64,000 bases of DNA from an uncultured Verrucomicrobiae bacterium (GTDB taxonomy: Bacteria; Verrucomicrobiota; Verrucomicrobiia; Palsa-1439). Position numbers and translations under genes: made by a program. The stretch is from positions 256,001-320,000 of the forward strand of contig CAWEWF010000001.1 in the NCBI GenBank assembly GCA_963812605.1, in the 5' to 3' direction. The notes beneath the pieces are model-generated. The model was not told where the DNA came from and made no database searches. It saw nothing but the letters and a program-made list of their open reading frames with translations. Shown in pieces: positions 1-64,000 of the stretch (its first letter is position 1; each line of letters begins with the position of its first letter).

Positions 1-1
1 C

Positions 2-646
2 ACCCTTTTTGACGCGCATAAGCAGATCGTGCTTTCGAGCGACCGGCCGGCCGCGGAAATCGCCAACCTGGAGACCCGCCTGGTCTCCCGTTTTGAGTGG
101 GGTTTGGTCACGGAACTCCAGCCGCCCGCGCTGGAAACGCGCATCGCCATCCTGAAGAAGAAGGCGGCCCTGATGGATGTGAAACTCTCGGACCAGGTCA
201 TCGAGTTCCTCGCCGAGAGGATTCGCACCAATATCCGCCGTCTGGAGGGCGCGCTGATTCGCGTCGCCTCTTTTGCCTCCCTCACCGGCACCGAGATCAA
301 CCGCGACGCCCTGGAATCGCTGTTGCGCGACGCGCTCCATGAAGAAGCCAAGCGGACGATTACCATCGAGTCGATCCAGAAGAAAGTTGCCGAGCATTTT
401 GACATCCGCTTCGCCGACATGACCAGTCGGCGCCGCCCGCAAAACGTGGCCTTCCCGCGGCAGGTGGCGATGTACCTGAGCCGAATCCTGACCAGCCGGT
501 CGCTCGCGGACATAGGCGAATGCTTCGGCGGCCGGGATCATGGCACGGTGATTCATGCCTGCAAACTGATTGAGAAGCGCGCGGCGAAGGACCAGGGCCT
601 GCGTCAAACCGTGTCCTTTTTGGAGCAATCACTGCAACGCCAATAA
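2..646 (+). CDS. dnaA: Chromosomal replication initiator DnaA (C-terminal part; 5' end outside window)
   Basis: Frame open from base 2; 'LVSRFEWGL', 'NIRRLEGAL', domain IV 'PRQVAMYL...FGGRDHGTVIHA'; directly upstream of dnaN. Confidence 0.98.
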   Translation, partial: TLFDAHKQIVLSSDRPAAEIANLETRLVSRFEWGLVTELQPPALETRIAILKKKAALMDVKLSDQVIEFLAERIRTNIRRLEGALIRVASFASLTGTEINRDALESLLRDALHEEAKRTITIESIQKKVAEHFDIRFADMTSRRRPQNVAFPRQVAMYLSRILTSRSLADIGECFGGRDHGTVIHACKLIEKRAAKDQGLRQTVSFLEQSLQRQ

Positions 647-868
647 CCTGCCGGCAAGTTGTCAATCCGCGGCGGAATGATGCCAATGACCGGGGGATTT
701 GTCTTCGAGGAAAATCTATTGGTCTCCAACGCGAACGTTTCCCGGGTAACACGAATCGATGCAACTATCTGCTGCATCCTTGACAAGGAAAGTTCTTTGC
801 GATATTCACAGCCCGAACGGTAACGACTGTTTCTCTTATAATAATATAGTCTTAGTATTCATACAGCC
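647..868. promoter_or_regulatory. Putative oriC / DNA unwinding region (dnaA-dnaN intergenic)
   Basis: DnaA-box-like ATATTCACA (802-810, 1 mismatch to TTWTNCACA), then a GCCC linker and an AT-rich tract 829-860; typical oriC position. Confidence 0.6.
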
Positions 869-1969
869 ATGCCCATCAAGTTCAAAGTGACCAAGGAAGC
901 GATTCTCGACGGGTTGCAGCGCGTGCAAAACGTCGTGAGTACGCGCACGACCCTGCCGATTTTATCGAATGTGCTTGTCCAGGCTTCCACGGGCAGTTTG
1001 AGCCTGACGACCACGGACCTGGATGTTGGCGTTCGCTGTAAAGTCGAAGCCGAAGTGTCCAAGGCGGGTTCGACCACACTGCCCGCGCGCAAGCTGTTTT
1101 CCATTTTGAAGGAAGTGCCCGCGGCGGAAATTGAAGTTGAGGTGGACGACCGTAATGCGGCCTCCATTCGTTGTGGATCGTCATTCTACAAGATCATGGG
1201 ATTGCCCGAGGAAGAGTTTCCGCGGTTTCCAGAGTCCGGCGCGGGCAAAGCGTTGAAAATTGAGCAGGCCGTGCTGCGGGATATGCTGAAGAAAACGGCG
1301 TACGCCGTTTCCAACGACGAGACGCGCTATGTCCTGAACGGCGTTTTCATGGGATTTAAAGGCGATAAGCTCACGGTTGTGGCTACTGACGGACGCCGCC
1401 TGGCGCTGATCGAGCACGATATCGAGGTTCCCAAGGGGTCCGAAGCCGAACTGATCATTCCAACCAAGGCGGTGGCCGAGTTGGAACGTCTCCTGGCTGA
1501 CAAAGGCGATGTAAAACTCTCCATCGGTGAAAACCAGATTATGTTCGAGCTGGACGGCACCACGCTGGTCTCCAAGCTGATTGAAGGGACGTATCCGAAT
1601 TTTCGCCAGGTCATTCCCACCGAGACGAAAGAGCGTGTTCCGCTCGAACGCGAACTATTGCTGGCGGCGCTGCGGCGTGCTTCGATCTTGGCCAGCGAAA
1701 AGTCGCAGTCCGTGAAGCTCAATTTCGCCAAAAATACGCTCACGATCACTGCGACCACACCCGAAGTTGGCGAAGCCAAGGAAACGCTCTCCATCAATTA
1801 CAAGGGCAAGGAGATCACCATTGCCTTCAATCCGCAATATATGATGGATCCCCTGCGCAATCTGGACGCCGACGAGGTTTTTGTGGAATTGACCGACGAA
1901 TTGAGCCCTGGCGTCATCAAGGTCAACGCCCCGTTCCTCTACGTGCTGATGCCCATGCGGCTCAACTAG
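869..1969 (+). CDS. dnaN: DNA polymerase III subunit beta (sliding clamp)
   Basis: 366 aa; 'TLPILSN', 'ETRYVLNG', 'VATDGRRLA', C-terminal 'YVLMPMR'. Confidence 0.99.
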   Translation: MPIKFKVTKEAILDGLQRVQNVVSTRTTLPILSNVLVQASTGSLSLTTTDLDVGVRCKVEAEVSKAGSTTLPARKLFSILKEVPAAEIEVEVDDRNAASIRCGSSFYKIMGLPEEEFPRFPESGAGKALKIEQAVLRDMLKKTAYAVSNDETRYVLNGVFMGFKGDKLTVVATDGRRLALIEHDIEVPKGSEAELIIPTKAVAELERLLADKGDVKLSIGENQIMFELDGTTLVSKLIEGTYPNFRQVIPTETKERVPLERELLLAALRRASILASEKSQSVKLNFAKNTLTITATTPEVGEAKETLSINYKGKEITIAFNPQYMMDPLRNLDADEVFVELTDELSPGVIKVNAPFLYVLMPMRLN

Positions 1970-1992
1970 CCGGTTCACTGAAGCTGGCGGAC

Positions 1993-2021
1993 TTGACACC
2001 TTTTTCGCCCCGCTCTACTCT
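1993..2021 (+). promoter_or_regulatory. Sigma70-type promoter of tRNA-Gln
   Basis: TTGACA (1993-1998), 17 bp spacer, TACTCT (2016-2021), just upstream of the tRNA. Confidence 0.75.
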
Positions 2022-2039
2022 TCCAGCAGCCATCACGAC

Positions 2040-2113
2040 TGCCTCGTAGTGTAATGGTAGCACAACTGACTCTGGATCAGTTTGTCTAGGTTCGAGTCCT
2101 AGCGAGGCAGCCA
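2040..2113 (+). tRNA. tRNA-Gln(CTG)
   Basis: Acceptor stem TGCCTCG/CGAGGCA, D-loop GTAATGGTAGC, anticodon arm ACTGA-CT-CTG-GA-TCAGT, T-arm CTAGG-TTCGAGT-CCTAG, encoded CCA. Confidence 0.97.
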
Positions 2114-2443
2114 TTTTCAATTCTGGCCCGTAGCAATTGGTCGCGCCAGATCACAACATCACCGCTTGTTCTCTGGAGATTCCCGGGTATTCGCCACCGG
2201 GCCTACCGGCGCGTGTGATGATTCTCGGCTACCGCTCGATGTCCAGGTCGACCTTAGTCACCCGCGTAACCCATACCAGTACCGACATTTGCGGTTATCA
2301 CCCAATTGCCGAAGACGCCTAACGAGCAAGTATTTTTTGCGACGCAGCCTGCAACCGTTAAAAAAGCTTGCTTACGAGGCGGTAACCTTCTACTCTCCCG
2401 CAGTCTGAGGCGCAGTTGCGAGAAGGGAAGGAGTTTGGATCGC

Positions 2444-3220
2444 ATGGTCCTGGGTAGTCGCCAAGTTGCGGAGCATTTTTTGCCGCAGAAATCCAATGGC
2501 CAACCACAAGCGGCGTTCACACTCATTGAACTGTTGGTGGTTATGGGCATCATCGGCATTCTCGCGGGACTGTTATTGCCGGCGCTTTCCCAAGCGCGGG
2601 ACCGGGCGCGCTCGGCCAGATGCATCAGCAACCTGAGGCAGATCAACTTCGCCATGGGTTTGTATGGAGATGACTATGGGTACTATCCCGCAGGCCATCA
2701 GGCGGGTGTAACGCAGTGGGATCTATGCATTGGCGTCTACGCCGGCGGTGTTAACAACCCGTATGTTACCCAAGCCCGCACCATGCTGTTTACCTGTCCC
2801 TCCGTGAAGATACCGGATAACGGTACGCAGCTCAACTACTCGGCCAACCCGAACATCTGCAAGGAAGTCCCCGCCGGCGCTCAAGTCAGGTATGGAAGCC
2901 TCGACCGCGTTTCCGAGATCATCCTCGTCGCCGATGCCATCCAGTACACCAGCGATGGAAGTTCGCAGGCTATTCTCTGGGGTGTGAATGGCAGCAGCGG
3001 CAACCCGATTTACCTGAACAACGGCAATCCGGCGAATGCCAATCAGCCTGTTCCCACCGGCCCCGACCAAGATCAGGCCTTGGGCGCCGCTGATCCGAAC
3101 GGCTCCAATTTCCGCTTCCGCCACGGAAACAAATCGATCAACGCGTTATTTGTCGACGGCCACGCCGACAGTTTCGTCAAAGGCCAGATTCGAGACCGGA
3201 ATGTGTACGTCAACTATTAA
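2444..3220 (+). CDS. Prepilin-type N-terminal cleavage/methylation domain protein with C-terminal H-X9-DG-type motif (DUF1559-like)
   Basis: 'AFTLIELLVVMGIIGILAGLLLPALSQARDRAR..C.SNLRQ' and 'RHGNKSINALFVDGH'; start set to the ATG after GGAAGGAG. Confidence 0.9.
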   Translation: MVLGSRQVAEHFLPQKSNGQPQAAFTLIELLVVMGIIGILAGLLLPALSQARDRARSARCISNLRQINFAMGLYGDDYGYYPAGHQAGVTQWDLCIGVYAGGVNNPYVTQARTMLFTCPSVKIPDNGTQLNYSANPNICKEVPAGAQVRYGSLDRVSEIILVADAIQYTSDGSSQAILWGVNGSSGNPIYLNNGNPANANQPVPTGPDQDQALGAADPNGSNFRFRHGNKSINALFVDGHADSFVKGQIRDRNVYVNY

Positions 3221-3302
3221 GGTCCCCGTCAAGGCAGAGATCCCCGTCGATACAGATCGTCCGCCGGGTCAAGGACGTTAGACGTGGTGGTCACCAGGGC
3301 GA

Positions 3303-5966
3303 ATGATGAATTCAAACCGGACTTACATTTGGCAACGGAACCGAAAATCCGGGAATGCGGGCACGGCGCGGCTTGTTGGCGATAGGACGACGACAGGAGA
3401 CCTTGCGGATAAACGAACATCGCGACGATCCGGAGTCGGAGCTCAAAGACTGTCGCCCACCTCGACGATTGCCGATGCGAACGACCGTCCGCGGGTGGAC
3501 GGCAAGTTCCTCAAGGTCAAAGGACGACGATTCTGGGTGAAAGGCGTCACCTATGGGGCGTTTCATCCCAATGCGGAAGGAGATCCATTCCCCACGCGAC
3601 AGCAGGTCGGTGATGATTTCATTCGCATGTACGAAGCCGGCGTTAACACCGTCCGCCTCTACGCGCCGCCCCCCGACTGGCTTGCGGATCTAGCCGCCCG
3701 GATCGGGCTCTACCTTGTACCGGATATTTGTTGGGGGCCGCGCAAGTGCGAGTTGGACAACGAGTATCGGCTGCGCTACATCCGAGAGTGGACACGCGAA
3801 CACGCCCGCCGTCTGGCCAACCACCCGGCGATGTTGCTCTATTCGATCGGCAATGAGATTCCTCCCCTGCTCATCCGTTGGTACGGACGAGCCCAGGTGG
3901 AGAGCTTCCTGCGGTCCCTGCATGACATCGTCAAGGAGGAATCCCCGGACGCGTTGGTGACGTATGTGAATCACCCGCCCACCGAGTATCTCCACCTCCC
4001 ATTTCTGGATGTCGTGTCCTACAACATTTTTCTGGAGCGCGAGCCCGAATTCCGCGCTTATCTGGCGCGGTTACAGAACCTTGTTGGCGATCGCCCCCTC
4101 TTGCTCACCGAGGTCGGATTGGACGCAAACCAGCATGGCGAGGTTGCGCAAGCGAAATTCCTCGACTGGCAGGTGCGCGCCGCGTTCGAGAAAGGTCTCT
4201 GCGGCGTGTCGGTTTATGGCTGGACCGACGAGTGGGGTATTTTCAATGAGACGATCCACGGTTGGTCCTTTGGTCTGACCCATGCCGATCGCCGACCAAA
4301 GGCGGCGCTCCGCACGATCACCGACATCTATCACCGCGATCTCTACCGCATGCGCCGCAAGCCGTGGCCGTTGGTATCCGTCGTGGTCTGCGGTTACAAC
4401 GCTGCGTCGACCATGGGGGAGTGTTTGCGGTCATTGGCACACCTCAGCTACCCACGTTACGAGGTGATTGTGGTTGACGACGGATCGACCGACGCCACGC
4501 ACGCGTTCGCCCTGGAGCACGGTATGCGTTGCCTCCGTGTGCCCAATGGCGGCCTGAGCAAGGCGCGCAACCTCGGCATCGAGGCCGCCCGCGGTGAAAT
4601 CGTTGCGTTTATCGATGCCGATGCCTACGCCGATCCCGAATGGCTGTACTACCTTGTCACGGCGCTGGAGGAGCACGGGGCGGCGGCGGCGGGAGGGCCG
4701 AATTTGTCGCCGCCGGGCGATGGGTTCATGGCCCAGTGTGTGGACCAGTCACCCGGCAACCCCACCTGCGTGCTTGTCGACAACGAGCGCGCCGAACACA
4801 TCCCCGGCTGCAACATGGCGTACCGCAAAAAGTATCTCCAGTGGGTTGGCAATTTCGATCCGCGCCATCGGGCCGCCGGCGACGATGTCGATGTGTGTTG
4901 GAAGCTGCTGGTCAGCGGTCGCAAGATTGTTTACAGCCCCAGCGCGGTGGTCTGGCATCATCGACGGCCTACTGTCCGCTCTTATTTGCGCCAGCAGCAA
5001 GGCTATGGGTACGCCGAGGCGCACTTGCGACGACGCTACCCCGGCCGATTCAATATGTTCGGCTACCCCGTCTGGCAGGGTGGTGTGTACGACACCGCCC
5101 ATGTTAACCTGCGCTTGCAGGGATTGCCGGTGATTTTCCGTCCGCGCGTCTACCAGGGCCAGTTTTGCGGCGCGCAGTTTCAGTCGTTATATCAACCGTT
5201 CTTGTCCTGGTGGTTTCAAGTTTTCACCCTCATCGAGTGGCAATTGCTGGCGGGCTGCACATTGTTGGCGGGGCTGTTGGGCGCGTGGCGTGAGCCGGTT
5301 ATCGGCGTGGCCACGCTGGCAGTAGCAGTGGCCATGATCGGCTTGACGATCACGGCAGCGTTGTTGGCGGGGTTCCGCGCGGCGCATTCCAAGAAATGGC
5401 GGGGTAACGAAAAGTGGCGCGGCGTAAGTACTGTGAGCACACTGTACATTGTCCAACCCATCGCCCGCGCCCTGGGCCGGGTCCGCGGATGGTGGCACCT
5501 GCGCAAGCACCGCTGGGAATTTCCCGAGGTGGATGTTCTGGAAGGCAACCTCGTCAAACGCGGTGAATGGTTGCAGCGGGTGGAAGAGCACATGAGGTCT
5601 TGTGGTTGGATCGTGCGACCCAGTAACGATTGGGGTAACGCCGATTTGGACATACTTGGGCCAGGACCCTACACGCTAAAACTCTGCTCGGTCTACGAGG
5701 AGAACCTGGAGCGGGGACAACATTTCATCCGCTACCGCGTGAAGGTCCGCATGAAACCGCACGCGCCACTGATGGTGGCCGCGCTCATGGCGAGCCTGGT
5801 GGCGATCACGCAGGCGCTGTATCTCGCGCCGCTGGCCGTACCCGTCCTACTGATTCTCCGCCGCTATGTGTGCGCCCGAAAAATGATGATCCGGGCCGTC
5901 TCCCAAAAGGCGATGGAATGCGGCTGGCCGCTGGGCATGCCCCGCGCCAAGGAGTACTCTTGCTAA
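3303..5966 (+). CDS. GH2-like TIM-barrel + GT2 glycosyltransferase fusion with C-terminal membrane helices
   Basis: 'GVNTVRLY', 'YSIGNE', 'LTEVGLD'; GT2 'VSVVVCGYN..VDDGSTD..FIDAD..GDDVD'; start uncertain. Confidence 0.85.
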   Translation: MMNSNRTYIWQRNRKSGNAGTARLVGDRTTTGDLADKRTSRRSGVGAQRLSPTSTIADANDRPRVDGKFLKVKGRRFWVKGVTYGAFHPNAEGDPFPTRQQVGDDFIRMYEAGVNTVRLYAPPPDWLADLAARIGLYLVPDICWGPRKCELDNEYRLRYIREWTREHARRLANHPAMLLYSIGNEIPPLLIRWYGRAQVESFLRSLHDIVKEESPDALVTYVNHPPTEYLHLPFLDVVSYNIFLEREPEFRAYLARLQNLVGDRPLLLTEVGLDANQHGEVAQAKFLDWQVRAAFEKGLCGVSVYGWTDEWGIFNETIHGWSFGLTHADRRPKAALRTITDIYHRDLYRMRRKPWPLVSVVVCGYNAASTMGECLRSLAHLSYPRYEVIVVDDGSTDATHAFALEHGMRCLRVPNGGLSKARNLGIEAARGEIVAFIDADAYADPEWLYYLVTALEEHGAAAAGGPNLSPPGDGFMAQCVDQSPGNPTCVLVDNERAEHIPGCNMAYRKKYLQWVGNFDPRHRAAGDDVDVCWKLLVSGRKIVYSPSAVVWHHRRPTVRSYLRQQQGYGYAEAHLRRRYPGRFNMFGYPVWQGGVYDTAHVNLRLQGLPVIFRPRVYQGQFCGAQFQSLYQPFLSWWFQVFTLIEWQLLAGCTLLAGLLGAWREPVIGVATLAVAVAMIGLTITAALLAGFRAAHSKKWRGNEKWRGVSTVSTLYIVQPIARALGRVRGWWHLRKHRWEFPEVDVLEGNLVKRGEWLQRVEEHMRSCGWIVRPSNDWGNADLDILGPGPYTLKLCSVYEENLERGQHFIRYRVKVRMKPHAPLMVAALMASLVAITQALYLAPLAVPVLLILRRYVCARKMMIRAVSQKAMECGWPLGMPRAKEYSC

Positions 5967-7786
5967 TGTTGCGAAAACTCTGGCCCTATTGGCGCGGCGC
6001 GAAAGCGGACACCTTCCTGGGTTCGGTCGTGCTGGTATTCGTGGCCGCCATGGAGCTCGTCCAACCGTGGCCGTTCAAATGGCTCGTGGATTGTGTGTTC
6101 GGATCGCGTCCCGCGCCGGCATGGCTGTCGCGCATCTGGCCGGCCTTTGCCGACCACGATGCTCCGGGTGCGATCCTGGCGGTTTGCGTGATGATTGTGG
6201 CGCTGACCGTGGTGCACCGATTGGCTGCGATGCTGGGCTCCATGCTCTGGGTGCGCGCAGGCTGGCACATCGTGTTGCAACTGCGCTGCGCAGCCTTCGA
6301 CAGGCTGCACCGGTTGTCGATGTCCTATCACGAGCGCACCCGCGTGGGCGAATCCTTGTACCGCGTCGCCTACGATGCCCATGCCGCGCAATCCCTCCTC
6401 AGCGGTTCGATCGTGCCGATCTGGAGTGCCAGCCTGGTATTCGCCGGGGTGATCGCCGTCATGTTGCGATTGGATCCATGGCTGACGCTGGCGGCGCTCA
6501 TTGTCGCGCCGCTGTTTCTGCTGACCATCCGCGGGTTTGGGCACAGAATTGACGAACTCTCCAAACGTTACCACGAGAACGAAAGCGGGTTGGTCTCGAC
6601 CATTCAAGAATCGCTCTCGTCCATCCGGGCCGTGCAGGCGTTCACACTCGAGCCCGAAACGGGCCAGCGGTTTCGCGAGCAGGCCTTGGAAAGCCGCGCG
6701 ACCAACTTGCGTCTCACCCGGACGCAATTTTGGTTCTCTGGCTGCGTGGGTCTGGTGATGACGGCCGGGACAGTGACCGTGATTTGGATCGGCGCGCATG
6801 GCGTCTTGGGCGGACGGTTGACACTGGGGGACATCCTTGTGTTTCTCGCTTATGTGGGGATGCTGTACCAGCCCATGAACGCCTTCAGCCAGGGCGTGAC
6901 CGTGGCCAAGACCGCCAACACCCAACTCCGGCGCGTGTTTGAGGTGATTGATGCGATCCCCGAGATCCGCGACCGACCAGGAGCGAAACCATTGCCAGTC
7001 GTCCGTGGAGAGGTCGAGTTTCGCGACGTAAGCTTCCAGTACGAACCCGGACGTCCCGCGCTTCGTGATGTTGTGCTAACCGTGGAACCTGGCCGGATTG
7101 TGGCAGTCGTGGGCCGCACCGGCGCTGGGAAGACCACGCTGGCAAGCTTACTCATGCGATTCTACGATCCGACCAGCGGCGCGGTGTTGCTCGACGGCCA
7201 CGACCTGCGCGATCTGCCTCTGGCGTGGTTGCGCCAACGGGTCAGCGTCGTGCTCCAGGATCCAATCATCTTCTCGACCTCCGTTGCGGAGAATATCGCG
7301 TATGGCCGACCGGGGGCGACACGCACGCAAATCGAGGAAGCGGCGCGCCGGTCACAGTCCGGCGATTTCATCCTCGCGTTGCCGCAAGGTTACGATACGG
7401 TGCTGGGCGAACGGGGAGTTAATTTATCCGGCGGGCAGCGCCAGCGGTTGGCCATTGCCCGCTCATTGCTGAAGGACGCGGCGATTCTGGTGCTCGATGA
7501 ACCAACTTCCGCCGTGGATTCAGAGACGGAGCGGGCGCTGCTGGACGGTGTTAACGAGCTGGCGAAGAACCGCACGATGTTCATCATCTCCCACCGTTTG
7601 TCCACCGTACGACTGGCCGATCTGATTGTGGTTCTCGACAATGGACGAATCGCGGAGCGCGGCACGCACGCGGAACTGATGGGGCACGACACAGCGTACC
7701 GTCGTCTCTACCTCAACCAGTGGGGACCCGAGGACAGGTCGGCCAGCGATCTTGCGGCTGCCGTTTCCCCGGTATGGAAATCGTGA
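5966..7786 (+). CDS. ABC exporter, fused permease/ATPase (MsbA-like fold)
   Basis: N-terminal TM domain; Walker A GRTGAGKTT, LSGGQ, LDEPT; TAATG overlap with the upstream stop. Confidence 0.93.
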   Translation: MLRKLWPYWRGAKADTFLGSVVLVFVAAMELVQPWPFKWLVDCVFGSRPAPAWLSRIWPAFADHDAPGAILAVCVMIVALTVVHRLAAMLGSMLWVRAGWHIVLQLRCAAFDRLHRLSMSYHERTRVGESLYRVAYDAHAAQSLLSGSIVPIWSASLVFAGVIAVMLRLDPWLTLAALIVAPLFLLTIRGFGHRIDELSKRYHENESGLVSTIQESLSSIRAVQAFTLEPETGQRFREQALESRATNLRLTRTQFWFSGCVGLVMTAGTVTVIWIGAHGVLGGRLTLGDILVFLAYVGMLYQPMNAFSQGVTVAKTANTQLRRVFEVIDAIPEIRDRPGAKPLPVVRGEVEFRDVSFQYEPGRPALRDVVLTVEPGRIVAVVGRTGAGKTTLASLLMRFYDPTSGAVLLDGHDLRDLPLAWLRQRVSVVLQDPIIFSTSVAENIAYGRPGATRTQIEEAARRSQSGDFILALPQGYDTVLGERGVNLSGGQRQRLAIARSLLKDAAILVLDEPTSAVDSETERALLDGVNELAKNRTMFIISHRLSTVRLADLIVVLDNGRIAERGTHAELMGHDTAYRRLYLNQWGPEDRSASDLAAAVSPVWKS

Positions 7787-7801
7787 ACCTACGGTGATGT
7801 C

Positions 7802-9400
7802 GTGACTGCATCCTTCCATCACCGTCGCAGCCCGAAGCTCTGCCTCGCCGCAGTCATTGCGACCATGGTGGCCTCATGGGTATGCGCCCAGTCGTACCTC
7901 TCAGCCGTCGGCGTGGTCGAGATCAACCCCGGGCCTTCCAGCTCGTTTCCCACCAACCTGACTGTCTTTGGCAACGCGCTGTACTTCCAAGCCACCGACG
8001 GGATCAATGGTTACGAACTATGGAAGTACGACGGCCAGGGTGCCAGCCTCGTCAGCAACATCAATAGCACCAGCTCGGCGGACTCCTTCCCACAGGAACT
8101 GGCCGCGATCAGCAATGTGCTGTATTTCCAGGCCACCGACGGGATCAACGGTTACGAGCCGTGGAAGTACGATGGCACCACCGCGACGCTGATAAGCAAT
8201 ATCAACGCGACAAGCGACTCCTTTCCCCAGTTCTTCACCCCGTTTAACAATGCGGTCTATTTCCGCGCCAACGATGGCCTACACGGCTACGAACTCTGGC
8301 GCTACAACGGCACCAATGCCCAGCGCGTGACCGACATCAACCCTGGCAGCGGCAGCTCATTCCCGGCCTATTTGACCGCGTTCAATGGCGCGTTGTATTT
8401 TCAAGCGACGGACGGGAACAACAACTATGAGTTGTGGAAGTACGATGGCACGAATGCCTCCCAAGTCGCCGACATCAATCCGGGCAGCAACAAGAGTTCC
8501 TTTCCACAATACCTGACGGTGTTTAGCAATGCGCTGTATTTTGCGGCCAATGACGGCAATAACGGATTCGAACTGTGGAAATCGACCGGCACCAACGCGA
8601 CGTTGGCGGCGAATATTCGCCCGGGCAACAGCACAGGTTCTGATCCCCACAACCTGACCGTCTTTGGCAACGCGCTGTATTTCGCGGCTACCGATGGCAT
8701 CAATGGCTACGAGTTGTGGAAATACGACGGCACCAGCACGAACGCCACGCGCATTACGGACATCAATCCCGGCGCCGCGGATTCATTTCCCTCGTGGCTG
8801 ACCGTCTTCAACAATGCCCTCTATTTTTCGGCCACGAACGCCACCTATGGATGGGAGCTATGGAAGTATGACGGCACGAACGTATCGTTGGTCGCCGACA
8901 TCAATCCCGGCAGCGCAAGCTCCTTCCCGTCATATCTGACGATGTTCAATGGGGCGCTCTACTTCTCGGCCGTCGATGGCACCCATGGCAACCAGCTGTG
9001 GCGCTACGACGGAACGAACGCGGCGCTCGTAGCCGACGCCAACGCGGCGAACACGAACTTTTTCCCCAAGTTTCTGACCCCCCTTGGCAATCAGCTTTGT
9101 TTTCAGGCCAACGGCGGGGTGGCCGATTTTGAGTTGGGGCGGCTGAGATTTACACCCTTTACCATTCAATCTATCGCGACTACCACCAACGATGTTCTAA
9201 TTGCGTGGACAACCGTGGGCGGCCAGACAAATCAGGTCGAGGCGTCCAATGGCGATGCCAGCGGAAATTACACCAACAGTTTTCTCCCACTCGGTCCGTT
9301 GCTCATCGTCCCGGGCACCGACGAAACGGTCACCAACCTTCTCGATCCCGGCGGGGCGACGAACCTGCCAGCCCGCTTCTACCGCATTCACGGCCAATAG
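7802..9400 (+). CDS. Secreted ELWxxDGT-repeat (beta-propeller) protein
   Basis: Signal peptide; ~8 repeats 'INPG..SSFP..LT.F.NALYF.A.DG..G.ELWKYDGT'; C-terminal 'ARFYRI' module. Confidence 0.9.
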   Translation: MTASFHHRRSPKLCLAAVIATMVASWVCAQSYLSAVGVVEINPGPSSSFPTNLTVFGNALYFQATDGINGYELWKYDGQGASLVSNINSTSSADSFPQELAAISNVLYFQATDGINGYEPWKYDGTTATLISNINATSDSFPQFFTPFNNAVYFRANDGLHGYELWRYNGTNAQRVTDINPGSGSSFPAYLTAFNGALYFQATDGNNNYELWKYDGTNASQVADINPGSNKSSFPQYLTVFSNALYFAANDGNNGFELWKSTGTNATLAANIRPGNSTGSDPHNLTVFGNALYFAATDGINGYELWKYDGTSTNATRITDINPGAADSFPSWLTVFNNALYFSATNATYGWELWKYDGTNVSLVADINPGSASSFPSYLTMFNGALYFSAVDGTHGNQLWRYDGTNAALVADANAANTNFFPKFLTPLGNQLCFQANGGVADFELGRLRFTPFTIQSIATTTNDVLIAWTTVGGQTNQVEASNGDASGNYTNSFLPLGPLLIVPGTDETVTNLLDPGGATNLPARFYRIHGQ

Positions 9401-9743
9401 TAACCTGCCTCCGTTGTTCTATCGCTCCGCATCCGTGCCAACCAACGACAAACCGCGCTAATTCGAGACAGTTTGTTGTGGACCCAGTTGTTGGCCTGAA
9501 TGCATTTCAATTGGGGTGGATACCATTGCATTTGGATTCCCAACGCAGGAAGTGTTGCGTGAACGAGTCCACGACTTCGTGGCCCGAAGGCCCAACAGAA
9601 GCAACTCCTGGCTACTAAATAGGCGACTGTACGGCTCATAGAGCGCCGCGACAACGAACTGATGCACTACGCCTGCTTCAGTTCCCTTGACTTTGGCGAA
9701 ACCTTGGTGCTTATTCCGGCCGTCTTGGGTGCGAGAGCAGCTC

Positions 9744-11168
9744 ATGAACTACCTGAATCGGCTGGCAATGCTGCTGGGATGCGCCGCGATTGTTTTCGGC
9801 GCGGTGAGCGCGCGGGCGATCAATCTTACAAATCTCTACACGTTCGGCGGCACCAATGATAACGGCACGCCCGAGGCGGGCCTGGTGCAGGGAGTCGACG
9901 GCAATTTGTACGGAACCACGTGGGGCCTGGGCGGCACCAACGGCGGCACCGTTTTCCTGATCACCACCAATGGGTCGCTGACGACGCTGTATCGGTTCAC
10001 CGGCCTGGCCGACGGTGGGAAACCGTTCGGCCCGCTGATGCATGGCAGCGACTCGAATTTTTACGGCACGACCCAAAGCGGCGGCACCAGCACGAATTGC
10101 TCCGGCGGTTGCGGGACGATTTTCCGAATGTCGTCCGCCGGCACATTGACGACCCTGCACGAGTTCGACGGCAGGCCCGCCGGCGACGGCTCGGACCCGC
10201 GTTCGGCCCTTGCGCAGGGGCTTGACGGGAATTATTACGGCACCACCTACAGCGGCGGGACGAACAATCTCGGGATTGTGTATCAATTGACTTCCGCCGG
10301 CACGTTCACCGTCCTGCACCAGTTCAGCGGGGGCGCGCAAGGGGCCAATCCCTGGGCCGGACTCGTCCAGGGCGGCGACGGCAATTTTTACGGTGTTACC
10401 CAAAACGGCGGCACCAACCATCAGGGCACCGCCTTTCTCATCACGTCCGCCGGCACGCTGACGACGTTGCACCAGTTCCTCGGCACGGGCGGCGAAGGTT
10501 CCGGTCCCCTTGGCGCGCTGGCCCGGGGTAGTGACGGCAATTTTTACGGCACCACCTCCGGCGGCGGCACCAATTTTAGCGGAAGCGGGACCGTTTTCCA
10601 AATGACGCCCGCCGGTGCGGTCACGACGTTGCACCAATTCGATTACACCGACGGCGACGATCCCGAGCAGGGCATCGTGCAGGCCAGTGACGGCAATTTT
10701 TACGGCACAACATTTGACGGCGGCACCGGCGACGGCGGGGTCGGGGTGCTGTTCATGATCTCCACCGGCGGCGTGTTCAATGTGCTGTATGATTTCAACG
10801 GCATCGACGGAGAGTTTTCCACCGAATCCGGCGCTCTGGTGCAAGGCATCGACGGCAACTTTTACGGCACCACGCTCAGCGGCACAAACCTGAACAATTT
10901 CGGTGGCGTCTACAAATTTTCCGTTCCAATCACCCCTCCCAACACCATTACCGCCTTCGAGGCCAACATCACCAACGCCGTCGTGACCATCACCAGCATT
11001 CCCGGCGCAACGTATCAGCTCCAGTACCGCGATTCCATGATCTCCGGCGCATGGTCCAACGTCCCCGGTGCCGTCGTCACCAACGGTCCAGGCGCCGCCC
11101 TGAGCCTCACGAACACCGCCGCCCCTCTCCCGCCGAACCGGTTCTACCGGGTGCAGATCACGCCGTGA
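9744..11168 (+). CDS. Secreted choice-of-anchor GloVer (Gloeo_Verruco) tandem repeat protein
   Basis: Signal peptide; ~7 repeats 'P.aGLVQG.DGNFYGTT..GG....GTVF..T..G.LTTLH.F'; C-terminal 'NRFYRV' module. Confidence 0.9.
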   Translation: MNYLNRLAMLLGCAAIVFGAVSARAINLTNLYTFGGTNDNGTPEAGLVQGVDGNLYGTTWGLGGTNGGTVFLITTNGSLTTLYRFTGLADGGKPFGPLMHGSDSNFYGTTQSGGTSTNCSGGCGTIFRMSSAGTLTTLHEFDGRPAGDGSDPRSALAQGLDGNYYGTTYSGGTNNLGIVYQLTSAGTFTVLHQFSGGAQGANPWAGLVQGGDGNFYGVTQNGGTNHQGTAFLITSAGTLTTLHQFLGTGGEGSGPLGALARGSDGNFYGTTSGGGTNFSGSGTVFQMTPAGAVTTLHQFDYTDGDDPEQGIVQASDGNFYGTTFDGGTGDGGVGVLFMISTGGVFNVLYDFNGIDGEFSTESGALVQGIDGNFYGTTLSGTNLNNFGGVYKFSVPITPPNTITAFEANITNAVVTITSIPGATYQLQYRDSMISGAWSNVPGAVVTNGPGAALSLTNTAAPLPPNRFYRVQITP

Positions 11169-11323
11169 TAGGGCTGCGATGAGGGTTGATTCGCCGATGC
11201 TGGGATTTAACATCGGGCATCTGCGCCACCCCACGCTGATCCGTGCCAACCTGCGCCCAAATCTCGTGGGCGTATTTGTGGGACGGACCGAATTCCGACA
11301 AAGCCGGCATTGCAGAACATCTT

Positions 11324-11348
11324 GGTTCGAGTCCTAGCGAGGCAGCCA
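11324..11348 (+). repeat. attR-like duplicate of the tRNA-Gln 3' end
   Basis: 25/25 identity to 2089-2113 (28/29 when extended 4 nt upstream). Confidence 0.9.
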
Positions 11349-11352
11349 CATT

Positions 11353-12777
11353 CTAGGGATGCGTAGGCGACAAAGTCACCTTGAAGATGTAGGGGGACGC
11401 GGCGCTGTCCGAGTTGAAGTTGGTGTTGGGCAGGGTGCTTTGGATTCCCCCGACGATGTAACCGACCACAACCGGGCCGTTTCCCAGCACATCGTATTTC
11501 AGTACGCCGTTCTTGTATGTGGGTAATCCATCCACGGGAATCAGTGTGGCGCTGGCGCCAAAGAGAAGTTGATTGCCCGGATTGGATCCGGTGGACAGAA
11601 TCACCGGATATTCGGCGTTCATCAGGTACTGCGAGAACACCCCGAGTCGATCGCGCTTGATGGCTGTTACCTGGTTGATGAAGGGCAATTCGGCGTCTGT
11701 CTCGAATACTCCGCTGGAGAAAAAGCCGAAGCTAATGCCACCCATCAGCACCGTATACGAATTGCCCTCCTTGCGCGAGAAGAGTTCCAGTGTGGGGCAG
11801 GTCCAATTGTTCATTCCCTGCTTAAACGTAGCGACATTAGTGGGATTGGCCATCGAGGCGATGCCGGTTCGGCTGATTTCAACCGGGACGGTCCAGATTC
11901 CATCCGTTGGGGTAAACACGCCGGAAAAGGCCACGAAACCTTTGCGACCGCGCTCGATGATCGGGACAACGTTCAGGTTCGCGCGTCGATAGTTCGGATC
12001 CGGAGTTGCCGGCTCTAACGTCTGGGCCACAAAAGAAAGATTTGTTCCATGGTCCACGATGCGGAACCGCCGGACCTGCTCGGAGTAGGTGCCGTCGGAT
12101 GTGATGTTGGCTCCCTCAAACTCCTGCCCGAACACCAGGAGAGCGTGATGGGGAGACGACTCTGTCATGACCCCGCCGGTTATCTGAAACATCGGGTCGA
12201 AGACCTGGCGGAGATGTTGCGCGGCGCTTTCGCCGTTGGTTGGATTGATGACCCAATGAATCAGGCCGGGAACATCGATGGCAGTCAAAGCAGCCTTGGT
12301 GGTGAAGTTGCTCGTGGATGTGTCCACGCCGTAACCGCCCGACAGATAGAGCGTATTTTTCGACTGATACGACTGCGCCGCGGTCACGGACAAGAGATCG
12401 ATTTGAGCCTGCGTCAGCCCCGATTCCTGATTGGTGAGCGAGCGCGTAGCAATCGTTTGCAAATTGGGATCGACGACAAAGACCATTGTGTTCTGCGTGT
12501 CTGGCGGGAAATTGTTGTTGGTATTGCTGAACCCATGCAGTCCATTGATTCGACCCGCCAACAGCAACCACTTGCCGCCGCTTGTTCCCACGACAAAGGA
12601 TTGAAGGCCGCTGGGCAATGAAAAACCCGCCTGTTCAATCTGGATGCTGAACGGCACCCCGTTGCTGGAAAGGATCGGGCTGAGGGTAGCGGTTTGATTC
12701 TGGGCAATGACCCAGGAAGTGCCTCCGAACGCCGTTGCGAATACAAGAAATCCGAGCCAGACCGATAATCTTTTCAT
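11353..12777 (-). CDS. Secreted hypothetical protein, probable kelch-like beta-propeller
   Basis: 474 aa, signal peptide, RBS AGGAGG; repeated hydrophobic strand + GG motifs (LYLSGG, QITGG, VLMGG, YIVGG). Confidence 0.7.
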   Translation of the reverse strand: MKRLSVWLGFLVFATAFGGTSWVIAQNQTATLSPILSSNGVPFSIQIEQAGFSLPSGLQSFVVGTSGGKWLLLAGRINGLHGFSNTNNNFPPDTQNTMVFVVDPNLQTIATRSLTNQESGLTQAQIDLLSVTAAQSYQSKNTLYLSGGYGVDTSTSNFTTKAALTAIDVPGLIHWVINPTNGESAAQHLRQVFDPMFQITGGVMTESSPHHALLVFGQEFEGANITSDGTYSEQVRRFRIVDHGTNLSFVAQTLEPATPDPNYRRANLNVVPIIERGRKGFVAFSGVFTPTDGIWTVPVEISRTGIASMANPTNVATFKQGMNNWTCPTLELFSRKEGNSYTVLMGGISFGFFSSGVFETDAELPFINQVTAIKRDRLGVFSQYLMNAEYPVILSTGSNPGNQLLFGASATLIPVDGLPTYKNGVLKYDVLGNGPVVVGYIVGGIQSTLPNTNFNSDSAASPYIFKVTLSPTHP

Positions 12778-13139
12778 AAGCCGTCCCTCCTTTACGTCAT
12801 TTCGACCTTAAAGTGCGAGTAATTCGCGTGTCAACGAGCTTTCCACATTCTTCGGGGCTGAGGGCTACGTTTTCCAACGTTTGAATCACCATGCGCCAAA
12901 TTCCACCGAAAGAATTCGCCCCAAGACACTTCTCCACAGAAGCTTTTCAACCGTTTTAGCAGCCCGCCGTTGGGCCAGATTTTTGCCAAGAAGTTTGTCT
13001 TGCAATCGTTTGCCGAAACTGCCATGCTCGTACTGTGCTTTCGATTCCTTGAGGAATCATAAAAGCCCCGATTTTTTTATGCGCCGCTGCTAAGACGGAA
13101 GGCCAAGATGCCGACAACATACTCGAAGGATCGTTCACG

Positions 13140-16100
13140 ATGAAACCCAGCTTGCAGAGAACATTCCTCGTCCAATTGGCAGCGGCCACGCTTTTGTTTA
13201 TCATCGGCGCGAGCGTGGGCATTGCTCAAGTGCCACAGCTCAACCTTCAGCCCGGCGTTCAGTTGAGCTGGCCCATGCCGAATACGACTAATACCTATCA
13301 CCTGCAATGGGCACCCAGCTCTGGCGGCACGTGGACGGATCTTATTGCGGCGTCGACTGGCGATGGAACAACGCACACACTTTTTGATCCGGTTCCCAGC
13401 GGAACGCGCGCCTATCAGGACTTGGAAATCGTTCCGGGCACACCCCCGTCTGCCGCACTTCCGGCGAATAGCGGATTTGAATCCGGAACCGGATCCACCG
13501 CCAGCAATTGGACGGTGGATACGGCTGCTGGCGGTCCCGTGTATGGGGTTCGCACGAACGACAACCCGCACAGCGGCTCGTATGACTTCCAGGTCCACGT
13601 GGCCAGCACTGGCGCTGGTCCGGTGGTTCAGTTTAACCAATCCGGGATTCCGGTGACGGGAGGGACCAGCTACCCGTTCAGCTTCTACTCCGATGCTCTG
13701 GCGGGCAGCGCGGGAGATGTACCCCAGTATGACATTGTGTGGAATAACGGGGCGGGGAGCACGGGTTATCAAAATTTTACTCCCGGAGCCAACACCTACG
13801 CCTTGTTTAGCACCACGGTCACCGCCCCTGCCAGCGCGACGGCGGCGACGATCTATTTCCACGTTGCGGGCGCGGCGAGCCAGAGCCTGTCGGCCACGAT
13901 TGACTTTGATGACGTTGTACTGGGGAGCGGCAGTTCCGGCTCGGGCACGCCACCGGCAACCAACGTCTTGCAGGTGGCCACCCTGCCGATGGTCAGCATT
14001 AGCTGGCTGTCCACGAACGCTCTTCCCTATTACGCGGAATCAACTACCAACCCAGCCACCGGACCTTGGACGAATAACTTTGGGCTGTTCGTGGGAAACG
14101 GCGGCACGGAATCGTTCCTGGCGCCGATGACGAATAGCGCCATGTTCTTCCATCTACGGATTCCGGCATTGACGAATTTGCCTCCGACAAACTTGCACCA
14201 AGTACCGTCCGGTTCCACAGATGCCATCGGCGTGGCTTGGACGGCCAGCCTATCGCCGGGGGTAACGGATTACCGCATGTCGTATAGCGACCTGAGCACG
14301 ACCATCACCAACACCACGGACCTCGGCAATGTGACCAGCACGATTATCTCCGGGTTGACATCAGGCGACACCTATTTCGTGTCTCTCGTCGCGATTACGA
14401 GCAACGGTCAAAGCGACCCGGTTAGCATGACCGCCCAGCCGGATACAAGCGTCAGCATCATTCCGCTCTTCAACGCCTTTACGACCCTGGAACCAGATAC
14501 GGTCTACGACACGCCCTCCAATCATGTGACGCGGATCTCCGATCGTCCGCGCCTCCGTCATGCGCGGGAGGATGGTTCCAGGGACAACCCTCCGGACTTT
14601 AGTCTCTACGACACCTATGCGATTTTCTATTGGCAGCAGCGCATGACCACCATCGAGATCGACGATGCTGTGGCCAAGGGTGGTAGCGACGTTTTGTTCC
14701 ATATGTGGTCACTGAATGGATTGACGGGACCACCGAACATCCGCTTCTTTTTCCAAGGGCAGACCACCGTGGCGCAATATGGGGACAACGAGTACTCAGT
14801 CCAGGCAGATTCAAGCCTGACCAACTGGACGTTTGACGTCACCCATAACGGTTCTGGCGGCGCTTTGCACGTGGGTGATAAAATCGAGATGGAGTTCAGC
14901 CCGTTCATGCTGACCGCAACCAACGGGCAGCTCAACTATTACGGCGGCGTGATTCTCTACATTGTCGGGCAGGGGATTGTTCCTTGGCAGGCGATCCAGA
15001 ACCCCATTGACCTGAACCCGGCGAACGACGGGCCCGTCGTCAATGGCGTCAGGGTGAACATCGACTCGAATCCAATCCCGACGAACGGCTGGCTGGCCGG
15101 TAGTAGCACGATGCCGTACCAGTACTCGGGCGAACCGACGCACTTGTTTAATCAATTGTCACCCGGCGCGTCACCTCTGACCGGCGAACCATTCCTGCTC
15201 GGACGGCGTTTGCATCACACGGATTTCGGCACCGGCGCGCATGTTGGCGATGAGGTCGACGCACAGGGGGGAAATGGGATCTTTACGCAACAGGTCGGCA
15301 AACTCGGACCGACATTTGCCAATCGCAGTTGCATCGCGTGTCACGTGAACAATGGCCGGGCGCTTCCGCCGGCCATCGGTTCCGTGATGATGCAGTCCGT
15401 CGTCCACGTTGGGATCGATGCGAGCGGAACGCCGGATCCGGTCCTTGGCTCCGTGCTCCAGCCTCTGTGCTCCACCGGGGCGCCCGTGGCCGGCGTAACA
15501 ATTTCCAGTTACACGACCACCAGTGGGACGTACGGCGACGGCACGCCGTATACATTGCAACAGCCAAACTACACGTTCACGGGCTACACACCGGCGTTTT
15601 ACTCGGTGCGGGTCGCGCCGCAGCTCGTGGGCATGGGCTTGCTCGAGGCCGTGAGCGAAAGCACCATCGAAAGCCAGTCCGGCCCGGGCGCGAACGGCGT
15701 CAACGGCACCGTTCGCGTCATGACCGATCCGGAGACCGGCCAACTGCGTCTCGGGCGGTTCACCTACAAGGGCGGGCGGGACACTGTCAAACATCAAATC
15801 GCCGCGGCCCTCAACCTCGACATGGGCGTAACGACCTCGGTTTACCCGATGCGCAATGCCAGTACCAACAGCATACCGGTCGAACTCGCCGATAGCGACC
15901 TTACGAATTGGGTCCGGTATGTCGATGCTCTCGGTGTCAACGCCCGGCGCAACGTGACCAATTCTGTCGAACTTCAAGGCGAGGCGCTATTTGGCAGCGC
16001 GAACTGCTGGCAATGCCACACACCGACACTCACAACGAGTCCGTACCATCCGATTGCCGAACTGCGCAACCAGACCATTCATCCCTATACCGACCTGCTC

Positions 16101-16364
16101 TTGCACGACATGGGCCCGGGTCTGGCTGACAACATGGGCGAAGGCAACGCCACCGGCTCCCAATGGCGCACGTCGCCGCTTTGGGGTATTGGCCTCACGG
16201 CCGGGGTCAGCGGTGGCGAAGCGTACCTCCACGACGGGCGTGCGCGCAGCCTCGCAGAAGCCATCCTGTGGCACGACGGCGAAGGCGCGGCGTCAAGGGA
16301 AGCCTTCCGCAACATGTCGGCGTCGGATCGCGCCGCGCTCATCGCGTTCTTGCAATCGCTGTAA
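13140..16364 (+). CDS. Secreted di-heme oxidoreductase (DHOR) family protein with N-terminal CBM-like and FN3 domains
   Basis: Two CxxCH motifs (CIACH, CWQCH); 'PYTDLLLHDMG', 'WRTSPLWG', 'YLHDGRAR'; 'NSGFESG' CBM4-like start; FN3 'VAWTAS...Y...SGLTSGDTY'. Confidence 0.88.
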   Translation: MKPSLQRTFLVQLAAATLLFIIGASVGIAQVPQLNLQPGVQLSWPMPNTTNTYHLQWAPSSGGTWTDLIAASTGDGTTHTLFDPVPSGTRAYQDLEIVPGTPPSAALPANSGFESGTGSTASNWTVDTAAGGPVYGVRTNDNPHSGSYDFQVHVASTGAGPVVQFNQSGIPVTGGTSYPFSFYSDALAGSAGDVPQYDIVWNNGAGSTGYQNFTPGANTYALFSTTVTAPASATAATIYFHVAGAASQSLSATIDFDDVVLGSGSSGSGTPPATNVLQVATLPMVSISWLSTNALPYYAESTTNPATGPWTNNFGLFVGNGGTESFLAPMTNSAMFFHLRIPALTNLPPTNLHQVPSGSTDAIGVAWTASLSPGVTDYRMSYSDLSTTITNTTDLGNVTSTIISGLTSGDTYFVSLVAITSNGQSDPVSMTAQPDTSVSIIPLFNAFTTLEPDTVYDTPSNHVTRISDRPRLRHAREDGSRDNPPDFSLYDTYAIFYWQQRMTTIEIDDAVAKGGSDVLFHMWSLNGLTGPPNIRFFFQGQTTVAQYGDNEYSVQADSSLTNWTFDVTHNGSGGALHVGDKIEMEFSPFMLTATNGQLNYYGGVILYIVGQGIVPWQAIQNPIDLNPANDGPVVNGVRVNIDSNPIPTNGWLAGSSTMPYQYSGEPTHLFNQLSPGASPLTGEPFLLGRRLHHTDFGTGAHVGDEVDAQGGNGIFTQQVGKLGPTFANRSCIACHVNNGRALPPAIGSVMMQSVVHVGIDASGTPDPVLGSVLQPLCSTGAPVAGVTISSYTTTSGTYGDGTPYTLQQPNYTFTGYTPAFYSVRVAPQLVGMGLLEAVSESTIESQSGPGANGVNGTVRVMTDPETGQLRLGRFTYKGGRDTVKHQIAAALNLDMGVTTSVYPMRNASTNSIPVELADSDLTNWVRYVDALGVNARRNVTNSVELQGEALFGSANCWQCHTPTLTTSPYHPIAELRNQTIHPYTDLLLHDMGPGLADNMGEGNATGSQWRTSPLWGIGLTAGVSGGEAYLHDGRARSLAEAILWHDGEGAASREAFRNMSASDRAALIAFLQSL

Positions 16365-16489
16365 GCGACGAGCGTTATGGCATTAGGGACCCGACCTGAT
16401 CGCCTGCGGCAAGGGATCACTTTGTGGGTGGATGAAGCCTTGAGTTGGTGGCGTCAGGGCCGGTTTTTCTGACCCGGCTGGTTGGGATC

Positions 16490-17163
16490 TCAATGGGTCA
16501 GCGCATAGACGGCGATATTCAACGCCAACTTCTTGCCGTCCTCAACATCGACTCCCTTGCCCATATTGCAGTTGTTATTTGCGCTGAATGCGCAGCACAA
16601 CCCATCCTCGCACATCACCGCCACCAGATTGTCCTGATAGAACAATCCCTCAAGATAAACGTTGCGGTTGCCGTTGTTCGAGCGGACGTGATCCAGTTTG
16701 TAAAACGATCGGTAGATGAGGTGATCGTAGGGGATGGTTTTGATCTGGACGCCGGCAAAGATGCGGCTGAATTCGCGCCGCCAGGCCTTGGGGAAGCCGG
16801 GGTTGGTGCAGCAACCGGACCCAAAGACAAAACCACCGTGTGAAAGATATTCCCGCAGGTTCGCCAATTCAGCGTCGCTGAACACGAAATCATCGTGGCC
16901 GTTCATGAAGAGGAAGGGCGTCTCGAAAATCTGCGGATCGGTGAGCTTCAGGTGGCGTTCTTCCTGAACCTTAATGGTGGACGCCTGTGAAACCAACTTC
17001 ATCAAGTCTTCGCCGACATTGCTGCAGTCATTGCCGCTGTTGCTGGCGTACTTGATGCGCCCCATGAAGAAGGTGGCGACGTTTTCATCCTTGTCGGCGG
17101 CAGGCCTTCTTGCGCCACCAACCCGACAAGGCCGATAAGAGTGAGAAACACGACGCGCTTCAT
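16490..17163 (-). CDS. DUF4159 domain protein (one frameshift near 17070-17100)
   Basis: 'PFLFMNGH..F.FSDAE..NLREYL..GGF'; the signal peptide MKRVVFLTLIG lies in another frame, with ATG at 17163 overlapping the upstream stop. Confidence 0.85.
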
Positions 17164-19391
17164 TGCAAACTCCAGTGTTTCCTTAGCACATATTCGAGTC
17201 CCAGGCAACCCAACAACAGCGCCAGGACGTTGCCGTTGACGCCCGCCGGTCTGCGAATCAGCCGGTCCCGATGCGATTGCTCGACCCGCTCGTTGATCTG
17301 GGCCAACAGGTCATCCATGCTGTGACAATCCTCGGCCCGCAACGCCAGCCCCCCGCTGATGCTCGCCCATTGCCGAAGTTGCTCCATATTGCGCGCCGTG
17401 TCCTGAAATTCCACGTTCACGTCCCGGATCTGGATCGAACGGGAGGCGATCAGGACGCGATGCGTGTCCAGCACATGAATGGTGTACGTGCCCTCACGCT
17501 CCGCGCGAAAACTCGTCTCCACGGGTCGGCCCGCCGACAGCTCCACGGTCTGTTCCTGTACGGTTTTCCCCTGGCCATCCTCCACGTGCACGACAAAGTT
17601 CTGGCGCGGTTCCGTCACATTTTTCGGGTCCGGTTGTTTTTCCAGGATCAGGCGAATATCCGACTGTGGGCGCAACTCCTGGTCGGCAAAGTGGATCGCG
17701 ATATCCTGCCGACTCGACTCGCTGAGATAGCGGAACAACTGCCGCCAGAAACGATCGAAAGTTTGGGGGTCGGATTCCTTGGCGAGCCGCCAGCGCCAGA
17801 AGTTCTGTACGCACAACACCGCCGACAGTCCCGCGCCATATCGTTGCGTCGCCATGAGAATCCGCCGCCCATTCGGCCCCATGTCCTCCTGGTGCAGGGC
17901 CCAGACCTGTGCGCCGGGCTTCGCCGCATCCACGCGTCCGTACTCGGTAAATGTCGGCAACCGTTCCCAGGCCGCGCGGTTGGCGCCCGCGTCCGCGACC
18001 TGGAAAACCGGGTGCTGCAGCGCTTCGTCGGTCAATTGCAGATGAAAGGGGCGATCCAACCCTACCACGCCGCGGCTGGAAGCGAACACCACCGGCAACA
18101 ACTGTTCCAGCCGGCTCCCCTGCCACGACGAATCAAACGTCGCGGGACCTCCCATCATCAGGACGCCGCCACCCAGCTCGCTGCAGAACCGCGCCAATAC
18201 TTCCTGTTGCGCCGCGGTCAAATCGGAGGGCCGCAGATTCGTCAGCACCACCACGCGAAACGGCGCCATTTCCTCCAGCGTGGATGGAAACCCGCTCAGC
18301 AACTCGCCGGCGCTCTCAACATTCTGGCGGAAAACCGAATGGCTCGAGGTCCGGATCAGCCCCGTCAATTTCACCATCGGATCGCCGCGCAACGCGAGGT
18401 TGATGAATTTGTAGTCCCACGTCAACGCGCCCTGGACATAGAGCACGCGCAATTCCTTCTCCGACGTGATCCGCACGGTGGTCGTGGCCAGCGTTTCGAC
18501 GCACGTCAAACCACGCACGACCGGCGGCATCAGTTGCACCGCGTACTGGTGCGTGCCCTCGGTTTCCTCCGTCACGGGAAAGTTTTCGACCCAGGAGCGC
18601 GAGCCTTTGCCCGGGCTAATCGTCTTGTGTTGCGTCAGTTTGCCGTCACGCATCAAAACCAGGTCGAACGGCGTCAGGTCCTCGGCGTTGACCATCTCAA
18701 GACGGGCCCCGATGTTGAATTGCTGGCGCGGAGGGGCCGTTGGCGGTCCCTCGGCTTGCCGCAGCGTCAACGTTTCGACTCCCGTGTCGCTTCCAAAGCC
18801 GATACCGATGAAGGGAGTATGCGCGTCGACCAGGGCCGCCACCGCTCGCGAGTTCTCGGAAGATTCGTTCGCCGCGCCATCGGTCAGCGCGATGATCGCC
18901 AGCGGCGGCTGGGCGGCGGCCGACAACGCCCGCGTGATCGCCCGCGCCAGGTTGGTCCGTCGTCCGTCCGGCTTGGCCGCCACCAACTGCGCGCCGTCGG
19001 CCGCCTGGACGTCTTCCGCAAACAAAAGTGCTTCCGTCTGCCAGCCGGCGGTTTTCAGGGCGGGCAGGACCTGTTCGCGTGCCAGGCGCAACGCCCGCGC
19101 GTATCGCGTCTGGTGATCTTCCTCCAGCGACATGCTCTCGCTGCGGTCCATCAATAGCACCACCGATTTTTTGTTCGCGGTTTCCACTTCCCGCGAGACC
19201 CAGGTGGGGCGACCCGCCAGGAACACCAGGGTCAGCAGCGTTACAGTGCGCAAGCCCGTAAGGGCCGCGACGCGCCATTTGTCCAACCCGGTCTGTCCCA
19301 ATGACCAGGCCATCATGATCAACAGCGCGCCGGTAACGGGCAATCCAATCTGCCAGCCGAGCGGAAAGCCAAAAACAAGGTGTGCGGTCAT
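17160..19391 (-). CDS. Membrane protein with vWA domain and glutamine amidotransferase-like domain
   Basis: MIDAS 'DRSESM..T..LTDG'; 'GGGVLMMGG', 'LLPV', 'WRWR'; TM segments at both ends. Confidence 0.85.
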   Translation of the reverse strand: MTAHLVFGFPLGWQIGLPVTGALLIMMAWSLGQTGLDKWRVAALTGLRTVTLLTLVFLAGRPTWVSREVETANKKSVVLLMDRSESMSLEEDHQTRYARALRLAREQVLPALKTAGWQTEALLFAEDVQAADGAQLVAAKPDGRRTNLARAITRALSAAAQPPLAIIALTDGAANESSENSRAVAALVDAHTPFIGIGFGSDTGVETLTLRQAEGPPTAPPRQQFNIGARLEMVNAEDLTPFDLVLMRDGKLTQHKTISPGKGSRSWVENFPVTEETEGTHQYAVQLMPPVVRGLTCVETLATTTVRITSEKELRVLYVQGALTWDYKFINLALRGDPMVKLTGLIRTSSHSVFRQNVESAGELLSGFPSTLEEMAPFRVVVLTNLRPSDLTAAQQEVLARFCSELGGGVLMMGGPATFDSSWQGSRLEQLLPVVFASSRGVVGLDRPFHLQLTDEALQHPVFQVADAGANRAAWERLPTFTEYGRVDAAKPGAQVWALHQEDMGPNGRRILMATQRYGAGLSAVLCVQNFWRWRLAKESDPQTFDRFWRQLFRYLSESSRQDIAIHFADQELRPQSDIRLILEKQPDPKNVTEPRQNFVVHVEDGQGKTVQEQTVELSAGRPVETSFRAEREGTYTIHVLDTHRVLIASRSIQIRDVNVEFQDTARNMEQLRQWASISGGLALRAEDCHSMDDLLAQINERVEQSHRDRLIRRPAGVNGNVLALLLGCLGLEYVLRKHWSLQ

Positions 19392-21919
19392 TGCTCGGAG
19401 AGTTTCTTGAAATATTTCTCGATCCGGCCGCGGTAGGCCGGCGGCAGATGGGAGGGATCAATATAAGTGACCGCTGGTTCTTTGGGTTTATCACCCCGCG
19501 CGTCCTCAACCTCGACGGAAAAATCGCGGATTTCGTCCATCAGCTTTTTGATTGCCGGCCCATCGAGTTTGACGGTTTTGTCCTTCAATTCCTGTTCGAC
19601 CAGTAACAGGAGTTTGTCGGTTTGTTCGTTGTGGCCGTCGATGCCGACAATGCCGTCGTTGAGATTATTCCGGGCCTCGTCACGCAATCGGGCCTCGTCC
19701 TGGGGAGAAAGCGCATGGTTGTTGTTAAGTTGGGCGAGCAGACTGCCCAACTGGTCCAGCCCACGCTCCAGCGCATTCTCGCTGTTTTCCCGCGGCGAGC
19801 CGGTCTTGCCGGAATTCTTCACGATGGACGGCTGGCTGTCGTCGAATGCCTTGCTAACGCCGGCAAGCCCGTCCTTCGCCCTGCCCGCTGCTTGTTTGGC
19901 CGCCTCCGCGCCCTGCGCTTGCGGCAGGGCGTCGAGTTGCGAATCCAGCGCTTGCTTGCGCTGGTCCGTGAGGGAATCGCGCAACGGAGGGCCGAACGCG
20001 TCGCGTGTCGGTTGTTGTTCGGCGAAGCGTTTCAGTTGGCCCGTGGTTTCCTTGGCATCGGCAATCACTTGGTGTATTTGCTCGGGCGTGAGGGCCGAGG
20101 GATTCTGCTCGAGCCGACCGAACTGCCCGATTTGTTCGTCGAGTAATTGCTTCAACTTGTAGGCATCGGTGAGCGAACGTCCCAAAGTTTGGTCCTTCAA
20201 TGTCTGCTGTAATTTCTCCAGGTCGTCCGCGGCGGTGGCGGTGGCCTTGCGCGCGCTCCAGTCATTCTTCCGCAACGCGTCTTCCGCGCCTTTCATCACC
20301 TGTTGCGCCTCGGCCATCTCGTTGGTGGCGGCTTGGAACGGCTTGGGATGCTGCTGCTGAAACTCTTCGAGCTTCTTGCGCAATTCCTGCTGCTGATCGG
20401 CGAGCTTGGACTGATCGGCCCGGGGCGATTTCAAGACGCGCTGGGAGAGAGCCTGCTCGGATTGGAGCGTATCCTGCACAAGATCCTGCGCGGCCTTGTT
20501 TTCATTGCGAAATTCCTCGATCTGCTTGAGCTTGTCGGTTGCCCCCGCAATCGGCGTGGCTTCATCTTCCTTCGGCGGTTGGAAGGCGTCCGGGTGGTCG
20601 TTGACGAATTTCTGAAACTGCTTGCGCGTGGCCACCAGTTCGGTCAACGCCGTGCGTTCCTGCGCCTGGGCGTCGGGGAGTTGGTCCGCTTGCAGGCTGC
20701 CACCCGCCCGCTTCAACCAGGTCTCCGCCTGCGCCAGGTGATCGAGAACGTCGCCAATCGGCTCATTCTCCAACTCGCTACTGATGCGGGCGTAGACGTG
20801 ACGCGAGGCGTCGGCCAGGTCCGTCTCGGCGGACGCCAGTTTACTCTCGTCCTGCGGATCGTGCGTGGATGCCTGGCCGTAACGGTGCGTCTCGCGGATG
20901 ACGTGCTGCTGGCGATCGATCAATTCCGTCAGTTCACTGAGCAACTGGTAGGACTTGCCGCCCTCGCCGCCGGGCATCTTGAGGATGTCTTCGCGAAAGG
21001 GGCGCACCTCGAGGAAATAAACGTCCGAAGCGTAAGAACCGCTTTCTGTCGTTGCCGCTTTTGCGTAGTAGGTGAGCACATCCCAGTCGGCGAGGTGAAA
21101 TTCGTCCAAATACAGTACCGGCTGATACACCGCGTAGCGCGGCTCGGTGGGATGCGGCAACGCATGCGGTTGCTCCGCGTCGCCGTTGAGGGCGCTTCGC
21201 CATTCGACGTTGCTCAATACCTGGTCGCTGGCGACTTCAATCAGCAGCGGAACGGCATCCACTTTGGTCACGCGCAGGTCGTGTCCCGGCTCGTTGATGC
21301 GCACTTCGCCCCAGTTCTTCTTTTGCTCCGTCGTGTTTTCGGGGGGCAGGACCAGGTCCGAGTTCGTGGATTTTGCCGTTTCGACGGCCAGTTGATCGTC
21401 GGATTGCAGGCGCGACCAGGGGGCAAAGCGGTTGTAAAACTCAAGTGTCCCCACGAGCAGCAACACGAAGGCGAGGAGATGGGCCAGCGGACGCCATGGC
21501 GAGACGGGCGACCGCAACGGACCAAGCGCCAGCAGGTTCTGGGTTTGTTGCTCGATGCGTCGGGAATAAAAGCGCTGCCAGTCGTTCTCGTAGTGTTTCT
21601 GCAGGAACACGAGGGTGTTGAGCCGGTCGAGCAACTTCGGGTTCATCCGCTCCAGGGCCGCCGCCAGCCGGGGACGACCCGACGACTTTGCCGCGCGAAT
21701 CATCAAGACGATGTACCCGATGATCGCGGCGGTGATGATTGCCCAATTGGCCGCGTCCGCCCACCCGACATGGACCACCCATCCGCGCACGATCGCCGTT
21801 CCCAACAGCAAGTAGAGCAGGCAAACGATCCCGCCCAGCGTGGCCAGGTATTGTAATCTGCGTAATCGCGCCCGGCGATGCGCGGCTTGTCTCAAGCTCC
21901 TTTCGATCGCGTTTTTCAT
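19388..21919 (-). CDS. Membrane-anchored long coiled-coil protein (DUF4175-like)
   Basis: N-terminal TMs, Ig-like segment 'YYAKA....SDVYFLEVRPF', Q/E/K-rich helices, C-terminal 'PPAYRGRIEKYFKKLS'; ATG at 21919. Confidence 0.8.
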   Translation of the reverse strand: MKNAIERSLRQAAHRRARLRRLQYLATLGGIVCLLYLLLGTAIVRGWVVHVGWADAANWAIITAAIIGYIVLMIRAAKSSGRPRLAAALERMNPKLLDRLNTLVFLQKHYENDWQRFYSRRIEQQTQNLLALGPLRSPVSPWRPLAHLLAFVLLLVGTLEFYNRFAPWSRLQSDDQLAVETAKSTNSDLVLPPENTTEQKKNWGEVRINEPGHDLRVTKVDAVPLLIEVASDQVLSNVEWRSALNGDAEQPHALPHPTEPRYAVYQPVLYLDEFHLADWDVLTYYAKAATTESGSYASDVYFLEVRPFREDILKMPGGEGGKSYQLLSELTELIDRQQHVIRETHRYGQASTHDPQDESKLASAETDLADASRHVYARISSELENEPIGDVLDHLAQAETWLKRAGGSLQADQLPDAQAQERTALTELVATRKQFQKFVNDHPDAFQPPKEDEATPIAGATDKLKQIEEFRNENKAAQDLVQDTLQSEQALSQRVLKSPRADQSKLADQQQELRKKLEEFQQQHPKPFQAATNEMAEAQQVMKGAEDALRKNDWSARKATATAADDLEKLQQTLKDQTLGRSLTDAYKLKQLLDEQIGQFGRLEQNPSALTPEQIHQVIADAKETTGQLKRFAEQQPTRDAFGPPLRDSLTDQRKQALDSQLDALPQAQGAEAAKQAAGRAKDGLAGVSKAFDDSQPSIVKNSGKTGSPRENSENALERGLDQLGSLLAQLNNNHALSPQDEARLRDEARNNLNDGIVGIDGHNEQTDKLLLLVEQELKDKTVKLDGPAIKKLMDEIRDFSVEVEDARGDKPKEPAVTYIDPSHLPPAYRGRIEKYFKKLSEQ

Positions 21920-23945
21920 TTGTTGGCCCTTCGCAACGCCAACCAGGCGGTTTCGATCGACAAGGCCAGCGCTGCTACGAGCACCGTCCACCACCACCAG
22001 GGTTGCTGCAAGATGGCCGCGAACGTTTGCTCGAATACCGGATCCACCAGTGGCCAGCGCCGCATGTTGCGCGGTGCGCGGCACCTGCCAGGCGGCCAGC
22101 GCGTCCGGAACCGCGACGTACTTCAGGATCGACTCCTTCGGCGAAGGGTTGACGCTGATCATCTTCTCCACGGTCGGATTTGCGTCGTACGTCAGCGCGT
22201 ACAAGCCCGGCACCAGCGGCGCGACAAACTGCGCCCGGTGATTGATGACCGCCGTGCGCGACAATTCGCGCGGCCCATCATGCAGCACCACGTCGCGCAC
22301 GGGGGAATCGCCGGGCAGGTTGACGAATGCAGGCGTCGCCGGGTTCGAAATTCACGGGCGTCGTGTCCTCGGCGCGCGCCTGTTGCAGGCAGAGGTCGAG
22401 GAACGGAATGAAAGTCGGGTGTATCGGCCAGTTCGTTTGGTCGCGGTCGAGTCCAAAACTGCACACGAACAGCTTGCCCTTCGTTTTCGTCCCTTGAAAC
22501 AACAGCACGTCGCCGGACTGCGAAAACGCCAGCGGAATTGCCGTGGCTGACTTCAGGCGCGCGTGCCGTCGCACGGTCACTTCGGCAAGATTCCCGAAAT
22601 CAGACGACACAAACGCGTGAAAAATGGGATTATTGGCGTAGACATACTGAAAGACGGTCGGCTCGGTCGATTCCCCCTGGACTTCGAAGTCGAGTTGGCG
22701 CAGCAGGTCCGTCAACGGCACGCTGAGACGATTCACCAGGAGCACCACACCGGAGCCGGCGTCGAGCCAGCGCATGACCAGCTTGCGCGCCTCCTCGGAC
22801 TGCAAGAAGTTCCCCTCGACGCACAGCACTTCTTCGCTCCGCTCCGCGGCGGCCTCGGCCGACAGGCGTGACGGTTCCAACAGGCGGGTGGCCCATTGCC
22901 CCTTCATGATCTCCGGCGACAACGCGAGCCGAAGGTACGGGGATCGCGCCAGGAGCGCCACGCGGCCTTCCCGCACCGGCGGGACGGCGAAGAAAGCGCG
23001 ATTATCGCCGGGCAATGCATCGGGAGCGCCTTGCACGGTCATTTCGCCCTGCAGCCACAATGTCGGGTCGGCCTCCCATTGGGCCTGCAAGACGATCGAG
23101 TCCGATGAGCCGGTCAAATCAACGGTGCGGTTGAAAATGCCCTGGCCGTTCACCGTCAGGGCGACCACCGCCTGCTTCGCATCGCCCTGATGACTCAAGG
23201 GCACCGTGCAGTTGATGAGTGATTTATCACCCAGAAAGACGCGTTGAACGTTTGGCTCGCCCAATGCGAGATTGGGCGCCGAGGTCGCCGTGACCGCCGG
23301 CAGTGTCACCTCGACATTTTGCAGGAACGGCGGCGTGGCGGTGGATTCCGACCATTGGTTTTCCTGGTTGTCGCCGAGAAGAACAATGCGCTTGCGTTCA
23401 CCCAGCGACTGGCTGAGCAGTGTGTTGGCCTGGCGGAAGGCGGCCAGGTACGAGCCGCGCTGGAAAGAAGGCGTCAGCTCGAGCAGTTTTTGTTTCACAA
23501 GCTGGCGGTCCTCGCCGAACGCCGCCAACACGCGCGGCCGCGCGGTCAGTTCGATCACCGCGATTTGGGTCTCGATTCGCGCCTGGCCAAGTTCTTTCAC
23601 AAGCCGGTCGCGGTCTTGCGCAAAGCCATTGTTGGCCTGGTGACTGAAGGTGTTGTCCAAAATATAAACCCGGCTCTCCGTGATCGCCGCGCGCGCGCCC
23701 TCGCGGCGATAGGGCCAGGCAAACGCCGCGGCCAACAGCAACAGCGCGAGCGCCCGCAGCGCCAGCAGCAGCAGGTCGCGCAACTGCAACGGGCTGCGTT
23801 TGGGGAAGGGTTGGTCGCTCAGAAAGCGGACGGCGGAAAACGGCGTGAGATTCTGCTGCTGTTTGCGACGCAGGTGCAACCACACCGGCGCGCCGATGGC
23901 CAGCGCTCCCAGCCAGAGCAGGGGATGAAGAAACGACAGGTTCAT
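21916..23945 (-). CDS. BatA-domain / vWA protein (about two frameshifts in the 3' part)
   Basis: 'FLHP..W.G..AI..PVWLHL..K...F.A..FL'; 'LDNTFS'; the C-terminus continues in other frames to 'WWWW..ETAW' and a stop at 21916. Confidence 0.8.
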
Positions 23946-24865
23946 TTCAGCCGCTTCCTCTCCGCGAGAAACAGCGCCAGCGCCGGCCAGGGACTTTCGT
24001 CCGTGCGTACGATGCCGTGCGGCATCTCCAGGTTGCGGAACAATTCCCGGTGCCCTGTCATGAACTCGCCGAATCGGGCGAGGTACCGCTCGCGTGCAGC
24101 ACCGGGGACGACCAGGCGCCGTTCGCCGCTTTCGAGGTCCTCGAACACGCGGTCGGTGTCGAATGGAAACTCGATTTCATCGCGGTCCAGCACTTGAAAC
24201 ACGACGACTTCGTGGCCATGGAAACGGAGTTGCTTGAGGCCCAGCGCCACTTCCTCGGACGGTTCCAACAAATCGGAAAAGAAAAAAATCACGCTGCGTC
24301 GATGGACGAGCCGCGCGGTGTCGGCCAGGAGTTTTCCGAGACAGGCGCCGCCCGCCGGCCGCAAGCCGTCGAGACGGCGGAGCATCAACCCGAACTGGGT
24401 CGGTTGTTGCGAGGGGCGGATGAACTGCGTTGTTTCCTTGACGCCATCCAGGGCCACCAGACCAGCCGCGTCATTTTGCTTCAACAAAAACCACGTCATG
24501 GCCGCCCCGAGGATCCGCGCGCAATCGAGCTTCGAGCCCCAGGCCCGATCCCCGCGATACGACATGGAGGCGCTGGTATCGCAGACGATGTAGAAGCGGA
24601 CATTGGTTTCCTGCATGTACCGCTTGATGCAGAGGCGGTCGTTCCGCGCATACAACCGCCAATCCACATGCCGCAGATTGTCGCCCGGTTGATAGTCGCG
24701 GTAATCGCTGAATTCGACGCTGAACCCGTGAAACGGGCTTTCATGCAGGCCGCTGAGGAACCCCTCCATGACGTAGCGCGCTTTGAAGTCCAGTCCTTGC
24801 AGCGTAGCCAGCACTTGCGGATCAAAACCCGCCAGCGAGGGTGTCGCACTGGACGAAGCAATCAT
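23942..24865 (-). CDS. DUF58 domain protein
   Basis: 'GLHESPFHGFSVEFSDYRDYQPGD.LR.VDWR.YAR', 'DTSASM', 'FSDL'. Confidence 0.93.
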   Translation of the reverse strand: MIASSSATPSLAGFDPQVLATLQGLDFKARYVMEGFLSGLHESPFHGFSVEFSDYRDYQPGDNLRHVDWRLYARNDRLCIKRYMQETNVRFYIVCDTSASMSYRGDRAWGSKLDCARILGAAMTWFLLKQNDAAGLVALDGVKETTQFIRPSQQPTQFGLMLRRLDGLRPAGGACLGKLLADTARLVHRRSVIFFFSDLLEPSEEVALGLKQLRFHGHEVVVFQVLDRDEIEFPFDTDRVFEDLESGERRLVVPGAARERYLARFGEFMTGHRELFRNLEMPHGIVRTDESPWPALALFLAERKRLK

Positions 24866-24872
24866 GGCACGG

Positions 24873-25901
<1,029 letters not shown>

Positions 25902-25915
25902 AATTTATCTCCTCA

Positions 25916-28580
25916 TCATCTCTCAAAACTGGGCGACTCTGCAAGGGTGGTGAATAGCGCGCGCAACTGGTTTTGCAAGAGCGCCGTGTCAGCCAGCGAA
26001 AACTCGCCGCTGTCCAACTCCGTCTCCAACCGCGCGATGAGTGTGGAGCTATCCGCTTTCTCCCATCGCACCTTCCAGCGCAGGGGCGGCAGAGCGTTCT
26101 CACGCGGCGATGGCAACCGAATCACCTGCGCCGTGGATGGCAGCGTGAATTTCACCGTCTGCTCCATCTTCATCGGATACGCGTGATTCAACACCAGCGG
26201 TGTGTGGCGCTGGTGCAGGGCCAGGTCCCATTCGCGGGGCAGCCAGAACGGCGCGGCCATACTTGCGGTCCAAGTGCCTTCCGCCTGCCATGAGAAATTC
26301 GTCTGTAACTCGGAGATCGGCGTGAAACTTTGTCGGGTCATCGCGAATGCGCCAGCGGCCGGTCGGAACCTGACCGCCAACAGCGGCATCGTGCTTCGTA
26401 GCTCGCCCAGTTCACGCGCTGTTGCCCGCAGATCGTAGTCGCAGAATCCAACACCCGTAACCGTGAGATGAATCGGCCAGGCGTCGCCTTCGCATTGGAC
26501 TGCAGCATCCAAAAAGAACTGATGAGCATCCGCGGTGGGCGCGGGCAGTTGCGTAAGTGCTGTCGACTGGCTGTCCACGACCAGCACACGCCGTCCCGGA
26601 TCGCCCGGAGGCAGCAGGCCGAACGGGCACGTGTCGTCCGTCGTGTCCACCCAGAAGGTTTCATTGGTAAGCGAGACGCGCGAAATGGCGTGATTGAACG
26701 CCAGGCCGGGCAGCGCATCGTACGCTTGCATGAATCGCGGCACGAGCACCAGATTGGCGTCGATGCCTTGCGAACGCAGCAACGTGTTGAACAAATTGGC
26801 CTTGTCCTTGCAGTCGCCGAATTGATTGCGGAGCACGTTGGCGGCCGCGTGCGGACGATGCGAATTGACGCCGAGCGGGATGGCAATATAACGGAGGTTG
26901 GTCACAAACTCATAGATTGCCTGGACCTTGTCGCGGTCTGTTTTTGAATCTCGCGTAAGTTCCGCGGCTTTCGCGGCAATCTCGGGAGTCACCTCATCCG
27001 CCAGGCGAACAATCCGCGAGTACCATTCCGAAAAGGCGGCCCAATCCGGGAAGGTCGAAACCATCAAGAACGGCCCGCCTTCGGGAGCCGTCAAGACTTC
27101 CCGCACATGCGCAGGAATATCCTGCAAATGCCAGCCGTAGCTGGTCCCATACGTGGTTTGATTGATCTCGGGATCGCGAGCCGTCGCCTGCTCGAACCCG
27201 AAGTGAAAGGCCGAATCGCGCGGCAGCGTCACTTGCACGGACAAATCCCGGATGGGAATGGGCGCCGCCAGCGGAATGGTCAGCGTGACATGCGGCAGGG
27301 GATAGGTGCGCCACTCGGATTGGTAATGCACACGCAACACGGCTCCGGTCGTGACGGCTGGCAGCGAAAAAAACTTGCGCCTTGGCCCGTGGTAATCACC
27401 CACCGATTCATCCTCCGTCTCGCGGATTTCATCGGGATCGAGACGCAGGAGTTTTCCGTCCGGCTGCAAGACTTCGCAGTCGAGAAACGTGACGTCCTCT
27501 TGCGGTGGCCAGTAGGCCACGTCGAAATCGCCGTGCCGTTTGCCTTCGGGCGTGAGAATCTGGATGAACTCTTCCTGTTCGGACTTGATGGCCGGGCTGT
27601 CGCCAAGGGTGTACTGGATACGAGAGGTCAAAATAACCGCGTCGCTGTCAGGGAATTGATCGGGGCTGACCCGCTGAATTTGCTTCCAGGCCGAGGACGG
27701 CGCCGGCAATGGATGCGGCTGCGCGGGCAGCGAGGCCAGCGAGTCCGCCGTCTCGGTTCCTGCCAGGAGAAGCGGCGCATTGGTTCCCGCCCACAGAGTT
27801 GGCTCTTCGGTCCGCGCCAGGTGGCGATCTTCGTACCAGGCGGACGTGGCCTGCCCCAATTCCTGGCCAAATTCTTCAAACGCAAACGCCGGATTGGCGC
27901 GCAGAATTTTCAGCGCCAGCGGCATGGCCATTGGATCGTTGGAAAACATCGTCTCACTTTCGGAGGAGATGATGCTGCGGTTGTTACCCGCCAACTCGTG
28001 GGCGAACGCGCCGCTTCCGCGGAAAAACAAGAGCCATTGTGACGGGGCGTGGGGCATTTGGGCGGCAAACTCGCGGCAATCCGCGGCCGTTAGACGCGGT
28101 CCGCGCAGATGAAAACACCGGTGTTTCTCCCTGCTGACCGCCGTGCCCCCACATGATCACCAACAGCGGGTCCGTCAATCCCGAAAGATTTTTCCCCAGC
28201 GTCAGGAACTGTTTCCGTGTTGCCGTCATCATATTCGTCGAGAGAGGCGACGCTCCGCCCAACGCTTCGGCATTGTCCGCCAATATGAAAACCTGCCGTG
28301 GGGGCATTTGATTGGTCAACAAATCGAGCAACTCCGTCAACTGGACGCGATAATCCGTTTCGTTCGCCACGTCGCCGGCCAACCCGACGACGATGACGAC
28401 AGTCGCCCGGGAGGGAATGAATGTCGTTGGGTAAGCGGCAACCGAACCGGGCAATACCAGCCGCGCGACAATCCAGCCGAGCACCAGTCCCTTTCGCAAA
28501 CCCGGCGTACAAACGCTGGCCAGGGAGTCGAAAGAATCGAGGCGGCGACTGGAATTAGACCGATGACCTGCTGCCTCCAT
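25916..28580 (-). CDS. Caspase-like N-domain + DUF3857 + transglutaminase-like protein (frameshift near 28060-28115)
   Basis: Triad motifs 'GDCKDK', 'FNHAI', 'WVDTT'; N-terminal ORF with 'IVVGLAG', 'MWGHGG'; start uncertain. Confidence 0.75.
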
Positions 28581-28666
28581 AGGGTGCGAAAAAACCGGGC
28601 AAGCCAGTGGACCCTTTCGAACGAATTGTATCACAGCCGACCGCTGGCACAAGCAAGTTCAGGGCG

Positions 28667-30226
28667 CTAGCGGGCCTCGGCAAGATCGATGTCATGTTGG
28701 ATGCGTCGCAGGACTTCGTCGTTGATGACCCGTTCATTGCGCAATTGCAGAATCACGCGCCGCTCCACGTCCAGCGCTTCCTGCAGCAAACGCCGGTACT
28801 CTGACCGGCCTCTTCTTCCACCGACATCGCTTGCCTCGCCGACTTCCAGTTGTCGCAGGCGGTCCTCATATTCAACGCGCAGATGCTCCGCAGCTTTCGG
28901 ATCGACAAGGCCCCGCGATTCGTCGAGATGGGCCAATGCGGCCTGGTTGGCCTTGATTCGCGCCATGCGTTCTTCCTTGTCGGTGACGCCATCGTCCACC
29001 ACTTTTAAGAGGCGGATGAACGACGGCAGGCTCAGCCCCTGCACGACCAGCGTGGCAAAGATGACGGTGAAGGTGAGAAAGAGGATCAGGTTGCGCCCCG
29101 GAAACGGCGAGCCGTCCCGCACCATGAGTGGCACCGCCATCGCCGCCGCGAGGGAGTCAACGCCCCGCATGCCGGTCCAGGCGACGACGGCGACATTGCG
29201 CCAGCCGGGGTAGGGGTCACGGGCGCGGAGTTTACGGCTCGCCCACCGTGGCACGTAAGCCGCGACAAACACCCAGACGATGCGCACGACAATCACGGCG
29301 GCGCTCAGGCGAAGCGCGAGCGAGCACAATTCGCGGAAGGAATAGCGACCCAACCCACCCGTCACTTCTGGCAACTGCAACCCGATGAGGACGAAGATGA
29401 TTCCGTTCAGCAGGAAGACCACCATTTCCCAGACGGGGTAGGCTTGAAGACGGACGCGGGAACTGCTGATTTCCGGTGAACGCCACCCCAGATACAATCC
29501 GGCAACCACCACGGCCAAAACGCCGGAGACGCCGATCTTTTCCGCCAGCAGATACGCCGCGAACGGTGTCAGGAGAGAGATCGTCGTCTGTACCGGTGGA
29601 TCATCGAGGCGACGATGGATCCAGGCGGTGATGGATCCGACCAGCAGCCCGATGAATGTTCCACCGATGACGACCACGATGAAGCGAATGCCGGCTTGAA
29701 ACATCGAAAACGTTCCGGTCACGACTGCGGCGACCGCAAAGCGATAGCAGACAAAAGCCGTGGCATCGTTGACCAGGCTCTCGCCCTCCAGGATGGTGAC
29801 CACGCGTCGCGGGACGCGAAGCCGCTCGGCAATGGCCGTTGCGGCGACGGCATCCGGCGGGGAAACGATCGCGCCCAGGACAAAGGTCGCGGCCAACGGC
29901 AGGCCGGTCCAGTAATGCACCAGCAAGCCGATCACCACTGTCGTAAAAAGCACCAGGCCGATGGCCAACAGGGAAATGGTGCGGATATTCTTTCGGAAGT
30001 CCCGCCAGGAGGTGAACAAGGCCGCCGGGAACAAAAGCGGCGGCAGAAACAACACAAACACCAAATCCGGATTCAGCCGAATCCTCGGCAATTCCGGCAA
30101 CAGCCCGAGGAACAACCCGCCCACCACCAGAAGAATCGGGTAGGGCACCTGGATTTTTCTCGCCAGAAGCGCCAGGACCGCTACCAACATGAGCAATCCC
30201 AAAATGAGTTCGACGACCGCGACCAT
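28667..30226 (-). CDS. Na+/H+ antiporter (CPA1 family)
   Basis: About 12 TMs; 'FLPPLL', 'SPPDAVA', 'LEGESLVNDA', 'GMRG'. Confidence 0.95.
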   Translation of the reverse strand: MVAVVELILGLLMLVAVLALLARKIQVPYPILLVVGGLFLGLLPELPRIRLNPDLVFVLFLPPLLFPAALFTSWRDFRKNIRTISLLAIGLVLFTTVVIGLLVHYWTGLPLAATFVLGAIVSPPDAVAATAIAERLRVPRRVVTILEGESLVNDATAFVCYRFAVAAVVTGTFSMFQAGIRFIVVVIGGTFIGLLVGSITAWIHRRLDDPPVQTTISLLTPFAAYLLAEKIGVSGVLAVVVAGLYLGWRSPEISSSRVRLQAYPVWEMVVFLLNGIIFVLIGLQLPEVTGGLGRYSFRELCSLALRLSAAVIVVRIVWVFVAAYVPRWASRKLRARDPYPGWRNVAVVAWTGMRGVDSLAAAMAVPLMVRDGSPFPGRNLILFLTFTVIFATLVVQGLSLPSFIRLLKVVDDGVTDKEERMARIKANQAALAHLDESRGLVDPKAAEHLRVEYEDRLRQLEVGEASDVGGRRGRSEYRRLLQEALDVERRVILQLRNERVINDEVLRRIQHDIDLAEAR

Positions 30227-30329
30227 GCAACCATCTCAGCATTATTGTCAGCGCGGGTCAACTTTCCCGTCGAATTCCCATTTGATAATCAGCCACATTC
30301 CGCTACGGTCAGGCGTAACCGCGAATCGT

Positions 30330-33300
30330 ATGAGTGAAACTTCACCACCGGCCATCACCAAAGAATTGCTGCGGGAACTCGGGGATTGGCGCGTTGACAA
30401 GGAAGGCCGGCAACTCGCCGAGTCCGGTCGCGTGGCCGATCTCCAGTACAATCCACCCATTCTTTCCGGTCAGGTGTGCACCGCCGGCGGCGCCACTGTT
30501 ACTGCCCGACTCAAGGTCGGCAAAGGCCCGCTCGACACCGAGAACCAATGCAGTTGCCGCCAGGCGCGCGTGGAGGGGATTATTTGCGCGCACATCGTGG
30601 CGCTGGTGTACGCGTGGCTTAATAAAGACGCGGCGCGCCCAGCAGTTCTCCCGAAGTCGGTTGAGTCACCGCCGTCGTTTCCTCGCGTGACCGGCATTCC
30701 GACGCTGGAATTGGCCGTGTTAGTACCCGCGAATTTCAGCCAGGCGTGGCGTAGCGGCGCGCTGCAGGTCATTCTCGAAGCCAGCATCAACGGCGGCCCG
30801 CTCCGTCCATTCCACACGATTCCGTCACAACCGGCCACGCCGTACGTCGTCAGCGAGGAGGATGAGAAACTGCTCGGCGCGATCGAGCGGCTCAATGCGG
30901 GTCAGGTACCGGCGATTTGGCGACTGAAGGATTTCGAACGTTTTTTTCACGGCGCTGGCCGGTCATCCGCGCGTGATGCTGGGCAAGAAAAGCGTGCTTG
31001 CCGTACGAACCGCCGCAGAACGACCGAAGGTCTTTCTCGATCTCCAACCCAACGGCGAACTGCAACTGCGCGCCGCAGCGGTTCCCAGCGGTTCCGGTGA
31101 AATGCTGGGGGCGTGGAGAGTTTGATGGGACGAACCTGGAGCGCGTGGGTCCTGGCGTGGCCAACAGAATAATTGCTCGCGCGGAGGTGCCGCGGTTTTA
31201 CGAGCAGGAATTGCCGACATTGGAACAACAGGCGGATGTGGTCGGCAACGCGGTCTTCGAGCAACTGGAATTCTCGGTGGCGACCCCGCGCATCCGCGCC
31301 ACGGTGGACGGCACATTGACTGCCGTGAGCGTAAAATTGGAGGCGGTATATCCGGGTCGCACATTCCCGCTAACCGATACGCCGCTGCGCGACTGGCTGC
31401 CAGACCCGAACAACTCGCTACGATATTGGACGCGCGATGTGGCGGCGGAGCGCGCCGCGCAGCAGGCTGTCGTTACGGCGGGCTTTACAGACGCGTTGCG
31501 GTCCGAGCCGTCGGTGGGATTCTTCCTCGCCAATGTCCTCCCGCGTTGGCGCGATCAGTGGGAAGTGGTCGTCGGTGACCGCCTGCAGGCGCTTCTTGCC
31601 AGATGCGAAGTCATTGCTCCCGAAGTCACGATTCGCTCCGCTGGCAACGACTGGCTGGCGGTAGACATGGCTTTCAAGAATGAACGCGGGGAATCTCCAT
31701 TGACGCCGGTCGAGGTGCGGCAACTTTTGCAGAAGGGGCGTGGCGCATCAACGGCTCGCGAATGGCCGCATCGCGCTCGTGAACACGGAAGCCATGCGGG
31801 AGTTTCAGGAAGTAGTTTTCGATTGCGAAGCGCAGCAGACCGGCGACGGGACTGCAAATTCCCACGGCGTTTCGGCGCGTACTTGAAAGAGGCTGCCCGG
31901 GAAAACAAATGGCAACCGCCAACGGCGCTCACGCCACCGCCAGACCTGGCTTTGCCCGGCAACCTCGCCAACCAGTTGCGTCCGTACCAACGCACCGGCG
32001 TCAACTGGCTCGAGCATCTCGGCGCAAACGGACTCGGCGGCATTCTGGCCGACGAAATGGGCCTGGGTAAAACAATCCAGGCACTCGCGTGGCTGGCGGC
32101 GCGGAAAGGGGCGAAACCTTCGCTGGTGATTTGCCCGACAAGCCTGGTGACCAACTGGCAGGCCGAGGCCGCCCGGTTCACGCCGGGATTGAAAACGTTG
32201 CTGTTGCACGGGCCAAATCGGCAGGCGCGATTCGCCGACATTGCGAGTCACGACCTGGTGATCACGTCCTATGCCTTGTTGCGACGCGACAGCGAACAGT
32301 ATGCCCGATGGGAGTTCGACACGGTCATCCTCGACGAGGCGCAGCACATCAAGAACCGTTTCAGCCAGAATGCGCAGGCGACCAAGGCGCTGCGGGCGGC
32401 GCGGCGCCTGGTACTCACCGGCACGCCGATGGAAAACTCGCTCGACGACCTCTGGTCGATCTTCGATTTCCTGATGCCGGGCTATCTCGGCCCGGCCAAG
32501 GAGTTCCAGGACCGTTACGAGACGCCGATCGCGAAGACTGGTGACGCCGCGGCGTTGCGCCGGTTGCGGCAGCGACTGCGACCATTCGTGCTGCGGCGGA
32601 CAAAGGCCGAGGTCGCGCCGGAATTACCGGCCAAGATCGAACAGGTCGCGCTGTGCGAGATGAGCGCGGAACAGCAGTCCGTGTATCAGGCGATCCTCGA
32701 ACAGGGGCGGCGCGAGGTTTTCGAGCACGCCGGCAAAGGTGGCGAGGCGCAGCAGCGAATGACGGTGTTGACGACGCTGACCCGGTTGCGGCAGGCGTGT
32801 TGTCATCTGGGACTGTTGCCGGCGCGTGACGGGAAAACGTGGAGCGAACCGTCGGCAAAACTGGAACTGTGCCTGGAGTTGATCGAGGAAGCGCGCAGCG
32901 GCGGACATCGAGTGCTGGTTTTTAGCCAATTCGTGAGCCTGTTGCGGCTGCTGGAGACCGCATTACGGGCGCAGGAGATCACGTGGTGCTATCTCGACGG
33001 CGCGACGGTGGATCGCCAGGGCGAAGTGCGGCGGTTTCAGGAATCGCCGGACATTCCCGGTGTTTCTCATCAGCCTGAAGGCCGGCGGGACCGGGCTGAA
33101 CCTGACCGGGGCCGATACGGTCATTCATTTCGATCCGTGGTGGAACCCCGCCGTGGAAGAACAGGCGACCGCCCGCGCCCATCGCATCGGGCAAACGAAG
33201 ATCGTCACTTCCTACAAACTTATCGCGCAAGGTTCGGTGGAGGAGAAGATCATCCGCCTGCAGGAGAAGAAGAAGGAACTTATCGCCAACACGCTCGCGA

Positions 33301-33359
33301 CCGACGAAGCTTTTGTGCAATCGTTGACGTGGGATGAGTTGCAGGGTCTGCTGGAGTAA
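30330..33359 (+). CDS. SWIM zinc finger + SNF2-family helicase/ATPase (several frameshifts)
   Basis: 'CSC......ICAH'; '[10 protein letters not shown]', 'DEAQ', 'LTGTP.EN', '[11 protein letters not shown]', 'RAHRIGQ' across three track ORFs. Confidence 0.88.
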
Positions 33360-33362
33360 GCC

Positions 33363-35232
33363 ATGGCCGCGCTCTCACCCGCTCTGATTTCCGCCAACGG
33401 ATTGGCCCTGGCCTACGGGGCGGCGCCGTTGTTGGAAGAGGTCACGTTGTCCATTGCGCCCGGTGAGAAGGTTGGGTTGGTCGGGCGCAATGGGTGCGGG
33501 AAGACGAGCTTGTTGAAAATTCTGGCGGGCGAAGTGACCGCGGATGCCGGGGAGATTTCGCGGCGGCGCGGGTTGCGGGTCGGTTATCTGCCGCAGGAAT
33601 TTGAACTCGATGGCAGCCGAACGGTGCAACAGAACATCGAAGCCGGCGCGGCGGACCTGTTGGACTGGATTGCGCGGTACGAGGCGGGCACCGGCGGTGA
33701 CGACGAGTTGGCGGAACTACTGCACCAGATCGAGGGGGCGGACGGCTGGAACCTGTCCTCGCGGATCAACGCCAGCACCACCGCGCTGGGCGCGCCGCCG
33801 CTGGAGGCGCTGGTCGGCCCGCTTTCCGGCGGCGAGAAACGGCGCGTGGCGCTGTGCCGGGCGCTGGCGGCGCAACCGGACCTGCTGCTTGTTGGACGAA
33901 CCGACCAATCATCTCGACGCGGAATCGATCCGCTGGCTTGAAGAATTTCTCCAGCGGTTTTCGGGCGCGGTGATTTTTGTGACGCACGACCGGTATTTTC
34001 TCGATGTTATTGCCACGCGGATCATCGAACTCGACGGCGGCCGGTGCTACTCGCATCCCGGCAACTACACGGCGTACCTGGAATCGAAAGCGATCCGGCA
34101 ACAGATCGCCGAGCAGTCGGAACGCCGCCGCCAGCGGTTTCTGCGGATTGAATTGGAATGGGTGCGCGCGGGTGTGCGGGCGCAACGGTCGAAATCGCAC
34201 CACCGGCTGGACGCGTTCTACCAGGTGGCCGGGCTGGAAGCGCCGCCGGAAGAACGCGAGATGGATTTGCTGATTCCGCCGGCGCCGAAACTGGGCAACA
34301 TCGCCGTGGATGTCGAGGAAGCCGGCGCGAAGGTGGGCGAACGCTGGCTCTTCCGCAACCTGACGTTCCAGTTGAAGCCCGGGCAATGCACCGGTGTGGT
34401 GGGACGCAACGGCGTTGGCAAGACCACGCTGCTGCGTCTCTGTCTCGGTGAGCGTGCGCCCGACGCGGGCAGCGTGGTTATCGGGAAAAAGGTGGTGTTC
34501 AATTACATCGACCAGGCGCGAATGCAGTTGACGGACACGAACACGGTGTTGAGCGAGGTGGCGGGTGGCAGCGACATGGTGGTGTTTGGCGGCCAGACGA
34601 TGAGCGCGCGGAGTTATTTGCGGCGGTTTCTGTTTGCCGACGACCGGATGAACGAGCCCGTGGAGCATCTCTCCGGCGGCGAACGCGCCCGGCTGATGCT
34701 GGCGAAGGTGCTAAAACGCGGCGGGAACGTGATCGTGCTCGACGAACCGACCAACGACCTCGATTTGCCCAGCCTGCGGATGTTGGAGGAAGCACTGGCG
34801 GATTTTGAGGGCAGCGTGCTCGTGGTCAGTCATGACCGGTATTTTCTCGACCGGATCTGCGACCAGATCGTGGCGTTTGAGGACGGCGGCGTGTTCGTCC
34901 AGCCCGGCAACTACTCGTATTACCTGGAGAAACGCCAGCAGCGCGAGCGGACGCCGGTGCGGGTCACGGAACCGATCGCGGTTGCAACTCAAGCGCCGCG
35001 TCCCCGCAAGCTGAACTTCAAGGAGCAACGCGAACTGGAAGGCATGGAAGCCGCGGTGTTGGCCGCCGAAACGCGCATCACCGACCTGGAGCAAACCTTG
35101 AACGAGCCCGGGTTTTACGTCACCCGCGCGAAGGAAGCGCCGGGTCTCGTTGCCGAACTCGCCGCCGCCAAGGACGAAGTGTCCCGTCTCTATGCCCGCT
35201 GGGCGGAATTGGATCAGGTCGGTCAGCCTTGA
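33363..35232 (+). CDS. ABC-F family ATP-binding protein (Uup-like), frameshift near 33890
   Basis: Two ABC cassettes (GRNGCGKT, GRNGVGKT; LSGGE; DEPTN) and a C-terminal 'KL.FKEQREL' coiled coil. Confidence 0.9.
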
Positions 35233-35257
35233 AATTCTAGCTAGACTAGCCAGAATT
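35233..35257. promoter_or_regulatory. Inverted-repeat operator upstream of the TA operon
   Basis: AATTCTAGCTAG-A-CTAGCCAGAATT (11/12 IR), 20 bp upstream of the antitoxin ATG. Confidence 0.7.
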
Positions 35258-35277
35258 CTTGTGGTATATGTTCGTAC

Positions 35278-35520
35278 ATGAAGGCTGTCTGGCAATTGCA
35301 GGAAGCGAAGAACCATCTGAGTGAACTGGTGGATCGAGCCGTTCGCGACGGCGCGCAGACCATTACCCGCCATGGACGACCGGTCGCCGTGGTTCTGGCT
35401 GCCAAGGCTTACGACAAACTTCAGCCGCGGAAAAAGATCGTGGACGTGTTGCGAGCCTGCCCGGACCAGGGGTTGACGGTCGAGCGACTGCGCGACAAAC
35501 CACGCTCTCTCGAGTTCTGA
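35278..35520 (+). CDS. Phd/YefM family antitoxin
   Basis: 'WQLQEAKNHLSELV..A...G.QTITRHGRPVAVV'. Confidence 0.93.
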   Translation: MKAVWQLQEAKNHLSELVDRAVRDGAQTITRHGRPVAVVLAAKAYDKLQPRKKIVDVLRACPDQGLTVERLRDKPRSLEF

Positions 35521-35543
35521 GCGGCGCGGACGCGAAAGTCAGC

Positions 35544-35954
35544 ATGAGCTACCTGGTCGACGCGAACGTGCTCTCTGAGGCCACCCATCGACAGCCCGAC
35601 GCGAAAGTTTTGACCTGGCTGGAACGTCACGATGCCGAGTTGCACGTCTCGACGTTGACCCTTGCCGAAATCGTCAAGGGCATTCATTTACTTGCTCACG
35701 GTAAAAAGCGGCGTGAATTGGAGGCATGGTTCGAGGAACTGGTGGCCAGTTTCGCCGGTCGTATCCTACCGGTGGACGAGTCTGTGGCCCGCGCGTGGGG
35801 CGCGTTCTACGCGAAGCACCAGCGCCGGGGACGGCTTCTCTCCTCATTCGACAGCCTCCTTGCGGCCACGGCACTGGTACACGGGCTGACGCTCGCCACG
35901 CGCAATGCCGGCGACTTCCCGGACGATGTGTCCGTGATAAATCCGTGGCAATAA
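35544..35954 (+). CDS. vapC: VapC-family PIN domain toxin
   Basis: 'YLVDANVLSE', 'AEI..G', 'DSLLAATA..HGLTLATRN..DF', 'NPW'. Confidence 0.93.
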   Translation: MSYLVDANVLSEATHRQPDAKVLTWLERHDAELHVSTLTLAEIVKGIHLLAHGKKRRELEAWFEELVASFAGRILPVDESVARAWGAFYAKHQRRGRLLSSFDSLLAATALVHGLTLATRNAGDFPDDVSVINPWQ

Positions 35955-36025
35955 GTGAGCCCAACCATAAGAGCGCGGTAAGTGATCGACGCGATCCTTG
36001 TGTGGTAGAATGCGATCGATTTGCC

Positions 36026-37645
36026 ATGACTGATTTATCCCAGGAAATTGCGCGGCGGCGGACATTTGCGATCATCTCGCATCCGGATGCCGGCAAGACG
36101 ACATTGACGGAGAAACTGCTGCTTTATGGCGGGGCGGTGCAACTGGCCGGTTCGGTCACCCAGCGCAAACAGCAGCGCGCCACGACCTCCGACTGGATGG
36201 AACTGGAACGGCAACGCGGGATTTCGATCAGTTCGACCGTGTTGCAGTTTGAGTACGAGAATTATTACATCAATCTCCTCGACACGCCGGGCCACCAGGA
36301 TTTCTCCGAGGACACCTACCGGGTCCTCACCGCGGTCGATGCCGCGGTGATGGTCATCGATGCCGGCAAAGGCATCGAACCCCAGACGCGCAAGTTGTTC
36401 GCCGTGTGCCGGCAGCGCGGCGTCCCGATTTTCACCTTCATGAACAAGCTCGACCGGCCCGCGCGCGAGCCACTGGCCTTGCTCGATGAGTTGGAGAACG
36501 TGCTCGGCATCCACGCCAGCGCGATGAACTGGCCGCTGGGCAACGGCGTGGCGTTCAAGGGCGTCTTCGACCGCGTGCGCCGGCAGGTGCATCTCTTCGA
36601 GCGCACGGCGGGCGGCATGTACCGCGCGCCGGTCAGCGTGCGCGACCTGGCGGACCCGCAGGTGCGCGCGGTGTTGAGCGAAAAGGATTACGAACAGGTT
36701 TGCCACGAACTGGAGTTGCTCGACGGCGCGGGCGCGGTGTTCGACGCCGCGGCGGTGGGGGCGGGCCGGCTTACCCCGGTATTTTTCGGCAGCGCGGTGA
36801 ACAACTTCGGCGTGCAGTTGCTGCTGGACGACTTTCTGGAGCACGCCCCGGCGCCGACGCCACGGCGTTCGGGGGAGAACTGGATTACCCCGGAGACGGC
36901 GGCGTTCTCGGGATTCATCTTCAAAATCCAGGCGAATATGGACCCGCGCCACCGTGACCGGGTCGCTTTTGTGCGGATTGTGTCCGGCAAGTTCGAGCGG
37001 GACATGATGGCGATCCATACGCGGACTGGCAAGAAAGTGCGGCTCGGCAGTTCGCACAAACTTTTCGGGCGCGAGCGCGAAACGGTGAACGTCGCCTATC
37101 CCGGCGATGTCATCGGACTGGTGGGCCACGACGAGTTCGGCATCGGCGACACGCTCAGCACCGACCCGGCAATTCAATACGACGAAATTCCGCAGTTCAC
37201 CCCCGAGTGTTTTGCCTACCTGCGCAACCCGTCGCCCGCGCATTTCAAGCGGTTCCGCGCGGGACTCAGCCAGCTCCTGCAAGAACGGGTGGTCCAGCAT
37301 TTCGAGTTGCCGGATGCGGCGGAGAAAGTGCCGTTGCTGGCGGCCGTGGGGCCGTTGCAATTCGAGGTGGTGCAGTTCCGTTTGGAATCGGAGTACGGCG
37401 CCGCCTCGCGGTTGGAAGAGGTGCCGTGGAAAACGTTGCGATGGATTTCCCCGGCGGTTTCCGCTGAAGCGCTGGCGGCGGCGACGATCCCGACGGGGGT
37501 GCGCGTGGCGCTCGACAGCGCCCGGCGGCGAGCCCTGTTGTTTCCGAGCGAGTGGACGTGCGATTATTTTGTGCAGAAGAACCCGACGATCCCGATTTCT
37601 GCGTTGCCCTTCCGCGAGATGGCCAGCGGAACGACACCAGCTTGA
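36026..37645 (+). CDS. prfC: Peptide chain release factor 3
   Basis: 'RRRTFAIISHPDAGKTTLTEKLLL', 'DTPGHQDFSEDTYR', 'FKIQANMDP.HRDR'. Confidence 0.98.
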   Translation: MTDLSQEIARRRTFAIISHPDAGKTTLTEKLLLYGGAVQLAGSVTQRKQQRATTSDWMELERQRGISISSTVLQFEYENYYINLLDTPGHQDFSEDTYRVLTAVDAAVMVIDAGKGIEPQTRKLFAVCRQRGVPIFTFMNKLDRPAREPLALLDELENVLGIHASAMNWPLGNGVAFKGVFDRVRRQVHLFERTAGGMYRAPVSVRDLADPQVRAVLSEKDYEQVCHELELLDGAGAVFDAAAVGAGRLTPVFFGSAVNNFGVQLLLDDFLEHAPAPTPRRSGENWITPETAAFSGFIFKIQANMDPRHRDRVAFVRIVSGKFERDMMAIHTRTGKKVRLGSSHKLFGRERETVNVAYPGDVIGLVGHDEFGIGDTLSTDPAIQYDEIPQFTPECFAYLRNPSPAHFKRFRAGLSQLLQERVVQHFELPDAAEKVPLLAAVGPLQFEVVQFRLESEYGAASRLEEVPWKTLRWISPAVSAEALAAATIPTGVRVALDSARRRALLFPSEWTCDYFVQKNPTIPISALPFREMASGTTPA

Positions 37646-37650
37646 GATTC

Positions 37651-38799
37651 ATGAAGATCCGCTTGCTCGGCATTTTCCTGCTGCTCACGATTACCGGACT
37701 GGCGGCCGAGCCGCGTTCCCCCGCGGTAATCGCCACGGGGTTCATCAACGAGCACGCGCCGTATCCGCAGTGCCATGCCTCGACCCTCGTCGAGGTGGCG
37801 CCCGGGAAACTGGTCGCGGCGTGGTTTGGCGGCATGCGCGAAGGCGCGCCCGACGTTGGCATCTGGTTGGCGCGGCAGGAAGAGGGACGCTGGCTCGATG
37901 CGGTCGAAGTGGCCAACGGCGCGCAGCCGGATGGCACGCGCCTGCCGACGTGGAATCCCGTGCTGTTCCGGCCGAAAGACGGTTCGCTGGTGTTGTTCTA
38001 CAAGGTCGGACCTTCGCCGAGCGCATGGTGGGGAATGATGATGACTTCCGTCGATGGCGGGAAAACCTGGAACAAACCCGTGCGGTTGCCCGCGGGCGTG
38101 CTCGGGCCAATCAAGAACAAACCGGTGCTTTTGGCCGACGGCACGTGGCTGTGCCCATCAAGCACCGAAAGCGACAAAGCCAGCTGGCAGGTGCATTTTG
38201 AACTCACACATGATGCGGGCCGCACTTGGGAGGTCGCTGGGCCAATTGAAAAGGGAAACAAATTATTGGATGCGATCCAGCCGACCGTGCTCTTTCATCG
38301 CGATGGCCGGTTGCAGGCCCTTTGCCGCACGCGCAATGGTGTCATCGCTACCATGTGGTCGAGTGACGGCGGAAAAAAGTGGAGCCCATTGGAGGCGGTC
38401 GGTTTGCCCAACCCGAATTCCGGCATCGACGCCGTCACGCTGGCCGACGGCCGCCAATTGCTGGTTTACAATCACTCCGCGCCGCCTCCGGATCGTCCCA
38501 CAAAGGGCGCCCGCTACCCGCTCGACGTGGCGATCTCTTCTGATGGCGTGAAATGGCAGCACGTTCTCACGCTCGAGGACGTGCCGAATGATAATGGTTA
38601 TGCCTATCCCGCCGTCATCCAAACGTCCGACGGCCTGGTGCACATCACCTACACGTGGAACCGCCAGCATATCAAGTACGTGGTGCTTGATCCGAAACAA
38701 CTCGTAGCGGGGGGAGAACCGACACGTTCCAAGACGGAGTTTGCCACCGAGTTGGGCCGGTATGCTTTCAAATCGCGGCTCATCCCACAAGCGCGTTGA
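37651..38799 (+). CDS. Secreted sialidase-like BNR (Asp-box) repeat protein
   Basis: Signal peptide; 'CHAST', Asp boxes S.DGGKTW, 'PNPNSGID', 'YAYP'. Confidence 0.9.
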   Translation: MKIRLLGIFLLLTITGLAAEPRSPAVIATGFINEHAPYPQCHASTLVEVAPGKLVAAWFGGMREGAPDVGIWLARQEEGRWLDAVEVANGAQPDGTRLPTWNPVLFRPKDGSLVLFYKVGPSPSAWWGMMMTSVDGGKTWNKPVRLPAGVLGPIKNKPVLLADGTWLCPSSTESDKASWQVHFELTHDAGRTWEVAGPIEKGNKLLDAIQPTVLFHRDGRLQALCRTRNGVIATMWSSDGGKKWSPLEAVGLPNPNSGIDAVTLADGRQLLVYNHSAPPPDRPTKGARYPLDVAISSDGVKWQHVLTLEDVPNDNGYAYPAVIQTSDGLVHITYTWNRQHIKYVVLDPKQLVAGGEPTRSKTEFATELGRYAFKSRLIPQAR

Positions 38800-38837
38800 G
38801 TGCGGACTGGGAAGGATATGACAAACGCCAACGTCAA

Positions 38838-38865
38838 TTGCTTTTTCCTATAGGTCAGCTATAAT
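38838..38865 (+). promoter_or_regulatory. Sigma70-type promoter upstream of the FRG gene
   Basis: TTGCTT (38838-38843), 16 bp spacer, TATAAT (38860-38865). Confidence 0.6.
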
Positions 38866-38925
38866 CGAAACTCGCAGGCAGTTTAGCGCCACGGCGCGCC
38901 GAGATGCCGCAAAAACAGAACGACC

Positions 38926-39741
38926 ATGCCAACGCCCACACCGCGTCGCCGTCGAGAAATTGCCAGAAGGTATCGTGACTGCCCCATTGATTGTCCTAGG
39001 CACTTCGATACGGAGATTGCTCGGTTGAGCGACTTTTTCAGTGTATTCCAGTCGCTCCTTGGACCTGGGAAAATTTTCTGGTTTCGAGGTCACGACAACA
39101 TGACGTACGAGTTGTCCCCCTCCGCACTTCGGTATGACACTGAACAAGAGCGAAACAAGGCCCTTGGGCTTGTGGCCGATATGAAGCGATTCTTGGGTAT
39201 GAAACTACTGCGACCCCCGGGACCGAATGACCATCTGGGCTGGCTGCAGGTAGCCCAACACAATGGACTCCCCACTCGACTTTTGGACTGGACGCAGAAT
39301 GCAGCCGTCGCACTCTTTTTCGCTTGCTGGAGGAAATCGGCGAAGAGACGGTCTCGTCGTTATTCTGGATCCGACCGAATTGAACCAGCGTGTAGATCCG
39401 AAAGATCCTCGCATTTTTGACAGTGAACGCGACTCTGCAGTTATTGAGCCGTACTTTGCCCTAGGGGAAAAATTAACCCGGGAGGCAAGCGCACGATCGC
39501 GTTGAATCCGACTTGGAACACCGACCGCATCGCTTTGCAGCAGGGGTACTTCACGCTCCATGGAAGTCGCCGCTTCCAGTTGGACAGAAAGCAAGCCAGT
39601 CCACTCTTGTATGTCCCGATTCTTCGCGAACACAAACCGGCACTTCTGAGTGAACTGGAGCGCGTCGGCATCGGCGAGATGTTTATCTTTCCAGAGCCCG
39701 AACACGTCTGTAGCCATCTACGGAGACTCGCCCAACTCTAA
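38926..39741 (+). CDS. FRG domain protein (frameshifted)
   Basis: 'WFRGH....Y.L.PS..R', 'AQHNGLPTRLLDWT.N..VALFFA', then 'RI..Q.G.FT' and 'L.R.GI....IFPE' in following frames. Confidence 0.9.
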
Positions 39742-39748
39742 GGTACCT

Positions 39749-40910
39749 ATGGCAGATTACATTCCATTCCTCACCAGTCAAGCGGCGCTCAAACTCGTGA
39801 GAAACATTTATCACGACGCAGAAGTTGTGCATGTGCCCCTAGAGGCGGCAGCGAAGCTAATCCCAACTCCCGGCTCAATGAAACTATGGCTTGACTCTGG
39901 CGTAGATGGTTTCGACGACATTGCAAGTCGTCAGATGAATTCCCCTTGGTACCAACTCATCGCAAGTCCTCGTTTCGAATATCGCCAGCTCCGGATTCCT
40001 TAGTAAGTATAATAAAAATCAGGTCAAACAATTTGTCGAAGCGCTTCTGGATCAATGTAAGTCCTACAAACCAGCTTGGATTACCGTACCGCAGACTCCC
40101 TTTTGTGAACAACTCGACGCGGAACAAAATTAATCGCGCCCTCGCCCAAGCATCTGGCCAGTGGAAGAGTTCACGCAGCTTTTCTGGGCGGCTTATTCTT
40201 CCCATGGTCTTTACAAACCAAAATCAAGTTAATGGAAAGACCCACGCAATCCCAAGGTCGAGCAGGCCGCACGCTGTTACCATGAGGCACAAGCAGACGG
40301 TTTCTGGGTGGTGGACGCAAGCCTCGAAGATGACAGCGGTTCGAAGACGCTTCGCAATACACGATTTCCCGAGTTAGTCGCTCTACATCAAGAACTCAAT
40401 GACAAAATCCCATCCAAAATCAGGATCGGGGGCCCATACTGGGCAATGAATCTTGTTCTCTGGGCCAGAGGCCTTGTGGACCATCCGGCCATCGGCGTGG
40501 GAGGTGCTTACCGGTACAATTTGTCCGGTGGTCAAGCTAACACCCCCATTGTTCGCCTTGCGGTCAGCCCCTTGCGTCGCCGGGCTACCGTTCCGCAACT
40601 AAAGCCTTGGCTGGACCAAGCCCTTAAGATCTCAGGCCCTGGGCATCCTGCACACGCAGAGATCGACACACTCCGAAAAAATTTCGCACTTCTTAGCAAT
40701 CCGGAATCGGCTAGACAACAAGTAGCTACGTTTTACAAGCAGTGGTTCGATTCGCTCGCAGCGACACCGCGACTTGGTCGCTCGCTCGCACTCTTTCAGG
40801 ATCTCTCAACTGCTTTTGCTCTTGGCCGGTCACTACCAGACTTTTCAGGGGGAGGAACGTCACGAAGGCCGGAATCCGTGGTGGAACCACTAATGCTCAA
40901 CTGCCTTTAG
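39749..40910 (+). CDS. Hypothetical ~385-aa alpha/beta (TIM-barrel-like) protein, possibly beta-protein/sce7725-like (about three frameshifts)
   Basis: ATG 8 bp after the FRG stop; joining frames gives 'KLWLDSGVDG..WITVPQLP..RLILP..ADGFWVVD..RIGGPYW'; family assignment is tentative. Confidence 0.55.
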
Positions 40911-41582
40911 GTGCGTCCTCCAAAACTTTTCGATACAGTAGAATTGGACAACATTATCTAGCATCGACGGCGGTTGTTGCGAGCGAATCAGAATATCACA
41001 TGACGACGGCGTGACCGCTAGTATACCTACGCCATCATTCAAAAATGCCTCCCATCGACTAGGCTTGTCGGCGACTCGACTGGCTAATTGTTCGGGGAGG
41101 GCGACGTATGATTCATTGGCGAATGCAAGATTGTTTCGTGCTTGCCACAATGCCTCTTCGACCCGCTTTAGTTTTAGCTCAACCGCCATCAGTCGCTTGT
41201 GCAATGGCATCCAGCCGTTTAATCTTTGAAGTCGGTCGCCCGATAAGCGCTGAATGAAACGATCAGTTACCAAGCGCTGAGTTTCTTGAAAAACAACGTC
41301 GCGAGGAATAATTGAAGCGCACTCTCGTGCCAACCGTTGCAGCGTAATAGACGCATGCGTGGCGGCATCCGGAATGCGATGTAAAAGTGCTGCACGCCTC
41401 ATCGAATTGATTGCACGCGTTTGACGGAGTTTTTGTCTGCGCTTGACGTTGCCTTTCCTAAAGCCTACGCCAACAAGATCGCACATTCCCCATGGCGTGA
41501 TAAACTCCGATTTGACGGCCAGATTCAACGATTGCATCCACTGCAAAACCGGCTTCATCATGTTAGCTTCGGCCTTGAACAT
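40890..41582 (-). CDS. PD-(D/E)xK nuclease-fold protein (MmcB/sce7726-like) with a helical insertion
   Basis: 'E..M', 'EF..PWG.CDLV', 'AVELKL....AL.QA..N..FA..SYVA', 'GVGIL.V'. Confidence 0.7.
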   Translation of the reverse strand: MFKAEANMMKPVLQWMQSLNLAVKSEFITPWGMCDLVGVGFRKGNVKRRQKLRQTRAINSMRRAALLHRIPDAATHASITLQRLARECASIIPRDVVFQETQRLVTDRFIQRLSGDRLQRLNGWMPLHKRLMAVELKLKRVEEALWQARNNLAFANESYVALPEQLASRVADKPSRWEAFLNDGVGILAVTPSSCDILIRSQQPPSMLDNVVQFYCIEKFWRTHLKAVEH

Positions 41583-41828
41583 TCATTTACCTCCTCTTAA
41601 TGAATGACGCTGCGCTTTGGACCGCAATTTTCTATGCCCATTTATTTCCGGGAGATCTCCCTGCTTCACCATTGCCTCAAGTGTTCGAGATACGACCCGC
41701 TCTGCCGCGTCTGCAGGATTTTTTCCATAAAAACCCTTCGCCACCAATCTCTCTAGGTAGGCATTTACCTGCGGAGTTGTTGAAATTGTAAGGGGGACTG
41801 TTCCGACACTGTTTTTCTTCCTAGGCAT
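41583..41828 (-). CDS. Small ribbon-helix-helix-like regulator/antitoxin
   Basis: 81 aa; strand 'LTIST', helix, 'G.YG.NPADAA' turn-helix; its stop abuts the ATG of the nuclease gene. Confidence 0.7.
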   Translation of the reverse strand: MPRKKNSVGTVPLTISTTPQVNAYLERLVAKGFYGKNPADAAERVVSRTLEAMVKQGDLPEINGHRKLRSKAQRHSLRGGK

Positions 41829-41846
41829 AACAATGACATTATAATG
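41826..41846 (-). promoter_or_regulatory. Possible -10 box and autoregulatory operator of the RHH gene
   Basis: Palindrome CATTATAATG (41837-41846) contains TATAAT about 10 nt before the ATG; related CATAACAATG copy at 41826-41835. Confidence 0.5.
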
Positions 41847-42077
41847 GCTTACTTATCAGAATAACGCAACGCAATTCTGCTATATTGTTGAGCTATTCCA
41901 GTCTAAATTGTGGGTCCCGGTAGCTCGTGTCGAGACAAGTCAGATGGCAAACACGAGAACAACAGAAATCCTTCGACAAACTCAAGATGACGAATTGGAG
42001 AATTAGGCGGGAGCCGAGCGGAATTCTCGCTTAGGGCGACTCTGTGCTCTTTGTGTAGGTTCTGTGGTAGACAGGCA

Positions 42078-42540
42078 AGACCCTTCGCTTCGCTCAGGGT
42101 GACAACTGAATCGGGGTAGATGGCCATGCCGATTTGGGAATCGAGGCAGCGCACCCACCCCTTTATCCCCTCCGAGGAGGGGAACTTGCCGGACCGGCGC
42201 CTCGACAGAGCGAGGCGACTACACCGAATGGCCGCACGTTTATCGTAAAGCGATATTTTGCTGGACAGGGTGCGGCGGGATGGGTATGATCAATGTGTGA
42301 ATTATGAATTGGAGTGCAGCGGCGGCAAACAGAACGGCGCCCCCTTCGGTCCGACGCAGGGCAGGTGCCGAGCGCCGCTACAGCGGACTGGCAACGGTGA
42401 CGACGTCAGGGGAGTAGAGGTCGTAAAAACATGTGTTTCTGCGAAACGAACCGGATTGGCCTACGCGAAATTACGAGTGGATGTGACAGCGCGGCAGGGA
42501 CTTATGGCGCGCGCGCGAATTTTTACAATCGGGTTCGTTT
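42078..42540. repeat. Cluster of REP-like hairpins and inverted repeats
   Basis: ACCCT-N11-AGGGT-GACA (42080-42104); TCCCCTCC-GA-GGAGGGGA (42166-42183); GTAG-type REP on the minus strand (42198-42222); CGGCGC...GCGCCGCTACA (42335-42382); 13/14 IR at 42444-42457 / 42527-42540. Confidence 0.65.
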
Positions 42541-42752
42541 TTTTTGGATGTAAGACTCGGATGCGGACGAAGAAAGAATGCGAACGGGAGTCGCGACGGT
42601 GACGACCCTTCCGCATTCAACGGAGAGCGGACAGATTCAACAGGCGAGACGGCTGTTCAACGCGGGACGGGGTCAGGAACTTTGGCATTGCTTTGAAAAC
42701 AGACGGAGGCGCAGTATTCGGTTGCACAGCGACGAACCAAGTGAGGCGAATT

Positions 42753-43352
42753 ATGCAGAAGCGGATTATTGTCGGAATGCTGGCGATCATGACGTTGGTA
42801 CAGGGTTGTGGGTACAACCGCCTGGTCAGCCTGCAGCAAGAGGTGGATAAGCAGTGGGCGCAGGTGCAGAATGTGTATCAGCGCCGGGCGGACCTGATCC
42901 CGAACCTGGTCGCGACCGTGTCGGGTTCGGCGAATTTCGAGAAGTCGACGCTGGTGGCGATCACCGAAGCGCGCGCGTCGGTGGGCAAGATCGACGCGAG
43001 CCAGGTGGCGAACGATCCCGCCAAATTTGCCGAGTTCGAGAAGGCGCAGGGGGCACTGGGCAGCGCGCTTTCGCGATTGCTGGTGGTGGCGGAGAATTAT
43101 CCGCAGTTGAAATCGAGCGCGAACTTCCTGGAACTGCAGGCGCAATTGGAGGGCACGGAGAACCGCATTTCCGTCGAGCGCGGCCGGTACAATGACGTGG
43201 TGCAACAATACAACACGGCCATCAAGCGCTTCCCGACGATGATTTACGCGGGACATTTTGGATTCAAGGAGAAGCCATATTTCACGGCCACGGCCGGCGC
43301 GGAAGTTGCGCCCAAGGTTGATTTCGGTTCTCAGGGAACATCCGCGAAGTAA
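42753..43352 (+). CDS. lemA: LemA family protein
   Basis: 'YQRRADLIPNLV.TV', 'ENYPQLKS', 'LEGTENRI.V.R..YN'. Confidence 0.95.
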   Translation: MQKRIIVGMLAIMTLVQGCGYNRLVSLQQEVDKQWAQVQNVYQRRADLIPNLVATVSGSANFEKSTLVAITEARASVGKIDASQVANDPAKFAEFEKAQGALGSALSRLLVVAENYPQLKSSANFLELQAQLEGTENRISVERGRYNDVVQQYNTAIKRFPTMIYAGHFGFKEKPYFTATAGAEVAPKVDFGSQGTSAK

Positions 43353-43364
43353 AGGCTGATCTTG

Positions 43365-44152
43365 ATGCGCATGAGATCGATCTTCCTCTTCGCGGCCCTG
43401 CTCCCCACGCTGGCCATGGCCGCCGAGGTCATTCCACCGGCGCCGGAGCAGTATTTCAACGATTACGCCCACGTCGTGTCGCCCGCGACAGCCAACGAAC
43501 TGAACCAAAAGCTCGAGCAGTTCGAACGCGACGCCTCCAGCCAGATCCTGGTCGTTATTTATCCCAAGATGCAATCGGATTCCTCGATTGAGGATTATAC
43601 CGTTCGCGTCGCGCAATCGTGGGGCATCGGGCGGAAGGAAAAAAATAACGGCGCGGTGCTGTTCGTATTCGTCCAGGACCGCAAAATGTACATCCAGGTT
43701 GGGTACGGACTGGAGGGGGCGCTGCCCGACGCGTTGGCGAAGCAGATCATTGATAACGAGATCACGCCGCACTTTCCGCGACGGCGATTTTGACGGCGGG
43801 TTGCGCGCGGGGGTGACGGCAATTCTTCAGGCAACAAAGGGTGAATACAAGGGTACGGGTCAAACGGTGGCGGACCAATTTGCGAAACATCGCACGCCGA
43901 TACCGTGGCCGTTGGTGATCTTCATTGCTTTCATGATTTCTGGGCTTATCGGACGGCTACTCATCGGCACATCGGGAGGAACAGTGTATTCGGGTGTCGG
44001 ACGAGCCGTCGCTTACGGCGCTTTGAGTGGAATGTGGAGCGGGGGCGGCGGCGGTTTCTCTTCGGGTGGCGGTGGCGGGGTTCAGGAGGCGGTGTGGATT
44101 TTCAGGAGGCGGGGGAAGTTTCGGCGGCGGTGGCGCCGGGGGAAGCTGGTGA
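43365..44152 (+). CDS. TPM domain protein with Gly-rich tail (frameshifted)
   Basis: 'WGIG.K..NNG.....DRK.YIQVGYGLEGALPD'; tail 'GGG.FGGGGAGGSW'. Confidence 0.88.
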
Positions 44153-44156
44153 GGAG

Positions 44157-44559
44157 ATGAAGACGAAGGATTTATTCCGCGAACTGGATCACGAGCGGAT
44201 TACCGCAGCCATCCAAGAGGCGGAGAAACGCACGTCGGGTGAAATCCGCGTGTACGTGAGCCATCGCAAGGTCCGCGACCCGCGCCACGCGGCGGCGCAT
44301 CATTTCGTGAAGCTGGGCATGGATAAAACGAAGCAGCGCAATGCGGATCCTGATTTTCATCGCGCCGGAATCGCAGAATTTCGCGATCCTGGGAGACACG
44401 GCGGTGCACGCCCGTTGTGGCGAAGCATTTTGGGAAAGCATCGCCGGAGCCATGCGCGAGCTGTTTCGGCAGGGAAAATTCACCGAAGGAATCGTCCACG
44501 GAATCAACGCAGCCGGGAAGGTGCTCGCGCAACATTTTCCGGCGGACAAGGGCGGGTGA
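44157..44559 (+). CDS. TPM domain protein (frameshift near 44345)
   Basis: 'I..AI.EAEKRTSGEIRV', 'F..LG...T..RN', 'FAILGD', 'F.QGKF.EGI'. Confidence 0.85.
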
Positions 44560-44574
44560 TCGTGCGTCAGGCAA

Positions 44575-47500
44575 TTATTGCATGAGTTGGATTTTGACCT
44601 TCTCGCCCGTGTTGTCCGTACCGTTAAGGTCCAGCGTTATTACTTTCCGGACATTGATTGAGCCAGACATTGTCACGGACTTGCCACCGATCGTGAGGTA
44701 GCCGTAGACCCGGTTATGCGAAGTCACCAGCAACTGCCCGGTCACGGTGTCCACGTCAGCGCTCGTCGCGATGTCGAAGACGGCAAAATCATTGGCGTTG
44801 GGACTGAGGACATAACTCACCGGTTGCGCCGTCGCCTTGGCGACTGTCACCGATCCCGTCCAGCCCCCGCTGAGATCATGGAAGGTGGCCGCGGCGGTAC
44901 CCTTCCAGTGATACGTGCCCAAGGTGGAGGTTGGCACAGTCCCGTTGACACTCTTGAGGCTTTTCACCGTCGCCAACAATGTGCCGCTCCAGTTTGTCGT
45001 GCCGGTGATTTGCTCGAGGAATGGTCCCGTCACCTGCCCCTTGGTGTTAAAGCTCCACCGGCCCGACACGTCGTTCAACCCAAATGTTTTGAGGCGAATC
45101 CCGAAGCCACTGGCGCTGAAGTCATCCTTGAAGGTCAGGAATTGAGCGCCTTTGTCCGCGCCGCTGATGGCGATTTCCCAATTACCCAAAGGCGAATTCC
45201 TGGCGCCGACAGTGATCGTGGTGGCCGCGGAGGTATTGGTCGCGCCGAGCGTGTCGGTGGCACGCGCCGTGATGACATGAATGCCGGGGGTGGGATTGAG
45301 GAGGAAGTTTGTCCCCGGGTTCGAGTTTGTCTCCCCGAGCTTTGTGCCGTCCTCGAAGAATTCGATCTTGCTGATGGCGGCGCCGTCGTTGGCGGTGGCG
45401 CTGGCGACAAGAGTGATCGTCAGGTTCGTAACCAGCGGGTACAACATGCTGTTTGCGGGACGTACGATGGTCACGGTTGGCGGGGTATTCCCGTTATTCG
45501 TTACGGTGATCAGGTTCGCCACATTGGTCGAGCTCGACCCGCCCGGGCCCGAAACCGTCAGAGCCACCGGATAGATGCCGGCATTGGAATATGTATGACT
45601 CGGACTGGCCAGCGCGCTTGTATTGCCGTCGCCAAAAGTCCACAAGTGGTTTGTGATCGAGCCGGCCGAGGCATCGGTGAAATTCACCAGCAGTGGCGTC
45701 GGACCATTCGTCGGATTGGCGATGAAGGCGGCCAGTGGGGCTCCGACCAGGTTGGTCACGGTAATATAATTCGCGAGCGTCAACACGTTCGATCCCAGCG
45801 GGCCCAAGACTGTCAAGCTGACCGAGAAGGTTCCGGCGGTGGCGTAGGAATAGCTTGGGCTGGTCAGCGTGCTTGTTCTGCCGTCGCCAAAGGCCCACAG
45901 GCGGCTGGTAACCGTGCCGCTGGAAGCGTCCACAAAGCTTACGAGCAACGTCGCCGCGCCGTTGGTCGGCGTGCCCGTGAAGCCGGCCACGGGAGGCGCA
46001 GGCAGGTTGGTCACCGTGATATAATTCGCACGAGGCAATATATTGGAACCGAGGGGGCCCAGTACGGTCAAGCTCACCGAGAAGGTTCCTGCATTGGTGT
46101 ACGAATGGGTCGGGCTAATCAGGGTGCTCGTGCCCCCATCGCCAAAGCTCCACACCCGGCTGGTAATGCTGCCACTGGAGGCATCGGTGAAATTCACCAG
46201 CAGCGGCGACATACCATTGGTCGGGTTGCCCGTGAAACCGGCCAAGGGAGCCACGTTGGTCACCGTAATATAGTTGGCGAGTAGCAGCGTGTTCGAGCCG
46301 AGCGGGCCCCGCACCGTCAAGCTGACCGAGAAAGTTCCCGCAGTAGTATAGGAATGGGTCGGATTGGCCAGGGCGCTGGTACCTCCGTCGCCAAAGGCCC
46401 ACAGGCGGCCGGTTACCGTGCCGCTGGAGGCGTCCGTGAAGTTTACCAGCAACGTCGCTACGCCGTTGGTCGGGGTTCCGGTGAACCCGGCGGTCGGCGG
46501 GACTGCGGCCGATCCGGTCACGGCATTGGTCGAGGCCCCGCCATTACTGGCGAACACAATCGAACCGGTAAACGCTCCTGTGGCCACCGGACTAAAGGTC
46601 GCGCTCACGAGGCCGGTCTGCCCCACATTCACGGCGAATGGACTGCCGCCAACCAGCGCAAAAGGCGCGCCCGACGCGGTCGCGGTGCCGTTGAGCGTCT
46701 GGAAACCGGTGTTGGCGATGGAAAACGTCTGCGTACCGCTCTGGCCGACCGGCAGTAATCCGAAGCCACGATTACCGGGGAAGACCACCAGATGCGGCGG
46801 ACCATTGGTGACGAGAATATAATTGACACGGGTGTTCGTGCTCACACCGGTCGGGCCCGTGACAATCAACGTGACCGTGTTCGTCCCGGCGGAATTGTAA
46901 GTGTGGGCCATGGTGGTATTCAGGGTATTCGTCGTCCCGCCATCTCCGAACGTCCAGGACCGGTTACTGATTGTGCCCGTCGAACTATCGGTGAACGTCA
47001 CGGTCAGCGGCGCCAACCCGGTCGTCGGCGATCCCGTGAAGCTCGCGGAGGGAGGCTGTGCGGGGATGATTGTGAAATTGGCGCTGGCCGTGGTACTACC
47101 CGCTCCGCTGCCCAGAAACGATCGAGCGTTAAGCGTGGCCGAGCTTGCCAGGGAAAATGGTCCAGAATAGAGAATGGAGCTTGTGGTCGGAGTGCTGTTA
47201 TCCAGCGTGTAATAAATAGCGGCGCCCGGTGTGGCATTGGTCAAGGTCACCAGAACTGAGTTGGTGAATGTGCCGCCGTTGGGCGAAATGCTCGGGGCCG
47301 TGACAAAGTTGCCAAACACCGACAGTCCCGTTTGCGTTCCGACATAGACCTTGCCGTTGGCAACGGTCGGCACGCTGAACTTGACTGCCGCGCCGAGAAC
47401 GTCCCGCGAACCGGCCTGGGTGCTGTTGTAAAGCTCCTGGGAAACATCCGCGGCATTGAAAGCATGTAGAATGGACGGTCCGCCGGTGTCGAAGGCGTCC

Positions 47501-48906
47501 GACTGGATCGCCCAGACGATCCCGTCAGTCGTGCCATTGGCCGAAATGCTGGGTGTAGCGCCGGGGAAGCCAAAAATTGTGGATCCCTGCGATGACGGAG
47601 ATGACCCGATGGAGGCGCCAGTGATGGTGAACGCCTTGATCACGTCATTGACGCCAAGGTAATACACCGTGTTGTTGAAGTACGCAGGCGTGGCGAACGT
47701 CCCCCCAAGGGCGTTCGAAACCCCAATCGCGCCCACAAGCGATTGCACAATCTGCGAGTCGTCCGTGGGATTGAATTGGCCCATGTTGTCCCGGTCGACC
47801 AGGTAGATGGTGCCCTCTTTGCCGGCGCTGACCACCAAATGCGGATGCGCCATGCTGCCCACCTCGTCGGGCAGCACGACGACGCCACCCGAGGAGAGAT
47901 CCTCGTCGTTATCGAACAAATCCTGTTGGTCGTGGGGCGTGAAGTAATCGGCCACGTGCAGCGAATTGCCGGGGGGAAACTTAAGGAGCGAGTCGCCGTA
48001 ATTGTTGGTGGTCGAATCGAATGTGCCATTGCCGGTGGATAGATACACATTCCCGCTGGTGTCGCAGGCGGGTCCGCAACCGTCCTCCCAAATGCCGGCC
48101 ATTTGGCCATTCGGCGTTGAATTGAAAATTCCCTTTGCCGCCAGCGTCTGGGCATTGAATGTAAATAACCAGCCATGGTAGAAGTCGTTGTCGCAATGTG
48201 ACCCGAGCCCTACATACACGAGCCCATTGTTCAACAGCAGGGCCATGCGGTTGTGCTGTAGAAATGAAGCAAAAGTCACATTGCCGAAATTGTCGGCATC
48301 GTAACCGGTTCCCGGAACGACTCCCTGGATTGTCACGGGTCCGCCGAGTTTTTCCGCGCCCGTTGCCACGTCCAATGCATGGAGCCGATGCACGTAATTC
48401 GTCACGCCACTCACAACCTCGGCTGTCTTGGCCACGAGGTAAATTGTGCCGCCGACGGGGTCAATGACGGGAGTGCTGGTGATGCCGATTTCGGGAACGA
48501 GATCAGTGCACTGGATGTTGTCGCTGGAAACGGAGGTAATCCCCGCGGATGGGTTGATGAAACTGACCTGCCAGAGCAGCCCTCCATTTGCGCCAGTGTT
48601 GCTGTCGGCGTCAAACGCGTACAAGGTGTCATGTTCCGTGCCGACATATAAAACATTGTGCACGCCGTTGCCCGGGATGCTGACGTTGGGCAGGACCAGT
48701 GGTTGAGCGTACACGTATCCATCAGCGGGATAGGTAAAAAGGAGGCCGAAGTTGCTGCTATTGACGCTGGCCAGCGTCAGGACGGTCTCGTTGGTGTTCC
48801 GACCTGTGCGGGCTATATCGTTATGATAGGTCAGCACACTAATGGGAGCCGCCGAAGTGACGGTTGCCATTAGCGCACACAACAGTAAGACTACGAGGCG
48901 CTTCAT
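44575..48906 (-). CDS. Large secreted protein: PQQ-like beta-propeller + CHB_HEX_C/Fn3-like + 5 PKD + Ig-like domains
   Basis: Signal peptide; 'VLTYHND..RTG.N..E..LT', 'KF.VPTVANGKVYVG'; 'IYYTLD..TP'; PKD 'W.FGDG' x5; Big-like 'ITARATD'. Confidence 0.88.
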   Translation of the reverse strand: MKRLVVLLLCALMATVTSAAPISVLTYHNDIARTGRNTNETVLTLASVNSSNFGLLFTYPADGYVYAQPLVLPNVSIPGNGVHNVLYVGTEHDTLYAFDADSNTGANGGLLWQVSFINPSAGITSVSSDNIQCTDLVPEIGITSTPVIDPVGGTIYLVAKTAEVVSGVTNYVHRLHALDVATGAEKLGGPVTIQGVVPGTGYDADNFGNVTFASFLQHNRMALLLNNGLVYVGLGSHCDNDFYHGWLFTFNAQTLAAKGIFNSTPNGQMAGIWEDGCGPACDTSGNVYLSTGNGTFDSTTNNYGDSLLKFPPGNSLHVADYFTPHDQQDLFDNDEDLSSGGVVVLPDEVGSMAHPHLVVSAGKEGTIYLVDRDNMGQFNPTDDSQIVQSLVGAIGVSNALGGTFATPAYFNNTVYYLGVNDVIKAFTITGASIGSSPSSQGSTIFGFPGATPSISANGTTDGIVWAIQSDAFDTGGPSILHAFNAADVSQELYNSTQAGSRDVLGAAVKFSVPTVANGKVYVGTQTGLSVFGNFVTAPSISPNGGTFTNSVLVTLTNATPGAAIYYTLDNSTPTTSSILYSGPFSLASSATLNARSFLGSGAGSTTASANFTIIPAQPPSASFTGSPTTGLAPLTVTFTDSSTGTISNRSWTFGDGGTTNTLNTTMAHTYNSAGTNTVTLIVTGPTGVSTNTRVNYILVTNGPPHLVVFPGNRGFGLLPVGQSGTQTFSIANTGFQTLNGTATASGAPFALVGGSPFAVNVGQTGLVSATFSPVATGAFTGSIVFASNGGASTNAVTGSAAVPPTAGFTGTPTNGVATLLVNFTDASSGTVTGRLWAFGDGGTSALANPTHSYTTAGTFSVSLTVRGPLGSNTLLLANYITVTNVAPLAGFTGNPTNGMSPLLVNFTDASSGSITSRVWSFGDGGTSTLISPTHSYTNAGTFSVSLTVLGPLGSNILPRANYITVTNLPAPPVAGFTGTPTNGAATLLVSFVDASSGTVTSRLWAFGDGRTSTLTSPSYSYATAGTFSVSLTVLGPLGSNVLTLANYITVTNLVGAPLAAFIANPTNGPTPLLVNFTDASAGSITNHLWTFGDGNTSALASPSHTYSNAGIYPVALTVSGPGGSSSTNVANLITVTNNGNTPPTVTIVRPANSMLYPLVTNLTITLVASATANDGAAISKIEFFEDGTKLGETNSNPGTNFLLNPTPGIHVITARATDTLGATNTSAATTITVGARNSPLGNWEIAISGADKGAQFLTFKDDFSASGFGIRLKTFGLNDVSGRWSFNTKGQVTGPFLEQITGTTNWSGTLLATVKSLKSVNGTVPTSTLGTYHWKGTAAATFHDLSGGWTGSVTVAKATAQPVSYVLSPNANDFAVFDIATSADVDTVTGQLLVTSHNRVYGYLTIGGKSVTMSGSINVRKVITLDLNGTDNTGEKVKIQLMQ

Positions 48907-49162
48907 CAGCAGGCACTAAAGATTTGTTTCCTCAGGGAAACCGCGTCCTGGTTGTTTCCAAATGGCGTCAAGACCATAAGACTACTATTATACACAAGAG
49001 AACGGCCGGATGCCAGAAAATGCTTTCCTGTAGTTCGCCGCTCAAACCCTGTATTTTGTTGCCTTGCAGGCCATCTACTGGAATGCCTGCCAGGGCGTCC
49101 GGGGAGCCGCGACCGCGCAATTTTTGATGTTCTCGTTCCGTGGAAACAGCTAAACTGGTGCC

Positions 49163-50083
49163 ATGCGGATCATTCTTTTGGGCACGGCGGCCGGCGGCGG
49201 GTTGCCCCAGTGGAACTGCAATTGTCCGAATTGCCGGGAGGCGCGAGCCGGCTCCGCACGGATTGCGCCGCGCACACAATCGTCCGTCGCCGTCAGTGCC
49301 GATGGCCAAGCCTGGTTCTTGTTGAATGCCTCGCCGGACTTGCGGGCGCAGCTTGAGAGTGCTCCTTGTTTGCATCCCCCCCTGAAAGCGGCGCGTGGCA
49401 CGAGAATCGAGGCGGTGCTTTTGACGAATGCGGACCTGGATCACACGCTCGGGCTGCTATTGATGCGCGAAGGCGGAAGAATCCGTGTTCACGCCACGTC
49501 TCAGGTTCGCGGGGCGTTGACTCGGGGCATTTCAATCACGTCCACCCTCAAATCCTTTGGCGGGATCGAATGGATAAGGCCGCCGCGCAAGCTTTCACCG
49601 TTACTCTCTCGGGATGGCTCAAAAAGCGGGCTGCAGTACCAGGCCGTCAACGTGGTTGGCAGGCCGCCGCGGTTTATGAAAGGCCGCCACTCGAACGGGT
49701 TCGGGCACAGTGTTGGCTACCGTATTATGGACGAGAAATCCGGAGGACGACTGCTTTTTCTGCCGGATGTCGCTGTCTTGGACGGGCAGACCATCAGTGC
49801 GTTGTCGGATTGCAACGTCCTGCTGTTTGACGGAACTTTCTGGTCCGAGAATGAAATGCGACAATTGCGTGTTGGCAGCCTGTCCGCGAAGCGAATGGGC
49901 CATATACCCATCGGGGGTCGGCAGGGGAGCTTGAAACGACTCGCCCCATTGCCAATTAGTCGTAAAATCTACACGCACATCAACAACACGAACCCGATAC
50001 TTCAAGGAGGCTCCCCGGAGAGTGCCGCTGTTCGCGCTGCCGGCGTGGAAGTCGGGCGAGACGGAATGGAGATGGTGATTTGA
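49163..50083 (+). CDS. pqqB: PQQ biosynthesis protein PqqB
   Basis: 'LGTAAGGGLPQWNCNC..C', 'RTQSS', 'NASPD', 'DGTFW', 'HINNTNP'. Confidence 0.96.
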   Translation: MRIILLGTAAGGGLPQWNCNCPNCREARAGSARIAPRTQSSVAVSADGQAWFLLNASPDLRAQLESAPCLHPPLKAARGTRIEAVLLTNADLDHTLGLLLMREGGRIRVHATSQVRGALTRGISITSTLKSFGGIEWIRPPRKLSPLLSRDGSKSGLQYQAVNVVGRPPRFMKGRHSNGFGHSVGYRIMDEKSGGRLLFLPDVAVLDGQTISALSDCNVLLFDGTFWSENEMRQLRVGSLSAKRMGHIPIGGRQGSLKRLAPLPISRKIYTHINNTNPILQGGSPESAAVRAAGVEVGRDGMEMVI

Positions 50084-50784
50084 GCTCGGAGATCAAATTG
50101 TGGGACAAGGAAACATTTCTGGCGCGACTGCGGGATGTGGGGACCAAACAGTATCATCACCAGCATCCGTTCCATGTCCGGATGAACGCGGGCCAACTCG
50201 CCCCGGACGCCATTCGCGGCTGGGTCGCCAATCGCTTTTATTACCAACGCAATCTTCCCCGCAAAGACGCGGCGATCATTTCCAATTGTCCGATTCGCGA
50301 AGTGCGACGGATTTGGCTGCATCGAATCAGCGACCACGATGGCTCCACTCCGGGAACGGGGGGTATCGAAGCCTGGTTGAAACTCGCGGATGCGTGCGGA
50401 ATGTCGCGGGAAGAGATCCTGAACGAGCGTCATGTTCTGCCGGGTGTTCGTTTTGCTGTGGATGCTTATGTGAACTTTGCCCGCGGCAAGCCGTGGCCCA
50501 TCGCCGTGGCCTCATCGCTGACGGAACTGTTCGCGCCCGACCTCATGGCCGAGCGGCTGGCGGCCTTCCAAAAACATTACACATGGGTCCAGCCCGGGGG
50601 CTTTGATTACTTTCGCGGCCGGGTGGTCCAGGCGCGCGTCGATTCCGACGAGGGTCTGCAATTAACTCTGCAGTATTGCGATACCCCGGCGCTGCAGGAA
50701 GAAGCGGTGCGGGCATTATCGTTCAAATGTGATGTCCTCTGGACCATTCTCGATGCCATCCAGGCGGCCTACACGCCTTCCTGA
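50080..50784 (+). CDS. pqqC: Pyrroloquinoline-quinone synthase PqqC
   Basis: 'YH..HPFH', 'WVANRFYYQ...PRKDA', 'SSLTELFAP', 'FKCDVLW'. Confidence 0.96.
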   Translation: MSSEIKLWDKETFLARLRDVGTKQYHHQHPFHVRMNAGQLAPDAIRGWVANRFYYQRNLPRKDAAIISNCPIREVRRIWLHRISDHDGSTPGTGGIEAWLKLADACGMSREEILNERHVLPGVRFAVDAYVNFARGKPWPIAVASSLTELFAPDLMAERLAAFQKHYTWVQPGGFDYFRGRVVQARVDSDEGLQLTLQYCDTPALQEEAVRALSFKCDVLWTILDAIQAAYTPS

Positions 50785-50855
50785 TGCTCGGGTGCGCCCC
50801 GCCACCGCTTGGTTGATTTGGACGGAAACACGGCTTACACTTGCCGCGCGTGGTT

Positions 50856-51140
50856 ATGTCGCCGATATTGCCAGGGGAGCGCCCCAAGTTGTCCTCGCGA
50901 ACTCGCCTTCAAAAAGACAAGGTGACGGGCAAACCCGTCCTGCTCTATCCGGAAGGGATTCTGATTCTGAACCCGACTGCGCATGCGATTGCGACCCATT
51001 GCACGGGGGAAGAGACCCTCGAAGAAATTGTTACCAAACTGGCGACGCAATACGGTGCAGCGCCCGAAGACCTGCGTAGCGATGTCACCGCCTGCCTCGA
51101 TCGCTTTCGGACGCTCAATCTTCTGGAAGTGTTGGCATGA
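50856..51140 (+). CDS. pqqD: PQQ peptide chaperone PqqD
   Basis: 'VLLYPEG.L.LN.TA..I...C.G'; between pqqC and pqqE. Confidence 0.92.
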   Translation: MSPILPGERPKLSSRTRLQKDKVTGKPVLLYPEGILILNPTAHAIATHCTGEETLEEIVTKLATQYGAAPEDLRSDVTACLDRFRTLNLLEVLA

Positions 51141-52246
51141 GCAAACCAATCCCAAGACCATATAGTTTGCTCGCCGAGGTGACGTATCGTTGTCCTTTGC
51201 ACTGCCCCTATTGTTCCAATCCGACACAGTTTTCCCGTGGTACATCGGAACTCACGCGGGACGAATGGAAGCGGGTGCTCGATGAGGCGGCCGAATTGGG
51301 GGCGCTGCATGTCGGTTTCTCGGGGGGCGAACCGCTCCAGCGTCTCGATCTCGCGGAACTCATTGCGGCTTCGCGCGCGGCGGGTCTCTATTCCAACCTG
51401 ATTACCAGCGCCATCGGCTTGAGTCGTCCGCGTGCTGAGGAATTGAAGGCGGCGGGCCTGGATAGCGTGCAGATCAGCTTTCAGTCTGATGAGGAGCCCC
51501 TGGCCGACACGATTGCGGGAACCAGGTCCCATGCGAGCAAGCTGGAAGCGGCGCGACTGGTCCGCGAATTGGGATTCCCGCTCACGATCAATATCGTGCT
51601 GCATCGGGGAAACATTGCCCGCGTCGCGCCGGTCGTCGCCCTTGCTGAAACTCTCGGAGCGGAACGGCTCGAGTTGGCCAATACTCAATTCTACGGTTGG
51701 GCGTTTCAAAACCGATCGGCATTGCTCCCGACGCGCGAGCAGATTGAAGTCGCAACCGAGATAGCGTTGGCCGCAAAAAACCGGCTCTTGGGGAAAATGG
51801 AAATCCTGTTCGTGGCCCCCGATTATTACGGGACGCGACCCAAGCCTTGCATGAATGGGTGGGGCAATCGACATTTGACGGTCAATCCCGTGGGTGACGT
51901 CCTGCCCTGCCCGACAGCTGGCGGAATAAAGTCATTGCGATTCGAGAACATTCGCGAGAAGCCGCTCCGCTGGATTTGGGCCGAGTCGGACTCTTTTAAT
52001 CGCTTTCGCGGGACGGAATGGATGCCGGAGCCGTGCCAAAGCTGCGAGTTTCGGGAGATCGACTTCGGGGGTTGTCGTTGTCAGGCCGCGCTGTTGACGG
52101 GGAACGCCGCGACAACGGATCCGGCTTGCTCACTATCACCATTTCGGGAACGACTTACGGAATTTGTAGATTCAATGCAAGGAACTACGGGCGGAATCTC
52201 TGAAACGGACACCAGCAGTGTCGCTTACCGCGAGAACCCAATCTGA
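51137..52246 (+). CDS. pqqE: Radical SAM/SPASM PqqA peptide cyclase PqqE
   Basis: 'LLAEVTYRCPLHCPYCSNP', 'SGGEP', 'PKPCMNGWG', 'C..C....DFGGCRCQA'. Confidence 0.97.
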   Translation: MSKPIPRPYSLLAEVTYRCPLHCPYCSNPTQFSRGTSELTRDEWKRVLDEAAELGALHVGFSGGEPLQRLDLAELIAASRAAGLYSNLITSAIGLSRPRAEELKAAGLDSVQISFQSDEEPLADTIAGTRSHASKLEAARLVRELGFPLTINIVLHRGNIARVAPVVALAETLGAERLELANTQFYGWAFQNRSALLPTREQIEVATEIALAAKNRLLGKMEILFVAPDYYGTRPKPCMNGWGNRHLTVNPVGDVLPCPTAGGIKSLRFENIREKPLRWIWAESDSFNRFRGTEWMPEPCQSCEFREIDFGGCRCQAALLTGNAATTDPACSLSPFRERLTEFVDSMQGTTGGISETDTSSVAYRENPI

Positions 52247-52258
52247 CAGGGCTGGAGC

Positions 52259-52354
52259 TTACTCAAGCTCGGCGGAATAGGCTGTGCACTCCATGCTGAC
52301 AGGCACAACTTCAAAATCCGGCTTGATCCAACGAGCAACTGTTTCACTCTTCAT
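52259..52354 (-). CDS. pqqA: PQQ precursor peptide PqqA (31 aa, not in ORF track)
   Basis: Manual translation MKSETVARWIKPDFEVVPVSMECTAYSAELE*: W-x-K-P leader and E-x-x-x-Y core, next to pqqE. Confidence 0.92.
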   Translation of the reverse strand: MKSETVARWIKPDFEVVPVSMECTAYSAELE

Positions 52355-52422
52355 AATCGAGGACTATAGATTGCGGCAGCGCAATTGTCAATTCAGGAAA
52401 TGAGCGCCGAAAGGGCGGAAAT

Positions 52423-52869
52423 TCATTGGTTACCAGCGATTGGCTTGACGATGAAGTACAGGAACGGGTTGCTCGTTTCGATGAACTGATGGGGCGTGCC
52501 GTTGGGCACAATGATCACATCGCCCTTCTTGAGGTGGTGGGTCTCGCCGCCCGTAATCGACGTGCCACGAAGCTGCCCGGGCGAGACCACTTTCCCATCC
52601 ACCATCGTACCGCCGGTCACGAAGGTAGCGGTGCCATCCACCACGTAGATCACATCGGTTTCCAGTGTATGCAACTCGACCAACCCGGGCCGCTCACGCC
52701 GGCCGGCGTGGACCTTGTAGCCGGGGGTTTCGATCAGCGGCATGCCTTTGGCGAACGCCGCGGAGACTTTTTCGCTGTCGATATAAGTGACCGGGGCAAC
52801 CGCTTTCGGTTCGGAGAGCGCCACGGAAGCGAACATAGTTGCCAGGATGATTGCGATGCAGTTTTTCAT
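52423..52869 (-). CDS. Secreted cupin domain protein
   Basis: Signal peptide; 'E.H..ETD..YV..G', 'GDVIIVP.GTPHQF'. Confidence 0.85.
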   Translation of the reverse strand: MKNCIAIILATMFASVALSEPKAVAPVTYIDSEKVSAAFAKGMPLIETPGYKVHAGRRERPGLVELHTLETDVIYVVDGTATFVTGGTMVDGKVVSPGQLRGTSITGGETHHLKKGDVIIVPNGTPHQFIETSNPFLYFIVKPIAGNQ

Positions 52870-52900
52870 ATGAGCTATGGCTCCTTCGATTCCAGATTAC

Positions 52901-53650
52901 TCACAAATGAATACCCGTAGCACCGAAAATCGCCATCGTGCGGGGATTCTGCAAGAAAGCAATTACCTGCAAGTCTCTCTTCGGCGATAAGAATTCCGGT
53001 TCGAGGCTCACACTTCCCGTCGGTTCAGCAAGCGGTAAAGTGAGGAACTTTCGCACTACGTTCGCATGGGACAGCGCGTGGCCCGCGTTCTCGCCGCGCA
53101 GCACCTTCGAGACCAGACCGGACTCGACAACTGCGACGCACAACACGGCATCTTTCGGAGCGCCAGAAACTTGATATTCAATCTTCTGTCTGTCGCCGTC
53201 CGCGTTTACCCGAAGCGTCACTGACCCCCGCGCGGGAAGGGCGAGGGCGGCGGCTACCGCTTTCCGCGCCTGCCGGCGGTCCGAGCCGACGAACTCCGTA
53301 TTTCCGTTCACGATCATCTGCGGTGTGTAAGATTGATTTATGCGGAAAGCGACGCCGTATTGCTCCTGGCGTTCCGAGGAAATCCGCATGCTAAAGGGAT
53401 CCCGCCAGCCAAGGTAATTCCAATAATCCACATGAAACGCCAGCGGGAAGATTCGCCGGCCATCCTTTTTTCCATCGTCGGCGAGTTCGGCCAGGACCTT
53501 GTCGGCGGGCGGGCAACTGGAACAGCCTTCCGAGGTGAACAATTCCACAACCACAAACGAAGCTGCTGCGGGTTCCACCGCGGAGACATCCTGCGCCAGG
53601 ATCATTGAAAATGCACAAGTCGCCGCCAAAAGAGAAACTGGTTTGCGCAT
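52901..53650 (-). CDS. DUF1223 thioredoxin-like secreted protein
   Basis: 'VVELFTSEGCSSCPPAD', 'FHVDYWNYLGWRDPFS', 'YTPQ'. Confidence 0.92.
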   Translation of the reverse strand: MRKPVSLLAATCAFSMILAQDVSAVEPAAASFVVVELFTSEGCSSCPPADKVLAELADDGKKDGRRIFPLAFHVDYWNYLGWRDPFSMRISSERQEQYGVAFRINQSYTPQMIVNGNTEFVGSDRRQARKAVAAALALPARGSVTLRVNADGDRQKIEYQVSGAPKDAVLCVAVVESGLVSKVLRGENAGHALSHANVVRKFLTLPLAEPTGSVSLEPEFLSPKRDLQVIAFLQNPRTMAIFGATGIHL

Positions 53651-53772
53651 GGCGTTTCTTTGATGTGTGAATGGGCATGGTCGTTTCGCAGGTCGAAAGC
53701 GGAATTGACGTTGTGGTCTTTTCAAGATTAGGGTTGAGGCCCGATGGGGTCTTGTCGGGACGGCTATCGGCG

Positions 53773-55065
53773 ATGATTGCTTATTCAAAAAGGTTCGGCA
53801 TCGTTGGTGTGGCGCTTATCTGCCTGGCGATCACCTCCTGCCAAACAGTGTCTACATCTGAACAGGACCACGAATATCTGGAATCCCTGGCCCAAATTCT
53901 GCCGAAACCGCCGACGAATGGGCCGGCCCTGTGCCAGGGTAACTATCTCAAACCGGATCAGGGCAAAGCCGTGCTCGATGCGGCGTTGGCGCAGTTTCCC
54001 AATCGCCAATCATGGGATGCCTGCGCCCATCATGTGCGCGAACGCATCCAGCAGGGGGCGGGTCTCGCGCCGTGGCCGCGGCGCACCCCGCTGAATCCCA
54101 TTGTTCGCGCGCGGCGCGTCTATGACGGTTACACCGTCGAAAACGTCGCCTTCGAATCGGTACCGGGTTATTACGTCACCGGAAATCTTTTTCGTCCATT
54201 GAATGCAAAGCCGCCTTATGCGGCCGTCCTCGCGACCCACGGTCACGCCGGGAAAATCAACAAACCGGAAGACTATGACCACTACGCCCGTTTTGCGCCG
54301 TCCATGCAGGCGCGTTGCGCCGCGCTCGCGCGGATGGGTGCCGTCGTTTTGTCGGTCGATATGTTCGGCATGGGCGACTCCATTCTCGAAGTCGGTCAGG
54401 AGGCGCATCGGCATCCGTTCTCGATGACGATCCAGGCCTGGGACAACATGCGCGCGATTGATTTTCTGGCTTCGTTGGATGGAGTCGATCCACACCGCGT
54501 CGCAGTCACCGGCGAATCCGGTGGCGGCACGCAGGCTTTCCTGTTGACCGCGCTCGATTCGCGCGTGGCGGTCAGTGTGCCGGTCGTCATGGTGTCGGCG
54601 CATTTCTTCGGGGGTTGCCCGTGTGAGAGCGGGCTGCCGATTCATCGGAGCGCGGATCATTTCGCCAATAATGCCATGATTGCGGCGCTCGCCGCGCCGC
54701 GGCCCATGCTGGTCCTTTCCGATGGCAAGGATTGGACCGCCAACGTCCCAAAGGTCGAGTATCCATTCCTGCAAAAAATCTATGCGTACTATGGCGCGGA
54801 GGGAAATGTCATGAACGTCCATCTACCGGCGGAGGGACACGACTACGGGCCATCGAAGCGCGCCGCGATGTACCGTTTTATGGCCGAGCGGTTCGGACTG
54901 AATCTGACCGCGATCCAGGACTCCGCTGGAAAAATCGATGAATCCCGAATCACCATCAAGCACGCCGGGCCCATGCATGTTTTCAACGATGACTTCCCGC
55001 TGCCTGCACACGCGTTGCGTGAGGCAAGCGCGGTTGAGCGCGCGCTACGCAAACTCCAGCAGTGA
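53773..55065 (+). CDS. Alpha/beta-hydrolase lipoprotein, acetylxylan esterase-like
   Basis: Lipobox-like 'ITSC'; nucleophile 'TGESGGG'; 'APRP.L...DG.DW', 'GHDYG'. Confidence 0.85.
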   Translation: MIAYSKRFGIVGVALICLAITSCQTVSTSEQDHEYLESLAQILPKPPTNGPALCQGNYLKPDQGKAVLDAALAQFPNRQSWDACAHHVRERIQQGAGLAPWPRRTPLNPIVRARRVYDGYTVENVAFESVPGYYVTGNLFRPLNAKPPYAAVLATHGHAGKINKPEDYDHYARFAPSMQARCAALARMGAVVLSVDMFGMGDSILEVGQEAHRHPFSMTIQAWDNMRAIDFLASLDGVDPHRVAVTGESGGGTQAFLLTALDSRVAVSVPVVMVSAHFFGGCPCESGLPIHRSADHFANNAMIAALAAPRPMLVLSDGKDWTANVPKVEYPFLQKIYAYYGAEGNVMNVHLPAEGHDYGPSKRAAMYRFMAERFGLNLTAIQDSAGKIDESRITIKHAGPMHVFNDDFPLPAHALREASAVERALRKLQQ

Positions 55066-55150
55066 GCACCAGATTTCTTGCCTTTATGACGCCCTTTGCT
55101 TTACGCTCGCAACAGCTGCGAGTTAGCCGGCGACGGAAAGAGGATTTAGC

Positions 55151-56320
55151 ATGAATAGAATGAAAACAATCCTGATCATCACGTGGCTCACCGCATTGCC
55201 GGCATTTTGCCAGGCTGCAACTGGCGAGCTAACAGTCAAAGCGGTCAACCAACTGGAAATCGCCCGGGCCAGCCAGACGATTGAGTTATCAGCCGAACAA
55301 CTCGCCCCCCTGGGCGAAAAAGACCTGCGCAAAATCCACGTGAAAGACACCGACGGCAAGGAGCTGCTTTGCCAGGCGGTGGACACCGATGGCGACCATC
55401 ATCCCGACGAAGTGATTTTTCAGTCCGACTTTGCCGCGAGCGCGACCAACACTTTCACGGTTACGGTCGGCAAAAAATGGGACTACACGAAAGACCAGTT
55501 CAAGGCGTATGGACGCTTTGTGCGGGAGCGTTTCGATGATTTCGCCTGGGAAAATGACCGCATGGCCCATCGGACCTACGGCCCGGCCCTGGAAACCTGG
55601 AAGGAAGAGCCGTTGACCAGTAGCGCCATCGATGTCTGGGTCAAGCGGGTTCCCTACCTGGTGATCAACGGCTGGTACCTGCTGGAGAACTATCACCTCG
55701 ACCACGGCGAAGGCGCTGATTTCTATTCGGCCGGCACCACTCGCGGCAACGGTGGCGACGGTCTTTGGGCCGGCGACAAACTTTGGGTATCCAGGAACTT
55801 CGTCAACTCCCGCGTCCTGGCCTGTGGCCCCATCCGCGTGCTGTTTGAATTGACCTACGAGCCCTTCGATGTCAATGGGACGAAGGTCTCCGAAGTCCGG
55901 CGCATCAGCCTCGATGCCGGTCAGAATCTGGATCGCTATCAAGTTCGCTACAAACCGGAACAGCCGGTGGAATTGACCGTGGGCATCGGCATCAAAAAGA
56001 AAGACGTGACGCAGACCGATGCGAATACCAATCGTTGTTCATTCACCACCTGGGAACAGTTGCGGGACGACAAGCTGGGGCAAAGCCATCTCGGCCAGGC
56101 AATTGTCCTCGATCCGAAACTGTTGGTGAAAACGGCCGAGGACAAATTGAACTACCTCGTGCTCGCGAAAACGTCCAAGGACAACCGCATCTCCTACTGG
56201 GCCGGGTTTGGTTGGGACAAGAGCGGCCAGTTTGCCGACTACGATTCCTGGAAGGCGTACACAGACCAATTTGCGCAAGGCGCGCTCTCACCAATCGAGG
56301 TCAGTGTGTCCGGCGATTGA
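55151..56320 (+). CDS. DUF4861 family secreted protein
   Basis: 'ER.DDFAWEND..A.R.YG', 'IDVW.K', 'YH.D.GEG.D.Y', 'YWAG.GWDK'. Confidence 0.85.
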   Translation: MNRMKTILIITWLTALPAFCQAATGELTVKAVNQLEIARASQTIELSAEQLAPLGEKDLRKIHVKDTDGKELLCQAVDTDGDHHPDEVIFQSDFAASATNTFTVTVGKKWDYTKDQFKAYGRFVRERFDDFAWENDRMAHRTYGPALETWKEEPLTSSAIDVWVKRVPYLVINGWYLLENYHLDHGEGADFYSAGTTRGNGGDGLWAGDKLWVSRNFVNSRVLACGPIRVLFELTYEPFDVNGTKVSEVRRISLDAGQNLDRYQVRYKPEQPVELTVGIGIKKKDVTQTDANTNRCSFTTWEQLRDDKLGQSHLGQAIVLDPKLLVKTAEDKLNYLVLAKTSKDNRISYWAGFGWDKSGQFADYDSWKAYTDQFAQGALSPIEVSVSGD

Positions 56321-56327
56321 CTCGACT

Positions 56328-57557
56328 ATGAAAGGCAACTTCACTTTCCGTTTTCGACTTCTCCTCGGTGCGCTCCTCCTTGTGGCCCCGGTTCTACGGG
56401 CTGCTGATGGCTCGCTGCCGCGTGAGTTTGTGGGGAACACTCCGTTGCAGTGGTCGGTCCACATGGCGGATTCGGAGATGGCCCGCCGCGGTGACAGCCT
56501 GGCCTGGAAGGAAGGCGGCTCTGCTAAATGGGATTACACCACGGGCTTGTTTACGCTTTCACTCGTCAAACTCAACGAGCGGCTCGATGATCCTCGCTAC
56601 CTGGCGTTTGCGGAAGACACCATCGGCTCATTCATTTCGGCGGACGGCACAATTCGCGGATATAAGTTTGAGGAATACAGCCTCGACAACATCAATCCGG
56701 GCAGGACCGTGCTGGCGCTCTACCGGATCACAAAGGAGGAACGGTACAAGAAAGCGGTCGATCTCTTGCGCAAGCAACTCGATTTTCAACCGCGCACCGC
56801 GGACGGCGGTTTCTGGCACAAACAACGATACGCGCACCAAATGTGGCTGGATGGCCTTTACATGGCGTTGCCGTTTTATGCCGAATACACGAAACTTTTC
56901 AATGAGCCGACCGCTACGTTCGACGACGTGGCGAAGCAGATTCGTCTCATGGCTGCGCACACGTACGACCCGAAGAGCGGCCTCTTCTACCACGGCTGGG
57001 ATGAGAAGAAGGCGCAGACCTGGGCCGACAAAACCACCGGTGCTTCCCCGAGTTTCTGGGGTCGCGCCATTGGCTGGTATGGCATGGCGCTGGTGGATGT
57101 GCTCGATTATTTCCCGAAAGACCATCCCGCCCGTCCGGAGATCATCGCCACGTTAAAGAAACTTTGCGACGGCGTCGTGAAACACCAGGATGCAGACAGC
57201 GGGTTGTGGTGGCAGGTTGTTGATAAGGGTGGCCAACCGGGCAATTACCTGGAAGCCACTGCGTCGAGCATGTTCGTGTACACGATGGCCAAGGGCGTGA
57301 ACCAGGGCTACCTTCCCCGTGACTACGTGCCGTCAATCGTGAAGGGCTATAGCGGCATCACGGGAAAACTTATCAAGACGGACGCCAGGGGCGGTGTCTC
57401 GCTGACGCAGTGCTGCTCCGTGGCCGGCCTTGGCGCGGGCCGCGATGGATCGTTCGCGTATTACATCAAAGAACCCATCGTGGATAACGACCTCAAAGGC
57501 GTCGGCCCATTCATTCTTGCCGGCCTCGAAGTGCAGCAGCTTATTAGCGGGCAATAG
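56328..57557 (+). CDS. GH105 unsaturated rhamnogalacturonyl hydrolase (YteR-like)
   Basis: 'WDY..G', 'LDNINPG', 'GGFWHK..Y..QMWLDGLYM', 'WGRAIGW'. Confidence 0.93.
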   Translation: MKGNFTFRFRLLLGALLLVAPVLRAADGSLPREFVGNTPLQWSVHMADSEMARRGDSLAWKEGGSAKWDYTTGLFTLSLVKLNERLDDPRYLAFAEDTIGSFISADGTIRGYKFEEYSLDNINPGRTVLALYRITKEERYKKAVDLLRKQLDFQPRTADGGFWHKQRYAHQMWLDGLYMALPFYAEYTKLFNEPTATFDDVAKQIRLMAAHTYDPKSGLFYHGWDEKKAQTWADKTTGASPSFWGRAIGWYGMALVDVLDYFPKDHPARPEIIATLKKLCDGVVKHQDADSGLWWQVVDKGGQPGNYLEATASSMFVYTMAKGVNQGYLPRDYVPSIVKGYSGITGKLIKTDARGGVSLTQCCSVAGLGAGRDGSFAYYIKEPIVDNDLKGVGPFILAGLEVQQLISGQ

Positions 57558-57561
57558 CGGA

Positions 57562-58428
57562 TCATTGCGCTGCTGCGAGCCTGGTCACGACATCGGAAAA
57601 ACTGTTCACGACTGCCGCGAGATTCCTGATCAATTCCTGGCCGCTGGCTGGCGCAGTTTGTACACAGAAAGCGCCCTTGAACTTTTGTTGTGCCAGTTCT
57701 TTCAGGACTTCTGAAACGGCGGCGGTTTCCTGCGGACCGCTGCTGTCTTTGAGGTGAACTTCGAAAATGCGGCCTTTCAGTTTGCGGATACAATCCACGG
57801 GATCCTGGCCGGCGCGACGCCACTCAACAATATCGGCGCAGACGCCGATGCGCATGGAACGCTCCTGGACGGCCAGAAGCAGCGCATCACCGTCGGGATA
57901 TGGCGGGGATCCCGGCTGGTTCAGGATGGCAATGTTGATTTGATATTCGGTGGCGAGTTTATCCAACATCTCCAACGAATCGCTGGAAGGCGTGCCGATG
58001 ACATTTTTCACCTTAAGGCCCTTGGCGAATTCAAAGACCTTGCGCGCGTCAGCTTCGTTGTGGCCGAATTCCGTGACACCGTAGCTGACGATGTCAAGGT
58101 GATCCTCCTTCAGTTTGGCGTTGAGCATCTCGAGATTTGCCGGTGCCATGCCCGGTCCGACTTTGACGTCCGCGTGGTCCGGCGACAGCGGCTGGCCCGA
58201 AGCCAATTCCAAGTGGTGAAAGCCGTTCGTATGCAAGATATCGAGCATCTCCATGGCGGTGAGATCATGAAACGTTGAAGATTGACACAACAGTTGCCAC
58301 GAGAGTTTTTTAAGACCCGCATGGTCGATATGAATTGCGGGTGGATTTGTTCCGGCGGGTTCCGCAGCGTGCGCCGCGGCACAGATTAGCAGCAAGGCGG
58401 CAATGGCGGGAAGTCGCATGGGAAGCAT
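57562..58428 (-). CDS. Secreted sugar phosphate isomerase/epimerase-like TIM-barrel protein
   Basis: Signal peptide; 'FEFAK.L', 'G.CAD...W.R.G.DP', 'HLKD'; several metal ligands look degenerate. Confidence 0.75.
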   Translation of the reverse strand: MLPMRLPAIAALLLICAAAHAAEPAGTNPPAIHIDHAGLKKLSWQLLCQSSTFHDLTAMEMLDILHTNGFHHLELASGQPLSPDHADVKVGPGMAPANLEMLNAKLKEDHLDIVSYGVTEFGHNEADARKVFEFAKGLKVKNVIGTPSSDSLEMLDKLATEYQINIAILNQPGSPPYPDGDALLLAVQERSMRIGVCADIVEWRRAGQDPVDCIRKLKGRIFEVHLKDSSGPQETAAVSEVLKELAQQKFKGAFCVQTAPASGQELIRNLAAVVNSFSDVVTRLAAAQ

Positions 58429-58563
58429 GGTTGAAGAAGAGAGCGGCCGAGTCAAGAGCCAAAGCCCATTGATGCTACGCGTTTTTGCTCCAAATAGGTT
58501 TGCACCAGCCCGAGTCTTCGCGTTAGGAAACAGGAAGCTTCAACAGACGGGAGTTGATCCATC

Positions 58564-60192
58564 ATGAAACGCATACTGACAGTTTGCCTCGGCTTCTTCC
58601 TGACTGGAGGGTTCATCGCGACGCCGCTTCTTGCGGCTGTTTTCGACGTCAAAACGTTCGGCGCTCTGGGCGACGGCAAGACGGTGGATACAGCCGCGAT
58701 CAATAAAGCCATCGATGCCGCGCATGCGGCTGGTGGCGGCACGGTGCAATTTCCGCCTGGCACGTATCGGAGCTTTTCGATTCATCTTCAAAGCAACATC
58801 GCGTTGTACCTCGAGCACGGCGCGACGATCCAAGCCGCCGACACACCACCGGAGGGCGGCGGTGATTACGATCCGCCGGAGACAAACCAGTGGGATAAGT
58901 ACGAGGATTTTGGGCACAGCCATTGGCACAACAGCCTGATCTGGGGAGAAAACCTGGAGAACGTTTCCATCATCGGCCCTGGACTGATTTATGGCAAGGG
59001 ACTCAGTTCGGGTGCCAGTGCCCGCACCCGCGCGTACGCAGCCAGCCATCCTCGTAGTGCCGCGCATGCTGATGGTGACCGGAATGAGTATCCCAATCCG
59101 CGTGACACATTGGAGGCGGGTATTGGCAACAAATCCATCGCCCTTAAGAATTGCCACAATGTCATCCTTCGGGATTTTTCAATCCTGCACGGCGGCCATT
59201 TCGCCATCCTCGCGACCGGTGTGGACAATCTCACCATCGACAACCTTAAGATCGACACCAATCGTGACGGTATGGATATCGATTGCTGCCGCAATGTGCG
59301 CGTGTCGAATTGCAGCGTGAATTCGCCGTGGGATGACGCCATCTGCCCGAAGAGTTGTTACGCTTTGGGCTACCTCCGGCCGACGGAGAACCTCACCATC
59401 ATGAATTGTTTCGTCACCGGAGGCTACGAGGAAGGGACACTGCTCGACGGTACCTACAAACGGTTCACCGGGATGGAAACCAACCGGATCGGCCATACCG
59501 GTCGCATCAAGTGTGGGACGGAATCCAACGGCGGCTTTAAGAACATCACCATCGCCAATTGCGTCTTCGATTATTGCGGCGGGCTGGCCCTGGAAAGCGT
59601 CGATGGCGCCGTCATGGAGGATGTGACCATCGACAACATCGCCATGCGCGACATCGTGAACTCGCCGATCTTTATCCGACTCGGCAACCGCGCACGTGGC
59701 CCGGACAATCCGCCCGTCGGCGTCATCCGCCGCGTCAACATCAGCAATATCGTTTGCTCCAATTCCAATTGGCAACTGGGCTCGATCATCAGCGGCATCC
59801 CCGATCATCCCATCGAAGACGTGCATATCAGCAACGTCCACTTTGTTTATCAGGGAGGTGGCACGAATGACGATGCGGCTATCGATCCTCCCGAGAAGGA
59901 AAAGGCCTACCCCGAGCCCACCATGTTCGGCACGATGCCATCTTACGGTTTTTTTGTTCGCCATGTGAAAGACCTTGAAATGGACTACATCGATGTGAGT
60001 TACGTGAAGGCCGAGGCGCGTCCCGCGATTGTGCTCAAGGATGTGGACGGGGCGGACTTTGACCGCGTGAAGGCGCAATGGAGGCCGAGGACGCCGTTTT
60101 TTGATTTGCGCAATGTCAGGCATTTCAGGTTGCACAACTGTCCGGGGCTGACCGATACAAATCGTGTAACAGTCGAGAGTGACTCATTTTGA
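58564..60192 (+). CDS. GH28 polygalacturonase-like glycoside hydrolase
   Basis: 'FGA.GDG...DT.AIN.AI', 'NRDG.DID', 'DDAICPKS', 'IKCGTESNGGF'. Confidence 0.92.
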   Translation: MKRILTVCLGFFLTGGFIATPLLAAVFDVKTFGALGDGKTVDTAAINKAIDAAHAAGGGTVQFPPGTYRSFSIHLQSNIALYLEHGATIQAADTPPEGGGDYDPPETNQWDKYEDFGHSHWHNSLIWGENLENVSIIGPGLIYGKGLSSGASARTRAYAASHPRSAAHADGDRNEYPNPRDTLEAGIGNKSIALKNCHNVILRDFSILHGGHFAILATGVDNLTIDNLKIDTNRDGMDIDCCRNVRVSNCSVNSPWDDAICPKSCYALGYLRPTENLTIMNCFVTGGYEEGTLLDGTYKRFTGMETNRIGHTGRIKCGTESNGGFKNITIANCVFDYCGGLALESVDGAVMEDVTIDNIAMRDIVNSPIFIRLGNRARGPDNPPVGVIRRVNISNIVCSNSNWQLGSIISGIPDHPIEDVHISNVHFVYQGGGTNDDAAIDPPEKEKAYPEPTMFGTMPSYGFFVRHVKDLEMDYIDVSYVKAEARPAIVLKDVDGADFDRVKAQWRPRTPFFDLRNVRHFRLHNCPGLTDTNRVTVESDSF

Positions 60193-60199
60193 CCGTCCG

Positions 60200-61240
60200 T
60201 TACGGACGCGTATGTCCACTGCGCAAGGCCGCCTCGAGTTGCTGCATATCTTTTGGCAGCGCGGCTGTCCAGGTCATTCGGATTTCGGCTTTGGCCGGAT
60301 GGTCCAGGGTCAGGATTTCGGCATGCAACGCCTGGCGCGGGAAATCAATGCGCGAGGTTTTTGGGGCGTCGCCGTGATACTTGGGGTGATAGGTGCGGTC
60401 GCCCAACAACGGTAGCCCGGCATGGGCGGCCTGGGCGCGGATTTGGTGTTTGCGCCCTGTTTCGAGCCGCAACCGCAGCTTGGTGACGACTTCCTTGCCG
60501 CCAGCGAGCTTGAATTCCTTGATCACTTCGTAATGGGTGATTGCTTCGGTGGCCTCCTCACCGGCGGTTTTGGCTTCCACGTCGGAAATGACGAACTGCC
60601 TAAGCTCGTCATCGCGCAGTCGCAACCAATTCCGCCAGGTGCCTTTCGCCTGCGGCGCGCGGCCTTCCACGTAGGCCACATACTCCCGTTTCATCGTGCG
60701 CGTCTGCAACTGATTGATCAGGTGCTGCCGTGCGGCCGGATTCATCGCCATGCAGAAAACGCCGCTCGTGTACTGGTCGAGCCGGTGCACCGGCAGGGGC
60801 TCCAACCGGCGATAAGCGGGCGGCAGCGAATAGCCGCGTCCATCGAGTCCGCGGTCATAAGCGCGCAATTTGCCATCGAGAAAATCAGCGAGGATACTGA
60901 GCGCCGAAAGATCGCCGTGCTCCGCCGGTACGGAAAGCAGGCCCGGCCCCTTGTTGACGACGGCGAGCGCCGCGTCCAGGTAAAGCACCGCGACGCGCGG
61001 ATGAATTTGCCACCCGGCGGCGCCGCAATCCAGCGCTGTGGCGCGACGGTCGAGAAGTTCCAATCCGTTTTGCGGGTCGGGAATCGATTGGTTGGGCAGG
61101 CGCACGATGACCCCGTTTATGCTCACGCGCCCCGCCGTGATCCATTGCTTGGCCCGTTTCTTCGGCGTGTCCGGATATTTCCGCAGCAACCACTCCAGCA
61201 GCGGCCGTTTCGACTGTTCCGTGGAATCTTTCGTTGTCAT
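60200..61240 (-). CDS. RluA-family pseudouridine synthase with S4-like N-terminus
   Basis: 'VNK..GLLS', 'VHRLD..TSG', 'LETGRKHQIR', 'QALHA'. Confidence 0.93.
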   Translation of the reverse strand: MTTKDSTEQSKRPLLEWLLRKYPDTPKKRAKQWITAGRVSINGVIVRLPNQSIPDPQNGLELLDRRATALDCGAAGWQIHPRVAVLYLDAALAVVNKGPGLLSVPAEHGDLSALSILADFLDGKLRAYDRGLDGRGYSLPPAYRRLEPLPVHRLDQYTSGVFCMAMNPAARQHLINQLQTRTMKREYVAYVEGRAPQAKGTWRNWLRLRDDELRQFVISDVEAKTAGEEATEAITHYEVIKEFKLAGGKEVVTKLRLRLETGRKHQIRAQAAHAGLPLLGDRTYHPKYHGDAPKTSRIDFPRQALHAEILTLDHPAKAEIRMTWTAALPKDMQQLEAALRSGHTRP

Positions 61241-61536
61241 TTGTCCAAGGACACGCGCCGCCGCGCGGGATCTGCCGGTTCGCGATACAGCACCGTTACA
61301 TGGCCGACAATCCAGACCAGTTCGCTATGGGTGCGGGCGGCCATCTCGGCGGCTAGAGATTTTCTTTCCCCTTTGAAGGCGGCGAACTTGATCTTGATGA
61401 GTTCGTGGTCGTTTAGCGCTTGCTCGACACTGGCCAGGAAGGCATCGGTCAATCCCGCCTTGCCGAGGTGCAGGACGGGATCGAGCCGCTGCGCCAGCTT
61501 TTTTAATTTCCGAAGCTGTGGATTGGACAGGCCCAT
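61237..61536 (-). CDS. yhbY: YhbY (CRM domain) RNA-binding protein
   Basis: 'L.P...LGK.GL', 'AL..HELIKIK', 'VG..VLYR'. Confidence 0.92.
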   Translation of the reverse strand: MGLSNPQLRKLKKLAQRLDPVLHLGKAGLTDAFLASVEQALNDHELIKIKFAAFKGERKSLAAEMAARTHSELVWIVGHVTVLYREPADPARRRVSLDK

Positions 61537-61584
61537 GTCGCGGACTACTCTAGATTGTTTCCGCGTGGAAAGGTACAATGAATT

Positions 61585-62642
61585 ATGAGCGACAGCCCGG
61601 CGCCCGAGCCAGTTCCCGCTCCCGCCACACAAACGGCGCGTCCGCTATTCCGGAAAAAATCCGCGGCGCTTCGAAGACAAATACAAGGAACGCAATCCCG
61701 AGCTTTACCCCGAGGCCGTCGCGAAAGTCCTCGCTTCCGGCAAAACGCCCGCCGGCACGCACCGGCCGATCATGGTGGCGGAGATTCTCGAGGTGTTGAA
61801 TCCGCAGCCAGGCGAAGTCGCTGTGGACGGCACGCTGGGTTACGGCGGTCACGCGCGCGAACTGTTGGCAAAGCTGCAGCCCGGGGGACGTGCTCATCGG
61901 GCTGGATGTCGATCCCATCGAGTTGCCGAAAGCGGAGGCGCGGTTGCGCGCGCTCGGGTTTGGACCCGAAATCTTCGTGGCCTACCGCAGCAATTTTGCC
62001 GGACTCCCCAAGGTACTCGCTGCCGAACAACTCGCCGGGTCGATATGGTCCTCGCTGACCTCGGCGTTTCGTCGATGCAACTTGATGATCCGGGACGCGG
62101 CTTTTCAGCCAAGTTTGCGGGCCCGCTCGATATGCGGATGAACCCGTAGCGCGGTCAGCCTGCCTCCGTGATACTGCAGCGGACCAGCGCCGAGGGCCTC
62201 GCCATCCTCCTGAAGGAAAACGCTGATGAACCGCAAGCCGCCGTGCTGGCCGGAGTTCTCGCCGGGCAGGCGTTTCCCACCACGACCGCGCTGGCCCACG
62301 ACCATCCGCAGCGCTCTGCTGCGCAAAGTGGTGGATGACGAGATCGAGAATTCGATTCGCCGCGTCTTCCAGGCGCTGCGCATTGCCGTGAATGATGAAT
62401 TCTCCGCGCTCGACAGTTTCCTGCGAAATCTCCCCGCTTGTCTCAACCCCGGGGGCCGCGTCGCCATCCTGACGTTCCATTCCGGCGAAGACCGGCGCGT
62501 CAAGAAGGCTTTTGAGGCCGGTTTACGCGACGGTCTCTACGCCGACATCGCCCGGGAAATAATTCGCCCCGCGCCCGCGGAACGCCACGACAACCCGCGT
62601 TCCAGTTCGGCCAAACTCCGCTGGGCGCGCAGGGCGGGATGA
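61585..62642 (+). pseudogene. rsmH: RsmH (MraW)-like methyltransferase, disrupted by several frameshifts and an in-frame TAG (real or sequencing error)
   Basis: 'H.PIM..E', 'DGTLGYGGH', '[10 protein letters not shown]...RGFS', 'PLDMRM', 'FQALRI.VN.E', 'FHSGEDR', 'NPRS.SAKLR' spread over several frames. Confidence 0.7.
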
Positions 62643-62678
62643 CATTGGACGGGTAAGATACGGCGCGAAGAACGTAAG

Positions 62679-63225
62679 TTAGAACTTCAATGTCGTATCG
62701 ATTTGGAAACCGATGGACTGATGGCTATTGGGCATGAGCGGAACGACGTTGGTACCCGCGTCATCCCCGAACCGATCTTCGACAAAGGCCGCCACGCCGA
62801 GGCGCCACCAGTTGCGAACATTGTAATTGGCCTTCAGCACCTGCGAGCGGCGGTCCGAAAGAGTCAGTCCCGAGTTGGCATCCGCTATCGCCTGCCAGCA
62901 AGTATCCATCGTCATCAACTTGCGGTGATAGGCCAGTTGCCATTGACCCTGTAGTTCGCCATCGCCAAAGGCGACGCCGGCTGACCAACCCGTCTATCTG
63001 ATCCAACGCCAACGGCAGGTTCCATTCACCTGACTGCAAATAATCCTCTCGTGCAGTATTCACATAGTCGCCACTTAAGGTTAGGACGCTCTGGGTGCGA
63101 AAAAATGGTTTGTCCGAAAGCGTGGTTTTGAAGGCAGGTGTCGTATCATCTGTTTGTGCATTTATTGCCAGGGTGGCTACAAAACAGATGGAACAGGCCA
63201 CAATTGAAATAGCCAGTTTTCTCAT
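62679..63225 (-). CDS. Secreted hypothetical protein ending in Phe (possible outer-membrane beta protein), frameshifted
   Basis: Signal peptide MRKLAISIVAC; second frame ends '...IGFQIDTTLKF*'. Confidence 0.5.
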
Positions 63226-63283
63226 AAATTCCAACTAATCTTAGCATATAGACGGCCGCTGTCCACCGTTGGATAAAAAGTAG

Positions 63284-63311
63284 TTGACTAGTTAGTCAAA
63301 TGGGATATAAG
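63284..63311 (+). promoter_or_regulatory. TetR-type operator overlapping the promoter
   Basis: Perfect IR TTGACTA-GT-TAGTCAA (63284-63299) covering -35 TTGACT; TATAAG at 63306-63311. Confidence 0.75.
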
Positions 63312-63356
63312 TTTTTCTCGTCGTAAAACTGGGTCGGAAATCGAGAGGAGCACATT

Positions 63357-63963
63357 ATGGGACGCGTTAGCGATGCGAGGGAGAAGTTGATGGAGGCAGT
63401 AATGGCTGTCACCACACGGGCTCTTACGGTAGTACCACCATCGACCATATCTGTGAGAAGGCGGGCGTAAAGAAGGGGAGCTTCGATTATTTTTTCGACT
63501 CAAAATCAGACCTGGCGATTGCCGCCGTGGAAGCGAGTTTTAAGAGGAGCGTAAACAATCCGACGCGATTTTTTCTTCCGCACTTCCTCCGCTGGAACGA
63601 ATCCATGAAATGTGCGAGTACCTCCTCCAACGACAAGGTGAACTTCAGAAGAAACACGGGAAAGTGCTTGGCTGCCCGCTGCATTCCATCGGCTCCGAGG
63701 TCAGCACGGAAGAGCCGGAACTCTGCGCCAAGATCCAGGAGATCATGGTTCATCATCGAAAGTATCTGGAGTCAACCATTCGCGAGGCGCACGCACAGGG
63801 GCTGATCCATGCGCCCGATCCGGCGCGAAGGCGGAGATGGTGTTTGCGTATTATGAAGGACTGCTGACGCACGCCCGTATCGATAACGACCTTTCGGTGC
63901 TCAACGAGATGGAAGAGGGGAATGATGTCGCTATTGGGACTCAAGGAAACCGCTTCGACCTGA
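63357..63963 (+). pseudogene. TetR/AcrR family regulator, multiply frameshifted (real or sequencing error)
   Basis: RBS GAGGAG; 'MGRVSDAREKLMEA', 'SYGSTTIDHICEKAGVKKGSF.YFFDSK.DL', C-domain 'GCP...IG.E'; end approximate. Confidence 0.7.
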
Positions 63964-64000
63964 GGAGATTCATTATTCAGAGAGCAAACGTATGAAAAAT

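What the first reader, a model, noticed from the sequence alone, without database searches (positions are those of the whole stretch)
38838..41846. Candidate undescribed anti-phage module: FRG -> TIM-barrel-like >< PD-(D/E)xK nuclease <- RHH
Seen: a ~3 kb block, visibly AT-richer than its flanks (not computed), with two convergent two-gene operons, each with its own TATAAT promoter. The inner genes overlap by 21 bp at their 3' ends. Established (from recall): FRG has been proposed to be an ADP-ribosyltransferase-like fold; satellite phage P4 gop-beta-cII is an anti-phage toxin/antitoxin locus with gop and beta convergent on cII; beta-like sce7725 and sce7726 genes occur as a pair, often with an NAD-consuming RES gene. 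Inference: this block has the same layout and similar protein sizes, with FRG in the effector slot, a divergent beta-like protein as antitoxin or sensor, an sce7726-like nuclease, and an added RHH regulator. The beta-like assignment is the weakest link.
Basis: partly seen in the sequence, partly recalled or inferred. Interest (0 to 1): 0.85.

Follow-up and report, generated by a model that had tools for sequence, protein, structure and literature searches.

The report
Mobile FRG, TGT-fold, nuclease gene trio
This low-GC islet carries a three-gene module, seen in many environmental bacteria, that looks like an untested anti-phage or toxin-antitoxin-like system built from an NAD-enzyme-like protein, a new barrel-shaped partner and a DNA-cutting enzyme.

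Summary
The block is real. GC is 0.45-0.55 against 0.59-0.67 in the flanks, and it is missing from 40 related genomes. It holds FRG (PF08867, PADLOC candidate PDC-S15) followed by a 393-aa protein (G2) on one strand. These converge on a 230-aa protein (NUC), and the 3' ends overlap by 21 nt.

G2 and NUC belong to no Pfam, NCBIfam, PADLOC or PHROGs family. Models show G2 as a TIM barrel closest to tRNA-guanine transglycosylases and DpdA. NUC is a PD-(D/E)xK nuclease with an inserted winged helix.

The trio is strongly conserved. In 80 loci seeded on G2, NUC was present in 72 of 72 with room and FRG in 66 of 67. The upstream 'RHH' gene is not conserved.

The layout equals phage P4 gop-beta-cII, but profile comparisons find no homology. 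A same-genus genome carries a true Beta/sce7726 module at the same chromosomal site.

FRG-G2 binding is supported by a complex model (0.68 against 0.01 for the best control).

Here FRG has two frame breaks and G2 three. Three housekeeping genes nearby are broken in the same way, so assembly error is likely.

This scan had already noted the same trio in another genome. Function is untested.

The parts
38860..38865 (+). TATAAT hexamer 60 nt upstream of the FRG start; candidate -10 box only
   Evidence: Read from the sequence. Not reported by the two-hexamer promoter scan.
38926..39741 (+). FRG-domain gene (about 271 aa when whole), in three frame pieces here, with frame breaks within 39331-39340 and 39467-39471
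   Evidence: PF08867 E 1.5e-19. PADLOC PDC-S15 E 8.6e-28 and 3.9e-13 on the two outer pieces. Breaks placed against intact relatives.
39749..40910 (+). G2: about 393-aa TIM-barrel protein of a new family with a TGT-like fold, in four frame pieces here, with breaks at 39978-39979, 40095 and 40243-40244
40890..40910 (.). 21-nt overlap of the convergent 3' ends of G2 and NUC
   Evidence: In relatives the overlap is 14 nt in 49 of 72 and 32 of 57 loci, and 20 nt in 10 and 12.
40890..41582 (-). NUC: intact 230-aa PD-(D/E)xK-fold nuclease with a winged-helix insert (about residues 42-126)
41583..41828 (-).
   Evidence: No Pfam, PDB or PHROGs match. Absent from 62 related loci. One credible relative in 300 other genomes of the phylum, in another context.
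41838..41845 (.). Palindromic ATTATAAT that gives TATAAT on the - strand 9 nt before the ATG of the 81-aa ORF; candidate -10 box only
   Evidence: Read from the sequence. Not reported by the scan on the - strand.

Best explanation
The islet is a horizontally acquired copy of a widespread three-gene conflict module, and I think it most likely works like P4 gop-beta-cII, as a toxin-antitoxin-like, abortive-infection type of anti-phage system.

FRG is an ADP-ribosyltransferase-superfamily protein proposed in print to be an NADase, and I read it as the effector. G2 is co-translated just downstream. It is a new TIM-barrel family with a TGT-like fold, and I propose it binds FRG and holds it in check or gates it. 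NUC is encoded convergently with overlapping 3' ends. It is a PD-(D/E)xK nuclease with a winged-helix DNA-binding insert, and I propose it acts as a DNA-sensing partner or second effector.

Shown here: the folds, the conserved catalytic-type motifs, the strict co-occurrence and gene order, the mobility, and a model-level FRG-G2 interface.

Inferred, not shown: toxicity, NAD+ use, what triggers the system, and any phage protection.

The 81-aa upstream ORF is a local regulator-like add-on. The copy in this window has five frame breaks, more likely from the assembly than from decay.
For: FRG: PF08867 at 71.2 bits against a cut-off of 25, and PDC-S15. PMC9503650 (passages seen) calls Frg an ART-superfamily member and a possible NADase effector of prokaryotic immunity.

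Co-occurrence:
- In 80 metagenome loci seeded on G2, NUC was present in 72 of 72 with room and FRG in 66 of 67.
- In 62 genome loci seeded on NUC, 57 of the 59 with a full-length NUC have G2 adjacent, and 45 of 52 with room have FRG.
- The convergent 3' overlap is conserved.
- Identities of the three proteins to the window's copies rise and fall together across 42 loci, Spearman 0.72-0.82. Related loci are not independent.

Mobility:
- Absent from 40 relatives, 17 of them in the same genus.
- Record titles span Verrucomicrobia, Planctomycetes, Acidobacteria, delta-proteobacteria, Gemmatimonadetes, Zixibacteria, Ignavibacteriales and others.

Defence context: 10 of 59 genome loci have a clear defence gene among the two nearest ORFs per side. 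These include BrxL, BrxC, HmaC, type I/III R-M parts, Mrr, SoFic and bSEFIR. Integrases or transposases lie in 4 loci.

Parallel with P4:
- Same layout as P4 gop-beta-cII. That system protects against lambda and P1, and gop is toxic without beta (PMC9122126, passages). It is triggered to cause cell death by a phage gene (bioRxiv 2023.04.06.535777, passages).
- In same-genus genome G004, the site between prfC and lemA holds Panacea, an 87-aa ORF, Beta_protein (E 9.3e-56) and a convergent sce7726 protein (hhalign 99.6%).

Complex model of G2 and FRG: score 0.68 (runs 0.68, 0.00, 0.79), best of 3 controls 0.01. That mark was reached by 116 of 157 solved complexes and 2 of 215 mismatched pairs. 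Contact agreement between runs was at least 0%, and partner pLDDT at least 78. The interface uses G2's most conserved C-terminal motif and FRG residues next to the FRG motif.
Against: - No experiment exists.
- G2 and NUC show no sequence relation to Beta or sce7726: hhalign probability 1-2% and 0.6%. FRG shows none to gop, 0.14%. The P4 parallel therefore rests on layout, fold class and shared insertion site only.
- I could not model P4 beta or cII to compare folds.
- One of the three complex runs scored 0.00, and my own alignments were outside the tool's calibration.
- G2 keeps many invariant polar residues at barrel positions: D50, Q122, K170, D201, Y237, N241. That suits an enzyme better than a passive antitoxin.
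- 49 of 59 genome loci have no recognised defence neighbour, and no background control was run.
- Only 2 loci were found in 2.9 million viral contigs.
- Burroughs and Aravind 2020 (PMC7685563), which first linked Frg to immunity, is not held and may already describe partners.
Confidence: 0.45

Rival explanations
1. A modification-based restriction-like system. G2 would be a nucleic-acid transglycosylase in the manner of DpdA or TGT. Perhaps together with the ART-fold FRG, it would write or remove a base or ADP-ribose mark on DNA or RNA. NUC would be the endonuclease that tells marked from unmarked nucleic acid.
For: - Invariant acidic and polar residues lie at barrel strand ends.
- Convergent gene pairs are common in restriction-modification systems (general knowledge).
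Against: - No sequence relation to the TGT family: PF01702 not hit in 38 members, and hhalign against 28 TGTs gives 0.07%.
- No conserved Cys/His zinc cluster in G2.
- None of the 139 flanking ORFs was a preQ0/queuosine synthesis or ParB-like DpdB gene.
- NUC stands intact without G2 and FRG in 2 loci, and without FRG in 7. That would be hard to survive if NUC cut unmarked self DNA.
Confidence: 0.2
2. A selfish addiction (toxin-antitoxin) cassette of mobile islands with no role against phages. It would persist because its loss kills or harms the cell.
For: - Patchy, cross-phylum spread, and absence from 40 relatives.
- Integrases or transposases beside it in 4 loci.
- Tight gene coupling and the predicted FRG-G2 complex.
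- A Panacea-antitoxin-containing cassette at the same site in a sister genome.
Against: - Known relatives by layout (gop-beta-cII) do protect against phages (PMC9122126).
- FRG is in PADLOC's candidate list.
- BREX, R-M, Hma and SoFic neighbours lie in 10 of 59 loci.
- The two roles do not exclude each other.
Confidence: 0.15
3. On the state of this copy only: FRG and G2 are true pseudogenes. The module would be dead in this genome while NUC survives.
For: - Five single-base frame breaks fall in about 2.0 kb of FRG and G2, and none in about 0.94 kb of NUC plus the 81-aa ORF.
- Only one of the five lies in a long homopolymer (G4A5).
- ORFs of 0.9-1.4 thousand codons elsewhere in the window are unbroken.
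- Split or missing FRG or G2 with NUC intact occurs in other loci.
Against: - Three conserved chromosomal genes in the same 14 kb carry the same kind of break. These are the SNF2 helicase at 33059, ABC-F near 33.91 kb, and the TPM-domain gene near 43.78 kb, which is a single ORF of 256-257 aa in two same-genus genomes.
- The genome is a 15-contig, 90%-complete assembly.
- Four of the genome loci with split genes have titles of the same kind of MAG series.
- No reads could be laid.
Confidence: 0.35

Closest known systems
Satellite phage P4 gop-beta-cII anti-phage, toxin-antitoxin-like locus, and the wider Beta_protein (PF14350) / sce7726 (PF26915) gene pairs
   Same: The layout is the same: a variable first gene, then a protein of about 355-393 aa on one strand, converging on a protein of about 230-264 aa with an E-D-ExK motif. 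Both sit in variable hotspots. A true Beta/sce7726 module, also with overlapping 3' ends (38 nt), occupies the same prfC-lemA site in a same-genus genome.
   Different: No detectable homology: G2 against Beta 1-2%, NUC against sce7726 0.6%, FRG against gop 0.14%. NUC has a winged helix inserted between the D and ExK strands, whereas sce7726 has them 12 residues apart followed by a C-terminal extension. P4's genes are separated by 27 nt holding an annotated terminator and do not overlap.
PADLOC candidate PDC-S15 (single-gene FRG-domain candidate)
   Same: The FRG protein matches 14 PDC-S15 models, the best over most of a 276-position profile.
   Different: PDC-S15 is filed as a single gene. Which PDC-S15 members have these partners was not examined.
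Dpd 7-deazaguanine DNA modification system (DpdA transglycosylase) and tRNA-guanine transglycosylases
   Different: No sequence relation. No zinc-site cysteines. No DpdB or preQ0 genes were seen nearby. The partner genes are different.
3dnx (SPO1766) and restriction-type PD-(D/E)xK nucleases (PaqCI, XisH-like 2okf, NucS)
   Different: NUC carries a winged-helix insert of about 85 residues. Identity is 13% and no profile match exists. That 3dnx stands for the MmcB-like/DUF1052 family is my recollection, not a tool result.

Membership tests
FRG domain (PF08867) | Match to the Pfam model above its gathering score | tested here: met
   71.2 bits against a cut-off of 25, E 1.5e-19, profile positions 3-92 of 94. 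The FWFRG motif is invariant in 32 orthologues.
FRG domain as ART-superfamily NADase | NAD+ binding and hydrolysis or ADP-ribosyl transfer | not testable with these tools
   Only a published proposal (PMC9503650, passages).
PADLOC PDC-S15 | Match to the PDC-S15 protein models | tested here: met
   E 8.6e-28 (N-terminal piece) and 3.9e-13 (C-terminal piece) to PDLC04938.
Beta_protein (PF14350) / sce7725-type | Sequence-profile match of gene 2 | tested here: not met
   0 of 38 G2 members hit PF14350 or any NCBIfam sce7725/beta model at E up to 1. hhalign of A2 against a 38-member Beta profile gives 1.1-2.1%. No PF14350 match in the window's own genome.
Beta_protein (PF14350) / sce7725-type | Shared fold with P4 beta | not tested
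P4 beta was not named among the 50 best BFVD rows.
sce7726 family (PF26915; P4 cII) | Sequence-profile match of gene 3 | tested here: not met
   0 of 38 NUC members hit it at E up to 1. hhalign of A1 against a 35-member sce7726 profile gives 0.6%. As a positive control, the G004 neighbour scored 99.6%.
gop-beta-cII system | Three-gene layout: first gene and second gene on one strand, converging on the third | tested here: met
   P4 record compared.
gop-beta-cII system | First gene homologous to gop | tested here: not met
   hhalign of A5 against P4 gop gives 0.14%.
PD-(D/E)xK nuclease superfamily | Core fold plus an acidic/lysine catalytic motif | tested here: met
tRNA-guanine transglycosylase / DpdA family (PF01702) | Sequence-profile match | tested here: not met
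   0 of 38 members at E up to 1. hhalign against 28 TGTs gives 0.07%.
tRNA-guanine transglycosylase / DpdA family (PF01702) | TGT-type TIM-barrel fold | tested here: met
tRNA-guanine transglycosylase / DpdA family (PF01702) | Zinc-binding Cys/His cluster (feature recalled from the TGT literature) | tested here: not met
   The only near-invariant Cys in A2 is C392, in the C-terminal LMLNCL.
Dpd system | DpdB and 7-deazaguanine synthesis genes in the neighbourhood | tested here: not met
   None among 139 flanking ORFs of 59 loci. Only the two nearest ORFs per side were scanned.
Ribbon-helix-helix regulators | Profile or structure match of the 81-aa ORF | tested here: inconclusive
   No Pfam RHH family at E up to 1. 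No PDB or PHROGs match. The strand-helix-helix pattern is my reading of the sequence only.

The most novel reading that the evidence does not exclude
G2 is a new kind of nucleic-acid ribosyl/base-exchange enzyme. It would work on the product of the ART-fold FRG protein, either writing or erasing an NAD-derived mark such as an ADP-ribosylated or exchanged base on DNA or RNA. The winged-helix nuclease would read that mark. This would be an immunity logic that joins ADP-ribosylation chemistry with transglycosylase chemistry, and it would be distinct from both Dpd and DarTG.
Probability: 0.15. Interest if true: 0.9.

Novelty: new variant of a known kind. Interest (0 to 1): 0.7.

Why it matters
Two of the three proteins belong to no curated family, yet they form one of the most rigidly conserved small gene arrangements I could measure. 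G2 has 315 cluster representatives among 1.84 billion. The module is spread across many little-studied phyla.

If it defends against phages, it adds a new effector-partner-nuclease system. It would also give a first handle on the unexplained mechanism of P4 gop-beta-cII-type loci, because an analogous cassette sits at the same hotspot in a sister genome. It also puts the FRG domain, so far only a proposed NADase, into a testable three-part setting. One intact copy lies in a cultured, harmless strain (L049).

Tried and rejected
- **Sequencing runs:** none was listed for the islet, so reads could not settle the frame breaks and read laying was not used.
- **Non-coding RNA:** tRNA and Rfam scans of 36-45 kb found nothing.
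- **PDB profile searches:** profiles of NUC, G2, Beta and sce7726 gave nothing meaningful.
- **ESM Atlas:** only unnamed clusters came back for G2 and NUC.
- **PHROGs:** no family for G2, NUC or the 81-aa ORF.
- **BFVD:** only weak phage TGT-like rows, best E 6.8e-4.
- **P4 proteins as single sequences:** comparing them against my profiles was uninformative, so I built family profiles. These were also negative.
- **Beta_protein in the phylum:** 1 of 201 genomes.
- **RNA at the G2/NUC overlap:** the fold was not unusual, z -1.61, with 18 of 200 shuffles as good.
- **L052:** the 234-aa ORF in the FRG slot is not FRG-like, 1.25%, and has no PADLOC or PHROGs hit.
- **Gene upstream of NUC:** no conserved small ORF family across loci.
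- **PADLOC cross-hits set aside as housekeeping:** Mfd, DnaG, DprA, a class-V aminotransferase (SspA/DndA-model hit), RmuC and a HEAT-repeat protein.
- **Literature:** searches for 'FRG domain' plus defence, Frg/ART/transglycosylase, PDC-S15, sce7725/sce7726, gop-beta-cII and FRG-domain variants found no description of this trio in the held library. PMC7685563 is not held. bioRxiv supplements were not seen.
- **Frame breaks as evidence of decay:** I first read them as decay and as evidence that NUC is harmless alone. I dropped that after finding like breaks in three housekeeping genes.
Full report
**What is there**

The stretch 38.75-42.0 kb has GC 0.45-0.55, while both flanks run at 0.59-0.67.

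On the + strand lie an FRG-domain gene (38926-39741) and, 7 nt later, a second gene, G2 (39749-40910). On the - strand an 81-aa ORF (41583-41828) abuts a 230-aa gene, NUC (40890-41582), with AGGAGG ahead of the NUC start. G2 and NUC overlap by 21 nt at their 3' ends.

FRG is read in three frame pieces and G2 in four. The breaks lie within 39331-39340 and 39467-39471 in FRG, and at 39978-39979, 40095 and 40243-44 in G2. I placed them against intact relatives and confirmed them with family models.

The two-hexamer scan reported neither, and it found fewer sites than shuffles give.

**The three proteins**

FRG:
- Matches PF08867 at 71 bits and the PADLOC single-gene candidate PDC-S15.
- A paper of the Aravind group places Frg in the ADP-ribosyltransferase superfamily and suggests an NADase effector role in prokaryotic immunity (PMC9503650, passages).

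NUC:
- Has 41 relatives in the 5.8-billion-sequence collection, none with a Pfam domain.
- Thirty-eight aligned sequences keep E26, D35, E135, K137 and Q147.
- Residues of about 42-126 match winged-helix domains.

G2:
- Because it is broken here, I aligned 38 intact orthologues from fetched loci.
- The family hits nothing in Pfam, NCBIfam, PADLOC or PHROGs.
- It has 315 cluster representatives among 1.84 billion proteins.
- The model of the L008 orthologue (pLDDT 94.6, pTM 0.92) is a TIM barrel.
- The likeness is structural only. hhalign against 28 TGTs gives 0.07%, and the zinc-site cysteines are missing.

**Conservation**

- A scan of one genome per species, seeded on NUC, gave 62 loci. Of the 59 with a full-length NUC, 57 have G2 convergent beside it. 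FRG is present in 45 of the 52 with room. All three genes are intact in 37.
- A metagenome scan seeded on G2 found 316 relatives, of which 80 were kept. NUC was present in 72 of 72 loci with room, and FRG in 66 of 67. All three were intact in 41.
- The 3' overlap is itself conserved: 14 nt in 49 of 72 and 32 of 57 loci.
- Identities of the three proteins co-vary across 42 loci, rho 0.72-0.82. Related loci are not independent.
- Two viral contigs also hold the intact trio.
- The 81-aa ORF was found in none of the 62 genome loci. It has one credible relative in 300 other genomes of the phylum, in another context.
- Locus L049, from a cultured Solidesulfovibrio strain, has an XRE-type HTH gene upstream of NUC instead.

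**Mobility and context**

- The islet's DNA is absent from 40 relatives, 17 of them in the same genus.
- The window starts with dnaA and dnaN.
- The islet lies between a BNR-repeat gene and a cluster of dispersed repeats (42070-42545) ahead of lemA.
- Among 139 flanking ORFs of 59 genome loci, 10 loci have a clear defence neighbour, 4 have an integrase or transposase, 2 have PIN proteins, and one has a D5-type primase. No background control was run.

**Comparison with P4**

The P4 record shows gop (133 aa) then beta (355 aa), converging on cII (264 aa, annotated sce7726 family).

That locus protects against lambda and P1, and gop is toxic without beta (PMC9122126, passages). A phage gene triggers it to cause cell death (bioRxiv 2023.04.06.535777, passages).

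Profile-profile tests find no homology:
- G2 against Beta: 1-2%.
- NUC against sce7726: 0.6%.
- FRG against gop: 0.14%.

The strongest new link is positional. In same-genus genome G004, the site between prfC and lemA holds a Panacea-domain gene, an 87-aa ORF and a true Beta_protein (E 9.3e-56). Convergent on these, with a 38-nt overlap, is a true sce7726 protein (99.6%). Two unrelated-by-sequence cassettes of the same architecture thus occupy one hotspot.

**Mechanism**

A complex model of G2 with FRG passed: score 0.68 (runs 0.68, 0.00, 0.79), best of 3 controls 0.01. That mark was reached by 116 of 157 solved complexes and 2 of 215 mismatches. Run agreement was at least 0%, and partner pLDDT at least 78.

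The interface uses G2's most conserved C-terminal helix (about 342-369) and FRG residues beside the FRG motif.

I therefore favour an effector (FRG) gated by G2, with NUC as DNA sensor or second effector, by analogy with gop/beta/cII. These steps are inferred.

The main rival is a modification-based system that uses G2 as a transglycosylase. The fold supports it. Against it stand the lack of TGT sequence features, the lack of preQ0 or DpdB genes nearby, and loci with NUC alone.

**State of this copy**

I first took the five breaks for decay. But an SNF2 helicase (extra G at 33059), an ABC-F gene (near 33.91 kb) and the TPM-domain gene (near 43.78 kb) are broken in the same way. The TPM-domain gene is a single ORF in two sister genomes.

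The genome is a 15-contig, 90%-complete assembly, and no reads were available. I put about two to one on assembly error. I draw no functional inference from the breaks.

After my own analysis, a look-up showed that this scan had already noted the same trio on another genome: an FRG, TGT-fold and nuclease trio in about 90 loci, with Dpd as closest known. My results agree. They add the P4 parallel, the sister-genome hotspot and the FRG-G2 model.

No paper in the held library describes the trio. Burroughs and Aravind 2020 could not be read.

Noticed in passing
window 30998-33337 (break at 33059), 33360-35232 (break near 33.91 kb), 43362-44160 (break near 43.78 kb): Three conserved chromosomal genes each change frame once: an SNF2-family helicase, an ABC-F ATPase and a TPM-domain gene. 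The TPM gene is a single 256-257-aa ORF in two same-genus genomes. This points to indel errors in the assembly or to widespread gene decay.
   Followed up: partly
window 42070-42545: A gene-free stretch right of the islet is made of short dispersed repeats of about 30-150 nt. Many copies lie elsewhere in this genome and in same-genus genomes. These may be MITE- or REP-like elements marking an insertion hotspot.
   Followed up: no
L154 (G004:C22) 1773-4277: At the same prfC-lemA site, a same-genus genome carries SocA/Panacea, an 87-aa ORF, Beta_protein and a convergent sce7726 protein with a 38-nt 3' overlap. This is a four-gene variant of the P4-type module.
   Followed up: partly
L153 (G012:C57) 705-7600: In another same-genus genome the BNR gene is fused to a full alpha-L-rhamnosidase (1251 aa). 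A PadR regulator and unknown ORFs fill the space before lemA, so this site varies between species.
   Followed up: no
window 29-1969: The C-terminal part of dnaA and a complete dnaN open the window, so the islet lies about 37-40 kb from the likely replication origin.
   Followed up: no
L049 (Solidesulfovibrio alcoholivorans DSM 5433) 687-3781: A cultured strain holds an intact trio with an XRE-type HTH gene upstream of NUC. It is a practical source for experiments.
   Followed up: no
L052 4995-8275: An atypical locus. NUC and G2 are 476 nt apart instead of overlapping, and an unrelated 234-aa ORF stands in the FRG slot.
   Followed up: partly
L164 (G158:C43) 1501-2011: The only clear relative of the 81-aa ORF (43% identity over 60 residues) is followed by another 81-aa ORF. 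It may be a small two-gene cassette unrelated to the trio.
   Followed up: no
window 22278-25901: A BatA, DUF58 and MoxR-type AAA gene row (the aerotolerance-operon type), which is ordinary. N-terminal methylation-motif/DUF1559 proteins are also present, and I recall these as typical of Planctomycetes-Verrucomicrobia.
   Followed up: no
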